From Firmicutes bacterium UBA6811 (GTDB lineage: Bacteria > Bacillota > SHA-98 > UBA4971): 64,000 nucleotides of DNA. The stretch covers positions 29-64,028 of the forward strand of contig DKEX01000001.1 in NCBI GenBank assembly GCA_002452295.1. Reading direction: 5' to 3'. The notes beneath the pieces were generated by a model that had not been told where the DNA came from, searched no databases, and worked only from the letters and a program-made list of their open reading frames with translations. Position numbers and translations under genes: made by a program. Below are positions 1 through 64,000 of the stretch, one piece after another (position 1 is the first letter of the stretch; every line of letters begins with the position of its first letter).

Positions 1-1835
1 GGACGCCCAAACCCATCGCCGAGCTGGAGCATGACATGCCCGAGGTATACAGGCAGCTTGTCGGCATCTTCGAGAGGCTGGAGCAGCACTACCGCGACAT
101 GCAGGACGTGGAGTTCACCATACAGGAGGGCAAGCTCTTCATGCTGCAGACCCGCGCCGGCAAGCGTACCGCCGCGGCTGCCGTGAAGATCGCCGTGGAC
201 ATGGTGAAGGAGGGCCTCATAACGAAGGAGGAGGCCGTCATGCGTGTGGAGCCTGCGCAGCTTGACACGCTCCTGCACAAGATGATCGACCCCAGGGCGA
301 AGGTCGAGGTCATCGCCACGGGCGTTGCGGCATCGCCCGGCGCCGCGGTGGGCGCCGTCGTGTTCACCGCCGACGAGGCCGCGGAGCACGGTGCGGCAGG
401 GGAGAAGGTCATCCTTGTGAGGAAAGAGACCTCGCCCGATGACATCCACGGGATGGCGGCGGCCCAGGGCATCCTGACCAGCCGGGGCGGCAAGACCAGC
501 CACGCCGCGGTCGTGGCGCGGGGCATGGGCACGCCTGCTGTCACGGGTTGCGAGGCCATCACCGTCGCCGAGGCCGAGAGGCTGCTTCGCGTGGGAGATG
601 TGGTTGTAAAGGAAGGCGACGTGATAACCCTGGACGGGACGCACGGCAGGGTCATCCTCGGCGAGGCGCCCCTCGTGGATCCGACCATCGGCGGCGACTT
701 CGCAACGCTCATGGAGTGGACGGACGAGATCAAGGCGCTCGGGGTCAGGGCTAACGCGGACACGCCACACGACGCCGAGACGGCGCTCGAGTTCGGGGCG
801 AAGGGCATCGGCCTCTGCCGGACGGAGCACATGTTCTTTGGCGAGGAGCGGGTGCCGGTGGTGCAGGAGATGATCCTGGCCGAGACCACCGAGGCGAGAC
901 GCGGTGCGCTCGACCGGCTGCTTCCGTTCCAGGTGGAGGACTTCCGGGGCATTCTCAAGGCCATGGCCGGGTACCCGGTGATCATCAGGCTCCTCGACCC
1001 GCCGCTCCACGAGTTCCTACCAAGCCACGAGGAGCTCCTGGTCGAGGTGACGAAGATGAGGCTGCAGGGAGCGGAGCCGGAGGAGCTGAAGAAGAAGGAA
1101 GCGCTGCTTGCCAGGGTCGATAAGCTCCGCGAGCTCAACCCCATGCTTGGCCACAGGGGATGCAGGCTTGGCATAACCTACCCCGAGATCAACGAGATGC
1201 AGGCGAGGGCCATATTCGAGGCCGCCTGCCAGCTCACGAAGGAAGGGTACAAGGTCTTCCCCGAGGTCATGATCCCTGTGGTCGGGCACGTCAGGGAGAT
1301 CGAAATAGCCCGCGAGGTGGTGGAGTGGGTCGCGAAGGAGACCATGGAGAAGTATGGCGTGAAGCTGGATTACATGGTCGGCACCATGATCGAGCTTCCG
1401 AGGGCGGCCCTCACCGCCGACGAGATCGCGAAGGAGGCCCAGTTCTTCTCGTTCGGCACCAACGACCTCACCCAGACGACCTTCGGGTTCTCGCGCGACG
1501 ACGCCGAGGGCAAGTTCCTGCCGTACTACCTCGAGCACAATATCCTCGAGCACAACCCGTTCGAGGTGCTCGATCGCAGGGGCGTCGGCGAGCTCATCAA
1601 GATCGCCGTGGAGCGCGGCAGGCGTACCAGGCCGGATCTCGAGGTCGGCATATGCGGCGAGCACGGCGGTGACCCGTCGTCAGTCGAGTTCTGCCACGAG
1701 GCCGGCCTCGACTACGTGAGCTGCTCGCCGTTCCGCGTGCCCATCGCAAGACTCGCGGCGGCGCAGGCGCAGATCAGGAACCCCAGGAAGGGCAAGGCGA
1801 AGGCCGGTCATGTGGAGGAGTACACCACCGCCTGA
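1..1835 (+). CDS. ppdK: Pyruvate, phosphate dikinase, 3' portion. The gene starts upstream of the window.
   Basis: PEP-utilising-enzyme phospho-His motif GGKTSHAAVVARGMG and a C-terminal TIM-barrel PEP/pyruvate domain (CRTEHMFF, NDLTQ). The ORF is open to the window edge. Confidence 0.85.
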   Translation, partial: TPKPIAELEHDMPEVYRQLVGIFERLEQHYRDMQDVEFTIQEGKLFMLQTRAGKRTAAAAVKIAVDMVKEGLITKEEAVMRVEPAQLDTLLHKMIDPRAKVEVIATGVAASPGAAVGAVVFTADEAAEHGAAGEKVILVRKETSPDDIHGMAAAQGILTSRGGKTSHAAVVARGMGTPAVTGCEAITVAEAERLLRVGDVVVKEGDVITLDGTHGRVILGEAPLVDPTIGGDFATLMEWTDEIKALGVRANADTPHDAETALEFGAKGIGLCRTEHMFFGEERVPVVQEMILAETTEARRGALDRLLPFQVEDFRGILKAMAGYPVIIRLLDPPLHEFLPSHEELLVEVTKMRLQGAEPEELKKKEALLARVDKLRELNPMLGHRGCRLGITYPEINEMQARAIFEAACQLTKEGYKVFPEVMIPVVGHVREIEIAREVVEWVAKETMEKYGVKLDYMVGTMIELPRAALTADEIAKEAQFFSFGTNDLTQTTFGFSRDDAEGKFLPYYLEHNILEHNPFEVLDRRGVGELIKIAVERGRRTRPDLEVGICGEHGGDPSSVEFCHEAGLDYVSCSPFRVPIARLAAAQAQIRNPRKGKAKAGHVEEYTTA

Positions 1836-1942
1836 GCGCTGCCTGAGAGGGGGTGTCCGGCGCCCGCTGCCGGGCGCGCCAGGTGACCCGGAGCGGAGCG
1901 GGGCGGGGTGAACGCTGAACGGAGCGAGTGAGGATGACACGT

Positions 1943-1976
1943 GGTGCCCCCGCGGCCATCGAGGCACGGGGGCACC
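1943..1976 (+). terminator. GC-rich hairpin downstream of ppdK (10-bp perfect stem GGTGCCCCCG/CGGGGGCACC, 14-nt loop) with a weak U-tract.
   Basis: Inverted repeat read directly from the sequence, followed by gtcgtccgt. Confidence 0.4.
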
Positions 1977-2364
1977 GTCGTCCGTGGGGGCGGCAGCTCG
2001 CCTGCGCGGCCGTCACCCGGCGACTGCATTCATCCACCGTCGAACGGGATTGAATTTTCAGGCATATACTGGTCTAAGTATGTTATACTATGATATATGC
2101 GAACACGCGATCCGGTTGGCAAGAGCCTCGTGGCGAAATGTTATGCCGAAGGCAGGATCTTGCCAAATCCCGTCGAATGGTGTATGCCGGTTCTCGTGTG
2201 GATTGGAGCGGCGATGGGCCTGGTAGCCGCAGAGGTGCCCAGACTCTGGTCAGCGGCTTTCTTTTGCCGGACGGGTCTGGCAAAAGAGGAAAAACGCCCG
2301 TAGTGGCGAAAGAGGAACTACGATGAGCGTGCTTCGCTGACTTGTGGTAAGGAGAACTGGCGCA

Positions 2365-4332
2365 ATGCGCGGCTACAATGAAGACGTGCTCGGAGAGGTC
2401 CGCGCAAAGAGCGACATCGTCGAGGTGATTTCGGAGTACGTCGCGCTGAAGCAGGCGGGTAAGACCTACAAGGGCCTGTGCCCGTTCCACTCGGAGAAGA
2501 CGCCGTCATTCGTGGTATCGCCGGAGAAGCAGCTCTTCCATTGCTTCGGGTGCGGTGCGGGCGGCGACGTTTTTAGCTTCGTCATGAAGGCGGAGAACCT
2601 GGGTTTTGCCGAGGCGGCAAGGCTCCTCGCGGACAGGGCCGGCATCTCCATCAGGGAGGAGTCGGAGGAGGCGCACGAGGCGCGGGAGAGGCGCAGGGCT
2701 CTGTACGAGGCGAACGAGGCTGCGTGCGAGTATTACCAGCACGTGCTCACGGAGAGCCCCGAGGCCAGCGAGGCGCGGGCCTATGTCAGACGGCGCGGGC
2801 TTTCAGAGCAGACCGTCAGGAAGTTCAGGCTCGGGTACGCCCTTCCGTCCTGGGACGCCCTCTTGAAGGCTCTCACGAAGAAGGGGGTGCCAAGGGAGGC
2901 GCTCTTCGACGCCGGGCTCGTGGCGCAGGGCAAAGAGCCTGACAGCGGCTACGACAGGTTCAGGGCGAGGCTTGTGTTCCCTATCTGCGATACCTCGGGC
3001 AGAGTGATGGGGTTCGGGGGGCGTGTGCTCGACGACTCGGTGCCGAAGTACCTGAACTCACCGGAGACCGCGGTATTCAAGAAGGGCAGAAACCTGTACG
3101 GGTTGCACCTTGCCAAGGACGCCATCCGCAGGGACTCGGCGGCCGTCATAGTTGAAGGATACATGGACGCCATCACCGCGCACCAGCACGGGTTCGACCA
3201 CGTGGTCGCCTCGCTCGGCACTGCGCTCACCGAGGAGCAGGCGAGGGCCCTGCGCTGCTATGCGTCGCAGGTCGTGATAGCATATGACGCCGACGCGGCA
3301 GGCGCGGCGGCGACGGTGCGGGGCATGGAGATCCTGGCAGCGGCGAGGCTCGACGTCAGGGTGGCGAGCCTGCCCGCCGGGGAAGATCCGGACTCGACCC
3401 TCAGAAGGGGCGGCAGGGAAGCCCTCCTTCAGGTGCTGCGGGCCGCGAGGCCTTTAGTTGATTACAAGCTGCACCTTGCCATCTCCAGCTCCGACTGCAC
3501 CACAACCGAGGGAAAGGTCAGCGCGGCGCGCGGGGCGGCCAGGGTGCTTGCGACCATAAGGAGCGCCGTTGAGCGCAGCGAGTACACCCGTAAGGTCGCA
3601 TCAGAGATCGGGGTGGAGCCCGGGGCCCTGGCGAGGGATGTCGAGGCCCTTGTGATGGCGGCCAGGCCCGCAGGTCCGCCTGGGCAGCGGGCGCCCGGGG
3701 ATAGAAACGCTGCAAGCAGACATACTAAGTCCGAGGATGATATTGCCAGATCAGGCGAGATGATGAAAGTCCTGGAAGCCGAGAAGATGCTTCTCAGGCT
3801 GATGGCCGAGAGCGGCGAGGTCCAGAGAGCCGTGCTCGGGGAGGTAGGGCCTGACGGCTTTCATGACCCGAGGCACCGGGAGATAGTGCGGGCCATAGCG
3901 GCCCAGGCGGCCGGGCTCGGGCGCGGGGCCGGAGCCGAGGCCAGGGCCAAGGCTGGGGACGAGGACGGGGATGAGGACGGGGATGAGGGCGAACGTGAGG
4001 GTGAGGCCGGGGCGGGGGTCGGCGAGGGTTCTACGGTGGATCCCTCGAAGGTCATAGGCGCGCTTGACGGCGAGGAAGTTCGCCGGTACGCCGCCGGCAT
4101 CTTCGTGGGACAGGCCGGCGAGACGCGCGGCGACCCTGCGAAGATGGCCCAGGATTGCCTGGGTGTGTTGCGGGAACACAGACTGAGGGCGAGGATTCGC
4201 GAGATCGAAAAGGAGCTTGCGTCCCTCGGTAGCACAGGAGAGATGGAGCGATCAAGGGATCTGCTGGCAGAACTGGGGAGCCTCCGGGCGAGGCTCTCAA
4301 AGGAGTTCCAGCCGTTTTCGGGAACCGGGTGA
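2365..4332 (+). CDS. dnaG: DNA primase DnaG.
   Basis: CHC2 zinc finger CPFHSEKTPSFVVSPEKQLFHCFGCGAGGD and Toprim motif EGYMDAI. ATG at 2365 is preceded by AAGGAG. Directly upstream of sigA, as in the conserved dnaG-sigA operon. Confidence 0.9.
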   Translation: MRGYNEDVLGEVRAKSDIVEVISEYVALKQAGKTYKGLCPFHSEKTPSFVVSPEKQLFHCFGCGAGGDVFSFVMKAENLGFAEAARLLADRAGISIREESEEAHEARERRRALYEANEAACEYYQHVLTESPEASEARAYVRRRGLSEQTVRKFRLGYALPSWDALLKALTKKGVPREALFDAGLVAQGKEPDSGYDRFRARLVFPICDTSGRVMGFGGRVLDDSVPKYLNSPETAVFKKGRNLYGLHLAKDAIRRDSAAVIVEGYMDAITAHQHGFDHVVASLGTALTEEQARALRCYASQVVIAYDADAAGAAATVRGMEILAAARLDVRVASLPAGEDPDSTLRRGGREALLQVLRAARPLVDYKLHLAISSSDCTTTEGKVSAARGAARVLATIRSAVERSEYTRKVASEIGVEPGALARDVEALVMAARPAGPPGQRAPGDRNAASRHTKSEDDIARSGEMMKVLEAEKMLLRLMAESGEVQRAVLGEVGPDGFHDPRHREIVRAIAAQAAGLGRGAGAEARAKAGDEDGDEDGDEGEREGEAGAGVGEGSTVDPSKVIGALDGEEVRRYAAGIFVGQAGETRGDPAKMAQDCLGVLREHRLRARIREIEKELASLGSTGEMERSRDLLAELGSLRARLSKEFQPFSGTG

Positions 4333-4437
4333 GCATCGCGAGCCCGAGGCCCGTAGATGCGCGCAGGGGCGAGCGCACGCCTGAGAGACACGACCGGCAC
4401 AACCGGCGAATCCGGCGGCTGGCGACGGAAAGGAGGG

Positions 4438-5580
4438 ATGATGATGACGAAGCCTGGGCAGCCTGACGCACCCGAAGTGAGGGATCTCATCGAACGCGGA
4501 AGGAAGAGGGGGACGCTTACCTACAGGGAGATAATGGATGCCCTCCAGAACGTGGAGCTCTCTCCCGAGCAGATAGACGACATATATGAGGCCTTCGGTC
4601 AGATGGGCATAGACGTCGTGCCTGAGCCGGGGGATGGAGAGGCCGAGGATGTGCCCGATGAGACCGCACGCCAGGAAGGGCACGACGGCCCCGATGGGGA
4701 CGTGGCTGTGCACGAGGACGTCGAAATCGATCTCTCCATTCCGGAAGGCATCAGCGTGGACGACCCGGTCAGGATGTACCTCAAGGAGATCGGAAGGGTC
4801 TCGCTTCTCACTGCGGAGGAAGAGGTCGAGCTGGCAAAGCGTATCGAGAAAGGTGACGAACAGGCCAAGCGCAGGCTCGCCGAGGCGAACCTTCGACTCG
4901 TGGTCAGCATCGCCAAGCGTTACGTCGGTCGCGGTATGCTTTTCCTCGATCTCATACAGGAGGGAAACCTTGGTCTTCTGAAGGCGGTCGAGAAGTTCGA
5001 CTACAGAAAGGGATACAAGTTCAGCACCTACGCGACCTGGTGGATCCGGCAGGCGATAACTCGCGCCATCGCCGACCAGGCGAGGACCATACGGATCCCG
5101 GTCCACATGGTTGAAACCATCAACAAGCTAGTGCGGGTTCAAAGGCAGCTCGTGCAGGAGTACGGCCGGGAGCCCACCATTGAAGAGACAGCCAGGGCCA
5201 TGGACATGAGCGAGGACAAGGTCAGGGAGATCATGAAGGTGGCCCAGGAGCCTGTGTCCCTCGAGACGCCCATCGGCGAGGAAGAGGACAGCCATCTCGG
5301 CGACTTCATCGAGGACGAGGACGTGCTGGCTCCTGCGGACGCGGTGTCGTTCCACCTGCTCAAGGAGCAACTCGAGGGCGTGCTCGACACGCTCACTCCC
5401 AGGGAGGAAAAGGTGCTCCGGCTGCGCTTCGGCCTCGACGACGGCCGGTCTCGCACTCTCGAGGAGGTCGGTCAGGTATTCGGGGTCACTCGCGAGAGAA
5501 TACGCCAGATTGAGGCAAAGGCGCTGAGGAAACTCCGGCACCCGAGCCGGAGTAAGAAGCTCAAGGACTACCTGGAATAG
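4438..5580 (+). CDS. sigA: Primary RNA polymerase sigma factor (sigma-70/SigA).
   Basis: Regions 1.2-4 are conserved ([43 protein letters not shown]). Three ATG codons at 4438-4446 follow AAGGAGGG; 4444 is the likeliest start. Confidence 0.9.
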
Positions 5581-5626
5581 GCCCAAAGCCCGGTAGAGGC
5601 GGCGCGAGTTTGTCGGCGCCTGCCTC

Positions 5627-5655
5627 TTGACCGGGTGCGGGCATGCATATATAAT
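5627..5655 (+). promoter_or_regulatory. Canonical sigma-A promoter TTGACC-17-TATAAT driving the tRNA-Asn/tRNA-Met pair.
   Basis: -35 TTGACC at 5627-5632, a 17-nt spacer, and -10 TATAAT at 5650-5655, about 24 nt upstream of the first tRNA. Confidence 0.55.
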
Positions 5656-5678
5656 AGATGGTGCAAATCAGGTTTTGT

Positions 5679-5753
5679 TCCCTGGTAGCTCAATGGTAGA
5701 GCGGCCGGCTGTTAACCGGTAGGTTGCAGGTTCGAGTCCTGCCCAGGGAGCCA
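5679..5753 (+). tRNA. tRNA-Asn (anticodon GTT).
   Basis: Cloverleaf folded by hand. Acceptor stem TCCCTGG/CCAGGGA, anticodon loop CTGTTAA, T-loop GGTTCGAGTCC, 3' CCA encoded. Confidence 0.85.
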
Positions 5754-5760
5754 CTCATTC

Positions 5761-5835
5761 GGGCCTATAGCTCAGCGGTAGAGCAACCGGCTCATAACCG
5801 GTCGGTCCCTGGTTCGATCCCAGGTGGGCCCACCA
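5761..5835 (+). tRNA. tRNA-Met (anticodon CAT). It is an elongator type, or possibly Ile-lysidine; the G1-C72 pair rules out an initiator.
   Basis: Acceptor stem GGGCCTA/TGGGCCC, anticodon loop CTCATAA, T-loop GGTTCGATCC, CCA encoded. Confidence 0.8.
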
Positions 5836-5843
5836 GGATCTTT

Positions 5844-5866
5844 AAGCGGGCGGAGATTGCCCGCTT
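5844..5866 (+). terminator. Rho-independent terminator after the tRNA pair (stem AAGCGGGC/GCCCGCTT, loop GGAGATT, then a T-rich tail).
   Basis: Hairpin plus TTATTCATCT read from the sequence. Confidence 0.55.
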
Positions 5867-6157
5867 TATTCATCTACATCCATCTACGTTGTTATTGGGC
5901 GGGCATTTCTCGAGGAGATGCCCTCGTCTTGTATCGTAGGCCCCGGGGCGGAGCGCGGCGACCGCGTCGCGACGAAGGGTGATGCGGGTGGCCGGCCCGG
6001 TACGTGCAGGAACTGAAAGCCCGGTGTAGAAATAACTATAGTAACGGAGAAGGAAGCCCGTGCCTGCCGGGGCCTTGTGCGGCGGCCAGGATGCTCCGGC
6101 ATCGGGGCTTTTAGGCCCGCCAGAACGGCAGACCGGAGGAGAAAGGGGCCCAGAAGG

Positions 6158-6340
6158 ATGGTCGTAAAGTGCGAGATCTGCGGCAAGGTCATCCCAAAGG
6201 CGAGGCTCGAGATTCTGCCGACCACGAAACGATGCGTTGATTGTGCGAAGAAGAACGGCACAGACGTGCACGCCAAGCGCACCGAGGTGGGCATGGATAT
6301 CGACACCTACAAGGATCTCCTGGGGGCGATAAGAAGCTAG
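6158..6340 (+). CDS. Small C4 zinc-finger protein (DksA/TraR C4-type-like), about 60 aa.
   Basis: MVVKCEICGKVIP...RCVDCAKK gives CxxC-N14-CxxC. ATG at 6158 has the RBS GGAGGAGAAAGGGG. The longer 6077 start lacks an RBS. Confidence 0.45.
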   Translation: MVVKCEICGKVIPKARLEILPTTKRCVDCAKKNGTDVHAKRTEVGMDIDTYKDLLGAIRS

Positions 6341-6398
6341 AGTATCCTGGCGCAGGCGGTCGCTCCCTCGAGGCTGATACAATAGCGCGAAGGGAATA

Positions 6399-7118
6399 AT
6401 GCCAATGACCGAGATACAGTCGCTCCTCGAGCTCCAGGGGCTGGACATGCAGAGACTGGAGCTGGAAAAGACGCTCGCGGGGCTGCCTGTCCAGAAAGAG
6501 ATAGACGATCTCGAAGCCGCTCTTGCTGTGCTGCGCGCGAGCCTCGACACGACGAACGCGGGGCTTGCGCGCGCTCGTAAGAACCAGAAAGAGGCGGAAT
6601 GGAGCCTGAAGGACATAGCGGCGGCCATCGAGACCGTTTCCACGAAACTGTACGGCGGCGCGGTGACAAACCCGAGAGAGATCGAGGGTATGCAGGGCAA
6701 ACTGAGGATGCTGGAGGCGAACAAGACCCGGCTCGAGGACCAGATCATCAGCCACATGGAGGAGATCGAGACCCTCGAGTCCCAGGCACAGGCGGCAAGC
6801 GCGGAAATCACCGAGAAGTCATCGAGGCTGGAAGGTCTGGAAAGCGTGCGCGACGCGAGGGTGTCGGAGATTACGTGCAGGATGTCGGAGAACGCGGAGA
6901 AGCGGGACAATCTTGCATCAACGATCCCCGGCTCGCTTCTGGCCAAGTACGAACAGTTGCTGAAGGACAAGGGAGGCCTCGCGGTCGTGCCCGTCCGGGG
7001 TGGGATATGCGGCGGGTGCCATGTGGCCTTGCCGACCTTCCTTGTGACCCTGGCGAGGCCCAATGACTCTGTGGTCAGGTGCGAGAGCTGCGGCAGGATC
7101 CTCTGCTGGGTCGGCTGA
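6399..7118 (+). CDS. COG1579-family zinc-ribbon/coiled-coil protein.
   Basis: Long coiled-coil region followed by a C-terminal zinc ribbon GGICGGCHVALP...VVRCESCGRIL. Sits upstream of an RNase H-like gene, the usual neighbourhood for this family. Confidence 0.6.
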   Translation: MPMTEIQSLLELQGLDMQRLELEKTLAGLPVQKEIDDLEAALAVLRASLDTTNAGLARARKNQKEAEWSLKDIAAAIETVSTKLYGGAVTNPREIEGMQGKLRMLEANKTRLEDQIISHMEEIETLESQAQAASAEITEKSSRLEGLESVRDARVSEITCRMSENAEKRDNLASTIPGSLLAKYEQLLKDKGGLAVVPVRGGICGGCHVALPTFLVTLARPNDSVVRCESCGRILCWVG

Positions 7119-7157
7119 TCGCCGTGGACCTCGCGGGCGAAGACGTTACATGGCGAC

Positions 7158-7637
7158 ATGGTGGGTGACCGTTTGCAGGTTGACGGGGTTGGCGAAATCA
7201 TCATATATAGCGATGGCGCGTCAAGGGGCAACCCTGGCCCGGCGGGGATCGGCGCGGTACTGCTGGATGAGGGATCGCAGGTGGTGGCCGAGATAAGCCG
7301 GGGGATCGGCATCGCTACGAATAACGAGGCCGAGTACCTGGCGCTCGCCGAGGCGCTTGAGCGTGCGAAGGAGCTCGGGGCGCAAAGAGTGCGGGTGTAC
7401 GTGGATAGCGAGCTTGTGGCGAGGCAGCTCACCGGGAAGTACGCCGTGAGGTCCAGCAGGCTGATGCCGCTCGTGGCGAGAGTGCAGAGGCTGAGGCGCG
7501 CGTTCGAGTCGTGCCCGGTGACCCACGTGCGACGGCGCATGAACGCGCGGGCGGATGAGCTTGCGAACAGGGGAATCGACGCTCCAGTGCTGGCGGGTCG
7601 GCGGTTTTCCGAAGTTGACAGTAGTGGGCGGCCGTGA
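7158..7637 (+). CDS. rnhA: Ribonuclease HI-like protein (RNase H type 1 fold). The start codon is uncertain.
   Basis: IIIYSDGASRGNPGPAGIGAVL...TNNEAEYLALAEALE contains catalytic D and E residues in the RNase H arrangement. Confidence 0.7.
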   Translation: MVGDRLQVDGVGEIIIYSDGASRGNPGPAGIGAVLLDEGSQVVAEISRGIGIATNNEAEYLALAEALERAKELGAQRVRVYVDSELVARQLTGKYAVRSSRLMPLVARVQRLRRAFESCPVTHVRRRMNARADELANRGIDAPVLAGRRFSEVDSSGRP

Positions 7638-7656
7638 TAAAATCCAAAATGGCTTT

Positions 7657-8049
<393 letters not shown>

Positions 8050-8288
8050 GCTTGAGGCGAGCGTCTCTCGGGCGGGGGCGCTCGCTTCCTTTTGTTTGCC
8101 TTGTTCATGTGGCTGGCGTTTGATAGGGCCCCTCCGGCTTTTTTTGCGGCTTCGGTCTCGTACGGAAGGATTCCCCGGGGCGACGGCGAAGTCTACCAGT
8201 GCGTGTTACGAAAGTCTGCAAACGTGCTACGTCATCTGTGGAGGCGAGGGGCGCGGTGCGGGACGGGCAGGAGTGCTGTGGAGGCCTC

Positions 8289-8696
8289 GTGAGGTTCGGG
8301 GTGGCTGTGAACGAGAAGATCCTTGCGGACTTCGACAGGGCCATCGCGGAACAGGGTTACGAGAACAGATCAGAGGCTATCCGCGACCTCATCAGGGCGC
8401 ACCTTGTGGAGCGCGAATGGGATAAGGGGGACGAGGAGGTGGTGGGCACTGTCACGCTCGTGTACGACCACCATGGAAGGGGCCTTGGCGAGTACCTCAC
8501 CGACATCCAGCACGATCACCAACCTCTGGTCGTCTCCACGGTCCACGTCCACCTCGACCACGACAACTGCCTCGAGGTGCTGGTGGTTCGCGGAAAGAGC
8601 AGAGATGTGAGGATGCTCGCCGACCGCCTGACGAGCGTCAAGGGGGTCAAGCACGGCAAGCTCACGACGACCTCCACCGGGAAAGACCTGGTCTGA
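8289..8696 (+). CDS. nikR: Nickel-responsive transcriptional regulator NikR (ribbon-helix-helix plus metal-binding ACT-like domain).
   Basis: [39 protein letters not shown] domain and a His-rich C-terminal domain ([23 protein letters not shown]). GTG at 8289 follows GGAGG. The ORF-track extension from 8199 is probably non-coding. Confidence 0.75.
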
Positions 8697-8813
8697 GACT
8701 CGGGGGCCGCGATAGGCCTTCCCGCGCGCCGGGGTTGGCGGCGGGGGGCGCCTCCGGGCTCTTTGGGGCGGGGTTACGCTCTGGGAAATCCGACATGAAG
8801 GGAGCAGGTAGCA

Positions 8814-9365
8814 GTGCGAAGCCATGTGGTGAGAGAGATAACCTATGGGGCGATCTTCATTGCGCTCGGCATCGTGTTTCCTGTATTCTTCCACGCGGTA
8901 GGCGCGGGCAAGGTGTTTCTTCCCATGCACGTACCGGTTCTTCTGGCCGGCTTCTTCACAGGCCCTGTGACAGGCGCATCTGTCGGCTTTCTTACGCCGA
9001 TGCTCTCCGCCCTTCTTACTGGGATGCCTCCCCTGATGCCGCCCATAGCCCAGGCCATGATGGCGGAGCTTGCGGTGTACGGCCTCCTGAGCGGTCTCCT
9101 GTATAAGGCGCTCAGGCGGAACGTGGTGGTGGCGCTGGTGGGCGCGATGATCGGGGGCCGCCTGGTGTACGGCGTCCTGGCGGCGTACCTCCTGCCCCTT
9201 TTCGGCCTGAACAGGGTGCCGGTGCTCTACCCGCTGACCGGCGGGATCGTGGGTAGCCTGCCCGGCGTCATCCTGCAACTCGTCTTCATCCCCACGGTAG
9301 TCTACCTGGCAGAGAGGACGCTGAAGGCAAGGGCCGCAAGCCCAGCCAGGAAACAGGAAGTGTGA
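8814..9365 (+). CDS. Small polytopic membrane protein, resembling an ECF-transporter S (substrate-capture) component. Substrate unknown.
   Basis: About 6 TM helices in 183 aa, REITYGAIFIALGIVFPVFFH start, GTG at 8814 after GGAGCAGG. Immediately downstream of nikR. Confidence 0.4.
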   Translation: MRSHVVREITYGAIFIALGIVFPVFFHAVGAGKVFLPMHVPVLLAGFFTGPVTGASVGFLTPMLSALLTGMPPLMPPIAQAMMAELAVYGLLSGLLYKALRRNVVVALVGAMIGGRLVYGVLAAYLLPLFGLNRVPVLYPLTGGIVGSLPGVILQLVFIPTVVYLAERTLKARAASPARKQEV

Positions 9366-9395
9366 CGATCTGGTTCAGGCACAGGCTGGTTCGTG

Positions 9396-9450
9396 CCGAG
9401 AGGCGGGGCCTGCCGGCGGACCGGGGTCGCGGTTGCCGGCAGGCCCCTCT
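9396..9450. terminator. Bidirectional GC-rich hairpin between convergent genes (the ECF-S-like gene and leucine dehydrogenase).
   Basis: CGAGAGGCGGGGCCTGCCGGC ... GCCGGCAGGCCCCTCTCG, a near-perfect stem of about 18 bp. Confidence 0.4.
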
Positions 9451-9544
9451 CGTCTCGTGTGCACGTCTCGTGTGATGGTCGGATCAGCCTCGTGAGCAAA
9501 CGCTCGAAGACGATTGTCCCGGGCCCGCAGCCATGCGTTTAAGC

Positions 9545-10636
9545 TTACTCCACCATGTCCCAGGTGCGGCCAGGTCGGATCCGCCGCGTGATCTTGCCAA
9601 CGGTCGCGATGCGCTCCTCGGCCAGCCGGTCGGCGGCCTTGTAGGTGGGGATGCCGTCCCGCCTCGATATCTCGGCGACCTTGAGTATCGTATCGTAGAT
9701 GCCGGCCGCCTTTCGCAGCGCCCTCTCGCGGTTATACCCGAAGAGACCGTCCGCCACGTTGATCACGCCGCCGGCGTTGATGATGTAGTCCGGCGCGTAG
9801 AAGATGCCCATATCCTGGAGTATGTCGCCGTGGCGGTCCTCCTTCAACTGGTTGTTGGCCGAGCCTCCTACGATCTTGCACCTGAGATCCGGCAGGGTGT
9901 CGTCGTTGAGAATGGCGCCCAGGGCGCACGGGGCGAAGATGTCGCACTCCACGCCGAAGATGGCGTCGGGCTCCACGGCCTCGGCGCCGAGGTCGCGCAC
10001 GGCCCTCGCGACCTTGTCCGGGAAGATGTCGGTGACGATGAGTTTCGCGCCCTCGTCGCGGAGGTGCTTGCCGAGGTGATAGCCGACGCTGCCCACGCCC
10101 TGGATGGCCACGGTGCGCCCTTTCAGCGAGTCACTGCCGAAGACGGTTTTGGCGCAGGCCGCAAGGCCTCGCCAGACGCCGTACGCCGTCACCGGCCCGG
10201 GGTCGCCGCTGCCGCCGGACGCGGCGGATGAGCCTCCGACCCACCTGGTCTCGCACCGGATGGTCTCCACGTCGTCCACTGTGATGCCGACATCCTCGCC
10301 TGTGATAAACCTGCCGCCGAGAGTGTCCACGAACCGCCCGAACGCCCTGAAGATCTCCTCAGACTTGTCCTTTCTGGAGTCACCGATGATGACGGCCTTG
10401 CCGCCGCCGAAGTTGAGACCGGCCGCGGCGTTCTTGTAGGTCATGCCGCGGGATAGGCGCAGGGCGTCGGTGAGCGCCTCGTCCTCGGTCTTGTAAGGCC
10501 ACATGCGCGTGCCGCCGAGAGCGGGGCCGAGGGTGGTGTCGTGGATCACAATAATCGCCCGCAGGCCCGTGGACGTGTCGCTGCAGAAAAGGACCTGCTC
10601 GTAGTCGTGCTTCTTCATCGCGTCAAACAGGTTCAT
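9545..10636 (-). CDS. Glu/Leu/Phe/Val dehydrogenase family. Leucine (or Val/Phe) dehydrogenase, 364 aa.
   Basis: Catalytic GGGK motif ([12 protein letters not shown]) and a Rossmann GxGxVG ([10 protein letters not shown]). The true start [15 protein letters not shown] at 10636 has the RBS GAGGAGGAAAAAGG. The ORF-track N-terminal extension to 10888 is rejected. Confidence 0.8.
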
Positions 10637-10864
10637 CCTTTTTCCTCCTCGTCTCGTCTTGAGGGTTCGACAGGGGATCTCTACGTGAGAACTGCCGGCC
10701 GACGAGCCTAGCCGCCCGGACGATACTCTGGCAAGGATGGTTTCCTCCTTTCGGACGACCTGTGGGTGTGTGGGGTTGTATCGGCAGCAGCGCTGCCACT
10801 TAGTTCTTTGGACATATCGGCACAAATTCCTTCTGTGCGGGGGCCCGCTTGGTAGTATTTGTCT

Positions 10865-10893
10865 TGACAGGGAAGCGGGGACGTTCATATACT
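10865..10893 (+). promoter_or_regulatory. Sigma-A promoter TTGACA-17-TATACT upstream of imuB.
   Basis: -35 at 10865-10870 and -10 at 10888-10893. Confidence 0.55.
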
Positions 10894-10900
10894 AATAATG

Positions 10901-10914
10901 CGAACGGGCGTTCG
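10901..10914 (+). promoter_or_regulatory. LexA operator (Cheo/SOS box) CGAACGGGCGTTCG overlapping the transcription start of imuB.
   Basis: Matches the Gram-positive LexA consensus CGAAC-N4-GTTCG. Lies 7 nt downstream of the -10 element. Confidence 0.6.
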
Positions 10915-10944
10915 CCACTATCTGCTTTAGCGAAGGTGATCCTG

Positions 10945-12405
10945 ATGTCCAGGCTGGTGGCGCACCTCTGGGTGCCCGGCTTTTACGCGGTGGCTGAGTG
11001 CATGTTGAGCTGGCAGCCGAAAGATGCGTCTGTGGTGGTCACAAGGGGCAGGCAGGTGCTGGACGCATCGCCGGGTGCGAAAACGAGGGGAATAGAGCCG
11101 GGAATGCCGGTATCGGGGGCACGCCTCATGTGCCCTGAGGTCATCGAGGTGGGCTACGACCCCGGGCGGTACGACGAGCTTGCCGACAGGCTGTGGGAGG
11201 CATGCGCGGGCTATAGCCCGGCGGTGGAGCCTCTCGACCAGCACGAGGCGTTCATCGATCTCGTAGGGGGCCCTGATGTGCCGGGCGTGCTCGGGAGGTT
11301 GTCGCGGGATGTGGAGGCCGTCGTCGGGGTCCGCCCTGTGTTCGGGGTCGCCTGTTGCAAGCTGGTGGCGCGTGTGGCGTCGGGGGTGCTCGAGGAGGCA
11401 AGGCCGGTGCTGATACGGGCCCTGTGTGATAAAACGCCCGGCGCATCCTGTCGCCGGAGGAGGTCGCACCCGCAGGGAGAAGGGCATAGGAGCTATTTTG
11501 CGATGAGCCTGGCGGAGGGACTCCTGGGCAACTTCGTTGCCACCGGCAAGGAGATGGAGTTCCTCGCCCCGATGCCAGTGGGCGTGCTCTGGATCATCGA
11601 CAGGGGCGTGATCGAGCGCCTCCTGCGCCTTGGCGTGCGAACCGTGGGCGAGGCCCGGGCGATGGGGAGATCTGCGCTCGTCGACGTGCTGGGCGAGGCC
11701 GGGTATGCCGTTTACGAGTGTAGCCTCGGCATTGACCGCTCGAAGGTGGCGCCTGTCTATCCGAAAAAGGCCGCAACGTTTCGAAAAGCCTTCGGCGGGG
11801 AGCTCACCGATGCGGCTGTTCTGGCGGAGGCTGTGAAGGACGGCGCTGCATTTATCGAGCGTGAGCTGAAGGCCCGGGCTGCAATGGCCCGAAGGTGGTG
11901 TCTTGAGTTTGAGCTTGCCGGCGGTGCGGGGCGGGTGGCGTGCGAGCGGCGCCTTGCGAAGCCGCCGGAGCTTTATGGGGGCATCGCGGCGATATACAGG
12001 AATCTCTTGAGAAAGGCGCTCGTGCAACCCGGGCCGGCAGCGCAGCGCGGGCCGGCGCGACGTGGGCTGTGCGGCCCTGTGGAGGCGGTATCTCTCACGG
12101 CGACCGATCTCGTGTCTGTGGCAGCCGCATTGCAGGTGGATATGTTCGACCCGCACATGGCCACCAGCCCGGCCAGGGCCATCCATGCGGTCGCAGGCCG
12201 GGTGAGAGAGAAGTTCGGCGCGAAGGGCCTTTTCCCGGCGAGCCTTCTTGAGTGCGATAGAGGAGATAGACTCCTGCTAGCCTGGGAGGGTGGTTTGTAT
12301 CATGAGGAGGGTAAACAGGTCGATTCAGGTTGTGGCGCAACAATACCTGCGCCCGGAGAGGTTCTTCTGGAGACGGAGATGGCTTCGGGTGCTCTCCATT
12401 GTTGA
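10945..12405 (+). CDS. imuB: ImuB-like Y-family polymerase paralog (mutasome accessory subunit). As sequenced it ends in a non-conserved tail, consistent with a +1 frameshift near 12281-12301.
   Basis: UmuC/DinB-like fold (HLWVPGFYAVAE..., VVVTRGRQVLDAS..., IDLVGG) but no obvious catalytic DE carboxylates, as expected for ImuB. Directly upstream of dnaE2 and behind a LexA box. Confidence 0.7.
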   Translation: MSRLVAHLWVPGFYAVAECMLSWQPKDASVVVTRGRQVLDASPGAKTRGIEPGMPVSGARLMCPEVIEVGYDPGRYDELADRLWEACAGYSPAVEPLDQHEAFIDLVGGPDVPGVLGRLSRDVEAVVGVRPVFGVACCKLVARVASGVLEEARPVLIRALCDKTPGASCRRRRSHPQGEGHRSYFAMSLAEGLLGNFVATGKEMEFLAPMPVGVLWIIDRGVIERLLRLGVRTVGEARAMGRSALVDVLGEAGYAVYECSLGIDRSKVAPVYPKKAATFRKAFGGELTDAAVLAEAVKDGAAFIERELKARAAMARRWCLEFELAGGAGRVACERRLAKPPELYGGIAAIYRNLLRKALVQPGPAAQRGPARRGLCGPVEAVSLTATDLVSVAAALQVDMFDPHMATSPARAIHAVAGRVREKFGAKGLFPASLLECDRGDRLLLAWEGGLYHEEGKQVDSGCGATIPAPGEVLLETEMASGALHC

Positions 12406-12544
12406 CGAATGGCGCGAGGTGGGCAACTGGTGGGATGGGGAAGGGGAGAAGCGGTTTTACGCCGTGCTCGCAGACAACGGGGGCATCTACGAGGTCTGTT
12501 GCGACGAGCGGGGCTCCTGGCGCCTTGTGAAGATATTCGACTAG
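12281..12544 (+). CDS. imuB: Conserved ImuB C-terminal domain, encoded in the +1 frame relative to the imuB body.
   Basis: Frame-2 translation IQVVAQQYLRPERFFWRRRWLRVLSIVDEWREVGNWW...YAVLADNGGIYEVCCDERGSWRLVKIFD aligns with the W/R-rich ImuB C-terminus recalled from other species (...RPLRLHWRGRWHRV...GEWW...YYRVE...W.L.G.F). Frame 2 opens after a TAG at 12278-12280. Confidence 0.55.
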   Translation, partial: PGRVVCIMRRVNRSIQVVAQQYLRPERFFWRRRWLRVLSIVDEWREVGNWWDGEGEKRFYAVLADNGGIYEVCCDERGSWRLVKIFD

Positions 12545-12963
12545 CGCCGCTCTGCTGTGTGTGGGTTCACAAGTTTGCCCCAGTTTTCCAGCGGATTCCG
12601 GGTTGCCGGTGTTGCGCTCGGGGGACGGCGCCCTTGCGGGGCGCCTCGTTAGATTTGGCGTTCAGGCCTGCCAAATCTTCAACGCCCCCTCGCGCAAGCA
12701 CCGGCAACCCCTGGAAAAGTGGCAATGATCTTTGAGCTCACACCTGGCGCGTGGCGATGTGTGATTCGTTTGTCTATGGATGAGCAACCTCGAAGTCGCA
12801 GATGGCCATGTTGGGGAAGGCTCGGCCCGGCCCCGGGCCGGCTTGTCTGGAGCCGCTATGTGGGGCGCGGCTGTGTATCCGGTGAGGCAGCGCCTTACGA
12901 GGTGGTGGTCTTCTCCAGGCGAGGCGGGTGCCAGGGTGCGGGCGTTTTCTTAAGGAGGACGCC

Positions 12964-15900
12964 ATGGGGAAGTTCGTACATCTTCACGTGCACTCGCACT
13001 TTTCCTTCCTCGACGGGGCGTCGAGCGTTGAGGCGCTTGTGAAGGCCGCGGCGGATCTCGGAATGGACGCCATCACCATTACGGACCACGACAACCTCTC
13101 AGCGGCGGCGAGGCTCGCCCGGGCCGCCAGGCAGCATGGGATAAAGCCCATCCACGGCGTGGAGGTCACCCTCGAGGACGGAAGCCACCTGGTGCTTCTG
13201 GCGGAGGACCCTCGGGGGTATGCCAGCATCTGCTCGATTCTCACCGAGGCTTATATGTCGAGAGACTGGCAGGAGGCCCTTGTGGGCGGCGGCGGACCGC
13301 CATTTTCCGGGAGCCCCGGCGATACGGTACCAGGATCTCCCGATCGAGCGCTCCTGGCGGCGGGGGACAGGGCCGTGGTGGAGTTTGCCAGGCGCCGTCT
13401 GGCACCGAGGGTGCCCCTGTCCTCGCTCGAAGAGCATCACAGGGGGGTCATAGCGCTCTCCGGGTGTGTTGTGCGCGGCGCCGTCTCTGCGCTCGTCAGG
13501 GCGGACAGGCACAGGCAGGCGCTCGAGCTCGCCAGGCGATGCGCGGGCATTTTCGGGCGAGATAGCTTCTACATCGAGGTTGAGAGCCCCCGCATCCCTG
13601 GGGGCGACCGCCTCATCTCATGCCTCGTTGAGCTCGCAGGAGAGGTCGGGGTGGGCGTGGTGGCCACGAGCGACGTCCACTACTGTAGGAAGTCGGATTT
13701 CGCTGTACATGACGTCCTCACATGCATCCGCACGCTGACGCGCCTCGACGACGTGCATCCTGAGCGCAGGCTCAACGCGGAAAACTACCTCAAGCCCGCC
13801 GGGGAGATGGAGGCCCTCTTTCGCCGCTACCCGGAGGCGGTGGCGGCGGCGGGCGATATCGCCGACCGGTGCGCGCCCGGCCTTGCGCTTGACCAGAGGC
13901 TCTTTCCGACGTTCGTCCCTCCAGAAGGGACGTCCGCCGAATACCTCCGGCACCTTGTGTACGAAGGCGCGACCTCGCGCTACGGAAGCCTCACCCCGGC
14001 GATAAGGGCGCGGCTCGACCACGAGCTGGACGTCATATGCACCCTCGGCTACGAGGACTATTTCCTCATGGTGTGGGACGTCGCAAACTTCGCCCGGAAG
14101 AGGCGCATCCGGTTCGCAGGAAGGGGCTCCGCGGCGGACTCGGCGGTGGCGTATTGCCTCTTTATAACCAGCGTGGATCCAATCGCCCGCGGCCTGCTCT
14201 TCGAGAGGTTTCTCAGCCTCGAGCGGGCGCAGAAACCCGACATCGACATCGACTTCGACGCGCGCAGGAGGGACGAGGTGCGTGACTACCTGCAGCGGAA
14301 GTACGGGCCCGGGCGCGTGGCGACGGTGTGCACCTTCAACACGTTCCAGGCGAGATCGGCCGTGCGCGACGCGGGCAAGGCCATGGGGCTGCCTTCCCAG
14401 GACATCGACCGGCTTGCGAAGCGCCTCCCACACATGTGCGCGGACGAGATCAGGGCGGCCTGCGAGAGATACCCCGAGATCCGCGAAAGCGGCATCCCGC
14501 TCGAGAAATACTCGCGCCTATTCGACATATGCCAGGCCCTGGCGGGCGTGCCGCGCCACATCGGCACCCACCTGGGCGGGGTGGTGGTGAGCAGGGTGCC
14601 GCTCGTGCAGGTGACCCCGCTGCAAATGGCGGCGCGGGGCGTGGTCATTACCCAGTTCGACAAGGACGACGTGGAGGAGGTTGGCCTCATCAAGCTGGAT
14701 CTGCTGTCGCTACGCATGCTCTCGGCGGTTGAGGACTCCGTAGAGTCGAGCGGCGTTGACTACCAGCGTATACCCCTTGACGACAGGGCCACGTTCGGGA
14801 TGCTGAACGCCGGGGAGACCATAGGAGCGTTCCAGCTCGAAAGCCCGGCGCAGCGGGCGCTCCAGGGGCGCCTGGGGGCGAGCGCCATGGAGGACATCGT
14901 GGCGAGCGTCGCCCTCATCCGCCCGGGGCCGGTCCAGGGGAACATGGTGGAGCCGTTCATCGCAAGGCGGCGGGGGCTTGAAGACGTAACCTTTGCCCAT
15001 CCCAGTCTCGAGAGAATCCTCAAGAAGACGTATGGGGTGGTGCTTTATCAGGAGCAGGTGATCGAGATCGCAACGGCGGTGGCGGGGTTCACCCCGGGGG
15101 AGTCCGACCGCCTGAGGAAGGTCATGACCCACTACCGCTCCAGGGCGGAGATGGACGAGATAGGCAGGGAATTCGTTAAGAAGGCCGTGGAACATGGGGC
15201 GTCGCGCGAGGTGGCCGAGACGGTGTTATCATACATAGTCGCATACGCAGGCTATGGCTTCTGCGAGGCCCACGCCGCCGCCTTTGCGGACACCGCCTAC
15301 AAGACGTCCTACCTTCTACGGCACTTCCCTGCGGAGTTCTACGCGGCCATCCTGAACAACCAGCCCATGGGGTTCTATCCGCCAAACACCATATGCGTGG
15401 AGGCCAGGCGGCGCGGGGTCCGGATCCTGCCGGTCGACATAAACAGGAGCGCCGCGGGGTTCAGCGTGGAGGACGGGGCGATACGGGTGGGGCTTCTTCG
15501 GGTGCGCGGCATGAACGAGGAAACCGCCGCAAGGATAGTCGAATCCCGGGGCCCGGCCGGGTATGCCTCCGTCGACGACTTCTGCGCGCGGGTGCCCGTG
15601 GACCGGGCCATCCTCGAGAACCTGGTCCTCGGCGGGGCGTTCGACTCCATCCACCCCAACCGCAGGGCGGTACTGTGGAAGATCCCGGGGATGTTGCGAA
15701 GAGCCGGGCCAGGGGGCAGCGACGGGGATCTGAACCCGGGGGACGTTTGCGGCGATGATGCCCTCGATCCACGCCTGCATTTGCCCTTGCTCCCGCCCTC
15801 CCATGAGCGAGGTGGGCAGCTGGGCGCGATGGAGGATAGGGGATCTGCGGCAGCGGTGAGGGAGATCCCGGACTTCCCGGAGGTTGACAGGTTCAAGCAC

Positions 15901-16272
15901 GAGTTCCGCATACTCGGCCTTCATCCCACCAGGCACCCGATGGAATTCTACCGCAGCCGCCTGGCCCGGGCCGGGGTGCTCACGGCCGCCTCCGCGAAGG
16001 AGGAGGAACCCGGCACCGTCGTGCAGGTGGCCGGGGTGGTGATAAGGCCTCACAGGCCCCCGACTCGGAGCGGGAAGATCGTGGTTTTTTTCTCTCTCGA
16101 GGATGAGACGGGCCTCATCGACGTGACGGTGTTCGAGCACGTGTACAGGCGGTGCGGCGGAGTCGTGTTCACGAGCCCTGTCCTCGTTGCGGAAGGGCGC
16201 GTGGAGCGCCGGGGGAGCACTACGAGCATAACTTCGTACGACATGAAAAAGGATCTCCCAGGCCGGTATTGA
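12964..16272 (+). CDS. dnaE2: Error-prone DNA polymerase III alpha-subunit paralog DnaE2 (ImuC).
   Basis: N-terminal PHP domain HLHVHSHFSFLDGAS and a pol III alpha core (GFCEAHAAAFA, OB-fold region). ATG at 12964 follows AAGGAGG. Co-localised with imuB. Confidence 0.85.
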   Translation: MGKFVHLHVHSHFSFLDGASSVEALVKAAADLGMDAITITDHDNLSAAARLARAARQHGIKPIHGVEVTLEDGSHLVLLAEDPRGYASICSILTEAYMSRDWQEALVGGGGPPFSGSPGDTVPGSPDRALLAAGDRAVVEFARRRLAPRVPLSSLEEHHRGVIALSGCVVRGAVSALVRADRHRQALELARRCAGIFGRDSFYIEVESPRIPGGDRLISCLVELAGEVGVGVVATSDVHYCRKSDFAVHDVLTCIRTLTRLDDVHPERRLNAENYLKPAGEMEALFRRYPEAVAAAGDIADRCAPGLALDQRLFPTFVPPEGTSAEYLRHLVYEGATSRYGSLTPAIRARLDHELDVICTLGYEDYFLMVWDVANFARKRRIRFAGRGSAADSAVAYCLFITSVDPIARGLLFERFLSLERAQKPDIDIDFDARRRDEVRDYLQRKYGPGRVATVCTFNTFQARSAVRDAGKAMGLPSQDIDRLAKRLPHMCADEIRAACERYPEIRESGIPLEKYSRLFDICQALAGVPRHIGTHLGGVVVSRVPLVQVTPLQMAARGVVITQFDKDDVEEVGLIKLDLLSLRMLSAVEDSVESSGVDYQRIPLDDRATFGMLNAGETIGAFQLESPAQRALQGRLGASAMEDIVASVALIRPGPVQGNMVEPFIARRRGLEDVTFAHPSLERILKKTYGVVLYQEQVIEIATAVAGFTPGESDRLRKVMTHYRSRAEMDEIGREFVKKAVEHGASREVAETVLSYIVAYAGYGFCEAHAAAFADTAYKTSYLLRHFPAEFYAAILNNQPMGFYPPNTICVEARRRGVRILPVDINRSAAGFSVEDGAIRVGLLRVRGMNEETAARIVESRGPAGYASVDDFCARVPVDRAILENLVLGGAFDSIHPNRRAVLWKIPGMLRRAGPGGSDGDLNPGDVCGDDALDPRLHLPLLPPSHERGGQLGAMEDRGSAAAVREIPDFPEVDRFKHEFRILGLHPTRHPMEFYRSRLARAGVLTAASAKEEEPGTVVQVAGVVIRPHRPPTRSGKIVVFFSLEDETGLIDVTVFEHVYRRCGGVVFTSPVLVAEGRVERRGSTTSITSYDMKKDLPGRY

Positions 16273-16523
16273 ACTACATACTACGGCAAGTCATGGGAAA
16301 ACCCGGGCCTGCGGCAAGCACCGTGCGTGCCTCTCTCCCGCGCCGGCGGATGTCGGCAAACAGCTCTCCTGCCAGCAGGGGCCTTGCCTATGAGGCAGGC
16401 GCCCTGTCGGGGGGCCGGGCGTCCGGAGCAAGCGGACCACACTCTACGAAGGGGGGCAAGCCGCATTCATCCGTCGCTCGAAAGCGACGGGCTCCTGCGG
16501 CGATTTCAATGGTCGGAAGAAGG

Positions 16524-17597
16524 ATGTTCGCGGTCGTACTCATCCTCGTTGGCCTTGTGATGCTCGCCAACAACCTGGGCCTCATCGCGTGGAGCGTGCG
16601 GGACGCATTTCGCGTCCTGTGGCCGGTCCTTCTCGTGTTGTTTGGGCTGTCTCTCGTCTTCGAGGGGAGCGGCTTCCGGGCGCTCGGTGGATGGCTCATC
16701 GTCATCGTGCTGGTCCTGATACTGGGCGGTGCGATGGCCCTGCGGGCCGGCTGGGTTCCCGACGGTCGGCTGTGGCGAGCATCTGAGGCGAAGACGAGGT
16801 CGTTCGAGGTGCCTGCCGCGGCGTACGAGCCTGAGGCGGTCCGCCTGCGGATCTCGCTCGGCTCCAGCCGGGTGATGCTTGGCGAGAGCGAGAGGCCGGG
16901 CTTGCTGTTCACCCGAGCAACCTACTATATGCCCGAGGACGAGCCACGCCTCTCTCAAAGGATGTCAGGGGGAACGCTGGTACTGGACTACACCGAGAAG
17001 GGCGGCCGCACGTTTGGCATCCGCTTTTCGCATCCCCAGGACACGCACGAGGTCCAGCTCGGCGAATTTGGCGTCGCCACCGACATCCTCATGGATTTAG
17101 GCTCTGGTGACGGCACCGTGGAGCTGGGTCGCACCAGGGTTCGAGAGTTGCGCCTGGATATCGGCAGCGGCACGCTGTTGTGCCGGGCGACGGGGGCCCT
17201 TGCCGAACCAAGCGAGGCCTTTACATGCGAGGTGGGCTCGGGAAGCGTGGAGGTCGTCAGGCTAGGTGATTTCAAGCCGCGCGATGTTGAGGTGAAAGTT
17301 GGCTCCGGGAGCGCCAGGGTGGACCTCGACGGGGGGTGGGTGTCAGGGGTTGTGGACGTGAGACTGGATGTTGGCTCCGGGGAGCTTGAGGTCAGGATAC
17401 CTGCGGAAGCGGGGTTCACGATAACCGGCCGCAAAGCATCGGGCACTGTGTACGTCGATGGACGACGCTACCAGGACCGGGAATTCGAGCACTCTGAACG
17501 TTTTGACACAGCCCCGGTGAAGTTGCGTGTCATCGCGGATGTCGGCTCGGGCGAGCTTAGGGTGCGGACGATTCGTGCGGGTGGAACGGAGGTATAA
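16524..17597 (+). CDS. Membrane protein with a C-terminal DUF4097/LiaF-like beta-helix repeat domain.
   Basis: 4-5 N-terminal TM helices (FAVVLILVGLVMLANNLGLIAW...), then repeated D[IV]GSG[ET]L/V units (DIGSGTLL, EVGSGSVEV, KVGSGSARV, DVGSGELEV, DVGSGELRV). ATG at 16524 follows GGAAGAAGG. Confidence 0.5.
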   Translation: MFAVVLILVGLVMLANNLGLIAWSVRDAFRVLWPVLLVLFGLSLVFEGSGFRALGGWLIVIVLVLILGGAMALRAGWVPDGRLWRASEAKTRSFEVPAAAYEPEAVRLRISLGSSRVMLGESERPGLLFTRATYYMPEDEPRLSQRMSGGTLVLDYTEKGGRTFGIRFSHPQDTHEVQLGEFGVATDILMDLGSGDGTVELGRTRVRELRLDIGSGTLLCRATGALAEPSEAFTCEVGSGSVEVVRLGDFKPRDVEVKVGSGSARVDLDGGWVSGVVDVRLDVGSGELEVRIPAEAGFTITGRKASGTVYVDGRRYQDREFEHSERFDTAPVKLRVIADVGSGELRVRTIRAGGTEV

Positions 17598-17679
17598 GGG
17601 GAGCCGGGCGGCCGCGTGATGGTCGCCCGGCCGTCGCCGGTTCCCTGGTGGGCCCGGATGCCGGGGTCACCAGATGAGG

Positions 17680-18594
17680 TTACGCGGCCACGCTACTCTG
17701 GTAGCGGTACACCATTCGCGAGATCTCAGCGATTGTGGCGAAACCCTGGTCAATGTCAGGAACGTTCTTTGACAGTACGACAAGGATATACGGTCTCCGT
17801 GCGAAGACGACACCAACATCATTGGCGACCGCCGATACGTCGCCCTCCTTGTGCGGTACTACCACCTGCGGCGGCAGCTTTCCCGGCAAGCCGACGTGGT
17901 AGATGGGGTGCGCCATGTCATCCAGGAGGCGCGACCCGAGATCCGGATGGGCTCGCTCGAAATCGAGCACACCCTGAATGTACGCTGCCATGTCCTTTGC
18001 ACACGTGATGTTCTGTCCATCCGGGAACACGATCTCCCCACCGAGGTCCCGCATGAACGCTGCGATGTTGTCCTTTCCGAGGTGTCGAACCAGCATACGG
18101 TACGCTACATTATCGCTGATCGTGATGGCCAGGTTCGCCAGTGTGCGAAGGGAGTAGCTGTCTCCATCCCTCGCTGAGAACTGCAATATCCCGGCGCCAT
18201 CCTGGTAGTCTGTGGCGCCGTTGTACACGACGCGGTCGTCCCAGCTTGCCCGGCCCTCGGCGACGAGGTGGTTCAGGTAGAGCACCGCAGGCACCTTTAC
18301 GGTGCTTGCTGCGGTAATGGGCTCGCGTTCGTTGATCCCGAAGCTTGTCCCTGACATGAGGTCGCGGAAATACACGCCGTACACCGCGGGCTGCGACCCC
18401 ATATACGTCTCGAGCTCAGCTTTGAGCGGTCTGTAATCAGGTTGCGCTATCAATGAGACTGCGTCGGTGCCGACACCGCTGCCGACGGGAGCGTCGTGGC
18501 CCATCGAGACAACCCAGTACAGCGATGCAGCGCCCACAAGAACCACCACAACGGCAAGGCCGAGTATGCGGTACGCACGGCTTCTCATGAGCAT
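17680..18594 (-). CDS. Class A beta-lactamase-like serine hydrolase (PF13354-like), membrane-anchored or secreted.
   Basis: SxxK motif ASTVKVP, SDN motif, signal/anchor RILGLAVVVVLVGAA. ATG at 18594 follows AAGGAGG. The KTG box is replaced by KEGD, so true beta-lactamase activity is uncertain. Confidence 0.6.
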   Translation of the reverse strand: MLMRSRAYRILGLAVVVVLVGAASLYWVVSMGHDAPVGSGVGTDAVSLIAQPDYRPLKAELETYMGSQPAVYGVYFRDLMSGTSFGINEREPITAASTVKVPAVLYLNHLVAEGRASWDDRVVYNGATDYQDGAGILQFSARDGDSYSLRTLANLAITISDNVAYRMLVRHLGKDNIAAFMRDLGGEIVFPDGQNITCAKDMAAYIQGVLDFERAHPDLGSRLLDDMAHPIYHVGLPGKLPPQVVVPHKEGDVSAVANDVGVVFARRPYILVVLSKNVPDIDQGFATIAEISRMVYRYQSSVAA

Positions 18595-19193
18595 CCTCCT
18601 TTCTCTCGAGGTCACCACTTTATTATACGACCCGCGGCAACGGGTGACCATGGTAGTTTGTGGCTGGGCCAGCGCGTTGGAGAGCCATGGCAGTCAGCGG
18701 GCCAGGAATCGGCCCGGGAAGGGCGGTTTCCTGGTGCTCCGGGCGACCAGCCGACACTCGGGTTTGAGGCGCGCCGGACGGAGCGGTGCGAAATCCGCAC
18801 CAGGGGCGCGCCGGGCGGAAGGAAAACTGAAAGTCATGTGGAACTAGAATCTACGGCTGGGGCGAACTGGCAGCGAATCCACTGACGGCTCTGGACGAGC
18901 AGGATAGAACTGAATCGGGTTCGACAAGTTTACCCTGATCCGGAAGGATTCCACGCAAGTAGAGCGAATTATGGTAAGGCGAATCATCGGGTAGACCCAT
19001 GCAGTGATTACTTCCGCAATTTTCAGTCTGTCAACGACTCACAACTGTACGTCATGCGGACTAGTTCAGCGAAGGAGGTGGTGAGCAGGCTATCAGAGGA
19101 GGGCCTGGTGGTCTGTCTTGCGCTCTTGAAGAGATCGGGAGCAGAGGGTTCCGGAGAACAACTTTGGGAAGGTAAGAAGGAGGCTAGGCTTCA

Positions 19194-21074
19194 ATGAGGA
19201 GATTCTGGAAGGGAATCCTTGCTGGGTTGCTTTTCGTGTTCCTTGTGGCAGGCGTTGCTTCGACCGGGTTTGCGGGCCAGGGAAAGCTATATGAGATGGC
19301 TATTTTCGCCGATCCCACCACCATAAACCTGTACTCGTCTCTAGGCCCGAGCGCGACGGTGTATAACTCGTTTGTCTCCAACAGCCAGTACTATACGTCC
19401 CTTTACGGGAACGCCCCTCCGACCTGGGCGTTCGTGCCGTCTGCAGCAGCCGATATGCCGAGCCCGCTGAAAGAGGAGAAGATCGGCGACAAGACCTACT
19501 GCACGTCCATCGTCAAGATGCGTAAAGACATCAAGTGGAGCGACAATACTCCGCTCACTGCCGATGACGTCGTGTTCAGCTACAACGCCGTTCTTGAGAT
19601 GGACCCCAACAAGCTCGGCGGGAACTGGCCCAGCATCGTGGATCCGACCGTTCTCGAGCGCGTGGAAAAAGTGGACGACTACACGGTGAAGTTCATTCTC
19701 AAGGAGATGCCCGGGCTCTCCCAGTGGCAGTATGGAGTGCTCCTGAACTATATCGTTAACAAGAAGTACTGGGAGCCCATCTTCGAGAACGCGAAGAAGG
19801 CCGCTGATCCCGTGAAGGAACTCTTCGCTCACGAGCCCGAGAAGCAGCCGACGGCCGGCCCGTGGAAGTTCGGGCACTGGGAGAAGGGCGCTTTCTGGCA
19901 GAATGTGCCTAACCCAGCGTATAGCGGCAAGGGCGAGGTTACCACGTTTTATGAGAACGGCGTCGTCACCATCGAGAACCCGAAGACCGGGTTTAAGTGG
20001 CAGAGCGGCAAGCCCGAAGGGAAGGTCCAGCTCAAGATCACCGATGGTCCGGACGCGACTGGCACGCTGTACCGAATATTCCAGAACCAGAGCGCGGCTG
20101 TGCTCTCTCTGACGGGCGGACAGGTTGACTTCGTGCTGAACTCCCTCGGCCTGCAGCGTGGGTTCCAGGAGCAGCTCAAGAAGGCACCCAATGTTGCGCT
20201 GATCGAGAACAGCGTCAACGGCTTCCGGTTCATGTCGTTCAACCTGAGGAAGTACCCCTTCAACATCAAGGAGTTCCGCCAGGCAGTGTCGGTCCTCATC
20301 GATCGCGAGTATATCTGCCAGAAGGTGCTTCAGGGCATCGCGTTCCCGCAGTACTCGGTTGTGCCGCCCGGAAATGCTTTCTGGTTCAACGAAAAGGTCC
20401 CGCAGTGGGGCAAGGGCCTCACCCGTTCCCAGAAGGTAGCCGAGGCGGTCAAGCTACTCAAGAAGGCCGGGTTCAAGTGGGAAGTGGAGCCCGAGGTAGA
20501 TCTCGAAAAGGACAAGGTTCTCAAGCGCGGCAAGGGGCTCATCATGCCGGACGGGAAGAAGATGCCCGAGTTCGAGTTCATGATCATGACGGCGGGCTAC
20601 GATCCTCTCCGGTACACGTTCGGCCTGAACATCGCCGCGTGGCTGAAGGAGGTCGGCATCCCGATTGAGGCCGTGCCCACCGAATTCAACGTCGTAAGCT
20701 CGAGGGTCTTCGATGAGCAGAACTTCGACGCGTTCATGATGGGCTGGAGCCTGAGCTTGTATCCGGACCACATGAAGTGGTTCTTCCACAGCGAGCAGGC
20801 TGAGCCCGGCGGCTTCAACCCCCAAGGCTACAACAACCCTGGGTTCGACAAGCTCGCGGACGACTTCGTCAAGGAGGCCGACTTGGAGAAGGCGCGCGAG
20901 AAGGCGTTCAAGTTGCAAGAGATCCTGGCAGACGAGCTGCCCTACATCGTGCTCTTTGACACCCCGCTCATCGAGGCTTACAAAACGGACCGCGTGCAAT
21001 ACCCGTACACGAAGGTCCTGAGCGGGCTGCAGTACGTCGGGGGACTCACGAGCACCGTCAAGATGCTCGACTGA
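19194..21074 (+). CDS. ABC transporter substrate-binding protein, family 5 (Opp/Dpp/Nik-type peptide/nickel binding).
   Basis: 626 aa with N-terminal signal/anchor LAGLLFVFLVAGVAS and a cluster D-E SBP_bac_5 architecture. Confidence 0.8.
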   Translation: MRRFWKGILAGLLFVFLVAGVASTGFAGQGKLYEMAIFADPTTINLYSSLGPSATVYNSFVSNSQYYTSLYGNAPPTWAFVPSAAADMPSPLKEEKIGDKTYCTSIVKMRKDIKWSDNTPLTADDVVFSYNAVLEMDPNKLGGNWPSIVDPTVLERVEKVDDYTVKFILKEMPGLSQWQYGVLLNYIVNKKYWEPIFENAKKAADPVKELFAHEPEKQPTAGPWKFGHWEKGAFWQNVPNPAYSGKGEVTTFYENGVVTIENPKTGFKWQSGKPEGKVQLKITDGPDATGTLYRIFQNQSAAVLSLTGGQVDFVLNSLGLQRGFQEQLKKAPNVALIENSVNGFRFMSFNLRKYPFNIKEFRQAVSVLIDREYICQKVLQGIAFPQYSVVPPGNAFWFNEKVPQWGKGLTRSQKVAEAVKLLKKAGFKWEVEPEVDLEKDKVLKRGKGLIMPDGKKMPEFEFMIMTAGYDPLRYTFGLNIAAWLKEVGIPIEAVPTEFNVVSSRVFDEQNFDAFMMGWSLSLYPDHMKWFFHSEQAEPGGFNPQGYNNPGFDKLADDFVKEADLEKAREKAFKLQEILADELPYIVLFDTPLIEAYKTDRVQYPYTKVLSGLQYVGGLTSTVKMLD

Positions 21075-21118
21075 GGAGAAGTCGCATTCTGGGCGCAAGT
21101 CGGTCTGAGACCTCTCAC

Positions 21119-21148
21119 GAGCGGGCCTGGGGTGCCCCAGGCCCGCTC
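21119..21148 (+). terminator. Perfect 14-15 bp GC hairpin between the substrate-binding-protein and permease genes (intra-operon attenuator).
   Basis: (C)GAGCGGGCCTGGGG-TG-CCCCAGGCCCGCTC(G), with no U-tract. Confidence 0.4.
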
Positions 21149-21209
21149 GAGTCTGCCAGGCCTTGGGCGCAGGGTGTGCGGGCAGGGCAAATCTGTCAGG
21201 GATTGAGGG

Positions 21210-22394
21210 ATGGAGATGCGCCGATACCTTTTGAACCGGCTAGGCCAGGTGGTCCTGACCCTCATCATATATATTACTCTGGTGTACTTCCTGCTTCAGG
21301 CCATGCCTGGCGACATCACACAGATGTACCTGGCGAATCCCAGGATCCCGCAGGCCGCCAGGGAAGAGCTTCAGAAACAGCTTGGCCTCGACCAGGGAGT
21401 CGTGATGCAGTACCTGAATTACCTCAAGAACTTCTTCAGCGGGGAACTCGGAGTGTCGTTCTCCCACTACCCTCGTCCGGTGTGGGACATCCTGATGGAA
21501 CGGCTGCCGAGAACCTTCGTGCTGTTCCTTACTGCGCATGTCCTTTCGTTCTACCTTGGGTACTTGTTGGGACGAATCATCGCGTGGCGCCGAGGTAAGG
21601 TGGTGGATTACGCCGCAACCGTCGTGGGCATAACGTTTTGGACCGCCTTCTACCCTCTTCTCTCACTTGTGCTGATCTGGGTCTTTGCTTATACCCTTAA
21701 GCTGCTTCCTCTCAACCAGTTCATAGAGCCGAGGCTGTGGCAGGGGGCACCTTTCCCGACCAACACCGTCTTCGGCTATATGGTATACGGAGGTGGCGCG
21801 GTTGCAGTAGGCCTGTTTCTCGTCTTCTATGCTTTCCTTCGTGGCCTGAAGCGTAGTCGTCGCAACACCGCTCGCGCGTGGCTCTCTGCCTTCGCGATCA
21901 TTGCAGTAGCCCTTGCAGTGGCGTGGCGCACAGGGTTGCTCGTCTACATCTGGGACATAGCGAGCCACATGATCCTTCCTGTGTGCACGCTTACGCTCAT
22001 CAGCTTCGCAGGCACGATGCTTCTCATGCGAGACTCCATGCTCGAGACCGTGCAGGAGGACTACGTGATGGCGGCTCGCGCGAAAGGTCTCCCCGACACG
22101 ATCGTAAGGGACAGATACGCTGCGCGCACTGCCATGCTGCCCACCGTTACTAGCCTGGTGCTGAGCCTGGCGAGCTCCATGAGCGGCGGCCTCGTCACCG
22201 AGACGATGTTTTCGTGGCCAGGCCTGGGCCAGATTCTCTTCCACTCGGCACTGGCCAACGACTATCCGCTCGCGACCGGAGCTCTCGCGTTCACAGGAGT
22301 GTTTCTCCTGATAGCGCACTTTGTTGCGGACATCCTCTACGCGGTGCTCGACCCCCGGATCACTTATGCAGGACAGCCTGCTGTCGAGGGTTAG
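21210..22394 (+). CDS. ABC transporter permease (OppB/DppB/NikB-like).
   Basis: BPD_transp_1 fold with multiple TM helices and the EAA-like motif region (AARAKGLPD). Confidence 0.8.
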   Translation: MEMRRYLLNRLGQVVLTLIIYITLVYFLLQAMPGDITQMYLANPRIPQAAREELQKQLGLDQGVVMQYLNYLKNFFSGELGVSFSHYPRPVWDILMERLPRTFVLFLTAHVLSFYLGYLLGRIIAWRRGKVVDYAATVVGITFWTAFYPLLSLVLIWVFAYTLKLLPLNQFIEPRLWQGAPFPTNTVFGYMVYGGGAVAVGLFLVFYAFLRGLKRSRRNTARAWLSAFAIIAVALAVAWRTGLLVYIWDIASHMILPVCTLTLISFAGTMLLMRDSMLETVQEDYVMAARAKGLPDTIVRDRYAARTAMLPTVTSLVLSLASSMSGGLVTETMFSWPGLGQILFHSALANDYPLATGALAFTGVFLLIAHFVADILYAVLDPRITYAGQPAVEG

Positions 22395-22426
22395 GTCAGC
22401 GTGTGGGGCAAGGCAGGTGAGAGAAT

Positions 22427-23389
22427 GTGAGACAACTGGCACCAAGCCCACAAGCAGAGGCTACTGTCCTCAGAGAGCCTTTGTGGAAGATCAGGTGGAA
22501 ACTCACTGTAAGAGGCCTTGCACAGAACTGGGCCGTCTTCAGAGAAAGTCGCGTGGGCATGCTCGGAGTTGTTATCATACTGCTTTTCGGCGTGTTCGGG
22601 GCGCTATGGCCCATCATGATAAACACAGTATGGGATCCTCTGGTGTACCACCCCGTGGTGGGGTTCGATCCCATGGTACTCCATCCCTCGCCGCCCACGA
22701 GAGCGCACCTTCTCGGCACTGATCCCATCGGCCGGGACATCCTGGCCCAACTCATGTTCAGCACGGGTCGGGAATTCCTGCTGGGGGTGCTTTCAGCACT
22801 CATCACTGTTGTGATCGGCACCGTCATCGGCACGGTGGCCGCCTACTACGGTGGGTTCACCGACACGTTTTTCATGCGCGTGGCCGACATCATGATGTTG
22901 TTCCCGTTCATTCCGCTTCTTGTCGTGGTCGGCTCTATGGTGCGGCTGACCTTCTTTCCCTTCGCGATGATACTGGGAGTGCTGGGAGGATTCGGAGGCA
23001 TAACGATCATTCTGAAAGCCCAGGCGCTCTCGGTCAAGGTCAGGCCGTACATCGACGCTGCGCGTGTGGCTGGAGGAAGCAGCTTCCACATAATCCGCGC
23101 ACACATCATCCCAAACGTGCTGCCGCTGTCGTTTCTATACATGATGTTCAATGTCACGTCAGCGATCCTGAGTGAGGCGACGCTGTCGTTCTTCGGCGTT
23201 CTGAACATCGATATGAGTTGGGGGATGATGATCCATACCGCCGACGTGGCAGGCTACCTCTTCGATTTCGGCAAGTACTGGTGGCTGTGGCTGCCGTCAG
23301 GAGTTGCAATCACGCTGTTCTGCGCCGCGTTCTACATGGTCGGCAGGGGACTCGACGAAGTTGTGAACCCGCGGCTGAGAAAGAGGTGA
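22427..23389 (+). CDS. ABC transporter permease (OppC/DppC/NikC-like).
   Basis: TM-rich with the conserved permease loop; follows the OppB-like gene. Confidence 0.8.
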   Translation: MRQLAPSPQAEATVLREPLWKIRWKLTVRGLAQNWAVFRESRVGMLGVVIILLFGVFGALWPIMINTVWDPLVYHPVVGFDPMVLHPSPPTRAHLLGTDPIGRDILAQLMFSTGREFLLGVLSALITVVIGTVIGTVAAYYGGFTDTFFMRVADIMMLFPFIPLLVVVGSMVRLTFFPFAMILGVLGGFGGITIILKAQALSVKVRPYIDAARVAGGSSFHIIRAHIIPNVLPLSFLYMMFNVTSAILSEATLSFFGVLNIDMSWGMMIHTADVAGYLFDFGKYWWLWLPSGVAITLFCAAFYMVGRGLDEVVNPRLRKR

Positions 23390-23393
23390 TAGA

Positions 23394-24428
23394 ATGGATA
23401 CCCTCCTGAAGCTGGATGATTTCACCATGCATTACCGCACAAAGGCCGGCTGGGTTCAGGCGGTTGACGGCGTGACGCTTTCCCTGGCACGAGGCCAGGC
23501 TCTCGGCCTGGTCGGAGAATCAGGGTGCGGAAAGACATCCGTTGCGATGTCCATAATGAAGCTGTTGCCCTATAACTCCAAAGTGGTCAGGGGCAGGATC
23601 CTGTTTGAGGACCGCGACATCTACTCGATGAGCGACGAAGAAGTCAGGAGGATGCGATGGAAAGGCATCGCCATGATATTCCAGGCAGCGATGAACTCGC
23701 TCAACCCCGTGTACCGCGTGGGCAACCAGATAGTCGAGGCCATAGTGACTCACGAGCCCGAGACGAGCGAACGGGAAGCCCGCGAAAGGGTTGCGTCCCT
23801 CTTCGAGCTAGTGGGGATCCCCAAGGAGCGCGTGGACCACTATCCTCATGAGTACAGCGGCGGGATGAAGCAGAGAGCTGTCATCGCGATGGCGCTTGCC
23901 TGCAACCCAAAGCTGGTCATCGCTGACGAACCCACCACGGCCCTCGACGTCATAGTACAGGACAAGATCCTCCGCGAGATAGATCAGATAAGGCGAAAGA
24001 TCAACATGAGCATGATTTACATCTCCCACGACGTTTCGGTCATCGCGGAGGTGAGCGACGTGGTGGCCGTGATGTACGCGGGTAAGCTGGTCGAAATGGG
24101 CCCGGCGGACAACGTGTTCAAGAAGCCTCGTCATCCGTACACTTGTGGTCTCATGATGGCCTATCCAAGCATCCTCGGGGACAAACACGAGCTTGCCACG
24201 ATTCCGGGCGAGCCGCCGAACCTGCTTGACCCGCCGGCGGGATGCCGTTTCCACCCGCGGTGCGACCGGGCAAGCGTGGAGTGCAGGGAAGCTGATCCTG
24301 TGTGGCGGGCAGTCGCCGAGGGTCACTACACCGCGTGTCACAACCCCGTCGAGATCACGGGTACCTGGTCGGAGGCCGTCAAAGCACTCAATGGGGGTGA
24401 GCGTCTTGGTGCTTCCAGCAACGCCTGA
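23394..24428 (+). CDS. ABC transporter ATP-binding protein (OppD/DppD/NikD-like).
   Basis: Walker A GESGCGKTS, signature YSGGMKQR, Walker B LVIADEPTTALD. Confidence 0.85.
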   Translation: MDTLLKLDDFTMHYRTKAGWVQAVDGVTLSLARGQALGLVGESGCGKTSVAMSIMKLLPYNSKVVRGRILFEDRDIYSMSDEEVRRMRWKGIAMIFQAAMNSLNPVYRVGNQIVEAIVTHEPETSEREARERVASLFELVGIPKERVDHYPHEYSGGMKQRAVIAMALACNPKLVIADEPTTALDVIVQDKILREIDQIRRKINMSMIYISHDVSVIAEVSDVVAVMYAGKLVEMGPADNVFKKPRHPYTCGLMMAYPSILGDKHELATIPGEPPNLLDPPAGCRFHPRCDRASVECREADPVWRAVAEGHYTACHNPVEITGTWSEAVKALNGGERLGASSNA

Positions 24429-24429
24429 T

Positions 24430-25413
24430 ATGCCCGATGCAGATGACGCAATCCTTCGCGTGGAGCGTCTCTCCAAGTACTACCCTGTATCTCGCGGGTT
24501 TTTCCAGCGCCGTCACTTGCTCCTACACGCGGTCGACGACGCAAGCTTCGAGGTCAGGCGGGGCGAGGTGTCGGGCCTTGTCGGGGAGTCGGGTTGCGGG
24601 AAAACGACCACAGGGCGGCTAATAGCCCGGCTTATCCTTCCCACGGCAGGCCGTATCTTCGTGGATAATGCTGATGTCTCGAAGATCCAGGGGTCTGACC
24701 TCGTGGAGTTCCGGCAGAAGGTCCAGATGATTTTCCAGGACCCGTACGAGTCGCTGGACCCCAGGATGACCATTTTCGATATAGTGACGGAGCCCCTGAA
24801 TGTGAACGGAATAGGCAACCTTGAGGAGCGGGAGGAGCGAGTGGCTGAGATGTTGAGCCTGGTCGGAATCACGCCGCCCTCTGCTTTCCTCTTCCGTTTC
24901 CCTCATGAGCTATCGGGAGGGCAAAGGCAGCGCGTGGCCATTGCCCGGGCACTCGTGGTGAACCCTACCTTTGTGGTGGCGGACGAGCCCACGTCAATGC
25001 TGGACGTCTCCATCCGCACAGGTGTGATGAAGCTGTTGGCCCAGCTCAGAGAGGATCTCGGGATCAGCTACCTGTACATCACCCACGATCTTGCGGTGGC
25101 GAGATACCTCTGCGACAGGATCGCAGTGATGTACCTGGGCAAAATCGTGGAGATGGGAACGGCTGAGGAGATCGTCAAGGAGCCGCTTCACCCGTATACC
25201 AGGGCTCTCATATCCGCTGTGCCGGTGCCTGACCCGGCGATAAGGCGTCCTGTCCCCAATATCAAGGGAGGTCTGAGCAAGCCGATAAACCCGCTGCCGA
25301 GATGCCGGTTTTACGAGCGGTGCCCGGACGCGAGAGGCGTGTGTGCCGACCAGAACCACCCGGAACTGAAAGAGGTATCAGGCGGCCGCTTTGTTGCGTG
25401 CCATGTGCTGTGA
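24430..25413 (+). CDS. ABC transporter ATP-binding protein (OppF/DppF/NikE-like). The start is ambiguous (24391 or 24430).
   Basis: Walker A GESGCGKTT, signature LSGGQRQR, Walker B FVVADEPTSMLD, and a C-terminal oligopeptide-type extension with Cys residues. Confidence 0.8.
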   Translation: MPDADDAILRVERLSKYYPVSRGFFQRRHLLLHAVDDASFEVRRGEVSGLVGESGCGKTTTGRLIARLILPTAGRIFVDNADVSKIQGSDLVEFRQKVQMIFQDPYESLDPRMTIFDIVTEPLNVNGIGNLEEREERVAEMLSLVGITPPSAFLFRFPHELSGGQRQRVAIARALVVNPTFVVADEPTSMLDVSIRTGVMKLLAQLREDLGISYLYITHDLAVARYLCDRIAVMYLGKIVEMGTAEEIVKEPLHPYTRALISAVPVPDPAIRRPVPNIKGGLSKPINPLPRCRFYERCPDARGVCADQNHPELKEVSGGRFVACHVL

Positions 25414-25564
25414 GCCTGCCCGGCGAAACCATGTTGTTCCCGGGTGGGAGGAGGCCCAGCCGACGGCGGACAGGGGGGTCGGCTGTGCGGCAAGCTGGAT
25501 TGCGCAGGCAAACAGCCTGATGAAGGCGAGGTGAGGCCCTCTGCGCGCGCGGGGTGTTCACAGG

Positions 25565-26089
25565 GTGTGGTCATGGGTCGCCCTCGTGGTCGCATTCGCA
25601 GGTGCATCCCTGTTCATGGTTGCGACCCAACGCAGGTACTTTGAGTACGCTGAATGGACCCGGGGGATATCAGCTTCGATCGAGACAGCCTGCTTGGTCC
25701 GGTCGGATGAAGGTGGGACTCTAAGCCTGAGCGTAGGCGTCGCGTCACCTGCCGTCAGGTTCCGGGCTGTGGTGGACAGAGTGGAGTTCACTCTTGCGCG
25801 AGGGGGCAAGCATGCAGGGTACTACTTCACACTCCCAGGCGAAATGGCTGTCGAAGATGTGGCCGAGGAGGAAGATCTCCAGCGCATCACTGTGACGAAG
25901 CGGATACCGATGGAGGCTGTACAGGCTGGCACCGCCGCGATTGAAGCGGGCGGGGGACCCGCAGAAGCAGGTGGAAATGGCGCGGTGCGACTGACTGGGG
26001 ACGTGGTCCTGAAGGTTAGCCTGGCACGCGGCGACAGGCTGCTGCGGGTGCCGGTGTCGGGGGAGGTGACGATGGCCGATGGCGCGTGA
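25565..26089 (+). CDS. Hypothetical membrane-anchored protein.
   Basis: GTG start and an N-terminal TM helix WVALVVAFAGASLFMV. No recognisable domain. The end overlaps the next ORF by 11 nt. Confidence 0.35.
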   Translation: MWSWVALVVAFAGASLFMVATQRRYFEYAEWTRGISASIETACLVRSDEGGTLSLSVGVASPAVRFRAVVDRVEFTLARGGKHAGYYFTLPGEMAVEDVAEEEDLQRITVTKRIPMEAVQAGTAAIEAGGGPAEAGGNGAVRLTGDVVLKVSLARGDRLLRVPVSGEVTMADGA

Positions 26090-26504
26090 GGAGGCTGCGA
26101 CGCGAGGTATGAGGTTTGCTGGCATCGCGGTGCATGCTCTTCTTGCAGTAGGGATCGGATCTGTGTTCCTGGCCGCCCTGCAGCTCGGGGACTTCACGCC
26201 CGTTCCTTCAATGTGGAGCATCGTCATTCCCGTACTCGGGGGGGTATCTTTCGGGCTTGCGCGGATGAGCGTCCACGAAATGGTGGGATGCGTGGCGGTT
26301 GTGCTCGTGGCCTCCCCAGTGCTTGCAGCGGTTCTCGTGGGTTTACCTGCTTCGGCATACGAGGGTGCGGCGGTTGTACGCGCAGCGCTGCGGGCCGCAC
26401 TGGTGGCTGACCTCGTTTTTCTGCTGCCGCCCACCCTGGCAGGGGTCATCGTAGGGAGATGGGTGGCGGGCTTCTCCGGGTACCGCGCCAGACCGTTCAG
26501 ATAG
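26079..26504 (+). CDS. Hypothetical polytopic membrane protein.
   Basis: About 4 TM helices and no recognisable motif. Overlaps the previous ORF (ATGGCGCGTGA). Confidence 0.35.
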   Translation: MAREEAATRGMRFAGIAVHALLAVGIGSVFLAALQLGDFTPVPSMWSIVIPVLGGVSFGLARMSVHEMVGCVAVVLVASPVLAAVLVGLPASAYEGAAVVRAALRAALVADLVFLLPPTLAGVIVGRWVAGFSGYRARPFR

Positions 26505-26578
26505 TACAGGCTTCTGTTTCGGAAGCAACCAGACGGGGAGCCATTACGGCACCCCAGATTGTCTGCGGAGGGACCAAT

Positions 26579-27919
26579 ATGGCGCAAGGGGGAAAGGGAG
26601 GGCCTGCGCATGCGGGGACGCTGCGCCAGGAGCGTGCTGGCGGGCGGCTGGTTGGGGGAAAGCCGCAGGCGGCCGTGGTCGAGGAGTTCGCGAGCTTCGT
26701 GTCCCCGGGCAGGGTTGGTGTCTACCGTGCCCTGGGGGTCGATGCGGTCCCCGGCAGGCGCGAGGGAGTGTACGTGTGGGACCTCGACGGGAAGAGGTAC
26801 ATCAACTGCCGGTCGAGCGGCGGCGTGTTCAACCTGGGCCACCGGGCGCCCGCCGTCGTGAACGCGCTGAAGCAGGCGCTGGACGTGCTCGACATCGGGG
26901 ATCACATGCTCCTCAGTGAACAGCGGGCCAGGCTGGCCAGGAGGCTCGCCGAACTCACTCCCGGTGACATCACGTACAGCTTTTTCACCGCGAGCGGCGG
27001 CGAGGCGTGCGACGTCGCGATCAAGCTCGCCAGGGGCTATACGGGCCGTCCGGGGATCGTTTCGGCTGAGAATGGATACCACGGGCACACGGGGTTTGCG
27101 CTCTCTGCCGGCGATCCCCGCTTCAAGAGGCACTTCGAGCCGCTCATGCCGGGTTTTCACCAGGTGCCCTTCGGGGACGTCGAGGCTCTCAGGCGCGCCG
27201 TGGACGAGACGACTGCTGCGGTGATATTCGAGACCATACCCGCAACTGCCGGAATAATCATTCCACCTGCCGACTTCTTCCCGGCGGTGAGGCAGGTATG
27301 CGACGCCGCGGGCGCTCTCATGATCCTCGACGAGGTGCAAGCCGGGCTCGGGCGCACGGGCCGCCTTTGGGCGACCGACGAGTGGGGCGTGGTCCCGGAT
27401 ATCCTGGTGCTCGGCAAGGGGATGAGCGGCGGGGTTTACCCGCTCTCGGCGGTATGCTACAGGGCACACGTTGACGAGTTCTTCAGGCGAAACCCGTTCG
27501 TGCATCTTACGTCCTTCGGAGGGGCGGACCTCGGGTGCGTGTGCGCCCTTGCCATGCTGGACGAGATCTGCCGGCCTGGCTTCCTGGACCATGTGAGGTC
27601 CATGGGCGAGCGGTTCGAGCGGGGGTTCGCAGCGCTCAGGAAGGCTTATCCTGGCCTCGTGGCAGGCTGGAGGCGGCGCGGCCTCATGATGGCGTTCGAG
27701 CTCGCCGACGACAGGCTCGGGCCCATGATGACGTACGCCCTGGGGGAAAACGGCGTCATCGCGGTGTTCTCCGACTTTCGCCCGAGGGCGATGCAGATAA
27801 TGCCGCCTCTTGTCATCCAGCCGGCCCAGGTGGACGAGGTGATCGATGCCATGGACCGGGCGCTCGGCCTCGTCGAGAGCATGGTTGCCGCCGGGGCGCC
27901 CGTTCCATACACTCCCTGA
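26579..27919 (+). CDS. Class III PLP-dependent aminotransferase (GABA/ornithine/omega-amino-acid aminotransferase family).
   Basis: GNHMLLSEQ, FFTASGGEA..KLARGYTGR, DEVQAGLGRTGRLWA and PLP-lysine LGKGMSGG. ATG at 26579 follows GGAGGG. Confidence 0.8.
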   Translation: MAQGGKGGPAHAGTLRQERAGGRLVGGKPQAAVVEEFASFVSPGRVGVYRALGVDAVPGRREGVYVWDLDGKRYINCRSSGGVFNLGHRAPAVVNALKQALDVLDIGDHMLLSEQRARLARRLAELTPGDITYSFFTASGGEACDVAIKLARGYTGRPGIVSAENGYHGHTGFALSAGDPRFKRHFEPLMPGFHQVPFGDVEALRRAVDETTAAVIFETIPATAGIIIPPADFFPAVRQVCDAAGALMILDEVQAGLGRTGRLWATDEWGVVPDILVLGKGMSGGVYPLSAVCYRAHVDEFFRRNPFVHLTSFGGADLGCVCALAMLDEICRPGFLDHVRSMGERFERGFAALRKAYPGLVAGWRRRGLMMAFELADDRLGPMMTYALGENGVIAVFSDFRPRAMQIMPPLVIQPAQVDEVIDAMDRALGLVESMVAAGAPVPYTP

Positions 27920-27937
27920 CCTGGAGGGGCGGGTGTC

Positions 27938-30730
27938 ATGAGGGGAAGCGCACAGACGGACCCGTACGTTCTGCATCTTAGCGAGATCGGACCCGAACAT
28001 GACGGCCTTGTGGGGGGAAAAGCCCGGGGTCTTGCCCGCCTGGTAAGGGCGGGCCTGCCGGTGCCCGAGGGGTTCGTCATCACGACCGCGGCGTACCTGC
28101 GGCATGCGGTGGGCACAAGAGCAAAGGCAGAGGCGGAGCGGGAGGCAGGGATAGAGACAGAGGCCGCCCCCGATCTCTGGCGGCCGGTCAGCGATACCTA
28201 CCAGGGCCTTGCAACCCGGCACCCGGGAGCGTCCTTCGCTGTGAGATCCTCGGCCGGCGCGGAGGACGAGGTGGGGTCCTCGCACGCGGGGCAGTACGAC
28301 ACCTCCCTCGGGGTCCGCGGGTGGGATGCCCTGGTTGAGGCGGTGCTCTGCTGCTGGGGGTCGCTGGAGGGGGACAGGGCCCGGGCGTATTCGCCGCATC
28401 GCGGGGCGCGGCGCGCCGGGAGGCGCCCGGAGCATGCCATGGCTGTGATCGTGCAGGTTGAGATTCCGGCTGAGGTGAGCGGCGTCCTTTTCACGTTGAA
28501 CCCGCAATCCGGCAGAGAAAACGAGATGCTGGTGGAGGCGAGCTGGGGTCTGGGCGAGGCGGTCGTGTCGGGCCTAGCGAACCCCGACAGGTTCGTGCTG
28601 GACACGTGGACCGAAACGGTTGTGCACGCGGAGATAAACGACAAGAGGGTCATGGTGGCGGCGGGCGTGGATTCTCGCGGTGTGAAGGAGATGCCCGTCC
28701 CGGAGGAGATGCAGAGAAGACGCACTCTCGATGACGGGGCGCTCGTCCGCCTGATGCGGCTTGGCGAGAGGGTCCAGGAGGCGCACGGCCTTCCCCAGGA
28801 CGTTGAATGGGCCTTTGCGGGCGGTGAATTCTTCATCCTGCAGGCACGACCCCTGACGGCATTTTCGTTTGCGGACGATTTCGGCCAGTGGACCTCCGCC
28901 AACTTCAGAGAGGTCATGCCGGGGTTCGCCTCGTACCTGAGCCAGTCCATGTCGTTCCACCACGACTTCGCCCGCGCGACGGACGAAGTCTTCAGGCGCA
29001 TCAGGCTGTCCCGCAAGGAAGATGAGGGGACCAGGTGGGCAGCGACGTTCTTCGGCCACGGCTACTGGAACGTGGGGTCGGCCAAGCGGGTGGCGGCGCG
29101 GGTGCCGGGCTTCAGGGAGCGCGCGTTCGACCGTACCGTCGGGATCATCCCTTCGTATGAAGGGGACGGGGCCGTGACCCCGTGGACTCCCGCGACGGTG
29201 CTCCGCGCCCTTCCTTCGCTCTTTGCTCTCAGGAAGCACTACCGGCTCGCGGTCGAGGAGGCCCGGAGCTTCATCTCGTGGTTTGACGCGAACGAGCAGA
29301 AATGGGACAGGGTAGCCCCGGAGGCGCTTGGCGATGCGGACCTTGCGACGTGGACGAAGTTCGGCATCGACCTGCACTGGCAGGCGAACCGGTGGGCCCT
29401 TGTGCTCTCTCTCCTCGGGACGCAGGCACAGGACGACTTCCACGCCTTGGTCGAAAGGATAGACCGCGTCGCCAGAAGAATGGGAAAGGCCGTGTCCGAG
29501 GCGCGCCTTCTCACCGGCATCGCCCGGATGGCTACAGCCGAGCCGCTCGCAGCCATCTGGGAGCTTGCGAGGTTCGCCGAAGCAGCGCCTGGCGTTGCCA
29601 GGATGCTGCGAGAGGAGTCCAGCCGGGAGCTTGCGGCGCGGTTTCGCCGATGGGAGGCTCTTGGGTCCGCGTCGGGCTCGGGGGACGCTGCCCATGCCGC
29701 GGACGAGCTGTGGCGGCGGTTCGCCGACTGTGTTTCGCGTTTCCGCTACATGTCGGAGGTGGACGAGGACCTCGCCGTCCCCAGGTGGATCGAGGACGTG
29801 AGTCTCCCCCTTTCCATGCTGAAGGCGTGCCTTTCCGGAGATGTGGGAGAGGACCCGCGACTTCAGCTTGCCCGCCAGGAGAAGGTGAGAGTCGAGGAGG
29901 AGCGGGTCGCCGCTGGGGTGCTGCGGTCGGGGTGGGCTGGCCGGCTGAACCCGTTTTCGTCTCGCGGCTTTCGCACGCAGCTCGAGCTTGTGAGGCGTCT
30001 TGCCTGGTGGCGCGAGGAGACGCGTATGTACCTGAGCCGGGCGAGGTACCACACCAGGCGTTTTCTGAGGGAGCAGGGCAGGCGCTGGGCGAGCCGCGGC
30101 CTATCTTGCGCTGAGGACGACGTCTTCTGGATGTCCCGCGGCGAGGTGCTCGGCCTCCTCGACGGAGGAGCCGATCCCGGTCAGGTGCGCGATGCGGTCA
30201 GAAAGAGACGTCGCATTCCCGTGATGTACAGGAACTTCGTCCCGCCGCCCGTGATCCTGCCCGGTCCCGCCCAGGTGTTCACGAAGCGCTCCCTGGCTCC
30301 GGGGGCGCGGGTCATCGACGACACTGTCGCCGGGGTGTACCTGCAGCGCAATAACGCTCGACCCGACGCGGCCACCGGCGACATGAACGTGAAGGAGGCG
30401 TTCACCGGTGTCGGCTGTTCGGCAGGGGTCGCGCGCGGCGTCGCCCGCGTGATCCGATCGCTGGACGAGGCAGGCGCCCTCCGGAAAGGCGAGGTGCTGG
30501 TGGCGCCGTTCGCGAACCCCGGCTGGATGCCGCTCTTCGGCGTCGCGTGCGCGATCGTGCTGGAGGAGGGCGGTCTTCTCTCCCACAGCGCCGTGGTGGC
30601 CAGGGAGTACGGGATCCCGGCGGTGCTGCAGGTGGAGAGAGCCACCACCAGGCTTCGCACCGGGGACATGGTGATCGTGGACGGGGCACGAGGTCTGGTT
30701 GAGGTGCTGGAAAGAAGGACGGAAGGCTGA
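27938..30730 (+). CDS. PEP-utilising-enzyme family protein with an N-terminal PPDK_N/ATP-grasp domain and a C-terminal phospho-His swivel domain, but no TIM-barrel domain. Architecture matches rifampicin phosphotransferase (RPH) / YvkC-like.
   Basis: N-terminus DGLVGGKARGLARLVRAGLPVPEGFVIT. C-terminus GEVLVAPFANPGWMPLFGVACAIVLEEGGLLSHSAVVAREYGIPAV. Length 930 aa. Confidence 0.7.
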   Translation: MRGSAQTDPYVLHLSEIGPEHDGLVGGKARGLARLVRAGLPVPEGFVITTAAYLRHAVGTRAKAEAEREAGIETEAAPDLWRPVSDTYQGLATRHPGASFAVRSSAGAEDEVGSSHAGQYDTSLGVRGWDALVEAVLCCWGSLEGDRARAYSPHRGARRAGRRPEHAMAVIVQVEIPAEVSGVLFTLNPQSGRENEMLVEASWGLGEAVVSGLANPDRFVLDTWTETVVHAEINDKRVMVAAGVDSRGVKEMPVPEEMQRRRTLDDGALVRLMRLGERVQEAHGLPQDVEWAFAGGEFFILQARPLTAFSFADDFGQWTSANFREVMPGFASYLSQSMSFHHDFARATDEVFRRIRLSRKEDEGTRWAATFFGHGYWNVGSAKRVAARVPGFRERAFDRTVGIIPSYEGDGAVTPWTPATVLRALPSLFALRKHYRLAVEEARSFISWFDANEQKWDRVAPEALGDADLATWTKFGIDLHWQANRWALVLSLLGTQAQDDFHALVERIDRVARRMGKAVSEARLLTGIARMATAEPLAAIWELARFAEAAPGVARMLREESSRELAARFRRWEALGSASGSGDAAHAADELWRRFADCVSRFRYMSEVDEDLAVPRWIEDVSLPLSMLKACLSGDVGEDPRLQLARQEKVRVEEERVAAGVLRSGWAGRLNPFSSRGFRTQLELVRRLAWWREETRMYLSRARYHTRRFLREQGRRWASRGLSCAEDDVFWMSRGEVLGLLDGGADPGQVRDAVRKRRRIPVMYRNFVPPPVILPGPAQVFTKRSLAPGARVIDDTVAGVYLQRNNARPDAATGDMNVKEAFTGVGCSAGVARGVARVIRSLDEAGALRKGEVLVAPFANPGWMPLFGVACAIVLEEGGLLSHSAVVAREYGIPAVLQVERATTRLRTGDMVIVDGARGLVEVLERRTEG

Positions 30731-30897
30731 TCCGGCGTCACCTGCGGTTTCGTTCATCGAGGGTGCCAGGCGTCGCCCGGCATGGGCGACTACGTACCTT
30801 GAAAATGAATGATTGGTTCTCATCCTGCGCCGTGCCAGCCGTCGGCCGGCACGGCCGACTGGTTAGGAGCGGATGCTAGCCACTCTCGATGACCGAC

Positions 30898-31308
30898 CTA
30901 ACCTGCTATCGAGTCCCAGTCGAAGAGTGCGTCGCTCGCAAGACCGAAGATCCGCTCGGCGGCGGCCTCCCCGTCCTCGTTCTCGAGGATGCCGGGGAGA
31001 GAGCGCTCGACCTCGGGTTTGAGCCTCACGACCATAGCCCTTCCGCCCGATGCGATCCTGGCGCGGGGTTCGCCCGAGGCGACATTCCTGATGTTGCCCT
31101 TGCCGAAGGTGCAGCCGGTGGCAAGCTGGAGGCCGTCATTCATGCACGAGACCGGCGGCGCGTCCCCGGCGTATGAATCGACTGTGACGCCGAAGTACTT
31201 CTTCGCGCCGAGCTTTTCGAGGGCGAGGGATCCCATCTTATAGCCGATGGCCACGTACGGGCCGAGATGGCCATGGAACTCTCTGATCCGCTGGAGAACC
31301 TCGTTCAT
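30898..31308 (-). CDS. FmdE-domain protein (formylmethanofuran dehydrogenase subunit E-like, standalone).
   Basis: EFHGHLGPYVAIGYKMG motif typical of PF02663. Cys-rich core (SCMNDGLQLATGCTFGKG). Confidence 0.6.
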   Translation of the reverse strand: MNEVLQRIREFHGHLGPYVAIGYKMGSLALEKLGAKKYFGVTVDSYAGDAPPVSCMNDGLQLATGCTFGKGNIRNVASGEPRARIASGGRAMVVRLKPEVERSLPGILENEDGEAAAERIFGLASDALFDWDSIAG

Positions 31309-31427
31309 CCCGCTCGCCCCCCCTCGAGACCTTCGCTGTTGCTGCGGACGGCCGTCCCGGTGACTGGTCCGACACCGGCACCGGCAGCGCGCTGCGTGAC
31401 GCGCCGTAACCTGCGGTTTCCGTCGCC

Positions 31428-32093
31428 TTACGATATTAGACAGCGGGCCTTGGAATCCTTCTCGATGTTCTCCAGCCGCTCCTCGAGCTCTTCCACCCTG
31501 CGACCCAGCTTCTCCAGCGCCGACTGCACGGGGTCGGGCAGGTTCTGGTGGTTGAGGTCGATGCCTGGCACTCGCTTCCCGTACCTCGCGACGATCTTTC
31601 CCGGGACGCCCACCACGGTCGCTCCGGCCGGCACGGGCCTCAGCACCACGGCGCCCGCGCCGATCTTCGCCTCGTCGCCCACCTCGAACGACCCTAGCAC
31701 CTTCGCACCAGCGGCTATGACGACGCGGTTCCCAATGGTCGGGTGGCGCTTGCCCTTCTCTTTCCCGGTGCCGCCCAGGGTCACCCCCTGGTAGATGGTG
31801 ACGTCGTCGCCGATCTCGGTGGTCTCGCCGATGACAACGCCCATGCCGTGGTCGATGAAAAGGCGCCGGCCGATGCGCGCCCCGGGGTGGATCTCTATGC
31901 CGGTCAGGGCACGCACCATGTGCGAGATGAGCCTTGCGATGACGAACATCCGCCTCTCATAGAAGAAGTGGGCGATCCTGTATCCTGTGACCGCGTGAAG
32001 GCCGGGATAGCACAGCACAACCTCGAGCACGTTCTTGGCTGCGGGATCCCGGTCGAATACGACCCTGATGTCCTCACGAATGCGTTCCAACAT
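31428..32093 (-). CDS. cysE: Serine O-acetyltransferase.
   Basis: N-terminal SATase helical domain ([20 protein letters not shown]) and left-handed beta-helix hexapeptide repeats ([41 protein letters not shown]). Confidence 0.8.
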
Positions 32094-32276
32094 GGGAAAT
32101 GCACCTCCCCGTAAGCCCCCACTATGGTCGGGGAATACCCTAGTAATTTGGTCGGGTTTGCTGTATTATAACACATGAAGGCCCGGCCCGCCAGATCCCT
32201 GCAGCAAGTGTTCCACGCGGCAAGTGACGGCGGCCCCGGGTGCGGCGTGGGCGCGCCTGTCAGGAAGGTGAGCGTT

Positions 32277-33194
32277 GTGGCGAAGATCGCCAGGAGCGTG
32301 TCGGACATCATCGGGAGGACCCCTCTCGTCCGGATCGGCCGGATTGCAAGAGGCCTGCCCGGAGAGATCGCGGCGAAGCTGGAATTCATGAACCCGGGCG
32401 GAAGCGTGAAGGATCGCACCGCCCTGGGGATGCTCCTCGCTGCGGAGAGGGAGGGAAGGCTCGGCCCCGGGTCGGTGGTGGTGGAGCCCACCAGCGGCAA
32501 CACGGGGATCGCCCTTGCGATGCTTTGTGCCGCGCACGGGCTCCGCCTCATCGTGACCATGCCGGAGTCCATGAGTGTCGAGCGCCGGAGGATACTCGAG
32601 GCACACGGCGCCGAGGTCATCCTGACGCCCGCAGCGGGGGGAATGGCCGGGGCCGTGCGGCAGGCGACCGCCATCGCAAGTGAGACGCCCGCCGCGTTCA
32701 TGCCGCAGCAGTTCACAAACCTGGCGAACCCTGATATCCACCGCAGGACCACCGCCAGGGAGATCTGGGAGGACACCGACGGCAAGGTTGACGTGCTGGT
32801 CGCGGGCGTCGGCACGGGCGGCACCATTACAGGCGTGGGCGAGGCTCTCAAGGCGAAGAAACCCGCTGTGCGCGTCGTTGCCGTGGAGCCGGCGGAGTCC
32901 CGCGTGCTCGAGGGCCGGCCTGCCGGGCCACACGGCATCCAGGGCATCGGCGCCGGGTTCGTCCCCGATGTGCTAAATGCCAGCATCATGGACGAGGTGG
33001 TGGCGGTGTCAACCGGGGACGCCGTCCGGATGGCTGGCAGGCTTGCGAGGGAGGAAGGCATCCTCGCAGGGATCTCGTCCGGCGCGGCGCTTGCCGCTGC
33101 GCTGTGCGTCGCGGAGCGGCCGGAGAGCGCGGGCCGTCTCGTGGTCGTGATCTTCCCCGACGGGGGCGAGCGATACCTGTCGGATCCCCTGTGA
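32277..33194 (+). CDS. cysK: Cysteine synthase (O-acetylserine sulfhydrylase).
   Basis: PLP lysine [21 protein letters not shown] loop. GTG at 32277 follows AGGAAGG. Divergent from cysE. Confidence 0.85.
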
Positions 33195-33412
33195 GCGCGC
33201 GGCTTCCTGGTACAGGACCGCCGCCGGGCGCTCGCGGGAATGGTGTGTCCGGAATGCACGGGGGCCTGCGACGATCCACCCCATCGAGTGACGGCCGGCC
33301 CTTTGCGTGCGCGGGGTCACGCAGGGTGCTATGCGCCATCTGTTCTGCGCATAATAGCCATAGGTCGAAGAGCGACTGGCAGCGAGACATCATTGCGCAG
33401 GACGGAGGCTGA

Positions 33413-34369
33413 TTGAACGTGGCTGGTGGAAAGAGTAGAAACCTGCTGTGGCTCGGGATCGGGCTTCTGGTCGTGGTGCTGGCGGTGGTTGGTATCTCAA
33501 GAGGGAGGAGGACAGCCCTCGCGAAGGAGCCCGCCATAAGGGTTTACCTCTCCGACCAGAAGAAGGTGCAGGCGATGCCGATGGAGGAGTACGTGGCCGC
33601 TGTGGTTGCCGGCGAGATGAAGAATTACTGGCCGAAAGAGGCCCTTGCGGCCCAGGCGGTCGTGGCGCGCACGTTCGCGCTGAAGACCCTCGAGGAGAAG
33701 CGCGGGAAAGGGCCCATGGGCTCAGACATCCAGGCCGGGTTCAAGCAGGCCCAGGAGTTCAAGCCGGAGAATGTAAACGATGCGATCAGGACGGCCGTCA
33801 GAGAGACCAGAGGGAAAGTGCTCACCCATGACGGCAGGCTCATCGACGCATGGTTTCACTCCAACGCCGGGGGCCTCACCGCCCTCGCCAAGGAGGGCCT
33901 GAACTTCCGCGGCCCTGAGCCACCGTACACCGTGGTCAAGAAGAGCCCTGACATGACGTCCGACGTCCCGGCCCAGGACCGCGTGTGGTCGGCGACCTTC
34001 AGCACGGCCGAGGTGGAGGCCGCGCTGAGCAAGATCGGGATACCGCTGAAGGGCGTCACCGACATGACCATCGCAAGGCGCGGCCCCTCGGGACGGGCGC
34101 AGACCATCACTATCCGCCATTCGGGCGGGGACACCACCATCGGCGGCAACGACCTGCGGGTTGCCCTGGACCCCATGCGCATGAGGTCGAACTTCATAAC
34201 GAGCCTGGAGGTTCGCGACGGCCAGATCCGCATGGACGGCAAGGGCTTCGGCCACGGCGTGGGCATGAGCCAGTGGGGCGCCCACAACATGGCGAAGGCG
34301 GGGCGCCGCCACGAGGAGATCTGCACTTACTATTTCAAGGACGTGCGGGTAGAGAAGCGCTGGGCATAG
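33413..34369 (+). CDS. spoIID: SpoIID/LytB-domain protein (stage II sporulation protein D-like lytic transglycosylase).
   Basis: N-terminal TM anchor, AQAVVARTFAL and WFHSNAGGLTA motifs of the SpoIID family. Confidence 0.75.
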   Translation: MNVAGGKSRNLLWLGIGLLVVVLAVVGISRGRRTALAKEPAIRVYLSDQKKVQAMPMEEYVAAVVAGEMKNYWPKEALAAQAVVARTFALKTLEEKRGKGPMGSDIQAGFKQAQEFKPENVNDAIRTAVRETRGKVLTHDGRLIDAWFHSNAGGLTALAKEGLNFRGPEPPYTVVKKSPDMTSDVPAQDRVWSATFSTAEVEAALSKIGIPLKGVTDMTIARRGPSGRAQTITIRHSGGDTTIGGNDLRVALDPMRMRSNFITSLEVRDGQIRMDGKGFGHGVGMSQWGAHNMAKAGRRHEEICTYYFKDVRVEKRWA

Positions 34370-34408
34370 CATGAAGCCCGGAGGGGGACCGGAGATGCGC
34401 CCGCACAC

Positions 34409-36709
34409 ATGTGGAGGCACGTGCGGAGAGGGGGAGACAACGTGGGAGAACCGGTGCGGCCGCAACAAGAAACCGGGTCGGGTGAGGAAAACGATGCAGC
34501 CACCGACGTGGCGGTGCTCGCGCTTTCGGGCATGACGTGCGCTTCATGCGTGGCCAGGGTGGAGCGGGCGCTCCGCCGCGCCCCGGGCGTGCTCGACGCC
34601 GCTGTGAACCTCGCGACCGAGAGGGCGACCGTCCGCTACAGCCCCGACGATACCTCCCCAGCCGACCTCGTGAGGGTGGTCCAGGACGCCGGTTACGATG
34701 CCCGCGAGGTCCGCGATGAAGACAGCGGCGCCGCAAGGGACAGGGAGCAGCGGCAGCGCGAGGCCGAGATAAGGCGCCAGAGGTCCCTCTTCGTTCTTGC
34801 GGCCGCTTTCTCGCTGCCGCTTCTGTCTCTTATGCTTTCGCATCTCTTCGGCGCGCACCTCCCGCCGCTCCTCGCAAACCCCCTGTTCCAGTTCGCCCTC
34901 GCCACCCCGGTGCAGTTCGTGGCCGGTTGGCAGTTCTACAGCGGGGCGTACGCCGCGCTTCGCGCGCGCTCCCCCAACATGGACGTGCTCGTCGCCCTCG
35001 GCACCACGGCCGCGTACGGCTTCAGCGTGTACCAGACGTTCGTCGGTCGCGGCCACGTCTACTACGAGTCCTCGGCGGTGGTCATCACCCTTGTGCTCCT
35101 CGGGCGGCTGCTTGAGGCCCGCGCGAAGGGAAGGACCTCCGAGGCAATGCGGAAGCTGATGGGGCTTGCGCCCCGCGCCGCGCACGTGGTGCGCGGCGGT
35201 CAGGAGGTGGACGTGCCCACGGAGGACGTGCGCGCAGGCGACATCGTGGTGGTGAGGCCTGGCGAGAAGATACCGGTGGACGGGGTGATCGCCGAGGGCA
35301 CGTCCGTGGTGGACGAATCCATGCTTACGGGCGAGAGCATCCCGGTGGAAAAGGGGCCCGGGGACGAGGTCACAGGGGCGACGGTGAACAGGCACGGCTC
35401 ATTCAAGTTCCGGGCGACCAGGGTCGGCAGGGACACGGTCCTCTCGCAGATCGTGCGGATGGTGGAGGAGGCCCAAGGGTCCAAGGCGCCCATCCAGCGG
35501 CTCGCCGACGTCGTCGCAGGATACTTCGTTCCGGCAGTGCTGGGGGTCGCCCTCGTTGCCCTGTTGAGCTGGCTCGTTGCTACGGGCGATCCGGGCCGCG
35601 CCTTCTTCGCCTTCACGGCGGTCCTCGTCATCGCGTGCCCGTGCGCCCTCGGCCTCGCCACGCCCACCGCCATCATGGTGGGGACGGGAAGGGGAGCTGA
35701 GGCGGGCATCCTCATCAGGGGGGCGGAGCACCTCGAGAGGGCGCACAGGATCGACACCGTGGTGTTCGACAAGACCGGGACCATCACGAAGGGCGAGCCG
35801 GAGGTGGTGGGCGAGGCCGTGGGTGCGGCCGCGCCGTCGCCGGGGGCCTACGTCGAAGAGATGCTGAGGCTCGCCGCGTCGGGCGAGATACGGTCGGAAC
35901 ACCCCCTCGGCGCCTCGATCGTGAGGCGCGCGCACGCTCTCGGGATCGCGCTTGGCGAGCCGTCGAGCTTCGAGGCGGTCCCGGGCAAGGGCATCCGCGC
36001 CCAGGTGGACGGGCGCACCGTGCTCGTGGGGACGCCGCGTTTCCTGGAGGAGGCTGGCGTGGACGTTCCCCAGGGGGTCGAGGAGGCGCGTCGCGACATG
36101 GAAAAGGAGGGCAAGACCGCGATGCTCGTGGCGGCGGACGGGCGGACGCTCGGCGTCATCGCAGTGGCCGACACCGTGAAGGAAACCTCGCGCGAGGCCA
36201 TCCGCGCCCTGCGGGGGCTTGGCGTGGAGGTGGTGATGATGACCGGGGACAACGAACGCACGGCGCAGGCCATCGCGCGACAGGTGAGCATCGAGAAGGT
36301 GCTCGCGGAGGTGCTCCCTGGCGACAAGGCCAGGGAGGTCCAGCGCCTTCGCCAGGAGGGCAGGGTCGTGGCGATGGTGGGGGACGGTATCAACGACGCG
36401 CCCGCGCTTGCCGCCGCAGACGTTGGTATCGCCATGGGCACGGGCACCGACATAGCCATGGAGGCCGCCGACATCACGCTCATCCGGGGCGACCTGCGGG
36501 CCGTTGCCGCGGCCATTCGCTTGAGCCGCCGCACCATGACGACCATCCGCCAGAACCTCTTCTGGGCCTTCATCTACAACATCATCGGCATACCGCTTGC
36601 GGCCCTCGGCCTTCTGTCGCCGGTGATCGCCGGCGCGGCCATGGCGTTCTCGTCGGTATCGGTCGTCACCAACTCCCTCAGGCTGCGCAGGTTCGACCCC
36701 TCGAGATGA
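34409..36709 (+). CDS. copA: Copper-translocating P1B-type ATPase.
   Basis: HMA domain [19 protein letters not shown] transmembrane metal site (IACPCALGL), DKTGTIT phosphorylation site, [10 protein letters not shown]. Confidence 0.85.
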
Positions 36710-36954
36710 TTACTGGGATAATTGCAGGAAGGAACGTCGCTCGCATACGACGAATATGCCTGGTGGCGATCCGAGGCTCGTCAGGCTCCGGCCGCGTTGT
36801 CGGCGTGGTCCTTACAGTGGACCTGGCCAAGCGAGACAGTGAGATCAAGATCCTTCTGGGATGCTCGGAGGAAGAGATCGCTGACATCATGAGTGTCCTG
36901 AGCTCCGGCCCCATGCGTGCCCCGCTGGTGCGGCGATTCGCGCCGGCAACATGA
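36706..36954 (+). CDS. Hypothetical small protein (82 aa) translationally coupled to copA and to the downstream TPR gene.
   Basis: ATGA overlap with the copA stop, and its own TGA overlaps the ATG of the TPR gene. No recognisable domain, and local GC is lower than the surroundings. Confidence 0.25.
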
Positions 36955-38003
36955 GCGTTTGCGAAATGCAAGGGGATGGTGATCCTGTGCTAAACTCAGA
37001 CGGGGCACGCACGAGGAAGCATTATCGCGATCTCGTCAACGAACGCAGGCGCGAGGGAAAGCTGCAGGAAGCCGAGTCCGTCGTGCGCGAGGCCATTTTA
37101 GCATACCCCGCGGACCTCTCCTTCCAGGCGGATCTTGCCGACATCATGTATCGGCGAGATCGCCTGGAGGAAGCCCAGGCCGTCGCCGACGAGGTGCTGA
37201 GGCTCGATCCCGCGCATTACCAGGCCCTTATGGTGGACGGCAACGTATACTTCAAGCGGCGCCAGTACGAGCGCGCACGGGAGTATTTCGTGGCGGCGGA
37301 CGCGATCTCCCACACGAGTTACTCCGCAGGGCGCCTCGCCGAGGCCGAGCTGCGGCTCGGCATGTATCGCGAGGCGATGGACCGCTCGCTCCAGGCCCTC
37401 GAACGGCACCCCAACGATGGCTGGCTGGTCTCCCTCGTGGCGCGCGCTTACGAGAAGCTGGGCGACGTGGATAAAGCTATCGAGTGGTACGAAAAGGCAA
37501 GGGAGCTTAATCCGAAGAACAGTTTCGTATATACACAGTACGTGAAGCTGAAAGGGCGGCGCAAGGAGCCTGCCACCTACGCTAAGGAACTCGACGGGAT
37601 AATGAAGGTCAGGGAGCGCGCGCATGATCCGAACCTCCTTGTCCTGAAGGGAGACGTGCTCCAGCGCGCGGGGGATCTCTCGGGCAGCATCGGGTGTTAC
37701 GAGGAGGCCGCGCGCCTTGCGCCGGAGGATGCTTTCGTCGTGTCGAAGCTGGGGTTCGCCTGTCACAGGGCCGGGGACGACGAGAAGGCGATTCCCCTTC
37801 TCGAAGAGGTGCTCTCCCGCGACCCCGGGAACATGCACGCGCGGTCCGCCCTTGCCGCAGCTTACCGCAAGCTGGGCAGGTATGCCCAGGGCGCCGGATT
37901 CTTCGAGAGGCTGGCGCAGGACCACCCTTCCATGAAGGCTTTCTGGGGAGAGGCGAGGAAGCTCCGGTCAAAGATGGTCCCGGCGGAGGAGGAAGAGAGT
38001 TAG
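36951..38003 (+). CDS. Tetratricopeptide-repeat (TPR) protein.
   Basis: Several 34-aa TPR-like units (W-LG-Y-A-F-A-P helix-turn-helix pattern, e.g. EAQAVADEVLRLDPAHYQALMVDGNVYFKRRQYERAREYF). Stop codon abuts the TTG start of the next gene. Confidence 0.65.
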   Translation: MSVCEMQGDGDPVLNSDGARTRKHYRDLVNERRREGKLQEAESVVREAILAYPADLSFQADLADIMYRRDRLEEAQAVADEVLRLDPAHYQALMVDGNVYFKRRQYERAREYFVAADAISHTSYSAGRLAEAELRLGMYREAMDRSLQALERHPNDGWLVSLVARAYEKLGDVDKAIEWYEKARELNPKNSFVYTQYVKLKGRRKEPATYAKELDGIMKVRERAHDPNLLVLKGDVLQRAGDLSGSIGCYEEAARLAPEDAFVVSKLGFACHRAGDDEKAIPLLEEVLSRDPGNMHARSALAAAYRKLGRYAQGAGFFERLAQDHPSMKAFWGEARKLRSKMVPAEEEES

Positions 38004-41000
38004 TTGGTTATCCGCGATCTCGTTGAAGTTCCATCGGTGCGCACCGTGGTGCGACTTGCCGACGTTCTCGACCCCGCGCTTCGCAAGGGGCTTGTGGAGA
38101 GTTTCGTCGTGACGGACGAGGTGGAGCATGCCCTGGGGACGGTGCTCGGAAGCCTTGCGTCCGGGGTGGGCAAGGGCTTCTTCGTGGAGGGCAACTTCGG
38201 GTCGGGGAAGTCTCATCTTCTTGCGATGCTGAGGATGCTCCTGGAGGACCCGGCCACGAGCGCCGGGTTCGCCTGCAACATAGGGGCGCTATCGGAGATA
38301 GCGTTCAGGCGGTACCTGGTGGTCAGCATCTCCCTCGTGGACCATGGCTCACGTGAGTACCTGGAGGACATCGTGATGGACGAGATCGAGCCGCTCCTCC
38401 GCGGAGGTCACGGCTCGGATGCGCTGGACGTGCGCGCCTCCGATGCGAAGGAGCTTGCCACGTTCCTTGCGGAGATCGGTGCCAGGCTGGAGGCACGTTA
38501 CCCTGTGGAACTTGCGGAGTTCGTCGCCGAGCGGGGCCTGGGTGCTTCCGACGAGCTCTTCAGGCCGGCGCGGGCCGCCGATGTAGAGGCCTTCTTGAGA
38601 CAGGTGGGCGCGCCCTACCGCCTGCGGGTGAGCCGAAGGGAAACGTTTGCCCGGCTGTCGTCGCGCCTCCGCGACCAGGGGCTTGACGGGATGGTCATCC
38701 TCATCGACGAGCTTTCCGAGTTCCTCAAGGTGAGGCCGGGCAGCAGGGCGTTCAACGAGGACATCAGGTTTCTGCAGTTCCTGGCGGAACGCGGGTCCGA
38801 AATCCCCTGCTGGGTGGTGGCGACCCTGCAGGAGAGGCTCGAGGCCACGGGCGACGTCCCGCCGGAGGCGTTCGGGAAAACCAAGGATCGGTACCCTGTC
38901 AGGCTACGTCTTACAGGTACCCACATCAAGGAGATCATCGAGAAGCGCCTGGTGAGAAAGAAAGAGGGCGCCGACTACCACATACGGCAGATCTACGCCG
39001 ATCTTCGCGAGGCGTTTGGCGACGTGGGCTTCGGCCCCGACGAGTTCGTCGGCATGTACCCGGTCCACCCGGCCGCGGTGAACCTCCTTGACGAACTCAA
39101 GCCGCTGTTCTCCCAGCACCGCGGGGTCATAGACTTCATCCACTCGCAGCTTGCAGGCGACCCGGACCGCAGGATACCGGGGATGATCGACATGCCCTCT
39201 GACACCCTCCTCGGAGCGGACCGGATATTCGATCACTTCCGGGACCGCATCAGGGAGGTGCCGGAGCTCTCCGGCTATAGTGAGAAAGTTTACAGATATT
39301 ATGAGGCCGAGCTTCCGTCCCTCGTTCCCGACAAGGGCGAGCGCAGGCTCGCCGAGAAGCTCGTCAAGATCTTGATCCTTCAGGCGATATCGCCGCTCAG
39401 CAGAAAGGTCACCGTGAGCGACCTTGCCAGGCTTGCTCTGGAGCGGGTCACGACCCTTGAATCCAGTGTGAACTACGGCCTTGTCGCCGATGTGCTTGCG
39501 CGCCTCCACAGGAGCGGGTCGTACATCGCCTGCGAAGCTGCGAAGGATCCCCTCGAGACGCGCTATTATGTGGACCTCGCGGCCGACGCCGGAGTTGAGG
39601 TGCAGAGAAAGGCGGCATATATCAAGTCGGGGCTCTTTCCCGGCGACTCGCGTCTTCTTACGATGCTCGCGCCTGACGTGGACCCCGCACACCTCCCGCT
39701 CGAGACTCTCATCGCCGGGCCAAAGTGCGAGTCCACGCGCCACGTCGCGTGGCAGAGAACGAGCCGGGAGGCCCTCGTGGCGGTCCTGCGGTTCGACGAG
39801 ATCTCGCCTGACAGGCTCGCCGGGTGGGCGGACAGGCTTCTCACCGCCGAAACCGACTTCGTGCTCGTGATCGGGTGGCCACAGGAGACCTCCGAGCAGA
39901 TCCGGCACCTCGAGAGCGTGATTGTCCCCGAGCTTGCCAGGCTCGGCGTTGCGGATGCATTCGTCTTCTGGGCCCCGGAGGGGCTCGACGCGCCCGGACG
40001 CGAGCGCGACCTGGACGCGCTCCTCGAGGTCCTGGCGAGGCGTCTGCTGTGTGAGGAGATCTCACGGGAAGGCACGTCCTCGGCAGCGGCCGTGAGAAGC
40101 TATCTCGAGGCCCTGTTGGAGCAGGACAGGCTTCGGGTGCGAGAGCTGTACCGCGAGCTGTACAGCCGTGGCTCACTCATCAGCGGGCGCGGCGACACGG
40201 TGCTTGATCTCAGCGAGGGTGGTGCAGGGAGCTTCGAGCAGGCCCTCGACAGGGCGGGCGCTGCTGCGCTGACGCGGAGGTTTCCGGCACACATGGAGGT
40301 GGCTCCACGATCGGAGGCGCTGACTCCCGGCGTCCTTCAGCGGTGCATAACGGACTTCCTCGGCCCGGGCGCCGGCATCGAACCTGTGAAGATAGCTGAC
40401 CATGCCGTTGCCTCAGCCGTGGAGGGGTTCTTCTGCCCGATGGGCCTGGCGAGGAGGACGGCACGGGGGTATTCCGTCACCGTCGACGCCGGCTCGAACC
40501 CTCTCGTGGCGGCCGCGCTCGCCAGCGTCAGGGAGGAGAAGGCTTCGTTCCGTGACGTGTACCTCGGCTTGCGTAAGGGCCCTTACGGCCTTGCCCGCGA
40601 CTCCTTCCAGGTGCTCCTGACGACCCTCGTGTGCACCGGGCTCGTCTCGGCATACATGGGTGGCAGAAAGATGGCCCCAGGCGCGCTGAAATCGTTCAAC
40701 TTCTGGAAGGTTGACGCCTTCGGGAGGGGCGAAGCGCTCGCCCCGGAGCTTCAGGACGCCGTGTCCGAGGTGGGGATGATACCCTCGCGGCTGCGAAAGG
40801 GGTCGGCCACCATAGCCCGCCAGCAGGAGATATGGGACTTTCTCGGCCAGTGGAAGAGGGAGGCGGAGGCCCTTGCGACCACGACGAAGTCGCGCCTCGC
40901 TGAGCTTCGGGACTATCAGGCCCTCGGGTTCCTCGACTTCGACGGCGCGCTCCGCGAGGCAGACGAGGTTGCGCGCGTTGCGGCCGAGGTAAAGACGTCG

Positions 41001-42062
41001 TACTCTTCGCAGGAAGGGATCGAGCGTTTCCTCCACGCTTACAGGACTTCCCCCTATTTCGAGAGGTACTACGGGCGTGTCGTGAGACTCGGGCAGTTCC
41101 TCGGCGCTGATCTCGACAGGTTCCTGGCCATTTTCGGGTACCTGACGTCGAGCCACCTCGTGATCCCACGTGACATGCGCTTCTCCGAACTCGAGCAGCG
41201 ACGCCGGGAGCTCATCTCGCTTGCGTCTGACGAGGAGTGCATATTCGACGCTGGGCGCTGGCAGCGTCTCGTGGACGGGTTCGAGGAGTTCCAGGAGAAC
41301 TACATCCGTGTGTACCTCGAGGAACACTCGAGGATGCTGGGGCAGGCCAGGTTCGCCGGGTACGACCGGCTGGAGAGCTCGAGGGCCTTCGGCCTCCTGC
41401 GGCAGCTTTCGAAGGTCCAGTTCATCGCGGTGAAGGACGACATGGTGAGGGTCGAGCGCGCACTCGCCGCCGTGAGGGCCAGGCGGTGCGATGGGCCTGC
41501 CGAGAGGATGCTGAAGGTGAGCCCCGTATGCGGGTGCGGTTTCCACCTGGGCGACGAGGTTTCTCTTACCCCGGTTGACAGGATCGCGGAGATGGTCGAG
41601 TCGGGCGTGAGGGAGTATCTTGCAGGCCTGCGTTCGGCGGAACACATGGAGAAAATCAGGGGGCACGTTGCCGGCCTGGAGGCAGTAGGAAAGCGGCATA
41701 TCGCCGAGCCGGTAAGATGCCTGCTTGCCATGGATCCCGCGGCGCCTGGGCTTGTGGAGGAGATGGCCGACATCGTGACCCCCTCGGCGATGGAGGCGGT
41801 TTCGCAGGCCCTTTCCGGCCGGGTACTCATGGTGGACCGCGATGTCGACGAGCTGTACGAGCGCATCGTAGGCCGCACTTTCCCGCTGGAGAAGGTCATG
41901 GAGGTCTTTCGCGAGTGGCTGGAGGGCCCGAGCGAGGTGGCTCCGGGGACCTACGTCAGGATCACCGAAGGGCGGCGGCTTCCCGCCTGCGACGGATTTT
42001 CCGAAGGGGCTGGCAACGCATCTTCCGAAGGTGGTGATGCTCCCGTTACGGGAGCGGGGTAG
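38004..42062 (+). CDS. Large BrxC/PglY-like P-loop NTPase (1352 aa).
   Basis: N-terminus resembles the BrxC N-terminus. Walker A GNFGSGKSHLLAMLRMLLED (compare BrxC GFFGSGKSHFLKxLSYLLEN), preceded by FVVTDEVEHAL. Walker B MVILIDELSEF. A long alpha-helical C-terminal region follows. TTG start at 38004 follows GGAGGAGG. Confidence 0.55.
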   Translation: MVIRDLVEVPSVRTVVRLADVLDPALRKGLVESFVVTDEVEHALGTVLGSLASGVGKGFFVEGNFGSGKSHLLAMLRMLLEDPATSAGFACNIGALSEIAFRRYLVVSISLVDHGSREYLEDIVMDEIEPLLRGGHGSDALDVRASDAKELATFLAEIGARLEARYPVELAEFVAERGLGASDELFRPARAADVEAFLRQVGAPYRLRVSRRETFARLSSRLRDQGLDGMVILIDELSEFLKVRPGSRAFNEDIRFLQFLAERGSEIPCWVVATLQERLEATGDVPPEAFGKTKDRYPVRLRLTGTHIKEIIEKRLVRKKEGADYHIRQIYADLREAFGDVGFGPDEFVGMYPVHPAAVNLLDELKPLFSQHRGVIDFIHSQLAGDPDRRIPGMIDMPSDTLLGADRIFDHFRDRIREVPELSGYSEKVYRYYEAELPSLVPDKGERRLAEKLVKILILQAISPLSRKVTVSDLARLALERVTTLESSVNYGLVADVLARLHRSGSYIACEAAKDPLETRYYVDLAADAGVEVQRKAAYIKSGLFPGDSRLLTMLAPDVDPAHLPLETLIAGPKCESTRHVAWQRTSREALVAVLRFDEISPDRLAGWADRLLTAETDFVLVIGWPQETSEQIRHLESVIVPELARLGVADAFVFWAPEGLDAPGRERDLDALLEVLARRLLCEEISREGTSSAAAVRSYLEALLEQDRLRVRELYRELYSRGSLISGRGDTVLDLSEGGAGSFEQALDRAGAAALTRRFPAHMEVAPRSEALTPGVLQRCITDFLGPGAGIEPVKIADHAVASAVEGFFCPMGLARRTARGYSVTVDAGSNPLVAAALASVREEKASFRDVYLGLRKGPYGLARDSFQVLLTTLVCTGLVSAYMGGRKMAPGALKSFNFWKVDAFGRGEALAPELQDAVSEVGMIPSRLRKGSATIARQQEIWDFLGQWKREAEALATTTKSRLAELRDYQALGFLDFDGALREADEVARVAAEVKTSYSSQEGIERFLHAYRTSPYFERYYGRVVRLGQFLGADLDRFLAIFGYLTSSHLVIPRDMRFSELEQRRRELISLASDEECIFDAGRWQRLVDGFEEFQENYIRVYLEEHSRMLGQARFAGYDRLESSRAFGLLRQLSKVQFIAVKDDMVRVERALAAVRARRCDGPAERMLKVSPVCGCGFHLGDEVSLTPVDRIAEMVESGVREYLAGLRSAEHMEKIRGHVAGLEAVGKRHIAEPVRCLLAMDPAAPGLVEEMADIVTPSAMEAVSQALSGRVLMVDRDVDELYERIVGRTFPLEKVMEVFREWLEGPSEVAPGTYVRITEGRRLPACDGFSEGAGNASSEGGDAPVTGAG

Positions 42063-42112
42063 GGGAGGCGAATCGTCCCTTCCTCCCGGAGCAGACTTCC
42101 TCGGGTGAGGCG

Positions 42113-43522
42113 GTGGACGGAGGGCCTACGGCACGGGAACATCGGCCGGGAGGCCCGCAGGAAACCCCGGTCCCGTCGGGCGATGCCCCGGCGCACGACG
42201 GCGGCGGATGGCGCAGGCTCATCATGCCCGGGGGCTCAGAAGACGATCTCTTGGGGGCAACAAAGGCGTTTTTCGCCCACCTGGACTCCGGCCAGGCCGA
42301 GGCCGGCGGGCTCGACGACGCCGCCCGCGAGCTCGGCCTGGCGTATGCCCATCGCACAGGTCACAGCCCCGCGGACGCCAGCGTTCAGCTGATCCGGCCG
42401 GAGGCGGGAACCTGCGACGCCCGGGAGGGCCTGAGAACCTCCTGCATGGCGGCGTGTCTTGTCGCGGCGCGGCTGGCCTCGACCACGGGCGTGCTCCGGG
42501 GCCGCGTGGCCCGGGCGGCGGGGTGGCGTAACTTCGAGGAGCTGTACGTCGGCATGGTGGCCGGCGCGCGGGCCGATGCCGGGGCGCTGTGGAGCATGGC
42601 GTCACAGCTCGGTCTCGCGGCGTTTGTGCCGAAGCACCTGAGGCCGGCGCAGTTGGACTTTGCGCTCTCTGAGGCGGACAGTGCGTTTGGCCGGTTCTAC
42701 ACGCAGCTTTACACCGGCGAGATCGGCGAAAGGGCGCCTGCGCGCGGTTCGGCGGGGATCTCCGGGCTTGACCGTGACCGTGACGGTGACCGTGACCGGG
42801 AGGGGGACGTGCCGGCGAACCTTGCGTCCGTGCTCGCAGGGTTCACACGCGGAGCGACTCGGTCGCTTCCGATCCGGCCCGAACACCTTTACTTCGTGCT
42901 CATGGACGGCATGCGCCTCGACGCGTGGTGGCGCGTGCAGGAAGAGGTGCTCTCTGCGTGCGATCGGGAGATCGCGGAGATCGCGGGCGGCATGACGTGG
43001 GCCGAACCGCCGACCGTGACGGACCCACAGGTACAGGCGCTGCGACAGGCTGGGTTTGCAGGTCCCATCATCGACCTCGACGATCCGGAGGGTTTTTTCG
43101 AGGGCGGCGCGACCACGTGCGACTGCGACAACATGGGGCGCGCCCGCGCATACTGCCGATTCGTCCGGTTCGGGTTCATCGACAGGAAGATCCACGCGAC
43201 GAGCGACCCTCACCATGTGGTCCTCGACGAGGTGGCGCTTGGGGTGCAAAGGTGGCTCATTCCCTGGCTTGCGGCCATGCCTGCCCGGAGCCTCGTGGTG
43301 ATCGTCTCTGACCACGGCTACCGCGAGAACTCGAGCCCTGCCCGGGACAACGGCGCTCAGGTCGAGCACAGGCTCGCTGGCGGCCTCGGTGGCCCCTCGA
43401 GACCCCGGTACGCTCACGGAGGGAACTCCATGGCGGAGGTCATCGTCCCCTGGTCGGCGCTGCTGTTCCGGGACGCCCCCCGGGCCTGGCTTCGAGGTTC
43501 TCCTCAACTGCCGCCACGATAG
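42113..43522 (+). CDS. PglZ-domain protein (alkaline-phosphatase superfamily), short form (469 aa).
   Basis: [14 protein letters not shown] and [11 protein letters not shown]...[14 protein letters not shown] match PglZ core motifs (metal-binding D and H). N-terminal start is uncertain. The C-terminal approx. 25 aa run antisense into the leuB remnant and are probably not native. Confidence 0.6.
42770..42799 (+). repeat. Tandem hexanucleotide repeat (GACCGT)x5, imperfect. Encodes [10 protein letters not shown] inside the PglZ-domain gene.
   Basis: gaccgtgaccgtgacggtgaccgtgaccgg read directly from the sequence. Confidence 0.7.
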
Positions 43523-43900
43523 CATCGGCCAGCTCGCGCGTGGTCGCGCTTCCGCCAAGGTCGGGGGTCAGCGCGCGGCCTTCGCGCAGGACCTTCGTGA
43601 CCGCGTTCTCGACGGCTGCGGCGCGCCGGGCCTCCCCGAGGTGCCTCATCAGCATCATGGCGGCAGACAGGATGGCGGCGGCGGGGTTTGCGACTCCCTG
43701 GCCGGCGATCTCCGGTGCGCTGCCGTGCACCGGCTCGAAGACCGCGGCCTCGTCTCCGATGTTAGCCCCGGGCGCAAGGCCGAGGCCGCCCACGAGGCCT
43801 GATGCGAGGTCTGATATGATGTCCCCATACAGACTTCGCTGCGAGGATCACCTCCGGACCGATGCCATCCCCGCGAATCAGCGTTACCCTGTGCGACATG
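43440..43900 (-). pseudogene. leuB: 3-isopropylmalate/isocitrate dehydrogenase remnant. The N-terminal approx. 24 aa are joined out of frame to the C-terminal approx. 120 aa.
   Basis: Minus-strand ATG at 43900 with RBS GGAGGTGAAAACC gives [18 protein letters not shown]. After about 24 codons the homology continues in another frame as [24 protein letters not shown]...[19 protein letters not shown]. About 200 internal codons are missing. Confidence 0.6.
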
Positions 43901-43908
43901 GCCGGTTT

Positions 43909-44230
43909 TCACCTCCGCATCATGGAGACTGTCGATGGTGAAGGGCACTGCCAGCCGGGAGCAGCGCGACCGTAGCGGAGCGAGGCGTGTATCGCGGGAA
44001 CTGCAACCGCTGGACGGATGGCCACGCGCAGAGGACCGGGCTCGATGATCCCTGCCTTGGCGCCCATCTCCACCGCCATGTTGCACAGGGTGAACCTGGC
44101 GTCAACTCCAAGGTGCTCCACGGCCTCGCCGCAGAACTCGCACGACACAGACGATGCCCCCGGCGCGGGCGCCGGTGCCCGAGTGGCTTGACAGGATCTT
44201 CTCGGCGATGGTCCTTCCCAAGGCGACTAT
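43909..44230 (-). pseudogene. leuC: 3-isopropylmalate dehydratase large-subunit remnant (fragments only).
   Basis: [14 protein letters not shown] (LeuC N-terminus) and, frameshifted, [23 protein letters not shown] (mid-LeuC aconitase motif). Residues about 35-200 and the C-terminal half are absent, and there is no leuD. Confidence 0.5.
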
Positions 44231-44257
44231 GCTTCCCGGATGGTCTGGCCGCTCGCG

Positions 44258-45406
44258 CTACTTGTGGGCGGCCCCGTCCCGCATGGCGTCCTCGTATATG
44301 TATACAAGCTCCTTGTCAAAGAGGGGGCGCTTGAGGTTCACCGCTATGGCTCGCACCGCGGGCAGCATGGCCGCAGCTTCCTGGTCAGTGAGGTTGATGC
44401 CGTACTCCAGGAACTTCGACTTCAGGGAATGCTTGCCGGAGTGCTTCCCGACGACTATCTGCCTCTGGAGCCCGACCTCCTCCGGCGGGAAGACCTCGTA
44501 GGTTCTGGGGTTCTTGAGGACCCCGTCTGCGTGGATGCCCGACTCGTGGGCGAACGTGTTGGCGCCGACTATGGGCTTTGAGAGCGGGATCTCCCTGCCG
44601 GAGGCCCTCGCCACATACTCGGACAGCTCACGGAACCTCGTCGTCTTGATCCCGAGGTCGATGCCGTAGATGTGCTTGAGGGCCATCACGACCTCCTCCA
44701 GGGCGGCGTTGCCTGCGCGCTCGCCAAGGCCGTTCACCGTGACTCCGACGTACCTGGCGCCGGCCTGCACGCCCGCCAGGGCGTTGGCGGTTGCCATTCC
44801 AAAGTCGTTGTGAGTGTGGGTCTCGATGTCGAGCCCGGTCTCCTCGTGGAGGGCCTTGACGCGGTCGTGCGTGGTGAGGGGGTCGAGCAGGCCCACGGTG
44901 TCACAGTAGCGCAGCCTGCACGCGCCCGCGCCCTTCGCGGCCATGGCAAACTCCAGGAGGAAGGCGGGGTCGGCGCGGGTCGCGTCCTCAGCGTTGACTG
45001 ATATGTACAGCCCGTGCTGTGCTGCGTGGACCACCGCCTGTGTCATGGCCTCGAGGACCTGCTGCCGTGTCATCTGGAGTTTGTGGAAAATGTGTATGTC
45101 GGATACCGAGATCGATATGGCGACGGCGTCAACTCCGCACTCGATGGAGGCGTCTATGTCGGAAAGAACAGCCCTGTTCCACGCCATTACGCTCGCCTTC
45201 AGGCCCGCCTGCGCTATGGCCTTCACCGCCTCCTGCTCGTCTCCGCCCATGGCGGGGATCCCGGCCTCGATCTGGTCCACGCCGATTTCGTCCAGCATCC
45301 TCGCAATCCGCAGCTTCTCCGTGCGAGCAAACACGACGCCTGCTGTTTGCTCTCCATCCCGCAACGTGGTGTCGACGATGAGTACCTTCCTGTCTCTGTC
45401 GTTCAT
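44258..45406 (-). CDS. 2-isopropylmalate synthase/homocitrate synthase family protein, short form (LeuA/NifV/CimA-like), apparently intact.
   Basis: HMGL-like TIM barrel [12 protein letters not shown] and [12 protein letters not shown]. 382 aa from MNDRDRKV. Confidence 0.75.
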
Positions 45407-45550
45407 GGCTTCTTCCCTCCTCTGGTTCTCTGGTGGCGACAATGCATATCTATGCACATCCACCGTCTGGCCGACTATTATGTAGGAACGCGTTACCAGC
45501 CGGGAGCCGACCGGGCGCGTGCATGTGCATGTATATGTATATGGTCCTAA

Positions 45551-45578
45551 ACTATACCCATTCGTCCCTTCCTGTCAA
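45551..45578 (-). promoter_or_regulatory. Minus-strand sigma-A promoter TTGACA-16-TATAGT for the leuA-like gene.
   Basis: Reverse complement of 45551-45578 reads TTGACAGGAAGGGACGAATGGGTATAGT. Confidence 0.45.
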
Positions 45579-45753
45579 GGGCAAATTTGCACCATTATAC
45601 CTTTTTCGGGTGGGCCCGGCGAGGAAATCAGGCGGGTTTCCGGCCGGGTGCGCCAGCGGCCCCAGCTCGGGCCCAAAAACGGCGGGGAGGAAAGCGGCTG
45701 GTTTGCAAGAAGTATTACTTACGCCGGTTGGTCCGCTGGCATGAATCGCTTCT

Positions 45754-47034
45754 GTGGGGGGACTTCGATTGGTTCTGGTCTCATGCAGCTATGTGCCGCT
45801 TGAGATCCCGCTTGCCCTCGGGATACCGGCGAAGAGAGCCATTTTCCACGAGCAGGCTCCTTCCTGCGAGGCGTATCTTCCACGTGATTTCTGCCCGTAT
45901 GCGAAGGCGTTCGCGCGGGAGCACGGGGAGGGCCACGTGATTGCCATAGCGGGATCCTGTGACGCCATGCGCCGCGCCTGCGACGCCCTGCGCTACTTCG
46001 GCCTTGCCCCAGAAGTCCACTTCATAGATGTGCCCAGGAGCTGCGACGGTGATGCCGAGGCATACTACGCTGGGGTCCTGAGGGACTTTGCTCTCGAGCT
46101 GGCGCGTACGGCCCGACGGGAACGGGGTGACTCGGCGGAGGCCCGGGTGGATGTGGACGGGCCTTCGTTCCGGCGGCGACTCGTTGCCGTGACGCAGTCC
46201 ATGAACTCGCTCCGGCGCGGGGTTTCGCGGGTGCTCGAACTTCAGGCCACGGGCCGGATATCGGCCATGGACGCAATGGGCATAGCGCTCGAGGTGAACG
46301 ATGCCCTTGGTGTCAGCCGGCAGGGCGACTGCGGCAGTCCTTCGGACGTGTCGGCTGACGCACGGGAGGCTGGAGGTGGCGAGAACGGAGGACTCGTGGC
46401 CGCTGCGGCGGTGTTGGAGAGCGCGATGCGTCTCGCTGGGCCAGCCGGGCCGCGCAGCGGAGGAAGCGACCGAAACCGTGGTAGCGCCGGCGTCGGCGGA
46501 AGGGTGCGCATCGGGGTAGCGGCGACGTGCCTCCTGGAGCCGGCGCTTCTCGGCGTTCTCGAGGATGCCGGGCTCATTGTGGCCTTCGTCGATTCATGCC
46601 TTGGGTCGCGGAGCTTTGACTTCGATGTCCCTGTGGATGAAGGACGGCGCGACGGCGAGGGGAACGGGCATGCAGTTGCAGACGCAGGCGCGGGCGCCGA
46701 TGGGAATTCCGGCGCAAGCTGCGACCCGTTTTACGAGCTGGCCCGTGCTTACCTCGGCAAGCCGGCGTGCCCCAGGATGTTCGTGGGAGACGAGCGAGCG
46801 CGGCGTATCGAATCCCTGGCGAGGTCATCCAGGGCGCAGGGGATTGTATACTTTGCGCCGAAGTTCTGCGACCAGGCGTACTACGATTTCGCGGAGCTGA
46901 AGAAGCAGGTGGGGGAAAGGAGCGGGTTGCCCATGCTTCTTGTGGAGGGCGAGTACGGGTCGGCGGAGTCCGGCCAGACCCTTACCCGTGTTGCGGCGTT
47001 TAGGGAGATGCTGGCAGGACGGTCGGGCCTGTGA
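45754..47034 (+). CDS. 2-hydroxyacyl-CoA dehydratase family subunit (HgdB/HadC/BcrC/BadD-like, HGD-D family).
   Basis: SCSYVPLEIPLALG N-terminus, Cys ligand pattern (CDAMRRAC...; YFAPKFCDQAYYDF). Confidence 0.65.
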   Translation: MGGLRLVLVSCSYVPLEIPLALGIPAKRAIFHEQAPSCEAYLPRDFCPYAKAFAREHGEGHVIAIAGSCDAMRRACDALRYFGLAPEVHFIDVPRSCDGDAEAYYAGVLRDFALELARTARRERGDSAEARVDVDGPSFRRRLVAVTQSMNSLRRGVSRVLELQATGRISAMDAMGIALEVNDALGVSRQGDCGSPSDVSADAREAGGGENGGLVAAAAVLESAMRLAGPAGPRSGGSDRNRGSAGVGGRVRIGVAATCLLEPALLGVLEDAGLIVAFVDSCLGSRSFDFDVPVDEGRRDGEGNGHAVADAGAGADGNSGASCDPFYELARAYLGKPACPRMFVGDERARRIESLARSSRAQGIVYFAPKFCDQAYYDFAELKKQVGERSGLPMLLVEGEYGSAESGQTLTRVAAFREMLAGRSGL

Positions 47035-48323
47035 TGACGGGTTTCGGCATCCCATCCGGGCTCCGGCGGGCCGCACGGCGGGCGGTCCGGCCAGAGGTGG
47101 TGCTGCGCCGGCGCTGGGCGTACCGGGTCGCCTCCGCGGCGCTGCCGCTGCTTGAGAGGAACGGAGCGAGACCATACAAGGTCGCGGCGACAAGGTGTGT
47201 GCTTTCTGACTTCGCCGACGCCTACCTCGGCAGAAAGCCTTGCATATTTGCGAGCGCCTTCGTGCCGACCGAGCTGGTTTACGGCATGGGCGGCGTGCCG
47301 TTCCTGCCCGAGGCCGCAGCCGGCCTTGCGGCGGCCTTCGGCCTTGCGGCCGAAAGCCTTTCGGCCTGCGAGGCCCTATGGTATTCGCCAGACCTTTGCA
47401 GCTTCCACCGGGCCGGCCTGGGTGGGGCCGCGGCTGGCCTTCTGCCGCGCCCGTCCGCCGTGATCGTCTCGTCACACCTCTGCGACGGGGGGAAGAGGTC
47501 GCTCTTTCACATGAGCCGGCTCGCCGGGTGCCCGTTCTACATGCTGGACGTTCCGTACAGCTCCTCCGACCGGGCCGCGCGGTGGCTTGCTTCCCAGATC
47601 GAGCAGGTTGCCAGGGACCTTCCGCGGCGCGTGCCCGGCCTCTCCGCAGAGGGGCTGCCGCACGCGCTTGAGCGCTCCAACGAGGCCCTTACCGAGTATG
47701 AGCGAACCTCGGCGCTCAGGCGAAACGTGCCCGCTCCCTGGCGCGGGTCCGAGGCGCTGAACTACGTTCTGCTGTTCCTGTGGTCGTGGGGAAGCCCCTG
47801 GCTTGCGCCGTTCTATCGCGCGCTCCGGGTGCATCTCGAGAGGACGGTTGCCGCAGGTGACTTCCCCGTCCTGGGCGAGCGACACAGGCTCCTGTGGCTG
47901 AACCTGAGGCCCTATTACGATACGGGCGTGTTCAAGTATCTCGAAGGCGACTGGGCGTCGTCGGTGGCTTTCGAGGAGTACAGCTTCGCGTACTGGCCGA
48001 GGCTGAACCCCCGCGAGCCCTTCGCGAGCCTTGCGGAGAAGATGATGTCAAACTTCGGCTGGGGCCCGATCGAGCGCCGGCTCGAAGTCATCGCAAGGCT
48101 CGTGGGCGATTACTCCATCGACGGGGTGGTGCAGTTCGGCCAGTGGGGGTGCAGGCAATCCAACGGCGGCGCAGCAATCATAGCCCGGGAACTGAAAGGG
48201 ATGGGCATCCCCTTTCTCAACCTGGACGGGGACGGGGTGGACGCGAGATGCGGAAGCGAGGCGCAGGCCGTCACCAGGCTCGGGGCCTTCATAGAGCTTC
48301 TCGAGGCTAGGAGGGGCGGGTGA
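47031..48323 (+). CDS. 2-hydroxyacyl-CoA dehydratase family subunit (HgdA/HadB-like, HGD-D family).
   Basis: ASAFVPTELVYGMGGVPF, SSHLCDGGKRS, FGQWGCRQSNGG. Start overlaps the previous stop (GTGATGA). Confidence 0.65.
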   Translation: MMTGFGIPSGLRRAARRAVRPEVVLRRRWAYRVASAALPLLERNGARPYKVAATRCVLSDFADAYLGRKPCIFASAFVPTELVYGMGGVPFLPEAAAGLAAAFGLAAESLSACEALWYSPDLCSFHRAGLGGAAAGLLPRPSAVIVSSHLCDGGKRSLFHMSRLAGCPFYMLDVPYSSSDRAARWLASQIEQVARDLPRRVPGLSAEGLPHALERSNEALTEYERTSALRRNVPAPWRGSEALNYVLLFLWSWGSPWLAPFYRALRVHLERTVAAGDFPVLGERHRLLWLNLRPYYDTGVFKYLEGDWASSVAFEEYSFAYWPRLNPREPFASLAEKMMSNFGWGPIERRLEVIARLVGDYSIDGVVQFGQWGCRQSNGGAAIIARELKGMGIPFLNLDGDGVDARCGSEAQAVTRLGAFIELLEARRGG

Positions 48324-48329
48324 CGAAGG

Positions 48330-49103
48330 ATGTTCGTAGCCGGAGTAGATGTCGGGTCCACGACCACCAAGGCTGTGCTTTTGAGTGAGGGCAAGATTGC
48401 GGGATGGCACGCGATGCCTACAGGGGTGGACCTCGCCGACGCAGCGGCCGAGTGCCTCGATAGCGTGTGTCAGCGGGCCGGCACCGGCCCCGACATGCTT
48501 GCGGCCATCGTGGCGACCGGGTATGGCAGGGACAGGGTGGCCGCTGCCGCGAGGACCGTTACCGAGATCACGTGCCACGCCCGTGGCGCGCGGGCCCTTG
48601 TTTCGTCGGCGCTCGTGGTGGTGGACGTCGGAGGCCAGGACTCGAAGGTCATCCGGCTGGACGATGACGGCATGGTTGCGGACTTCGTGATGAATGACAA
48701 GTGCGCGGCGGGCACCGGAAGGTTTCTCGAGGTGATGGCCGCAAGGCTCAAGGTGCCGCTGGACGAGTTCGGCGCGAGATGGCGAAAGGCGAGGGAGGCC
48801 GCGAGGATCTCCAGCACCTGCACGGTGTTTGCGGAGTCGGAGGTCATAAGCCTCCTCTCGCGAGGCGTGGCCCCGGAGCCCATAATCAGGGGCCTGTGCG
48901 ACGCGGTGGCGGACAGGCTTGCGGGAATGGTCCATCGCGTGGGGCTTGGCGGCGATCTCGTGATGACCGGCGGGGTGAGCCGAAATGATGGCGTCAAAAG
49001 GTCGCTGGAGGAGAGGCTCTCCGCGGGTGTGACCGTTCCGAACGGATCGCAGTTCGCCGGGGCGTACGGCGCCGCTCTTATCGCTTTCGAGCTTGTGTCG
49101 TGA
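48330..49103 (+). CDS. CoA-substrate-specific enzyme activase (HgdC/BcrAD/BadFG ATPase, archerase).
   Basis: Acetate/sugar-kinase fold GVDVGSTTTKAVLL, VDVGGQDSKVIRL, and the [4Fe-4S] helix-cluster-helix region DKCAAGTGRFLE. Confidence 0.75.
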   Translation: MFVAGVDVGSTTTKAVLLSEGKIAGWHAMPTGVDLADAAAECLDSVCQRAGTGPDMLAAIVATGYGRDRVAAAARTVTEITCHARGARALVSSALVVVDVGGQDSKVIRLDDDGMVADFVMNDKCAAGTGRFLEVMAARLKVPLDEFGARWRKAREAARISSTCTVFAESEVISLLSRGVAPEPIIRGLCDAVADRLAGMVHRVGLGGDLVMTGGVSRNDGVKRSLEERLSAGVTVPNGSQFAGAYGAALIAFELVS

Positions 49104-49296
49104 GACAGGAGCGGAACTTCTGCGGGGAGGCCGCGTTCAAATTAGATGGTGCTTTTCCGACCGCCCGTCCCGGATGTGGATGCATGCCCTCGCCCGTGAC
49201 GGGCTTTTCGTCGAACTCATCGCCCCTGCCGGTGCCTGGACGACGGGGCCTTTGACGTTTGATAGGGACACAGCTGGAAAGGGGGAACACGTTGTT

Positions 49297-50289
49297 GTGA
49301 TCGAGGTGAAGAACCTGACGAAGACGTATGGCAGGGCAAGAGGCGTGGAGCACCTCACCTTCTCCGTGGAGCAGGGCGAGATCCTAGGGTTTCTCGGGCC
49401 GAACGGCGCCGGGAAGACGACAACGATGCGGATCATAACGGGGTACCTCGCAGCAACCTCGGGTAACGTGAAGGTGGCGGGCTACGACGTGTTCGAGGAC
49501 CCCATGGAGGCGAGGCGGAGGATCGGATACCTCCCCGAGAACCCGCCCCTCTACCGCGAGATGACGGTCAGAGGCTACTTGCACTTCGTATGCGAGATCA
49601 AGGGCATCCCGAAGGCACGCCGCGCCGGGCACATCGCCAGGGTCGTGGAGGCGTGCGCCCTGGGCCCCGTTTACGGGCGTCTCATCCAGAACATCTCCCG
49701 CGGGTTCAAGCAGCGCGTGGGGCTTGCGCAGGCGCTCCTCGGGGATCCCGGTGTCCTCGTACTGGACGAGCCCACGGTGGGGCTCGACCCGAGGCAGATC
49801 ATCGAGATCCGTGAGCTCATCCGCGGCCTCGGCGGCAAGCACACGATCATCCTCAGCTCGCACATCTTGCCGGAGGTGAGCATGGTGTGCGGGCGGGTCG
49901 TGATCATAAACAACGGTCGCCTTGTCGCCGTGGACACGCCCGAGGGCCTGGCGCGCAGGCTGCGCGGGTCGCGGTGCCTCGCCGTTCGCGTGCGCGGCCC
50001 GAGGGACGAGGTCGTATCGCAGGTGGGCTCGCTTGCGGGTGTGAGGTCTGTGATGCTGGAGAAGGCAGAGGCGGGCGCCCTCGCGAACGGCTCGGGCGGC
50101 GAGGTGCTGCTGTCGCTGGAGACCGAGCTTGCGTCCGATGTCCGCGAGGCTCTGTTCTTCAGGATGGCCGAGCTCGGGTGGCCGATCCTGGAGATGCGAT
50201 TCGTTGATCTCAGCCTCGAGGACGTCTTCCTCCGGCTCACCACCGAGGAGAAGCTGGAAGACGCATCGGAGGTGGCGGCAAGTGCTTAA
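49297..50289 (+). CDS. ABC transporter ATP-binding protein (ABC-2 type).
   Basis: Walker A GPNGAGKTTT, signature ISRGFKQRV, Walker B VLVLDEPTVGLD. GTG at 49297; the ORF-track N-terminal extension is rejected. Confidence 0.75.
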   Translation: MIEVKNLTKTYGRARGVEHLTFSVEQGEILGFLGPNGAGKTTTMRIITGYLAATSGNVKVAGYDVFEDPMEARRRIGYLPENPPLYREMTVRGYLHFVCEIKGIPKARRAGHIARVVEACALGPVYGRLIQNISRGFKQRVGLAQALLGDPGVLVLDEPTVGLDPRQIIEIRELIRGLGGKHTIILSSHILPEVSMVCGRVVIINNGRLVAVDTPEGLARRLRGSRCLAVRVRGPRDEVVSQVGSLAGVRSVMLEKAEAGALANGSGGEVLLSLETELASDVREALFFRMAELGWPILEMRFVDLSLEDVFLRLTTEEKLEDASEVAASA

Positions 50290-50995
50290 GACGTGGTCCA
50301 TCTTCAAGCGGGAAGTGGCATCGTACTTCCTCTCACCCATCGCCTATGTGATGGGAGCGGTGTTTCTCCTGCTCTCAGGGTACTTCTTCTCGATAATCCT
50401 CATGGCGACCCGGAGTGCAGGGCTGCAAGGGACCTTCGGTAACATGGCGGTCACGTTCATGTTCGTGGCCCCGGCGCTCACCATGCGGCTTCTTGCGGAG
50501 GAGAAGAAGCTCGGCACCGACGAGCTTCTCCTGACATCGCCTGTGAGCATCACTTCGATCGTGGTGGGGAAATACCTCGCGAGCGTTCTCACATACCTCG
50601 TATTCCTGGCGGCGACCCTCGTTTACGTCGCCGTCCTGAGGCACTACGGCAACCCTGACATGGGCCCTATCTACTCCGGCTACCTCGGGATGTCCCTACT
50701 TGGGGCGTCGTGCCTTGCGGCGGGGACCTTCGCCTCGGCGCTTACGGAAAACCAGATGGTCGCCGGGGTCGTGGGGTTCGGGATCCTCCTGCTCTTCTGG
50801 ATCCTGGGCTGGGTGAGTGCGGCCGTGCCAGGGCCTGTGGGGCACGCCATATCGATGCTGTCCATCCTGAAGCACTTCGACGACTTCCAGAAGGGGATCA
50901 TGGATCTCTCCCATATCATCTTCTATCTCAGCTTCATCTTCGTCTTTCTGTTCCTCGCGGTAAGAACCATCGACTCCAGGAGGTGGAGCGCATGA
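50282..50995 (+). CDS. ABC-2 family transporter permease (GldF-like).
   Basis: 6 TM helices. GTG at 50282 overlaps the upstream stop (GTGCTTAAG) and follows GGAGGTGG. Confidence 0.65.
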   Translation: MLKTWSIFKREVASYFLSPIAYVMGAVFLLLSGYFFSIILMATRSAGLQGTFGNMAVTFMFVAPALTMRLLAEEKKLGTDELLLTSPVSITSIVVGKYLASVLTYLVFLAATLVYVAVLRHYGNPDMGPIYSGYLGMSLLGASCLAAGTFASALTENQMVAGVVGFGILLLFWILGWVSAAVPGPVGHAISMLSILKHFDDFQKGIMDLSHIIFYLSFIFVFLFLAVRTIDSRRWSA

Positions 50996-52509
50996 GGCTT
51001 ACCATCCCTCGCACATGCCCGGTGCGCAGGCTCATACTGAGCCGAAGGATGCGATACGGGTCGAACGCCTTCGTGCTGACCGCGGTGGTGGTCGGGATAG
51101 TGCTCATGGTGAACTTCATCGCGGCGCGTCACCCCGCCAAGCTGGACCTCACGCAGAACAGGATGTACACCCTCTCCGAGGGGACGCGCCAGGTCCTTCG
51201 CAAGATTGACCAGGGCGTCAAGATAACCGCGTTCTTCCCCGAGGGAGATCCCATGGGCGAGATGGTGCGCGACCTCCTCAAGGAGTACACGAGGCTGTCT
51301 CGGAGGATATCGGTGTCGTTCGTGGATCCCGACAAGAACCCGTCGCTCGCAAAGGAGCACGAGGTCACCGCGTATGGAACGTCGGTGGTGGAGGCGGGGG
51401 GAAGGTCCCGCAAGGTGATGCAGTATGACCTCGTGGAATATAGCGACCAGGGCCAGACGGCCGGGTTCGCAGGGGAGCAGGCGTTCACCCGGGCGATAAT
51501 CGGCGTCCTTCAGGAGAAGGAGAGGCCGGTCTATTTCCTTGTCGGTCACGACGAGCGCGACATCGTGAAGGACTACTGGCAGGCCAGGTCGTTCCTGGAG
51601 GGTGAGGGATACACCACGAGGACCCTCAACCTGGCGACCGAGGGCAGGGTGCCCGATGACGCCGAGCTCCTCGTGATAGCGGGCCCCCGCAAGGACCTGG
51701 CGCCAAAGGAGATCGACGCCGTCGACGGTTATGTGAGCCGGGGCGGCAGCATCATGGTGCTCGCCGAGCCGCTCCCCCGCAAGGGTGAGCTTGCGAATCT
51801 CAAGGCCATGGTGGGGAAGTGGGGCGTTGGTCTTGACGACGACGTGGTCATCGACCCCGCGAGCCACTACTTCCTGGATGCCGGAAGCCCCATCCCGGAG
51901 GCGCGTTACCATGATATCACGACGAAGCTCATCACCGGGAACCTCGGGTGCGTGATGCCCAGAAGCCGGAGCCTGCACGAGGACAAAGAGGCAAGGGCGT
52001 CGGGCGTGTCTCGGGCTGCGCTCCTCGAGACCTCCGACAAGTCGTGGGGCGAGACGGACCTTGCGGCGAAGCAGGTTTCGTTCGACGAGAAGACCGACAT
52101 CAGGGGGCCCCTGGTGCTGGCGTACGCTGTTGAGCGCGCCCTCGGGCCGAAGGCCGGGGCGAAGGAGGCCCCGGGGGCATCGGCAGGCGGTGGTACGAAG
52201 GGGGCGAACGGGGAGACGGCCGCAGGCAGCGCCGGGCCCAGGGCGAGGATGCTCGTGGTCGGCAACGCGAGCTTCCTCGACGATGACGTGGTGAAGTTCC
52301 AGGGGAACATCGACTTCTTCATGAACTCCGTGGGCTGGCTTGTGGGACGGGAGGAGTCCATCACCATACGGGCCAAGGCGCCCAGTTTCAACCAGGTGTA
52401 CCTCACTGACACACAGGCGAAGCTCGTGTTCTACTCCACGGTGGTGGGGCTGCCGCTGCTCTTCGTGGCGGTTGGCGGTGGCATATGGCTGAGGAGGCGC
52501 AACCTATGA
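50992..52509 (+). CDS. GldG-like ABC-transporter auxiliary component.
   Basis: N- and C-terminal TM anchors with a large extracytoplasmic domain (ITAFFPEGDPMG..., VVIDPASHYF). ATGA overlap with the permease. Confidence 0.65.
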   Translation: MRLTIPRTCPVRRLILSRRMRYGSNAFVLTAVVVGIVLMVNFIAARHPAKLDLTQNRMYTLSEGTRQVLRKIDQGVKITAFFPEGDPMGEMVRDLLKEYTRLSRRISVSFVDPDKNPSLAKEHEVTAYGTSVVEAGGRSRKVMQYDLVEYSDQGQTAGFAGEQAFTRAIIGVLQEKERPVYFLVGHDERDIVKDYWQARSFLEGEGYTTRTLNLATEGRVPDDAELLVIAGPRKDLAPKEIDAVDGYVSRGGSIMVLAEPLPRKGELANLKAMVGKWGVGLDDDVVIDPASHYFLDAGSPIPEARYHDITTKLITGNLGCVMPRSRSLHEDKEARASGVSRAALLETSDKSWGETDLAAKQVSFDEKTDIRGPLVLAYAVERALGPKAGAKEAPGASAGGGTKGANGETAAGSAGPRARMLVVGNASFLDDDVVKFQGNIDFFMNSVGWLVGREESITIRAKAPSFNQVYLTDTQAKLVFYSTVVGLPLLFVAVGGGIWLRRRNL

Positions 52510-53963
52510 GGAAGTTCGCGGGAACTTTCGTCGCCCTTGCGGTGCTGGTGGTCCTTGGTGCGTACATCCTCTTCATAGAGGGCGTGAAGCCCCCGGACAG
52601 GGATGCCGACAACGTCATTATCAAGGTTGCGGCGGATGACATCACGCATCTTGCCATAGAGCAGAGCTCCGGTCGGGTCGAGGTCGGAAGGGGCGCCGAC
52701 GGCAAGTGGGCGATCGCCTCGCCGAGGCGACTTGCGGCAAACCAGGCTGCGGTCAAGGCAGTGGTGGACGCCGCCGTGAAGCTCGAGTGCGAGAAAAAGG
52801 TCACTGACAGTGCCGACGCCGGCGACCTCGATGCGTTCGGCCTCGCGGCCCCCGAGTTCAAGGTCACCCTCGATACCAGGCAGGGGAGGAAAACCGTGCT
52901 CGTGGGGGCCGAGACCCCGGTAGGGAGCGCGCGCTACGTGAAACTCGCCGACAGCGACCCAGTCTATACCCTCGCGTCCGGCACCGTATCCGCCCTGCGC
53001 AAAAGCCTCGACGACCTGCGTGAGCGGGAGATCCTCAGGGTGTCGAACGATTCGGTTACGGCCCTGCGCCTCGTGAAGCCAGGAGGCGGTGAGATCAGGC
53101 TGGAGAGAGAAGGCGGCACAGGAGGCGAGTGGCGCATTACCCACCCATTCGATGACGAGGCCGACAGGTGGAAGGTGAACGAAGTCATCTGGGACCTCAC
53201 CAGCCTGAACGTCAGCGAGTTCGTGGACGATGACGGGAAGGACCTCGCCCGCTGGGGGCTCGACCGCCCGCGGCTGCGCGTGGATGCCCGTAGCTCCGAG
53301 CGCTTCCTGCCGCTGGAGCTATTCGTGGGAGCCCCCGGCCCGGGCGGCAAGGGCTTCTATGTGCGGACGTCCGACTCGCCCTCGATCTACCTGGTGAACC
53401 CCGCTGCCTTCTCCCCTCTCGAAACCGGGGCGCTCGACGTTGTGAAGAGGGACCTTCTCACGTGGAACGACGACGACCTCCTTCGCGTCACGTGTGACGA
53501 CCAGGGGAAGGCGGTGACGCTCCTCAGGGACGGCAAGGAGTGGACGGCTGCGCCTCCCGGCCCGGCGGGCGCAGGCGTGGCCGCGAGGATCGCGCCCGGG
53601 GCCGGGGCGCCCGCGACGGCCGCGCCCGAGGTCGTGAAGGAGGGCGAGAAATGGCACCTGAAGGCCGATGCCAGGAAGCGCCCCGCCGAGGACATGGGGA
53701 GGCTCTGGGCGGCACTGCGGGGTGCCAGCGTGTCCCAGGTCGTTCAGGGCGCGGTCGCCGGCGCCGACGAGGCCCGCTACGGGCTCGATCGGCCCAGGAT
53801 CCGCGTCGAGCTTGACCTCGGCGATGGCAAGGTCCTCGAGCTCAGGGTTGGGTCCAGGGGTGGCGAGGGGTACTACGCCACCGCCACCGGCAGGGGTCTC
53901 GTCTACGTCGTCGAGGAAGCGAAGGCGCAAGCCCTTGAGCGCGCGATTGACGCGCTGCTATAG
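52506..53963 (+). CDS. DUF4340-domain protein (the partner usually found after GldG-like genes).
   Basis: N-terminal TM anchor and repeated beta-rich modules. ATGA overlap with the gldG-like gene. Confidence 0.5.
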   Translation: MRKFAGTFVALAVLVVLGAYILFIEGVKPPDRDADNVIIKVAADDITHLAIEQSSGRVEVGRGADGKWAIASPRRLAANQAAVKAVVDAAVKLECEKKVTDSADAGDLDAFGLAAPEFKVTLDTRQGRKTVLVGAETPVGSARYVKLADSDPVYTLASGTVSALRKSLDDLREREILRVSNDSVTALRLVKPGGGEIRLEREGGTGGEWRITHPFDDEADRWKVNEVIWDLTSLNVSEFVDDDGKDLARWGLDRPRLRVDARSSERFLPLELFVGAPGPGGKGFYVRTSDSPSIYLVNPAAFSPLETGALDVVKRDLLTWNDDDLLRVTCDDQGKAVTLLRDGKEWTAAPPGPAGAGVAARIAPGAGAPATAAPEVVKEGEKWHLKADARKRPAEDMGRLWAALRGASVSQVVQGAVAGADEARYGLDRPRIRVELDLGDGKVLELRVGSRGGEGYYATATGRGLVYVVEEAKAQALERAIDALL

Positions 53964-54065
53964 GGACTCGGTTGCCATCCGCTGGCGCCACGGTCTGGCC
54001 CGCTGCGATACGCGGCGGGCCGCAACTTTCTCCGCAATGTGCAGGAGTTCTGACCAGATGCGATG

Positions 54066-54090
54066 AAGTATTAGCCCGGTGCTAATACTT
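54066..54090 (+). promoter_or_regulatory. AT-rich perfect inverted repeat AAGTATTAGC-ccggt-GCTAATACTT (10-bp arms, 5-bp spacer). Candidate operator.
   Basis: Read directly. Local AT content contrasts sharply with the approx. 68% GC background. Lies about 180-200 nt upstream of the MBL-fold gene. Confidence 0.5.
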
Positions 54091-54269
54091 GAGGAGTAAC
54101 TCGCTGGCACCGGGGCAGGGACCAGCATATGAGCACACGCAGATTCATCGAGGACAGTCTGGAGCGGCCCTGCCTGCGGACAGAGAGGCGACCCGGGCAC
54201 CGGCATGGGTCTGGGCCTCGGCCTCAGCCTCGCGCTCGGCCCGGGCGCGCAGGCTCGGGGGCGTTCCGC

Positions 54270-55124
54270 GTGCTCGGCGCGCTGGCCATGGTGGCTATTG
54301 TGCTCGTGCTGTCGCTGCTCGCAGCGGGCGCCGGGTCGGCCGGAGCCGGGAGCGGTCGCCTCGCCGTGCACTTCATCGACGTCGGCCAGGGCGATTCCAT
54401 CCTCGTCCAGGCGCCGTCAGGCAAAACCATGCTCATCGACGGGGGCCCCGCTGACGCCTCCGCGCGACTGGTCGCTTGTCTCGAGGCAGAGAAGGTTTCC
54501 GGGATAGACGTGCTGGTGGCCACCCACCCTCACGCGGACCACATAGGCGGCCTGGCCGAGGTGCTTCGCACATTCCCCGTGGACCTTGTGGTGGACTCGG
54601 GGAAGGTCCATACCACGGCGACGTACGAGCGGTTTCTCACCCTCATAGACCAGAAGAACATCCGCTTTCGCCTTGGCAGGGCTGGGGACAGGATCGACCT
54701 CGGGCCAGGCCTCGACGCGGAGATCCTGCACCCATCGGAGCCTCTGCCTGAGAACATGAATGACTGCTCCATCGTCATCAGGCTGCGATACGGGAAGGTC
54801 GGCTTCCTTTTCACGGGCGACGCGGAAAGGGAGGCCGAGGGCGCGATGCTGGATAGCGGCGCCGACCTTAGCGCAACCGTGCTCAAGGTCGCCCACCACG
54901 GCAGCAGGACCTCGTCCAGCCCGTGGTTCCTCGAGGCCGTGAAGCCGACCGTCGCCGTGATCATGGTGGGGGCGGGGAACTCCTACGGTCACCCCCATCG
55001 CATGACTCTGCTGAATCTCCAGGACTACATGGACAGGGTGTACCGGACCGACCTCGACGGCGATGTGGTCATGACGACGGACGGGACGACGTTTGAGGTG
55101 AGGACCGCGCGGAGCGGGCCCTAA
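54270..55124 (+). CDS. MBL-fold metallo-hydrolase, ComEC/Rec2-type lactamase domain, membrane-anchored.
   Basis: HFIDVGQGDSILV and ATHPHADHIGGL plus a downstream HHGS motif. N-terminal TM anchor. Start is ambiguous (54129 ATG without RBS, 54270 GTG, or 54288 ATG). Confidence 0.7.
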   Translation: MLGALAMVAIVLVLSLLAAGAGSAGAGSGRLAVHFIDVGQGDSILVQAPSGKTMLIDGGPADASARLVACLEAEKVSGIDVLVATHPHADHIGGLAEVLRTFPVDLVVDSGKVHTTATYERFLTLIDQKNIRFRLGRAGDRIDLGPGLDAEILHPSEPLPENMNDCSIVIRLRYGKVGFLFTGDAEREAEGAMLDSGADLSATVLKVAHHGSRTSSSPWFLEAVKPTVAVIMVGAGNSYGHPHRMTLLNLQDYMDRVYRTDLDGDVVMTTDGTTFEVRTARSGP

Positions 55125-55218
55125 CCGGGTGAGGAGCGAGGGGCGGGCTCCGCACCCGCCAGGTCGGGCACCAGTGGCCGTTCAAAGAAGGCTAAAACCT
55201 CAAGGGGAGAGTGATCGA

Positions 55219-56595
55219 ATGCTGGACCTGCTCAAGTCGGTCGTGGCCGAGGCTCCGGGTTACGCGGAGATCCGGTACCACAAGCGACTCTTGACCACCG
55301 TCGATGCTCGCAACGGCACGCTGAAGCGGGTGGAGCGGCGCATCCTGGCCGGCGCCGGGGTGAGGTGCCTCGTTGACGGCTCATGGGGCTTCGTTTCCAC
55401 CACCGACGTGAGCGAGGGAGGCCTGCAGAGGGCGGTTATGGAGGCCTCCGACGCGGCCAGGGCAGGCGCCAGGCTGCGCCGGGAGAAGGCCAGGCTTGCG
55501 CCGGCGCGCCTTGCGAGGGGCGAGTTCGTCTACCAGGATAGCGACGGCGAGCCCGACATCGCCGCGAAGATCGAGGTGGTTCTCGATGCGGAGAAGCGCA
55601 TGCGCGCCGCCTCACGTCTGGTGGTTGGAAGCATCGTGATCTACACAGGGTATGCAGACGAGAAGTTCATCGTAACCTCCGACGGCACCGAGGCGCACAT
55701 CGTTGACCGAAAGCCCAGCTTTCACCTGTTCGCCACGGTCCTCCGGGGTGAGGTCCGCGAGACGGCCGGCAAAGGCTGGGGCGTCACCGGCAACTGGTGC
55801 AACCTCATGAAGAAGCGGGACCTCAACAGGATGGTTGACGAGGCGGTGGACCTTGCTGTAAGGAAACTCGACGCAGGCTATGCGAAGGGCGGCCGGTACA
55901 CCGTCATCCTCGACCCTCAGCTTGTGGGGGTGCTGTCTCATGAGGCGATAGGGCACACCGTTGAGGCGGACTTCGTGCAGAGCGGGTCCGTGGTGAAGGA
56001 TAAGATCGGCGAGAAGGTCGCAAGCGAACTCGTTACCCTGGTCGACGACGGCACGATGCAGGGAGCCGCGGGCATGGTGCTGGTGGATGACGAGGGCGTG
56101 CTGGGGGAGCGCACCATCGTCATCGACAAGGGGATCCTGCGCAGCTACCTCCACAGCCGCGAGTCCGCCGCGGCGTTAGACGCCGCAGCGCGCGGCAACG
56201 CGCGGGCGTTTACCTACCGCGACGAGCCTATCATACGGATGACGAACACGTTCATCCTCCCTGGCGAGGACAGTCTCGAGGACATGATCGCCGGGATAGA
56301 TGACGGCTTCTTCCTCAAGGAGATGGGGCAGGGAGGGCAGGCCGACGCCACGGCCGAGTTCATGTTTGGGATAGCGGAGGCGTACAGGATCAGGCAGGGG
56401 AAGATCGGCGAGCTTGTCAAGGGCATAACCATCTCCGGCCAGGCGTTCGACGTGCTGAAGAGCGTGGATGCAGCATCGAGTGACTTCGAGCTCGACCTGG
56501 GCTCCGGGCACTGTGGCAAGTGGCAGCCTGCGAAGGTCGATGCAGGCGGGCCGTACCTGCGGTGCCGCGTGACCATCGGTGGGCGCCATGAGTGA
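55219..56595 (+). CDS. tldD: TldD-family metalloprotease.
   Basis: HEAIGHTVEADF HExxxH motif, GGxxGxG-like regions. ATG at 55219 follows AGGGGAGA. Confidence 0.8.
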   Translation: MLDLLKSVVAEAPGYAEIRYHKRLLTTVDARNGTLKRVERRILAGAGVRCLVDGSWGFVSTTDVSEGGLQRAVMEASDAARAGARLRREKARLAPARLARGEFVYQDSDGEPDIAAKIEVVLDAEKRMRAASRLVVGSIVIYTGYADEKFIVTSDGTEAHIVDRKPSFHLFATVLRGEVRETAGKGWGVTGNWCNLMKKRDLNRMVDEAVDLAVRKLDAGYAKGGRYTVILDPQLVGVLSHEAIGHTVEADFVQSGSVVKDKIGEKVASELVTLVDDGTMQGAAGMVLVDDEGVLGERTIVIDKGILRSYLHSRESAAALDAAARGNARAFTYRDEPIIRMTNTFILPGEDSLEDMIAGIDDGFFLKEMGQGGQADATAEFMFGIAEAYRIRQGKIGELVKGITISGQAFDVLKSVDAASSDFELDLGSGHCGKWQPAKVDAGGPYLRCRVTIGGRHE

Positions 56596-56613
56596 AGGAG
56601 GGCGAAGAATCGC

Positions 56614-57948
56614 ATGAAAGGCCCGGATCTTTGCGAGAAACTGGTGCGAAGTGCGCGGGCGAAGGGCGCTGACGAGGTGGAGGTATACTATCTCAGGACG
56701 CGCAAGCTCGAGGCGGTTTTCGAGAAGAACGACCTCCAGGTGCCGAAGGGCGATACCTATGAGGGCGTTGGAGTACGGGTGATCCGTGGCGGCAGGCAGG
56801 GCTTCGCAGCGACGAACATCCTCGCCGGCCACTCGGTGGAGGAGACCATCAACGCGGCGCTGGCCATAGCCGCGGCATCCCCCGAGGATCCCAACCACGT
56901 CCTCCCTGAGCCATCCGAAGCGAGGCCCGTGCCCGGGATATACGACGAGAAAGCGGAAGGCCTTGCCCTCGAGGACGCGCTCGAGCTCGGGCGCCGGTTC
57001 GTCGAGGCGGCAAGGGGTTACGACAGGCGGGTCACCATCGACTCCGCCAGCTTTGTTGTGCAGACTGGCGAACGCGCCGTCGCGAACTCGAAAGGCGTGC
57101 GCCTCGCGGAGCGGGGAAGCAACTTCTCGTGCGTGGGGATGGGGTTTGCCCGCGACGGAGACGACGTATCGTCGTTTGACGTGGAGTACTCGGGGTCGTG
57201 TGCGCTGGCTGACATCGACCCCGAGGCCAGCGGGCGACGTCTTGCGGAGAAGGTGGTGAAGTCGCTGGGCGCGACGACCGTCCCCAGCTTCAAGGGGTCG
57301 GCGATCATCACGCCCTACGCCGGCGGCGAGCTCATCGCAGGGCCCATAGCGTTCTCGGTGAGCGCCGACAGCGTCCAGAACGGGAGGTCCCGCTGGGAAG
57401 GAAAACTCGGGATGAGCGTGGCATCAGGGCTTCTATGCGTAACCGATGACCCGCGCATTCCCGGGGGCGTGGGATCGACTTCCTTCGACCGGGAGGGCGT
57501 GCCGCCTGAGCCCCTCGAGATCATCAAGGACGGGGTGCTGGGGCACTACCTCCACAACTGCTATACGGCTCGAAACGACGGGGTGCGGTCGAACGGGCGG
57601 GCGGTCGGGAGCGACCAGACAACCCCCGGTATCGGCACGACGAACCTTGTGGTTGCGCCAGGCACGGTGTCCTTCGACGACATGGTCCGGAGGGTCCCGA
57701 AGGGCCTCGTGGTCAACAGGTTTTCTGGCAACCTCGACCCCGTGAGCGGCGACTTCTCCGGCGTGGTCAAGGGCGGCCATTACATCGAGAACGGCGAGAT
57801 CGCAAAGCCTGTCAAGGAGGTGATGATCGCAGGCAACATCTACGAGCTATTCGCACACATTTCCGCCGTATCAAGAGAGGTAGTAACTATCGGCGACACG
57901 AGGTTGCCCTATGTCCAGCTCGAGGGGGTATCGATCACAGGTAAGTGA
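56614..57948 (+). CDS. pmbA: TldE/PmbA-family protein (partner of TldD).
   Basis: PmbA_TldD fold lacking the HExxxH motif. Adjacent to tldD. Confidence 0.75.
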   Translation: MKGPDLCEKLVRSARAKGADEVEVYYLRTRKLEAVFEKNDLQVPKGDTYEGVGVRVIRGGRQGFAATNILAGHSVEETINAALAIAAASPEDPNHVLPEPSEARPVPGIYDEKAEGLALEDALELGRRFVEAARGYDRRVTIDSASFVVQTGERAVANSKGVRLAERGSNFSCVGMGFARDGDDVSSFDVEYSGSCALADIDPEASGRRLAEKVVKSLGATTVPSFKGSAIITPYAGGELIAGPIAFSVSADSVQNGRSRWEGKLGMSVASGLLCVTDDPRIPGGVGSTSFDREGVPPEPLEIIKDGVLGHYLHNCYTARNDGVRSNGRAVGSDQTTPGIGTTNLVVAPGTVSFDDMVRRVPKGLVVNRFSGNLDPVSGDFSGVVKGGHYIENGEIAKPVKEVMIAGNIYELFAHISAVSREVVTIGDTRLPYVQLEGVSITGK

Positions 57949-58020
57949 GCGCGGCGGGGCGCTCGCCCCAGGATCGCGGGTGGATGGGGGACCGGATCCG
58001 ACGAGAGCGGAGGCGATCGC

Positions 58021-58881
58021 ATGGGATGCAATGGGCTACGGGAGATCCACGTATCGGATGTGACAGCCGCCGTCAAGAGGCTGTGCATCAGCGCGAACTG
58101 CAACGTTCCGCGCGAAACCATAAGCGCGCTGAAGCGCGCAGAGAAGGCTGAGGAGTCCCCGGTGGCCAGGGAGGTTCTCAAGCAGATTCTCGAGAACCAC
58201 CGGATAGCGAGGGAGGAAGGGGTCCCCGCGTGCCAGGACACCGGGGTGGCGATGGTCTTTCTCGAAGTGGGGCAGGACGTCCACCTCGTCGGCGGCGACC
58301 TCTACGCCGCCATCAACGAGGGAGTAAGGCAGGGCTACACCGAGGGCTATCTGCGGAAATCGCTGGTGGACGATCCCCTCTTCAAGAGGATGAACACCGG
58401 CGACAACACACCCGCCATGATCTACGTCGATGTGGTTCCGGGCACGAACGTCAAGCTGACGGTGGCACCCAAGGGCGGCGGCGCCGAGAACATGAGCGGC
58501 ATCGCCATGCTCACTCCAGCGGCCGGGGTGGAGGGGGTGAAGAGGTTCGTCGTGGAGCGCGTCCAGAAGGCCGGCTCCAACCCCTGTCCTCCGGTGGTGG
58601 TCGGGGTCGGGATCGGAGGGACGTTCGACCGGGTGGCGCTTCTCGCCAAGAAGGCGCTCCTCAGGCCCGTGGGGTCACACAACGCGGACCCGACGTATGC
58701 GAAGCTCGAGAAAGAGCTGCTGGCGGAGATCAACAAGCTCGGCATCGGGCCGCAGGGGTTCGGCGGCAGGGCCACAGCGCTCGCCGTCAATATCGAGTAT
58801 GCGCCGTGCCACATCGCGAGCATGCCCGTGGCGGTGAACCTCAACTGCCACGTGGGGCCGCATGAGAGCGTAGAGCTTTAG
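58021..58881 (+). CDS. Fe-S hydro-lyase, tartrate/fumarate subfamily, alpha subunit (class I fumarate hydratase N-terminal-type / L(+)-tartrate dehydratase alpha).
   Basis: ACQDTGVAMVFLEVGQDVH, KGGGAENMS and Cys ligands typical of FumA/TtdA. Confidence 0.75.
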   Translation: MGCNGLREIHVSDVTAAVKRLCISANCNVPRETISALKRAEKAEESPVAREVLKQILENHRIAREEGVPACQDTGVAMVFLEVGQDVHLVGGDLYAAINEGVRQGYTEGYLRKSLVDDPLFKRMNTGDNTPAMIYVDVVPGTNVKLTVAPKGGGAENMSGIAMLTPAAGVEGVKRFVVERVQKAGSNPCPPVVVGVGIGGTFDRVALLAKKALLRPVGSHNADPTYAKLEKELLAEINKLGIGPQGFGGRATALAVNIEYAPCHIASMPVAVNLNCHVGPHESVEL

Positions 58882-58962
58882 GGCGAGCGGTGGTGCAGAG
58901 CGTGTACAGGCAAGCGCAGCACTGCACGAGGAGGGCTACCAGGCTGAAGGAGGCATGACGAG

Positions 58963-59514
58963 TTGGTCATCGAGATCTCTACTCCGCTCACGGAAGAAAC
59001 CGTTGCCCGGCTCAAGGCCGGCGACAATGTGAGGATATCAGGAGTGCTTTACACCGCGCGGGATGCTGCGCACAAGCGGCTGGTGGCGCTGATCGCTGAG
59101 GGGAAGGAGCTTCCCATGGACATCCGGGGTCAGATCATATACTACGTCGGCCCCACCCCGGCGCGGCCTGGGATGCCCATCGGCTCTGCCGGGCCGACCA
59201 CCAGCTACAGGATGGACTCGTACGCCCCGCTTCTCATGGAGCATGGGCTCAAGGGTATGATCGGCAAGGGGAGCCGCTCTCAGGCCGTCAGGGACGCCAT
59301 GGTCAGGTTCAAGGCAGTGTACTTCGCCGCCATCGGCGGTGCTGGCGCGCTTCTCGCCAAGTGCGTGAAGGCATCGGAGATTGTGGCATACGAAGACCTC
59401 GGCCCCGAGGCTATCAGGAAGCTCACCGTGGAAGGCTTCACGGTTGTTGTGGTCAACGACATATACGGGACCGACCTTTACGAAGAGGGCGTGCGCAGGT
59501 ACAGAATCGGGTGA
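58963..59514 (+). CDS. Fe-S hydro-lyase beta subunit (FumB C-terminal-type / TtdB).
   Basis: YYVGPTPARPGMPIGSAGPTTSYRMD and KGMIGKGSRS swivel-domain motifs. TTG start. Confidence 0.7.
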   Translation: MVIEISTPLTEETVARLKAGDNVRISGVLYTARDAAHKRLVALIAEGKELPMDIRGQIIYYVGPTPARPGMPIGSAGPTTSYRMDSYAPLLMEHGLKGMIGKGSRSQAVRDAMVRFKAVYFAAIGGAGALLAKCVKASEIVAYEDLGPEAIRKLTVEGFTVVVVNDIYGTDLYEEGVRRYRIG

Positions 59515-60109
59515 CCTCCGGCGGCAGGAGCGGATGGGAGGTTAGGAGGCCGGGATTTGTCCGGGAGGTCTCTTTGAGTCAGAACGGGGCACCTCAAGAC
59601 GCCAGTGCGATGGTCGGTATCGTGGGAACAGCCGAGGCTGAAGCCTGAGATATCGTACGGGGGCCTCTCGCGTGCGGCAGGAACGCCCGGATGTCCCCGC
59701 CTGCCGCCGGCAGGCCGAAGTGAAGCGAAAGGCACGCAGGCCTCAGGGCCGGGTTGTAGCTCGGGAGAGGCCAGCGTCAGGAGTCAGTGCCAGATAGTAA
59801 CAGGCGAATACATCGTAAATATGTGCTATGATTCAGCAGGAAAGTGACCGGCTGCGTCGAAGAGGAGTGCAGACAGAGTTGCCGGACGACCAACGTCTGG
59901 TCGCCAGGCATCACGGGACCAGACACGTGGCGCGGGCTTACAAGAGGCATAGCAGCATCAGGGTCCGCGGCCGGACGGGCTGGGGTTGTGGCGGGGTCGC
60001 GGGTCTTAAGGCCCGGCAGGCCCGGTAGGCTTTCCAACGGCGAGCATGCGAAAGGCCTCGGAGGTAACGAAGTGGCGCCTATGGTGCAGAGCCCGCCTTC
60101 AGAGGAGGA

Positions 60110-60877
60110 TTGCCCGTGCCGGTGGTGGCAAGACCCATCTTCCTGCAGGTGAAGGATGAAATCGTCGCCATGATCGAAGCCGCGCATCAGCCGGGTGACC
60201 GGCTGCCGTCTGAGCAGGAACTGGCCACTAGGCTCGGCGTAAGCCGCTCGACGGTCCGGGAAGCCCTCAGGGTGCTCGAGAACCAGGGCATCATCGCTCG
60301 AAAGCATGGCGTAGGGTCGTTCGTGAGACGCCGCGCCGGGATGATACAGAGCGGCATCGAGGAGCTTTCGAGCATCACAGATCTCATTAGGCAACTGGGC
60401 ATGGAGCCTGGGACCACCTCCCTTGTAGTGAGGTCGGAGCGGGCGGACGCGCGGCTTGCGGAGCGGCTTGGGCTTGGTGACGACCTCGATATAGTCACCT
60501 TTGACCGGATAAGGACCGCGGACGGGCAGCCCGTCGTCTACGGAAGGGACAGAGTGCCAGCCAGGCTGATGCCCCGCCTGCTTTCGCCGGAGGAGTTTCT
60601 CACAAGGTATGCGGGTTCGCTCTTCAGGATGCTTGCCGCCCAGCGTATCCAGGTGGAGCTGGTTAGGGCTGACATCCGACCTGTCGGTGCCGATAGGGCG
60701 CTTTCGCGAAAGCTGGGGCTTACCGAGGGACAACCACTACTGCTTCTTGAGCAGGTCCACTATAGTGAGGACGGCGATGCTGTGGCGTTCGGCGAAGACT
60801 ACTTCCATCCGGATTTCTTCCACTTTTCAGTCATCAGGAGAGCCATGAGAACAGAAGGGGGCATTCGAACCTCATGA
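60110..60877 (+). CDS. GntR-family transcriptional regulator, HutC/FarR subfamily (wHTH plus UTRA effector domain).
   Basis: LPSEQELATRLGVSRSTVREALRVLENQGII HTH region. C-terminal UTRA-like region. Confidence 0.75.
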   Translation: MPVPVVARPIFLQVKDEIVAMIEAAHQPGDRLPSEQELATRLGVSRSTVREALRVLENQGIIARKHGVGSFVRRRAGMIQSGIEELSSITDLIRQLGMEPGTTSLVVRSERADARLAERLGLGDDLDIVTFDRIRTADGQPVVYGRDRVPARLMPRLLSPEEFLTRYAGSLFRMLAAQRIQVELVRADIRPVGADRALSRKLGLTEGQPLLLLEQVHYSEDGDAVAFGEDYFHPDFFHFSVIRRAMRTEGGIRTS

Positions 60878-62598
60878 ACGCTGTCGAGGTCCAGGGCCTG
60901 TCCTTTGCGTACAAGGGCAGCGAGCGCGAGGCCATCTCCGGGGTAGACCTCGCAATAAGCCCCGGGGAGTTCGTCGTTCTGATGGGCCCGAGTGGCGCCG
61001 GGAAATCTACGTTCTGCCTCACCTTGAACGGGCTCATCCCGAACTTCAAGAAAGGAAAATACTCGGGCGAGGTCAGAGTGTTCGGCGTACCTACCAAGAA
61101 GCACAAGGTCAGCGACCTCGCGAGGGACATCGTCCTCGTTTTCCAGGACTTCGAGACGCAGATCTTTTCCACTAACGTCGAGCTCGAGGTGGCCTTTGGT
61201 CCCGAGAACTTCGGCGTTGACCCCGACGAGATAGGGCGGCGCATCCACGCCACCCTCAAGAGGGTACGCCTGGATGGCTTCGAGGCGAGACAGCCCGCCA
61301 CGCTCTCCGGTGGCCAGAAGCAGCGGCTCGCCATCGCCTCGGCGCTGTCGATCCAGCCACGGATCATATGCATGGACGAGCCTACCACTGACCTGGACCC
61401 CATCGGCAAGTTCGACGTATTCCAGGTAGCCGACGAGCTCAGCCGGGAGAAGAACATGACCATGCTCATAGTGGAGCATGAGACCGAGGAGGCTCTCAAA
61501 GCCGACAGGATCGTCCTCATGCGTGACGGCCGGATCGTGGCAGAGGGGAAGGCGCGGGCCATCCTGGCGAGTCCCGCGCTGCTCGAAGAGTGTTCCGTCA
61601 AGCCCCTCGAGGTTGCGGAGTTCTTCGCATCCCTCGGGCCAGGGGCATCCCTCGATGGGGGCGAGCTTCCGCTCACCGTGGAGGAGGGCCTCTCTGCCTG
61701 GGAGAGGCTGGGCCTCGCCGCCGACAGGAGAAGGCTGGACTCCCTGGTGTCGGAGAAGACCCGGCAGCAGCAGGCGGGCTACGGCGACCCCGTGATTGAG
61801 GTCAGGAACCTCGTTCACCGCTACGAAAACGGGCTTGAGGCCTTGAGGGGCGTGGACCTCACCATCCGGCGAGGAGAGTTCGTCGCGGTGCTCGGCCAGA
61901 ACGGCAGCGGCAAGACGACGCTTGTCAAGCATTTCAATGGCCTGCTTGCACCCACCGGCGGCGAGGTCGTGGTGAACGCCAGGGACACGCGGGCCACCAG
62001 CATGTTCGAGCTGAGCAAGACGGTGGGCTACGTGTTCCAGAACCCGGACCACCAGATCTTCGCGCAGACCGTGTTTGACGAGGTCGCGTACGGGCCAAGG
62101 CTGTTCGGCGTGCCGGAGGGGGAGGTGAAGGCGCGGGTTGTCGATGCCCTCGAGGCCGTGGGGCTTACCGGGAGCGAAGAGGAAGATCCGTTCTCGCTCA
62201 CGAAGGGGCAACGCCAGCGCGTGGCCGTGGCATCGGTGCTTGCAGCGAAGCCTGAAGTCATCATCCTCGACGAGCCGACTACGGGCCTCGACTACAAGGA
62301 GCAAGAAAGCATGATGGACCTCACAAAAAGGCTGAACGAGATGGGCCACACGATCATTATTGTCACCCACAGCATGTGGGTGACGGCAGCATACGCCCAC
62401 CGTGCCGTAGTGCTCAAGGAGGGGCAGGTGGTGATGCACGGACCCGTGAGGGACGTGTTCGTCCGCGAGAAAGAGCTTGCCGACGTGTTCCTCAAGCCGC
62501 CGCAGATCGTGCGCTTCGGCGCCAGGCTCGGGCTTCCGGTTCTCACCGTGGATGAGCTCGTGGCATGCGTGGGACGGGAAGAGGGGGCAAGGAAGTGA
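60874..62598 (+). CDS. ecfA: Fused duplicated ECF-transporter ATPase (EcfA-EcfA').
   Basis: Two complete ABC cassettes (GPSGAGKST...LSGGQKQR...ICMDEPTTDLD and GQNGSGKTT...LTKGQRQR...IILDEPTTGLD). Confidence 0.8.
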   Translation: MNAVEVQGLSFAYKGSEREAISGVDLAISPGEFVVLMGPSGAGKSTFCLTLNGLIPNFKKGKYSGEVRVFGVPTKKHKVSDLARDIVLVFQDFETQIFSTNVELEVAFGPENFGVDPDEIGRRIHATLKRVRLDGFEARQPATLSGGQKQRLAIASALSIQPRIICMDEPTTDLDPIGKFDVFQVADELSREKNMTMLIVEHETEEALKADRIVLMRDGRIVAEGKARAILASPALLEECSVKPLEVAEFFASLGPGASLDGGELPLTVEEGLSAWERLGLAADRRRLDSLVSEKTRQQQAGYGDPVIEVRNLVHRYENGLEALRGVDLTIRRGEFVAVLGQNGSGKTTLVKHFNGLLAPTGGEVVVNARDTRATSMFELSKTVGYVFQNPDHQIFAQTVFDEVAYGPRLFGVPEGEVKARVVDALEAVGLTGSEEEDPFSLTKGQRQRVAVASVLAAKPEVIILDEPTTGLDYKEQESMMDLTKRLNEMGHTIIIVTHSMWVTAAYAHRAVVLKEGQVVMHGPVRDVFVREKELADVFLKPPQIVRFGARLGLPVLTVDELVACVGREEGARK

Positions 62599-63374
62599 AC
62601 CTGTACCTGTACCTTGACAAAGATACTCCGATCCACCGGATGGATCCCAGGGCCAAGCTGTTCGTGCTTCTCTTCTCATTTGCGCTGCCTCTGCTCAACC
62701 AGCACCCGCTCTGGGTTGCAGGGGCTTTCGCCGTCATCCTGGCATACGGCGCAGCGGCGAGATCTCTCGAGAACCTCAGGCGGATACGGCAGATCCTGTT
62801 CTTCATCTTCGTATTTTCGACCCTGGTCTGGACCTTTTTCGCGAAGGGGACAGACGTCCTCATCTGGCGGGTCTCGAGGCAATCCATCCTGTACGGCATC
62901 GGCACAGGCCTGAAGCTGGACGCCATGATCATCGCAGGAATGGTATTCCTGTCTACCACCAAGAATGAGGAGATCTCGCAAGGGCTCATATTGCTGGGCC
63001 TACCATATCCGATGGCGTTCGCGTTCTCGACGGCGCTTCGCCTCGTGCCGACATTCGTGGGAGCCGGCGCCACCATCGCCCAGGCGCAGAGATCCAGGGG
63101 CCTTGACATCGACTCGGGGTCCTTCATCGAGCGTGTACGGAAGTACATTCCACTTCTCGCGCCCATATTCCTCACCGCCATCAGGAGCAGCGACGGCCTT
63201 GCCATGGCGCTCGAGGGGAAGGGGTTCGGTGCGTCCACGAAACGCACGTTTTACCTGAGATTCAAATGGACCGCCCGGGAAACCGTTGTGGTGGGGCTGT
63301 TCCTCGCCCTGGTGTTGGCAAACACGTATCTCACGCTGACCGGGCGGACGCTTATCCGCGGCCTCATGAAGTGA
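62595..63374 (+). CDS. ecfT: ECF-transporter transmembrane T component (EcfT/CbiQ family).
   Basis: MDPRAKL start motif of CbiQ/EcfT, 5-6 TM helices, conserved ARG (AxRxxG)-like coupling helices (ALRLVP, AIRSSD). GTG at 62595 overlaps the ecfA stop. Confidence 0.75.
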   Translation: MNLYLYLDKDTPIHRMDPRAKLFVLLFSFALPLLNQHPLWVAGAFAVILAYGAAARSLENLRRIRQILFFIFVFSTLVWTFFAKGTDVLIWRVSRQSILYGIGTGLKLDAMIIAGMVFLSTTKNEEISQGLILLGLPYPMAFAFSTALRLVPTFVGAGATIAQAQRSRGLDIDSGSFIERVRKYIPLLAPIFLTAIRSSDGLAMALEGKGFGASTKRTFYLRFKWTARETVVVGLFLALVLANTYLTLTGRTLIRGLMK

Positions 63375-63470
63375 GCGGCCCGCGCGCTCGGTGTTCATGT
63401 GCTGCTGCTGCGGCGCAGGTTCAGGGTCGGCAGAGCGCGAGATCGGACCGCAAGAGGGGGAAATACGACA

Positions 63471-64000
<530 letters not shown>

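Follow-up and report, generated by a model that had tools for sequence, protein, structure and literature searches.

A split BrxC–PglZ gene beside a TPR gene in Firmicutes bacterium UBA6811: a possible methylation-independent relative of BREX

The genome of Firmicutes bacterium UBA6811 carries a run of genes for a TPR protein, a BrxC-type ATPase and a small PglZ protein, which we read as the split form of a conserved two-gene cassette. This cassette, a gene for a TPR protein of ~335 aa together with a gene for a BrxC–PglZ fusion of ~1,775 aa, looks so far undescribed. That the locus belongs to a BREX-derived, methylation-independent system of ATPase and nuclease, controlled or targeted by the TPR protein, is in our estimate about an even proposition. 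In BREX, the roles of BrxC and PglZ have been hard to separate from those of the methylation machinery. A family made of BrxC and PglZ modules plus a TPR partner would be a stripped-down system for their joint action, and it also bears on the restriction of DNA without methylation and on the control of the BrxC/PglZ pair.

The three genes and their conserved motifs

All features described here lie on the + strand of the window, as we call the whole 64-kb stretch of DNA that was analyzed, and the three ORFs were found where the earlier note had placed them. The TPR partner gene (350 aa) occupies positions 36951-38003 and the ATPase gene (1352 aa, with a TTG start) positions 38004-42062. The PglZ gene (42224-43522) encodes 432 aa from the ATG at 42224, the start used in two of three public gene calls (432-434 aa), or 469 aa from the GTG at 42113. 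The genes had been described as chained by their stop and start codons, which is true of the first junction (TPR stop at 38003, ATPase start at 38004), the sole abutting one among the three genes, but not of the second, where 50 nt (to the GTG) or 161 nt (to the ATG) separate the ATPase stop from a third ORF in a different frame. An 82-aa ORF at 36706-36954, considered as a fourth component, was dropped because it had no homologue in 80 loci of relatives. The TPR protein matches the Pfam families TPR_2, TPR_14, TPR_19 and related ones with E values down to 1.5e-31.

The proposed relationship of the giant NTPase to BrxC was borne out by matches to Pfam DUF6079/BrxC-PglY_N (E = 2.2e-39), PADLOC BrxC (E = 1e-27) and NCBIfam BREX_BrxC (E = 1.7e-25, with a score of 89.5 against a cutoff of 400); its score against NCBIfam PglY is 25.5 (cutoff, 1700). 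Both Walker motifs were located: Walker A (GNFGSGKSH, 38190-38216), with the family-invariant residues G63, G66, G68, K69, S70 and H71, and Walker B (VILIDELSEF, 38694-38723), in which D235, E236, L237, S238, E239 and F240 are likewise invariant. A conserved cysteine cluster in the C-terminal region, C-x13-C-x-C-G-F (41487-41543), possibly binds a metal; C1162, C1176, C1178 and G1179 are invariant in comparisons of 23 and 31 family members. [quoted passage not shown]

The third ORF encodes a PglZ-clade enzyme with an intact predicted active site. Profile homology, a shared fold and the metal-binding and nucleophile residues all agree with the identification of this short protein as PglZ made in the earlier note. 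Profile searches of the kind suggested there recovered the ATPase (BrxC/DUF6079) but not the third ORF, which does not reach the gathering score of PF08665 and, searched alone, matched nothing in Pfam, even at E <= 10, or in PADLOC. A word-index homologue search with it returned only the query itself, and its match to NCBIfam BREX_PglZ_3 has an E value of 0.003 and a score of 15.9 against a cutoff of 250. In the fused relatives, precomputed matches to PF08665 are faint, and none was found at E <= 0.001 on rescanning.

The motifs of the family run through the third ORF in order: one with the metal-binding Asp (42899-42928; D265, R268 and D270 invariant or nearly so), PPTVTDPQ with the nucleophile/metal Thr (43007-43030; P300 and T303 invariant), IDRKIH (43178-43195; D357 and H361 invariant or nearly so), SDHGY (43307-43321; D400, H401 and G402 in 97-100% of the family) and a last motif at 43409-43453, with Y433, H435, G436, E442 and P446 conserved. 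In alignments with PorX, PPTVTDPQ is matched by LPTATQ, in the T272 region (T538 in Escherichia fergusonii PglZ), and the last motif by FQHGGISLEEMLVP, in the H500 region (H741 in the E. fergusonii protein). The third ORF retains every catalytic and structural invariant of the family, and its fold, a helical linker domain with an alkaline-phosphatase-type core, is predicted with confidence (pTM 0.80).

The window therefore holds two of the features by which BREX systems are recognized, a BrxC/PglY-type P-loop ATPase and a PglZ protein of the alkaline phosphatase family, whereas PglX/BrxP, BrxA with BrxB, and BrxL/BrxH are missing from its 64 kb. The claim that other BREX components are absent was upheld by PADLOC, which detected no PglX, BrxA, BrxB, BrxL, BrxH, BrxD, PglW or BrxP among the remaining 45 ORFs. 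No PglX/BrxX N6-adenine methyltransferase, or BrxP (the PAPS reductase of type 4), was found in the window by PADLOC, by Pfam searches of ~30 ORFs or by a motif scan.

Relatives of the cassette, their surroundings and spread

A scan of 185,579 species genomes yielded 317 loci (~0.17% of species), of which 80 were fetched. The nearest relatives of the ATPase are 35-42% identical to it and 1,700-1,880 aa long, and the third ORF aligns to their C-termini. A single BrxC–PglZ ORF of at least 1,600 aa (median, 1,774) is present in 64 of the 80 fetched loci. The ATPase and PglZ, taken in the earlier note as separate partners, are indeed both present, but in most relatives they are one polypeptide, of which the window ATPase represents the N-terminal three quarters. 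Fusion is the rule in relatives (64 of 80), whereas in the window the two parts occupy separate ORFs, each in its own frame. We therefore take the ATPase and PglZ genes here as the products of a fission, specific to this lineage, that cut a single gene in the linker between its domains. The fission point is the spacer at 42063-42223; at the corresponding place the fused relatives have a helical linker. The ATPase ends just past a conserved boundary, TY[IV]R[IV] (41949-41972), at which the ATPase-only relatives L018, L051 and L076 also stop, and a search of the junction in every frame, frameshifts included, found nothing left of the linker helix seen in the family. At least four assemblies (the window, L001, L087 and L088) show the identical split, and all six members of the 90% cluster of the ATPase are unfused, at 1,338-1,352 aa.

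In 59 of the 80 loci (55 of the 69 with enough upstream sequence), an orthologue of the TPR protein (~335 aa, full length; 25-36% identity, E values of 1e-21 to 1e-61) is encoded ahead of the ATPase, on its upstream side. The two genes are mostly adjacent, at distances of -38 to +60 nt and with overlapping or abutting codons; in the window the orthologue is likewise directly upstream and on the same strand. Fifteen of the 80 loci have a RecQ helicase gene (domains DEAD, Helicase_C, RecQ_Zn_bind, RQC and HRDC) immediately upstream of that for the ATPase, and it sits between the TPR and ATPase genes in the 12 of these that also have the TPR gene. Beyond TPR and RecQ, we found no conserved neighbor in the 80 fetched loci. 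SEC-C-motif proteins upstream of the TPR gene are confined to a small Halanaerobiales subclade and were not taken as part of the core; neither was a 670-aa TPR/periplasmic-binding protein in the same position, found in 3 loci only.

The architecture is conserved in these loci, which span many phyla, and neither a methyltransferase nor BREX accessory genes accompany it, as the earlier note had anticipated. Within +/-10 kb of the relatives, no methyltransferase or BREX accessory was found among 147 neighbors, and methyltransferase-like motifs were seen in 4 of 742 neighboring ORFs, at scattered positions. Neither BrxA nor BrxB features in the top 25 PADLOC families of the 147 neighbors, although highly divergent versions of these domains may be embedded in the big protein. 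A location in defense islands, named there as a point to check, was not borne out: the flanks are mostly housekeeping genes and few neighbors match defense models. The handful of PADLOC matches among the 147 neighbors are two SNF2 helicases and a few PDC and mad models, and five PIN-domain matches were found with Pfam. In 65 loci, neighbors are mostly metabolic or regulatory, such as GAF proteins, histidine kinases and transporters.

No recurrent integrases or transposases lie beside the relatives, and plasmid, phage and IMG/VR collections contained no family member, just distant canonical BrxC. Sequence relationships mostly track taxonomy inside Halanaerobiales, Syntrophomonadaceae and Thermodesulfobacteriota, a pattern that would fit vertical descent in these clades. 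The family as a whole is scattered over many phyla, with cross-phylum pairs that are 53-89% identical, and in Moorella glycerini the cassette lies inside the conserved spoVT...mfd-pth-prs-glmU block. The thin scatter, the cross-phylum pairs and the position in M. glycerini are the behavior of accessory genes.

The window itself contains housekeeping genes (Pfam, ~30 ORFs), namely dnaG, rpoD, dinB, dnaE, an opp transporter and genes for PPDK-like, SpoIID and Cu-ATPase proteins. The disrupted leu operon beside the module had been read as a sign of insertion. The leu remnants are real, but they reflect an internal leuC-leuD-leuB deletion, and the break lies away from the module boundary and shows no insertion scar. 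Because the damage is internal and an intact leuB 3' end faces the module, the argument for insertion is unsupported, and we rejected the leu disruption as an insertion site. Other marks of insertion were also looked for, namely flanking repeats (direct and inverted), terminators and a change in GC content, and nothing exceeded chance.

Comparison with BREX and other PglZ-bearing systems

A BrxC-type ATPase and PglZ are the two universal hallmarks of BREX (PMC12839542). The family resembles BREX types 1-6 in possessing both, PglZ with an intact metal site, and in the helicase that some relatives add to the pair, although this is RecQ and not BrxH or BrxL. It differs in having no methyltransferase, PAPS reductase, BrxA, BrxB or BrxL nearby; a BrxA-like DNA binder and a BrxB-like inactive STAND are reported to be universal in BREX (PMC12839542). 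It also differs in fusing BrxC to PglZ and in its dedicated TPR partner. Neither the PglZ fusion nor the TPR pairing is found in the described BREX/BR types, and "TPR" and "RecQ" are absent from the survey of these systems (PMC12839542). BREX PglZ has an N-terminal inactive Swi2/Snf2 domain, an HTH and a C-terminal beta-sandwich (PMC12839542), whereas the PglZ of this family lacks all three and retains the helical linker and the core only. The family also scores far under the curated NCBIfam cutoffs for BrxC, PglY and PglZ_3, which argues for a separate clade.

Of the BREX-related systems, BR-3 also combines a stand-alone minimal active PglZ, as putative effector, with an ORC/Cdc6-type ATPase. 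However, its ATPase is of the DUF499 type and is accompanied by an N6-methyltransferase, a helicase and an iSTAND/BrxB homologue, whereas the window has a DUF6079/BrxC-type ATPase and a TPR partner with no methyltransferase or iSTAND, and PglZ is fused in most family members. [quoted passage not shown] It has seven components, including a STAND NTPase, DUF4007, HerA/FtsK, GNAT and TGT, and an inactive helicase domain is still present at the N-terminus of its PglZ; beside our family, its other genes are not conserved. Our family was also found more widely, with 317 loci in the scan of species genomes against 45 taxa. MANTIS was rejected as a match, being BR type 2 with an unrelated architecture. 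For the PglZ part, the nearest structural and profile match is PorX, closer than BREX PglZ. PorX (PDB 7PV7, 8TFM) is a T9SS response regulator in which the PglZ/APS domain goes with a CheY receiver in two-component signaling. In our family, by contrast, PglZ is either joined to a BrxC ATPase or encoded next to one, with a TPR protein as partner. No description of the TPR + BrxC–PglZ architecture was found in the searchable literature.

Possible function of the cassette

In BREX, BrxC binds DNA, and it binds PglZ via BrxB (PMC13326643). For the cassette we infer a complex that would act on DNA, with the TPR protein as its sensor and defense as its role. The BrxC part, with its ORC/Cdc6-like and DNA-binding modules, would bind DNA and use ATP to assemble or switch the complex, and the PglZ part would be the effector that nicks or cuts DNA or cleaves oligonucleotides. 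The covalent fusion would stand in for the BrxB adaptor bridging BrxC and PglZ in BREX; in the split form, the ATPase and PglZ presumably make a non-covalent complex. Since there is no methyltransferase, methylation cannot separate self from non-self. Control would most likely come from the TPR partner, which may, by analogy, sense an invader-derived protein, or may keep the enzyme inactive. RecQ, present in about a fifth of the relatives, would act as the helicases BrxL and BrxH do in BREX. The most likely role for the cassette would be the restriction of phages or other mobile DNA. We propose only tentatively that the cassette, with or without RecQ, is a minimal BREX core giving self-sufficient, methylation-independent immunity, in which BrxC directly licenses the PglZ nuclease and invader sensing by the TPR protein takes over from epigenetic self-marking; if so, the natural fusion and the natural split would show BrxC and PglZ to be one machine.

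A cellular role outside defense seems unlikely to us, though it deserves serious weight. The cassette might take part in replication or repair surveillance through its ORC/Cdc6-like ATPase, putative nuclease and optional RecQ. It might instead, like the PglZ domain of PorX, turn over oligonucleotide signals, linear or cyclic, while the TPR protein serves as an adaptor to partners in the cell. The core-chromosome setting in the window (dnaG, rpoD, dnaE, SpoIID, Cu-ATPase) and in Moorella would fit such a role, as would the mostly metabolic or regulatory neighbors, the few defense-model matches among them and the clustering of clades by taxonomy. PorX, the best match of the PglZ part, is a signaling protein, and RecQ is a genome-maintenance helicase. 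Against a cellular function stand the low frequency of the cassette (317 loci in the 185,579 genomes), its scatter over many phyla with near-identical copies across them, and neighborhood conservation that stops at its own ends. In a block of Firmicute genes that is otherwise conserved, the cassette appears as an insertion, and both its catalytic modules are universal BREX hallmarks (PMC12839542). If it does not serve defense, the cassette would be a case of a BREX core recruited for a cellular function.

We consider it improbable that the module is a decaying remnant, in which the split inactivated the fused gene and left two pseudogene halves not yet degraded. Such decay would explain why the clean split is limited to the species of the window among 82 loci, why the linker helix of fused relatives (~60-100 aa) is lost with both new termini of low complexity, and why, between strains that are >99.8% identical, the module has ~8 substitutions in 2,134 codons against 0 in 1,137 flanking codons. 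Other relatives are frameshifted (L036, L060) or ATPase-only, and the adjacent leu genes are visibly decayed. Yet both ORFs are uninterrupted in all assemblies examined, the cut falls at a domain boundary, the third ORF has its own start codon and a confidently predicted fold, and the linker has changed past recognition, whereas the domains, with all their invariants, are intact, which suggests selection after the split. Taken together, the occurrence of the split in at least four assemblies, the retained invariants and the position of the break between domains make the split form look functional. Least probable of all, and in our view very doubtful, is a canonical BREX or BREX-related system with its methyltransferase and accessories elsewhere in the genome. 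BREX components are occasionally dispersed, and our data cover 64 kb of this genome and +/-10 kb in relatives; nonetheless, PglX, BrxA, BrxB and BrxL are nearby in none of the 80 loci nor in the window, the BrxC, PglY and PglZ_3 scores fall far short of their cutoffs, and the PglZ fusion and TPR pairing are foreign to every described BREX/BR type (PMC12839542).

Should the BREX-derived cassette act in defense, it would be a widespread new type in anaerobic Bacillota and Thermodesulfobacteriota; PADLOC v2.0.0 recognizes it as a lone BrxC match only.

ORFs of the module and their products

We found three same-strand ORFs in the window where the earlier note had placed them. The first (36951-38003, + strand) codes for 350 aa of TPR repeats matching many Pfam TPR families (best E=1.5e-31; TPR-S, 32.5 bits, cutoff 27.6). 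The second (38004-42062, +) codes for a 1,352-aa ATPase, in which GNFGSGKSH was read as Walker A and VILIDELSEF as Walker B, and begins with a TTG immediately past the TPR stop. The third (ORF3; 42113-43522, +) is in another frame and starts 50 nt (GTG) or 161 nt (ATG at 42224) past the ATPase stop; hence, of the chained stop and start codons proposed for all three genes, only the TPR/ATPase junction abuts. Between a Cu-ATPase gene and the TPR gene there is an 82-aa ORF (36706-36954, +), which shows an ATGA overlap at either end and has a single weak promoter-like site (36693-36722) by its start. It had no Pfam match and no homologue among 80 related loci, and is therefore probably not part of the module.

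The ATPase matches Pfam DUF6079 (presently named BrxC-PglY_N; 2.2e-39), PADLOC BrxC (up to 1e-27) and NCBIfam BREX_BrxC (1.7e-25, although its 89.5 bits fall well short of the cutoff of 400), in agreement with its proposed BrxC-like nature. One relative, P0019, covers positions 153-1223 of the 1238 in the DUF6079 model. The family profile matched Acinetobacter BrxC chains (7e-12 to 2e-14), and its C-terminal part matched PorX (4.7e-6). Since the Acinetobacter entries resolve only the N-terminal ~550 residues, the structural comparison is limited to that part, and past it the likeness is predicted from the Pfam collinearity. All ATPases of the family share an invariant cysteine cluster, C-x13-C-x-C-G-F, in the C-terminal region (window 41487-41543, residues 1162-1180), possibly a metal-binding element.

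On its own, ORF3 had no Pfam or PADLOC match even at E<=10, only a marginal one to NCBIfam PglZ_3 (E=0.003), and a word-index homologue search retrieved nothing but itself. The nearest relatives of the ATPase (35-42% identity) are 1,700-1,880 aa long, and ORF3 residues ~110-450 are collinear with residues ~1,520-1,810 of these relatives (E=2e-25, 1e-27 and 2e-24). A profile built from ORF3 and 19 C-termini of these long relatives (A3) matched PorX (1e-9) and the Acinetobacter BREX PglZ (0.004) in the PDB, as well as 843 clusters at E<=1e-3 among 1.84 billion representative proteins. These include proteins passing the Pfam PglZ threshold, and one matched protein is a 953-aa PglZ (E=8.8e-34) with BrxL directly after it. 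In the AlphaFold2 model of ORF3 (pLDDT 77.8, pTM 0.80), a helical bundle and an alpha/beta core are accompanied by a disordered loop rich in Asp and Arg; Foldseek placed PorX at the top (2.9e-9), with the remaining alkaline-phosphatase-superfamily folds at <=11.5 over ~165 residues. All (near-)invariant residues of the family are retained (D265, G266, R268, D270, P300, T303, D357, H361, D400, H401, G402, Y433, H435 and G436), and the PTVT and HGG motifs align with the PorX regions containing T272 and H500, equivalent to T538 and H741 of Escherichia fergusonii PglZ and required for metal binding and nuclease activity. Because profile matches, fold and retained residues agree, ORF3 is, as judged from sequence and model, a genuine but minimal PglZ made up of linker helices and core, as had been suggested for this short protein. 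BREX PglZ, in contrast, has N-terminal inactive Swi2/Snf2 and HTH modules and a C-terminal beta-sandwich (PMC12839542), all absent from ORF3.

The loop (residues 220-232, window 42770-42808) is an Asp/Arg dipeptide repeat, predicted to be disordered, that differs in length among strains (two extra residues in JGI contig L001) and is not present in the fused relatives. A3 also matched, at 1e-32 to 1e-44, a distinct class of ~720-830-aa PglZ-domain proteins in non-BREX settings (loci L082 and L084-L086), whose genes adjoin those for a GFO_IDH_MocA oxidoreductase, a DegT aminotransferase and B12-binding proteins.

Fused relatives and the split

A scan covering 185,579 species, each represented by a single genome, yielded 317 loci with relatives, of which the best 80 were fetched and their ORFs called and clustered anew. 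They span Halanaerobiales, Syntrophomonadaceae, Moorellales, Peptococcaceae, Thermodesulfobacteriota and other 'delta' lineages, Nitrospinae, Nitrospira, Vulcanimicrobiota, Spirochaetia, Cloacimonadota, Acidobacteriota and Bacteroidota. The pairing of ATPase and PglZ is conserved and mostly fused: a single ORF of at least 1,600 aa (median, 1,774) was found in 64 of these best 80, while contig ends truncate 11 loci, and frameshifts in or close to the PglZ part affect two (L060 and, near the C-terminus, L036). Four loci (L018, L051, L053 and L076) code for the ATPase only (1,265-1,405 aa), ending like that of the window at a TY[IV]R[IV] boundary (end confirmed for all but L053), with no PglZ domain detected in the downstream sequence (~0.2 kb for L053).

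Upstream of the ATPase gene, 59 of the 80 loci (55 of the 69 with sufficient upstream sequence) carry a ~335-aa TPR orthologue in the same orientation; where the two genes are adjacent, the TPR stop is typically -38 to +60 nt from the ATPase start. In 15/80 loci, all Thermodesulfobacteriota or 'delta', the gene immediately upstream of that for the ATPase codes for a complete RecQ helicase; in the 12 of these that also have a TPR gene, RecQ sits between the two. Among the ATPase-only loci with upstream sequence long enough to judge (all but L076), L018 and L053 have no TPR gene and L051 has TPR and RecQ upstream. One Halanaerobiales subclade has, directly upstream of the TPR gene, one or two genes for ~630-aa proteins that carry a SEC-C zinc motif at the N-terminus (L005:5054-8864, L004:7060-8862 and L057:158-3975), perhaps an accessory peculiar to that clade or perhaps only synteny.

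Among the loci examined, only this species has a clean split, which appears in the window, the JGI contig, the NCBI assembly and the Logan assembly; the JGI contig is an independent assembly, since a 2-aa Asp-Arg repeat indel separates it from the window. A single cluster at 90% identity holds six ATPase variants, every one of them 1,338-1,352 aa long. The break falls at the inter-domain linker, where a ~60-100-aa helix conserved in fused relatives was not recognisable in any frame. The ATPase retains 90/90 family-invariant positions and ORF3 all of its own, and we read the split as a probable fixed gene fission with two working subunits rather than decay. Near-identical strains (window versus assemblies L087/L088) differ by ~8 substitutions in the 2,134 codons of the three module genes and by none in 1,137 codons of the flanking Cu-ATPase and HMGL genes, a marginal excess that could reflect relaxed or diversifying selection.

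Relation to BREX and proposed mechanism

The earlier note had found no methyltransferase or other BREX part in the 64 kb, and PADLOC likewise detected no BREX component among the other 45 ORFs of the window, those annotated being housekeeping. Across the 80 loci, there was no conserved neighbour beyond TPR and RecQ. In the flanks of 65 loci (147 proteins), the commonest Pfam families were GAF (6), PIN (5), SEC-C (5) and histidine-kinase domains (4), with no recurring methyltransferase family. A scan for motifs gave pairs resembling those of methyltransferases in 4/742 flanking ORFs, at scattered positions. The locus thus has no methyltransferase, BrxA/B or BrxL/H, yet shares both core enzymes with BREX, the BrxC-type ATPase and PglZ; hence, we rate it a variant related to BREX, of which the window holds a split derivative.

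The most comprehensive BREX survey describes, besides the BREX types, three BR types centred on DUF499 and a HerA/FtsK system of seven genes, found in 45 taxa, in which DUF6079 is paired with a reduced PglZ (PMC12839542). Neither TPR nor RecQ appears in its text, and the passages on fusions that we consulted contain no BrxC–PglZ fusion. Further literature searches returned nothing on the TPR plus BrxC–PglZ architecture, and public records label the fused relatives 'DUF6079 family protein' or 'hypothetical'.

In BREX, BrxC is an ATPase of the ORC/Cdc6 clade that binds DNA, and PglZ via the inactive-AAA+ adaptor BrxB (PMC13326643). BrxB would be unnecessary in the fused family, as BrxC and PglZ are one chain. 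In the best-supported model, an ATP-switched DNA-binding scaffold would position or license the PglZ nuclease, with the TPR protein in a putative sensing or regulatory role and RecQ as a motor where it is present.

Genomic surroundings and possible target

Downstream of the module, on the - strand, lies a decayed leu-type operon (43440-45406) with an HMGL-like (LeuA/CimA-like) gene (44258-45406), a 79-aa N-terminal aconitase (LeuC) fragment (~43909-44148) and a 117-aa C-terminal isopropylmalate-dehydrogenase (Iso_dh) fragment (43440-43793; Pfam positions 254-348 only), whose 3' end overlaps that of ORF3 by 83 nt. The disruption had been taken as a mark of insertion, but it is an internal leuC-leuD-leuB deletion and the intact leuB 3' end faces the module. 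The GC content of the module is that of its flanks, and no repeats or terminators were found to bracket it.

The cassette family is rare and phylogenetically scattered (317 loci in 185,579 species genomes). Cross-phylum pairs share 62-89% identity over ~1,750 aa (L033 vs L058; L079, L078, L062 and L069; L052 vs L016/L017/L027): 75% between Spirochaetia and Bacillota, 62% between Bacillota and Vulcanimicrobiota, and 81-89% between the Bacteroidota (Marinifilum) or Nitrospira copies and the same unclassified-MAG copies (L062, L069). This likeness reflects recent horizontal transfer or, alternatively, mis-binning of MAGs. The Moorella glycerini cassette lies within the conserved spoVT ... mfd-pth-L25-prs-glmU block. 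Rarity, scatter, cross-phylum similarity and this placement are signs of accessory behaviour; searches of plasmids, phages and IMG/VR contigs retrieved no family member.

We prefer invading DNA as the target of the system, a reading to which we give an even chance, while a cellular substrate seems rather unlikely. The proposal of a defence pair acting without a methyltransferase stands as regards the methyltransferase, but PADLOC matches among the flanking proteins were few (two SNF2 helicases, a few PDC and mad models).

Elsewhere in the window, the GC content is lower at 18000-25000 (0.58 vs ~0.65), where an oligopeptide ABC transporter operon lies (SBP_bac_5, two permeases and an ATPase).

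What the first reader, a model, noticed from the sequence alone, without database searches (positions are those of the whole stretch)
43440..45406. Decayed leucine-type operon abutting the PglZ gene: leuA-like gene intact, leuC and leuB reduced to deletion-scarred remnants.
On the minus strand an intact 382-aa LeuA/NifV-like synthase is followed by LeuC fragments ([14 protein letters not shown], then out of frame [17 protein letters not shown]). After those comes a leuB remnant that retains its own RBS and the first 24 codons ([18 protein letters not shown]). These are fused out of frame to the C-terminal approx. 120 residues, so about 600 bp of internal sequence is gone. leuD is absent. The PglZ ORF overlaps the leuB remnant convergently by about 80 bp. 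This pattern is typical of recent insertion and deletion events flanking an acquired island. It supports the idea that the BrxC-like/PglZ module is horizontally acquired, and it means the PglZ 3' end may itself be non-native.
Basis: seen in the sequence. Interest (0 to 1): 0.55.

Follow-up and report, generated by a model that had tools for sequence, protein, structure and literature searches.

The report
Deletion-scarred citrate-branch operon beside inserted island
A three-step metabolic operon has lost its last three genes to three internal deletions, right next to a 6.8-kb inserted BREX-like gene cassette. This is a clean but ordinary case of recent gene decay beside acquired DNA, and the inserted cassette is the more unusual part.

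Summary
On the minus strand an intact 382-aa HMGL-type synthase (44258-45406) is followed by two aconitase/LeuC-type fragments, no LeuD, and a LeuB/IDH-type gene reduced to 22 N-terminal and 109 C-terminal codons.

Two related MAGs (L001, L002) carry the intact four-gene operon. Against them the window shows deletions of 497, 1203 and 605 nt. The middle one is replaced by about 105 nt of unmatched filler.

The window also holds a 6.8-kb insertion (36710-43505), placed exactly where the convergent stop codons of the IDH-like gene and a P-type ATPase overlap in the relatives. Three other assemblies are 99.8-99.9% identical across this region, so it is not a sequencing artefact.

Three corrections apply:
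- The operon is probably not for leucine. The synthase is 67% identical to the genetically validated Re-citrate synthase HM1_2993, which implies a citrate to 2-oxoglutarate branch.
- The "PglZ gene" is the C-terminal part of a BrxC/PglY-PglZ fusion of about 1,780 aa, split here by a -1 frame change. The fusion is always paired with a TPR gene.
- The 83-nt ORF overlap arises because both genes lost their native stops at the junction.

As a finding this is ordinary. The TPR plus BrxC-PglZ cassette, which has no methyltransferase, may be undescribed.

The parts
45551..45578 (-). Near-consensus sigma-70-type promoter-like site (TTGACA-16-TATAGT), about 145 nt upstream of the synthase ATG
   Evidence: 11 of 12 matches; 0.3 expected in shuffles. 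A consensus match only; function was not shown.
44258..45406 (-). Intact 382-aa HMGL-type synthase, most likely a Re-citrate synthase. It would be annotated as homocitrate synthase.
   Evidence: Pfam HMGL-like + HCS_D2. TIGR02660 scores 526 bits against a 462.9 cut-off. It is 67% identical to HM1_2993, 45% to H. modesticaldum NifV and 40% to LeuA. dN/dS is 0.07. The protein is identical in L081-L083.
44150..44221 (-). Remnant 1 of the aconitase/LeuC-type large subunit: start codon plus codons 1-24
   Evidence: tblastn shows 83% identity to L001/L002 LeuC-like aa 1-24. The nucleotide block matches L002 11147-11257.
44149..44150 (.). Deletion junction 1: 497 nt (L002 11258-11754, about codons 25-190) are missing, causing a frame shift
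44043..44149 (-). Remnant 2 of the large subunit (about aa 190-226 of 418), out of frame with remnant 1
   Evidence: Pfam Aconitase positions 202-236, E 8.7e-11. It is 86% nt identical to L002 11755-11861.
43938..44042 (.). About 105 nt of filler with no detectable source. It replaces 1203 nt (L002 11862-13064): the 3' ~45% of the large-subunit gene (about codons 226-418), the whole LeuD-type small-subunit gene and the spacers between them.
   Evidence: blastn-short finds matches only in the same-strain assemblies.
43834..43937 (-). Spacer with the RBS (GGAGGTG), ATG 43899 and the first 22 codons of the LeuB/IDH-type dehydrogenase
   Evidence: 77% nt identity to L002 13065-13168. tblastn shows 83% identity over aa 1-24. 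The sequence is shown.
43833..43834 (.). Deletion junction 3: 605 nt (L002 13169-13773, codons ~23-223) are missing, causing a frame shift
43506..43833 (-). C-terminal remnant of the IDH-type dehydrogenase (aa 224-332 of 334)
   Evidence: Pfam Iso_dh 254-348/348, E 3.2e-30. It is 77-80% aa identical to L001/L002.
43440..43505 (-). A 22-codon read-through tail of the dehydrogenase frame into island DNA. The native last 2 codons and the stop were lost.
36710..43505 (+). A 6.8-kb insertion, absent from L001/L002. It holds the TPR gene and the frame-split BrxC/PglY-PglZ fusion.
   Evidence: blastn synteny break. No terminal repeats were found, no integrase appears in the gene calls, and GC content is not atypical.
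36951..38003 (+). A 350-aa TPR protein, the conserved partner of the fusion
   Evidence: Pfam/NCBIfam TPR hits. It is collinear at 26-36% identity with the TPR genes upstream of the fusion in L164, L165, L168, L170 and L171 (E 1e-27 to 1e-49).
38004..42062 (+). BrxC/PglY-like P-loop ATPase part (DUF6079), 1352 aa. It corresponds to aa 3-1302 of the ~1,790-aa fusions.
   Evidence: Pfam PF19557, E 2.2e-39. NCBIfam BrxC E 1.7e-25, below its cut-off. PADLOC BrxC. The family profile (A1) matches PDB BrxC at E 1e-16 to 1e-18. tblastn collinearity is.
42038..42059 (+). A 22-nt stretch where both reading frames are open (TGCTCCCGTTACGGGAGCGGGG). Restoring a single missing base here would fuse the two ORFs.
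   Evidence: three-frame translation. The same sequence is present in L081-L083.
42113..43522 (+). PglZ-type (alkaline-phosphatase superfamily) part, 469 aa. Its last ~15 codons are non-native, and the stop at 43520-43522 lies in leuB-derived DNA.
   Evidence: No Pfam, NCBIfam or PADLOC hit. A full HMMER scan gave 68 hits, mostly the C-termini of 1,730-1,850-aa proteins. The family profile (A1) matches PorX at E ~1e-9. The AF2 model has pLDDT 76.5 and its top Foldseek hit is PorX at E 4e-10. The invariant residues D265, T303, D357, H361, D400, H401 and H435 are kept.
34442..36709 (+). Flanking P-type (HMA/E1-E2) ATPase. Its last residues were changed at the insertion junction.

Best explanation
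The ancestor of this organism carried a four-gene operon: a Re-citrate-synthase-type synthase, a two-subunit aconitase/LeuCD-type dehydratase and a LeuB-type isocitrate dehydrogenase. Together these would run the oxidative branch from oxaloacetate plus acetyl-CoA to 2-oxoglutarate, the glutamate precursor. The operon ended convergently against a P-type ATPase gene, with the two stop codons overlapping.

In the window's lineage a 6.8-kb cassette (a TPR gene plus a BrxC/PglY-PglZ fusion gene) was inserted exactly at that overlap. The insertion removed the last two codons and the stop of the dehydrogenase and the native stop of the cassette's own gene.

The three genes downstream of the synthase then lost about 2.3 kb of their roughly 2.9 kb through three separate internal deletions (497, 1203 and 605 nt). 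This left frame-shifted stubs that cannot encode any complete domain. The synthase itself remains intact, under strong purifying selection, and has a good promoter.

The cassette's large gene is also broken into two ORFs by a one-base frame change.

What is shown: the anatomy, the comparison with intact relatives, the insertion polarity and the reproducibility across assemblies. What is inferred: the enzymatic assignment (by homology), the order and cause of the events, and whether the split cassette still works.
For: - The intact operon is present in the nearest relatives L001 and L002, with full-length NCBIfam coverage. The same four-gene order recurs in many Clostridia loci.
- Block-by-block alignment gives exact deletion sizes and junctions.
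- The synteny break and junction sequences show that 36710-43505 is extra DNA placed at the 8-nt stop-codon overlap.
- All 16 relatives examined end the dehydrogenase 2-5 residues after the break point.
- Three further assemblies from different samples are 99.8-99.9% identical over 6-16 kb, including every junction.
- The synthase is 67% identical to HM1_2993, whose deletion abolished the oxidative TCA entry in H. modesticaldum (PMC12016533). It is 45% identical to that organism's NifV and 40% to its LeuA.
- On the window branch, dN/dS is 0.07 for the synthase and about 0.1 for the remnants, and the remnant blocks contain no stops. Decay is therefore recent relative to the split from L001/L002.
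- The cassette's homologues are single proteins of about 1,780 aa, preceded by a homologous TPR gene in five unrelated neighbourhoods.
Against: - No enzyme activity or expression data exist.
- NCBI's own equivalog model would name the synthase homocitrate synthase.
- The dehydrogenase of the relatives reaches no equivalog cut-off: isocitrate dehydrogenase NF006529 scores 413 bits against a 510 cut-off.
- The order of insertion and deletions, and any causal link between them, is not resolved.
- No intermediate alleles were found.
- The island has no integrase, terminal repeats or compositional signature, so the mechanism of insertion is unknown.
- The 105-nt filler is unexplained.
Confidence: 0.85

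Rival explanations
1. The operon is a genuine 2-oxoacid chain-elongation set rather than a citrate to 2-oxoglutarate branch. It would then be homocitrate synthase, homoaconitase and homoisocitrate dehydrogenase (as in AksA/D/E/F or alpha-aminoadipate lysine synthesis), or a leucine/citramalate pathway.
For: TIGR02660 nifV_homocitr is passed at 526 bits against a 462.9 cut-off. The relatives' large subunit passes the hacA_fam subfamily model. The small subunit scores HacB2 at 182 bits (cut-off 230) and the dehydrogenase scores AksF2 at 372 bits (cut-off 540).
Against: The synthase is 67% identical to the genetically validated Re-citrate synthase HM1_2993, against 45% to a true NifV and 40% to LeuA. 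No LeuA allosteric domain is present, and leuA_bact scores 326 bits against a 599 cut-off. No nif genes lie within +/-10 kb. The best dehydrogenase model is isocitrate dehydrogenase. The literature states that this clade is routinely misannotated as homocitrate synthase (PMC12016533).
Confidence: 0.15
2. The cassette-bearing arrangement is ancestral. L001/L002 lost the 6.8 kb by deletion, and the operon decay in the window is unrelated to it.
For: The island shows no mobility signature. Only two close relatives are available for comparison.
Against: Such a deletion would have had to recreate native-length C-termini for both convergent genes, with an 8-nt stop overlap. All 16 more distant relatives end the dehydrogenase as L001/L002 do, whereas the window's 22-residue tail is unique. 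The cassette sits in unrelated neighbourhoods elsewhere.
Confidence: 0.06
3. The scars are assembly or sequencing artefacts: collapsed or chimeric contigs, or indel errors.
For: The window and its relatives are metagenome assemblies.
Against: Three other assemblies from different samples and pipelines (ENA, Logan, JGI) reproduce all junctions, with only 11-13 substitutions per 15.7 kb and no indel in the region. The lesions are deletions of 497-1203 nt, not single-base errors.
Confidence: 0.02
4. The short ORFs (39, 79, 45 and 117 aa) are functional small proteins retained by selection.
For: The 117-aa ORF is called as a gene in the three other assemblies fetched, and the 79-aa ORF in two of them. 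dN/dS of the remnant blocks is low.
Against: Each covers only a fraction of a domain: Aconitase positions 202-236 of 463 and Iso_dh positions 254-348 of 348. The low dN/dS is measured on a branch that includes the long period before decay. No relative has such ORFs.
Confidence: 0.02

Closest known systems
Re-citrate synthase of the HM1_2993 / Thermoanaerobacter type (Clostridia; usually annotated as homocitrate synthase), with linked aconitase and isocitrate dehydrogenase genes
   Same: The window synthase is 67% identical over 369 aa to HM1_2993 and has the same length and the same HMGL-like + HCS_D2 architecture. In relatives it is followed by aconitase-family and IDH-family genes.
   Different: Here the partner genes are destroyed. 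In H. modesticaldum the gene stands alone, away from its partners (PMC12016533). Activity was not tested here.
Bacterial pseudogene formation by deletion next to horizontally acquired islands
   Same: There is presence/absence polymorphism against close relatives. The insertion lies between convergent gene ends. The neighbouring genes were removed by multiple internal deletions, with few point lesions, which fits the known deletional bias of bacterial genomes (established knowledge).
   Different: No integrase, tRNA target, direct repeats or compositional shift marks the island. The acquired gene is itself frame-split.
BREX / Pgl systems (core pair BrxC/PglY ATPase plus PglZ phosphatase-like protein)
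   Same: Both hallmark domains are present. The N-terminus matches DUF6079/BrxC (Pfam, PADLOC, and PDB BrxC at E ~1e-17). The C-terminus is a PglZ-type alkaline-phosphatase fold with the metal and nucleophile residues conserved.
   Different: In homologues the two domains are fused in one polypeptide of about 1,780 aa. The only constant partner is a ~330-aa TPR protein. No PglX/BrxX methyltransferase, BrxA, BrxB, BrxL or PglW is nearby, either in the window or in five other loci. The PglZ part is below the Pfam and PADLOC thresholds.
PorX (type IX secretion response regulator with a PglZ/alkaline-phosphatase-superfamily effector domain)
   Same: It is the best structural and profile match of the 469-aa ORF.
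   Different: PorX has a CheY receiver domain rather than a BrxC-type ATPase. Sequence identity is only 11-12%. The resemblance is at the level of the domain fold only.

Membership tests
2-isopropylmalate synthase (LeuA) | Score above the equivalog cut-off, and a C-terminal LeuA allosteric/dimerisation domain | tested here: not met
   TIGR00973 leuA_bact scores 325.7 bits against a 598.7 cut-off. The protein is 382 aa, with only HMGL-like + HCS_D2. It is 40% identical to H. modesticaldum LeuA.
NifV-type homocitrate synthase | Sequence model TIGR02660 above its cut-off | tested here: met
   526.2 bits against 462.9. However, the model evidently also captures the HM1_2993 clade.
NifV-type homocitrate synthase | nif gene context, and closest similarity to a bona fide NifV | tested here: not met
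   No nif genes occur in the called genes within +/-10 kb. Identity is 45% to H. modesticaldum NifV against 67% to its Re-citrate synthase.
Re-citrate synthase (HM1_2993 clade) | High identity to a genetically validated member | tested here: met
   66.7% identity over 369 aa, E = 0. The reference sequence comes from the supplement of PMC12016533.
Re-citrate synthase (HM1_2993 clade) | Re-face stereospecific citrate formation | not testable with these tools
   This needs an enzyme assay or isotopomer labelling.
Gene remnants / pseudogenes (aconitase large and small subunit, IDH-type dehydrogenase) | Partial coverage of an intact orthologue at the syntenic position, with frame disruption | tested here: met
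   The large subunit keeps 24 + ~37 of 418 codons, the small subunit 0 of 167, and the dehydrogenase 22 + 109 of 334. Two of the deletions are not multiples of three.
Horizontally acquired genomic island | Presence/absence against close relatives, with a derived state in the carrier | tested here: met
Horizontally acquired genomic island | Mobility genes, flanking repeats, a tRNA target or atypical composition | tested here: not met
   There is no integrase or transposase in the gene calls, no terminal repeats, no tRNA nearby, and GC is 0.64-0.70 against 0.66-0.70 in the flanks.
PglZ domain (PF08665) | Pfam model above the gathering score | tested here: not met
   No hit even at E <= 10. One homologue (P0003) scores 20.1 bits against a 25 cut-off.
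PglZ domain (PF08665) | Alkaline-phosphatase-superfamily fold of the PglZ/PorX type, with conserved metal-binding Asp/His and a Thr nucleophile | tested here: met
   Profile against PDB matches PorX at E 1.4e-9. Foldseek top hit is PorX at E 3.8e-10, prob 1.0. D265, T303, D357, H361, D400, H401 and H435 are invariant in 44 sequences.
BREX system (any described type) | BrxC/PglY ATPase and PglZ both present | tested here: met
   This holds at domain level, and below the NCBIfam cut-offs.
BREX system (any described type) | An associated modification enzyme (PglX/BrxX methyltransferase or PAPS reductase) and accessory Brx genes | tested here: not met
   None is present in the island, within +/-10 kb of it, or next to the fusion in five other loci.

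The most novel reading that the evidence does not exclude
The inserted cassette may represent an undescribed, minimal BREX-derived module. It would consist of a ~330-aa TPR protein plus a single polypeptide of about 1,780 aa that fuses a BrxC/PglY-type ATPase to a PglZ-type phosphodiesterase/nuclease domain. It would work without any DNA-modifying enzyme and move as a two-gene unit between housekeeping neighbourhoods of anaerobic Bacillota. The window copy (and L171) would be inactivated alleles, which hints that the module is costly or frequently lost.
Probability: 0.35. Interest if true: 0.6.

Novelty: new member of a known kind. Interest (0 to 1): 0.3.

Why it matters
For annotation, the region should be recorded as one intact Re-citrate-synthase-type gene followed by pseudogene remnants. 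It should not be recorded as several small "aconitase" or "isocitrate dehydrogenase" genes, as the gene calls in public assemblies currently do.

For physiology, this population has lost the linked route from citrate to 2-oxoglutarate. It must either use unlinked aconitase and IDH genes, use a reductive route, or import glutamate. That prediction can be tested on the full MAG.

For genome evolution, it is a well-resolved example of an insertion at the exact overlap of two convergent stop codons. The insertion is followed by deletional erosion of the neighbouring genes and by frame-splitting of the acquired gene itself.

The side result could widen the definition of BREX-related systems if it proves functional: a conserved TPR plus BrxC-PglZ fusion pair that lacks a methyltransferase.

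Tried and rejected
- A metagenome scan with the synthase protein, run to find intermediate alleles, returned nothing closer than 72% identity.
- Scans of viral contigs for the cassette failed. The alignment was too divergent to seed, and the single-protein scan found no relative.
- The word-indexed homologue search with the 469-aa ORF found only the protein itself.
- Pfam (also at E <= 10), NCBIfam, PADLOC and PDB phmmer gave nothing for that ORF.
- Single-sequence AlphaFold was unusable, with pLDDT 37.
- A repeat search across the island ends found no terminal direct or inverted repeats beyond chance-level short matches.
- The deletion junctions show at most 1-2 nt of microhomology, so no slippage mechanism can be argued.
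- The 105-nt filler matches nothing in the window or in any of the loci held at the time of that search. A weak 34% protein-level similarity to LeuC aa 236-286 (E 0.4) was rejected as noise.
- Rfam found no riboswitch or T-box leader upstream of the synthase. No terminator-like site lies in 43300-45800.
- A look-up of the ORF at 19194-21074, tried to annotate the left part of the window, found no record.
- Programmed -1 frameshifting at 42038-42059 was considered and not adopted. No X XXY YYZ slippery heptamer is present, and an independent in-frame TAG in L171 points to ordinary inactivation.
Full report
**Observation.**
- An ORF of 382 aa from ATG 45406 to stop 44258 carries Pfam HMGL-like (E 2.5e-81) and the homocitrate-synthase post-HMGL domain (E 7.6e-28).
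- Downstream lies a 39-aa ORF beginning [15 protein letters not shown].
- Next is a 79-aa ORF containing [17 protein letters not shown], which hits Pfam Aconitase positions 202-236 at E 8.7e-11.
- Next is a 45-aa ORF beginning [18 protein letters not shown], preceded by GGAGGTG.
- Last is a 117-aa ORF that matches the final quarter of Pfam Iso_dh (positions 254-348 of 348, E 3.2e-30).
- The 469-aa plus-strand ORF 42113-43522 overlaps that last ORF by 83 nt.

**Not an artefact.** A look-up of the exact synthase protein returned three other assemblies: ENA ERZ27315056, Logan SRR5323240 and JGI 3300001592.
- They are 99.8-99.9% identical to the window over 6.2-15.7 kb.
- The two longer assemblies differ by only 11-13 substitutions and no indel in the region.
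- An NCBI MAG contig (GCA_002441185.1) also carries this strain's downstream genes, although the stretch fetched from it does not reach the scarred region.

**Comparison with intact relatives.** A scan of one genome per species gave two close relatives, L001 (JAAYXB010000058) and L002 (JASEJE010000005). Their synthases are 92% and 90% identical to the window's.
- In both, the synthase is followed by ORFs of 418, 167 and 334 aa.
- These ORFs cover the NCBIfam models end to end: aconitase/3-isopropylmalate dehydratase large subunit family, LeuD/DmdB small subunit, and isocitrate/isopropylmalate dehydrogenase-type.
- The same four-gene order is found in many other Clostridia loci.

A gapped alignment of the window against L002 resolves four homologous blocks (protein-level confirmation):
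- 44260-44150 matches L002 11147-11257.
- 44149-44043 matches L002 11755-11861.
- 43937-43834 matches L002 13065-13168.
- 43833-43519 matches L002 13774-14085.

The window therefore lacks three stretches of the relatives' operon.
- 497 nt, corresponding to large-subunit codons ~25-190.
- 1203 nt, comprising the rest of the large subunit, the whole small subunit and the spacers between them. This stretch is replaced by ~105 nt that match nothing.
- 605 nt, corresponding to dehydrogenase codons ~23-223.

Junctions 1 and 3 are clean, with at most 1-2 nt of microhomology. No other copy of these genes lies in the 64-kb window.

**The island.** blastn synteny with L001/L002 resumes at window 36699, directly after the dehydrogenase gene of the relatives.
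- In L001/L002 the dehydrogenase stop (TGA) and the stop of a convergent P-type ATPase overlap by 8 nt.
- In the window, homology on the dehydrogenase side ends at 43506 and on the ATPase side at about 36709.
- So 36710-43505 (6.8 kb) is extra DNA.
- The dehydrogenase lost its last two codons and its stop, and now reads 22 further codons into island DNA. This explains most of the 83-nt ORF overlap.
- All 16 relatives examined end this protein 2-5 residues after the break point. The window state is therefore derived and the event was an insertion.
- The island has no integrase, no terminal repeats, no nearby tRNA and no compositional anomaly. How it arrived is unknown.

**What the operon is.** NCBIfam places the synthase above the cut-off of the NifV homocitrate synthase equivalog and far below all LeuA cut-offs.
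- A 2025 study showed by gene deletion that HM1_2993 of Heliomicrobium modesticaldum, annotated as homocitrate synthase, is the Re-citrate synthase that feeds the oxidative TCA branch. The same study notes that this Clostridia clade is generally misannotated (PMC12016533).
- Using the sequences printed in its supplement, the window protein is 67% identical to HM1_2993. It is 45% identical to that organism's true NifV, 40% to its LeuA, and 29-36% to the C. kluyveri and Dehalococcoides Re-citrate synthases.
- With an aconitase-family dehydratase and an IDH-like dehydrogenase downstream, the most likely pathway is oxaloacetate + acetyl-CoA to citrate to isocitrate to 2-oxoglutarate.
- This is an inference from homology. 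The dehydrogenase reaches no equivalog cut-off.
- "Leucine-type" is therefore correct only as a statement about protein superfamilies.

**Timing.** Nei-Gojobori estimates on the window branch are as follows:

| Gene or block | dN/dS on the window branch |
|---|---|
| Synthase | 0.07 |
| 109-codon dehydrogenase remnant | 0.11 |
| 22-codon dehydrogenase block | 0.10 |
| Two dehydratase blocks | 0.10 and 0.39 |

- The remnant blocks contain no internal stops.
- Most of their divergence from L001/L002 therefore accumulated under purifying selection. Inactivation is recent on that scale and was dominated by deletions.
- The synthase keeps a near-consensus promoter-like site at 45578-45551.

**What the "PglZ gene" is.** The 469-aa ORF has no hit in Pfam (even at E <= 10), NCBIfam, PADLOC or PDB by phmmer, and only itself in the word-indexed search.
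- A full HMMER scan of 1.8 billion representatives found 68 matches. About half of them (32) are proteins of more than 1,600 aa, mostly 1,700-1,850, whose extreme C-terminus aligns to residues ~255-452 of the ORF.
- Those long proteins carry DUF6079 (BrxC/PglY) at their N-terminus.
- They are collinear with the window's 1352-aa ORF (aa 3-1302) and then with the 469-aa ORF (aa 1609-1789).
- The two window ORFs are in different frames. Both frames are open over 42038-42059, a stretch with C and G runs, so restoring one base would fuse them.
- A profile of the family matches PDB BrxC at its N-terminus (E ~1e-17) and PorX, a PglZ-type alkaline-phosphatase-superfamily enzyme, at its C-terminus (E ~1e-9).
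- An AlphaFold model built with the family alignment (pLDDT 76.5) has PorX as top Foldseek hit (E 4e-10), followed by NPP/ENPP enzymes and alkaline phosphatases.
- The Asp/Thr/His core is invariant in 44 sequences, including the window's.
- Homologues end at about residue 454. The window ORF continues 15 codons further and takes its stop from leuB-derived DNA. The suspicion about a non-native 3' end is thus correct, but it concerns only the tail and not the domain.

**The cassette elsewhere.** In five unrelated neighbourhoods (L164, L165, L168, L170, L171) the fusion gene is preceded by a ~330-aa TPR gene (only 261 aa as called in L168).
- That TPR gene is collinear with the window's TPR protein (26-36% identity, E down to 1e-49).
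- No methyltransferase or other Brx gene is nearby, and the flanks are housekeeping genes.
- L171 has the fusion interrupted by an in-frame TAG inside conserved sequence. This looks like another inactivated copy.
- Among the window-strain assemblies, 10 of the 14 distinct variable sites fall in the island, with 6 nonsynonymous against 3 synonymous changes. This is a weak hint of relaxed or diversifying selection.
- Neither a recent comprehensive BREX survey (PMC12839542) nor full-text searches mention a TPR-associated BrxC-PglZ fusion. The library is incomplete, so this is not proof of novelty.

**Verdict.** It is a recently decayed operon next to an inserted BREX-like cassette. The pathway label and the nature of the "PglZ gene" need correction. 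As biology it is an ordinary process, hence the low interest score. The cassette is the item that might repay follow-up.

Noticed in passing
window 36951-43522; L164, L165, L168, L170, L171: A conserved two-gene cassette was found: a ~330-aa TPR protein followed by a BrxC/PglY-PglZ fusion of about 1,780 aa. It has no methyltransferase and sits in unrelated housekeeping neighbourhoods. It was not found in the BREX literature searched.
   Followed up: partly
L171 7962-7964: An in-frame TAG interrupts the fusion orthologue inside conserved sequence. The residues after it align with window BrxC-like aa ~1215-1245. This is a second, independent broken copy, or else a recoded stop.
   Followed up: partly
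window 42769-42798: A hexamer tandem repeat, (TGACCG)x5, encodes a [10 protein letters not shown] stretch. It lies in the low-confidence linker just before the PglZ-type domain.
   Followed up: no
window 43938-44042: About 105 nt of filler at the largest deletion has no match in the window or in any fetched locus except the same strain. Its origin is unexplained.
   Followed up: partly
window 45754-49103: A 2-hydroxyacyl-CoA dehydratase-like set lies divergent from the synthase: two HGD-D subunits plus a BcrAD/BadFG activator. The first subunit has a Gly/Ala/Ser-rich insert (about 46310-46504) that does not align with L002, and it shows the highest dN/dS of the flank (0.29).
   Followed up: no
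window 58021-59514: Class I fumarate hydratase alpha and beta subunit genes (Fumerase, Fumerase_C) are present. Another TCA-related function is therefore retained in the same window, which bears on how 2-oxoglutarate might still be made.
   Followed up: no
window 49138-49146: Three clustered strain-level substitutions separate the window from L081 and L082. One would be Q to stop in the long ORF starting at 49093, so the real start of this ABC-transporter ATPase gene is probably further downstream.
   Followed up: no
window 5679-5832 and 7664-8045: Two tRNA genes and a bacterial class A RNase P RNA (292 bits) were found.
   Followed up: no
window 45510-45545: An alternating purine-pyrimidine, AT-rich stretch (ATATACATATACATGCACATGCACGCGC, with (ATGTAT)x2.5 by TRF) lies in the divergent intergenic region between the synthase and the dehydratase genes. 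It is next to the promoter-like site.
   Followed up: no
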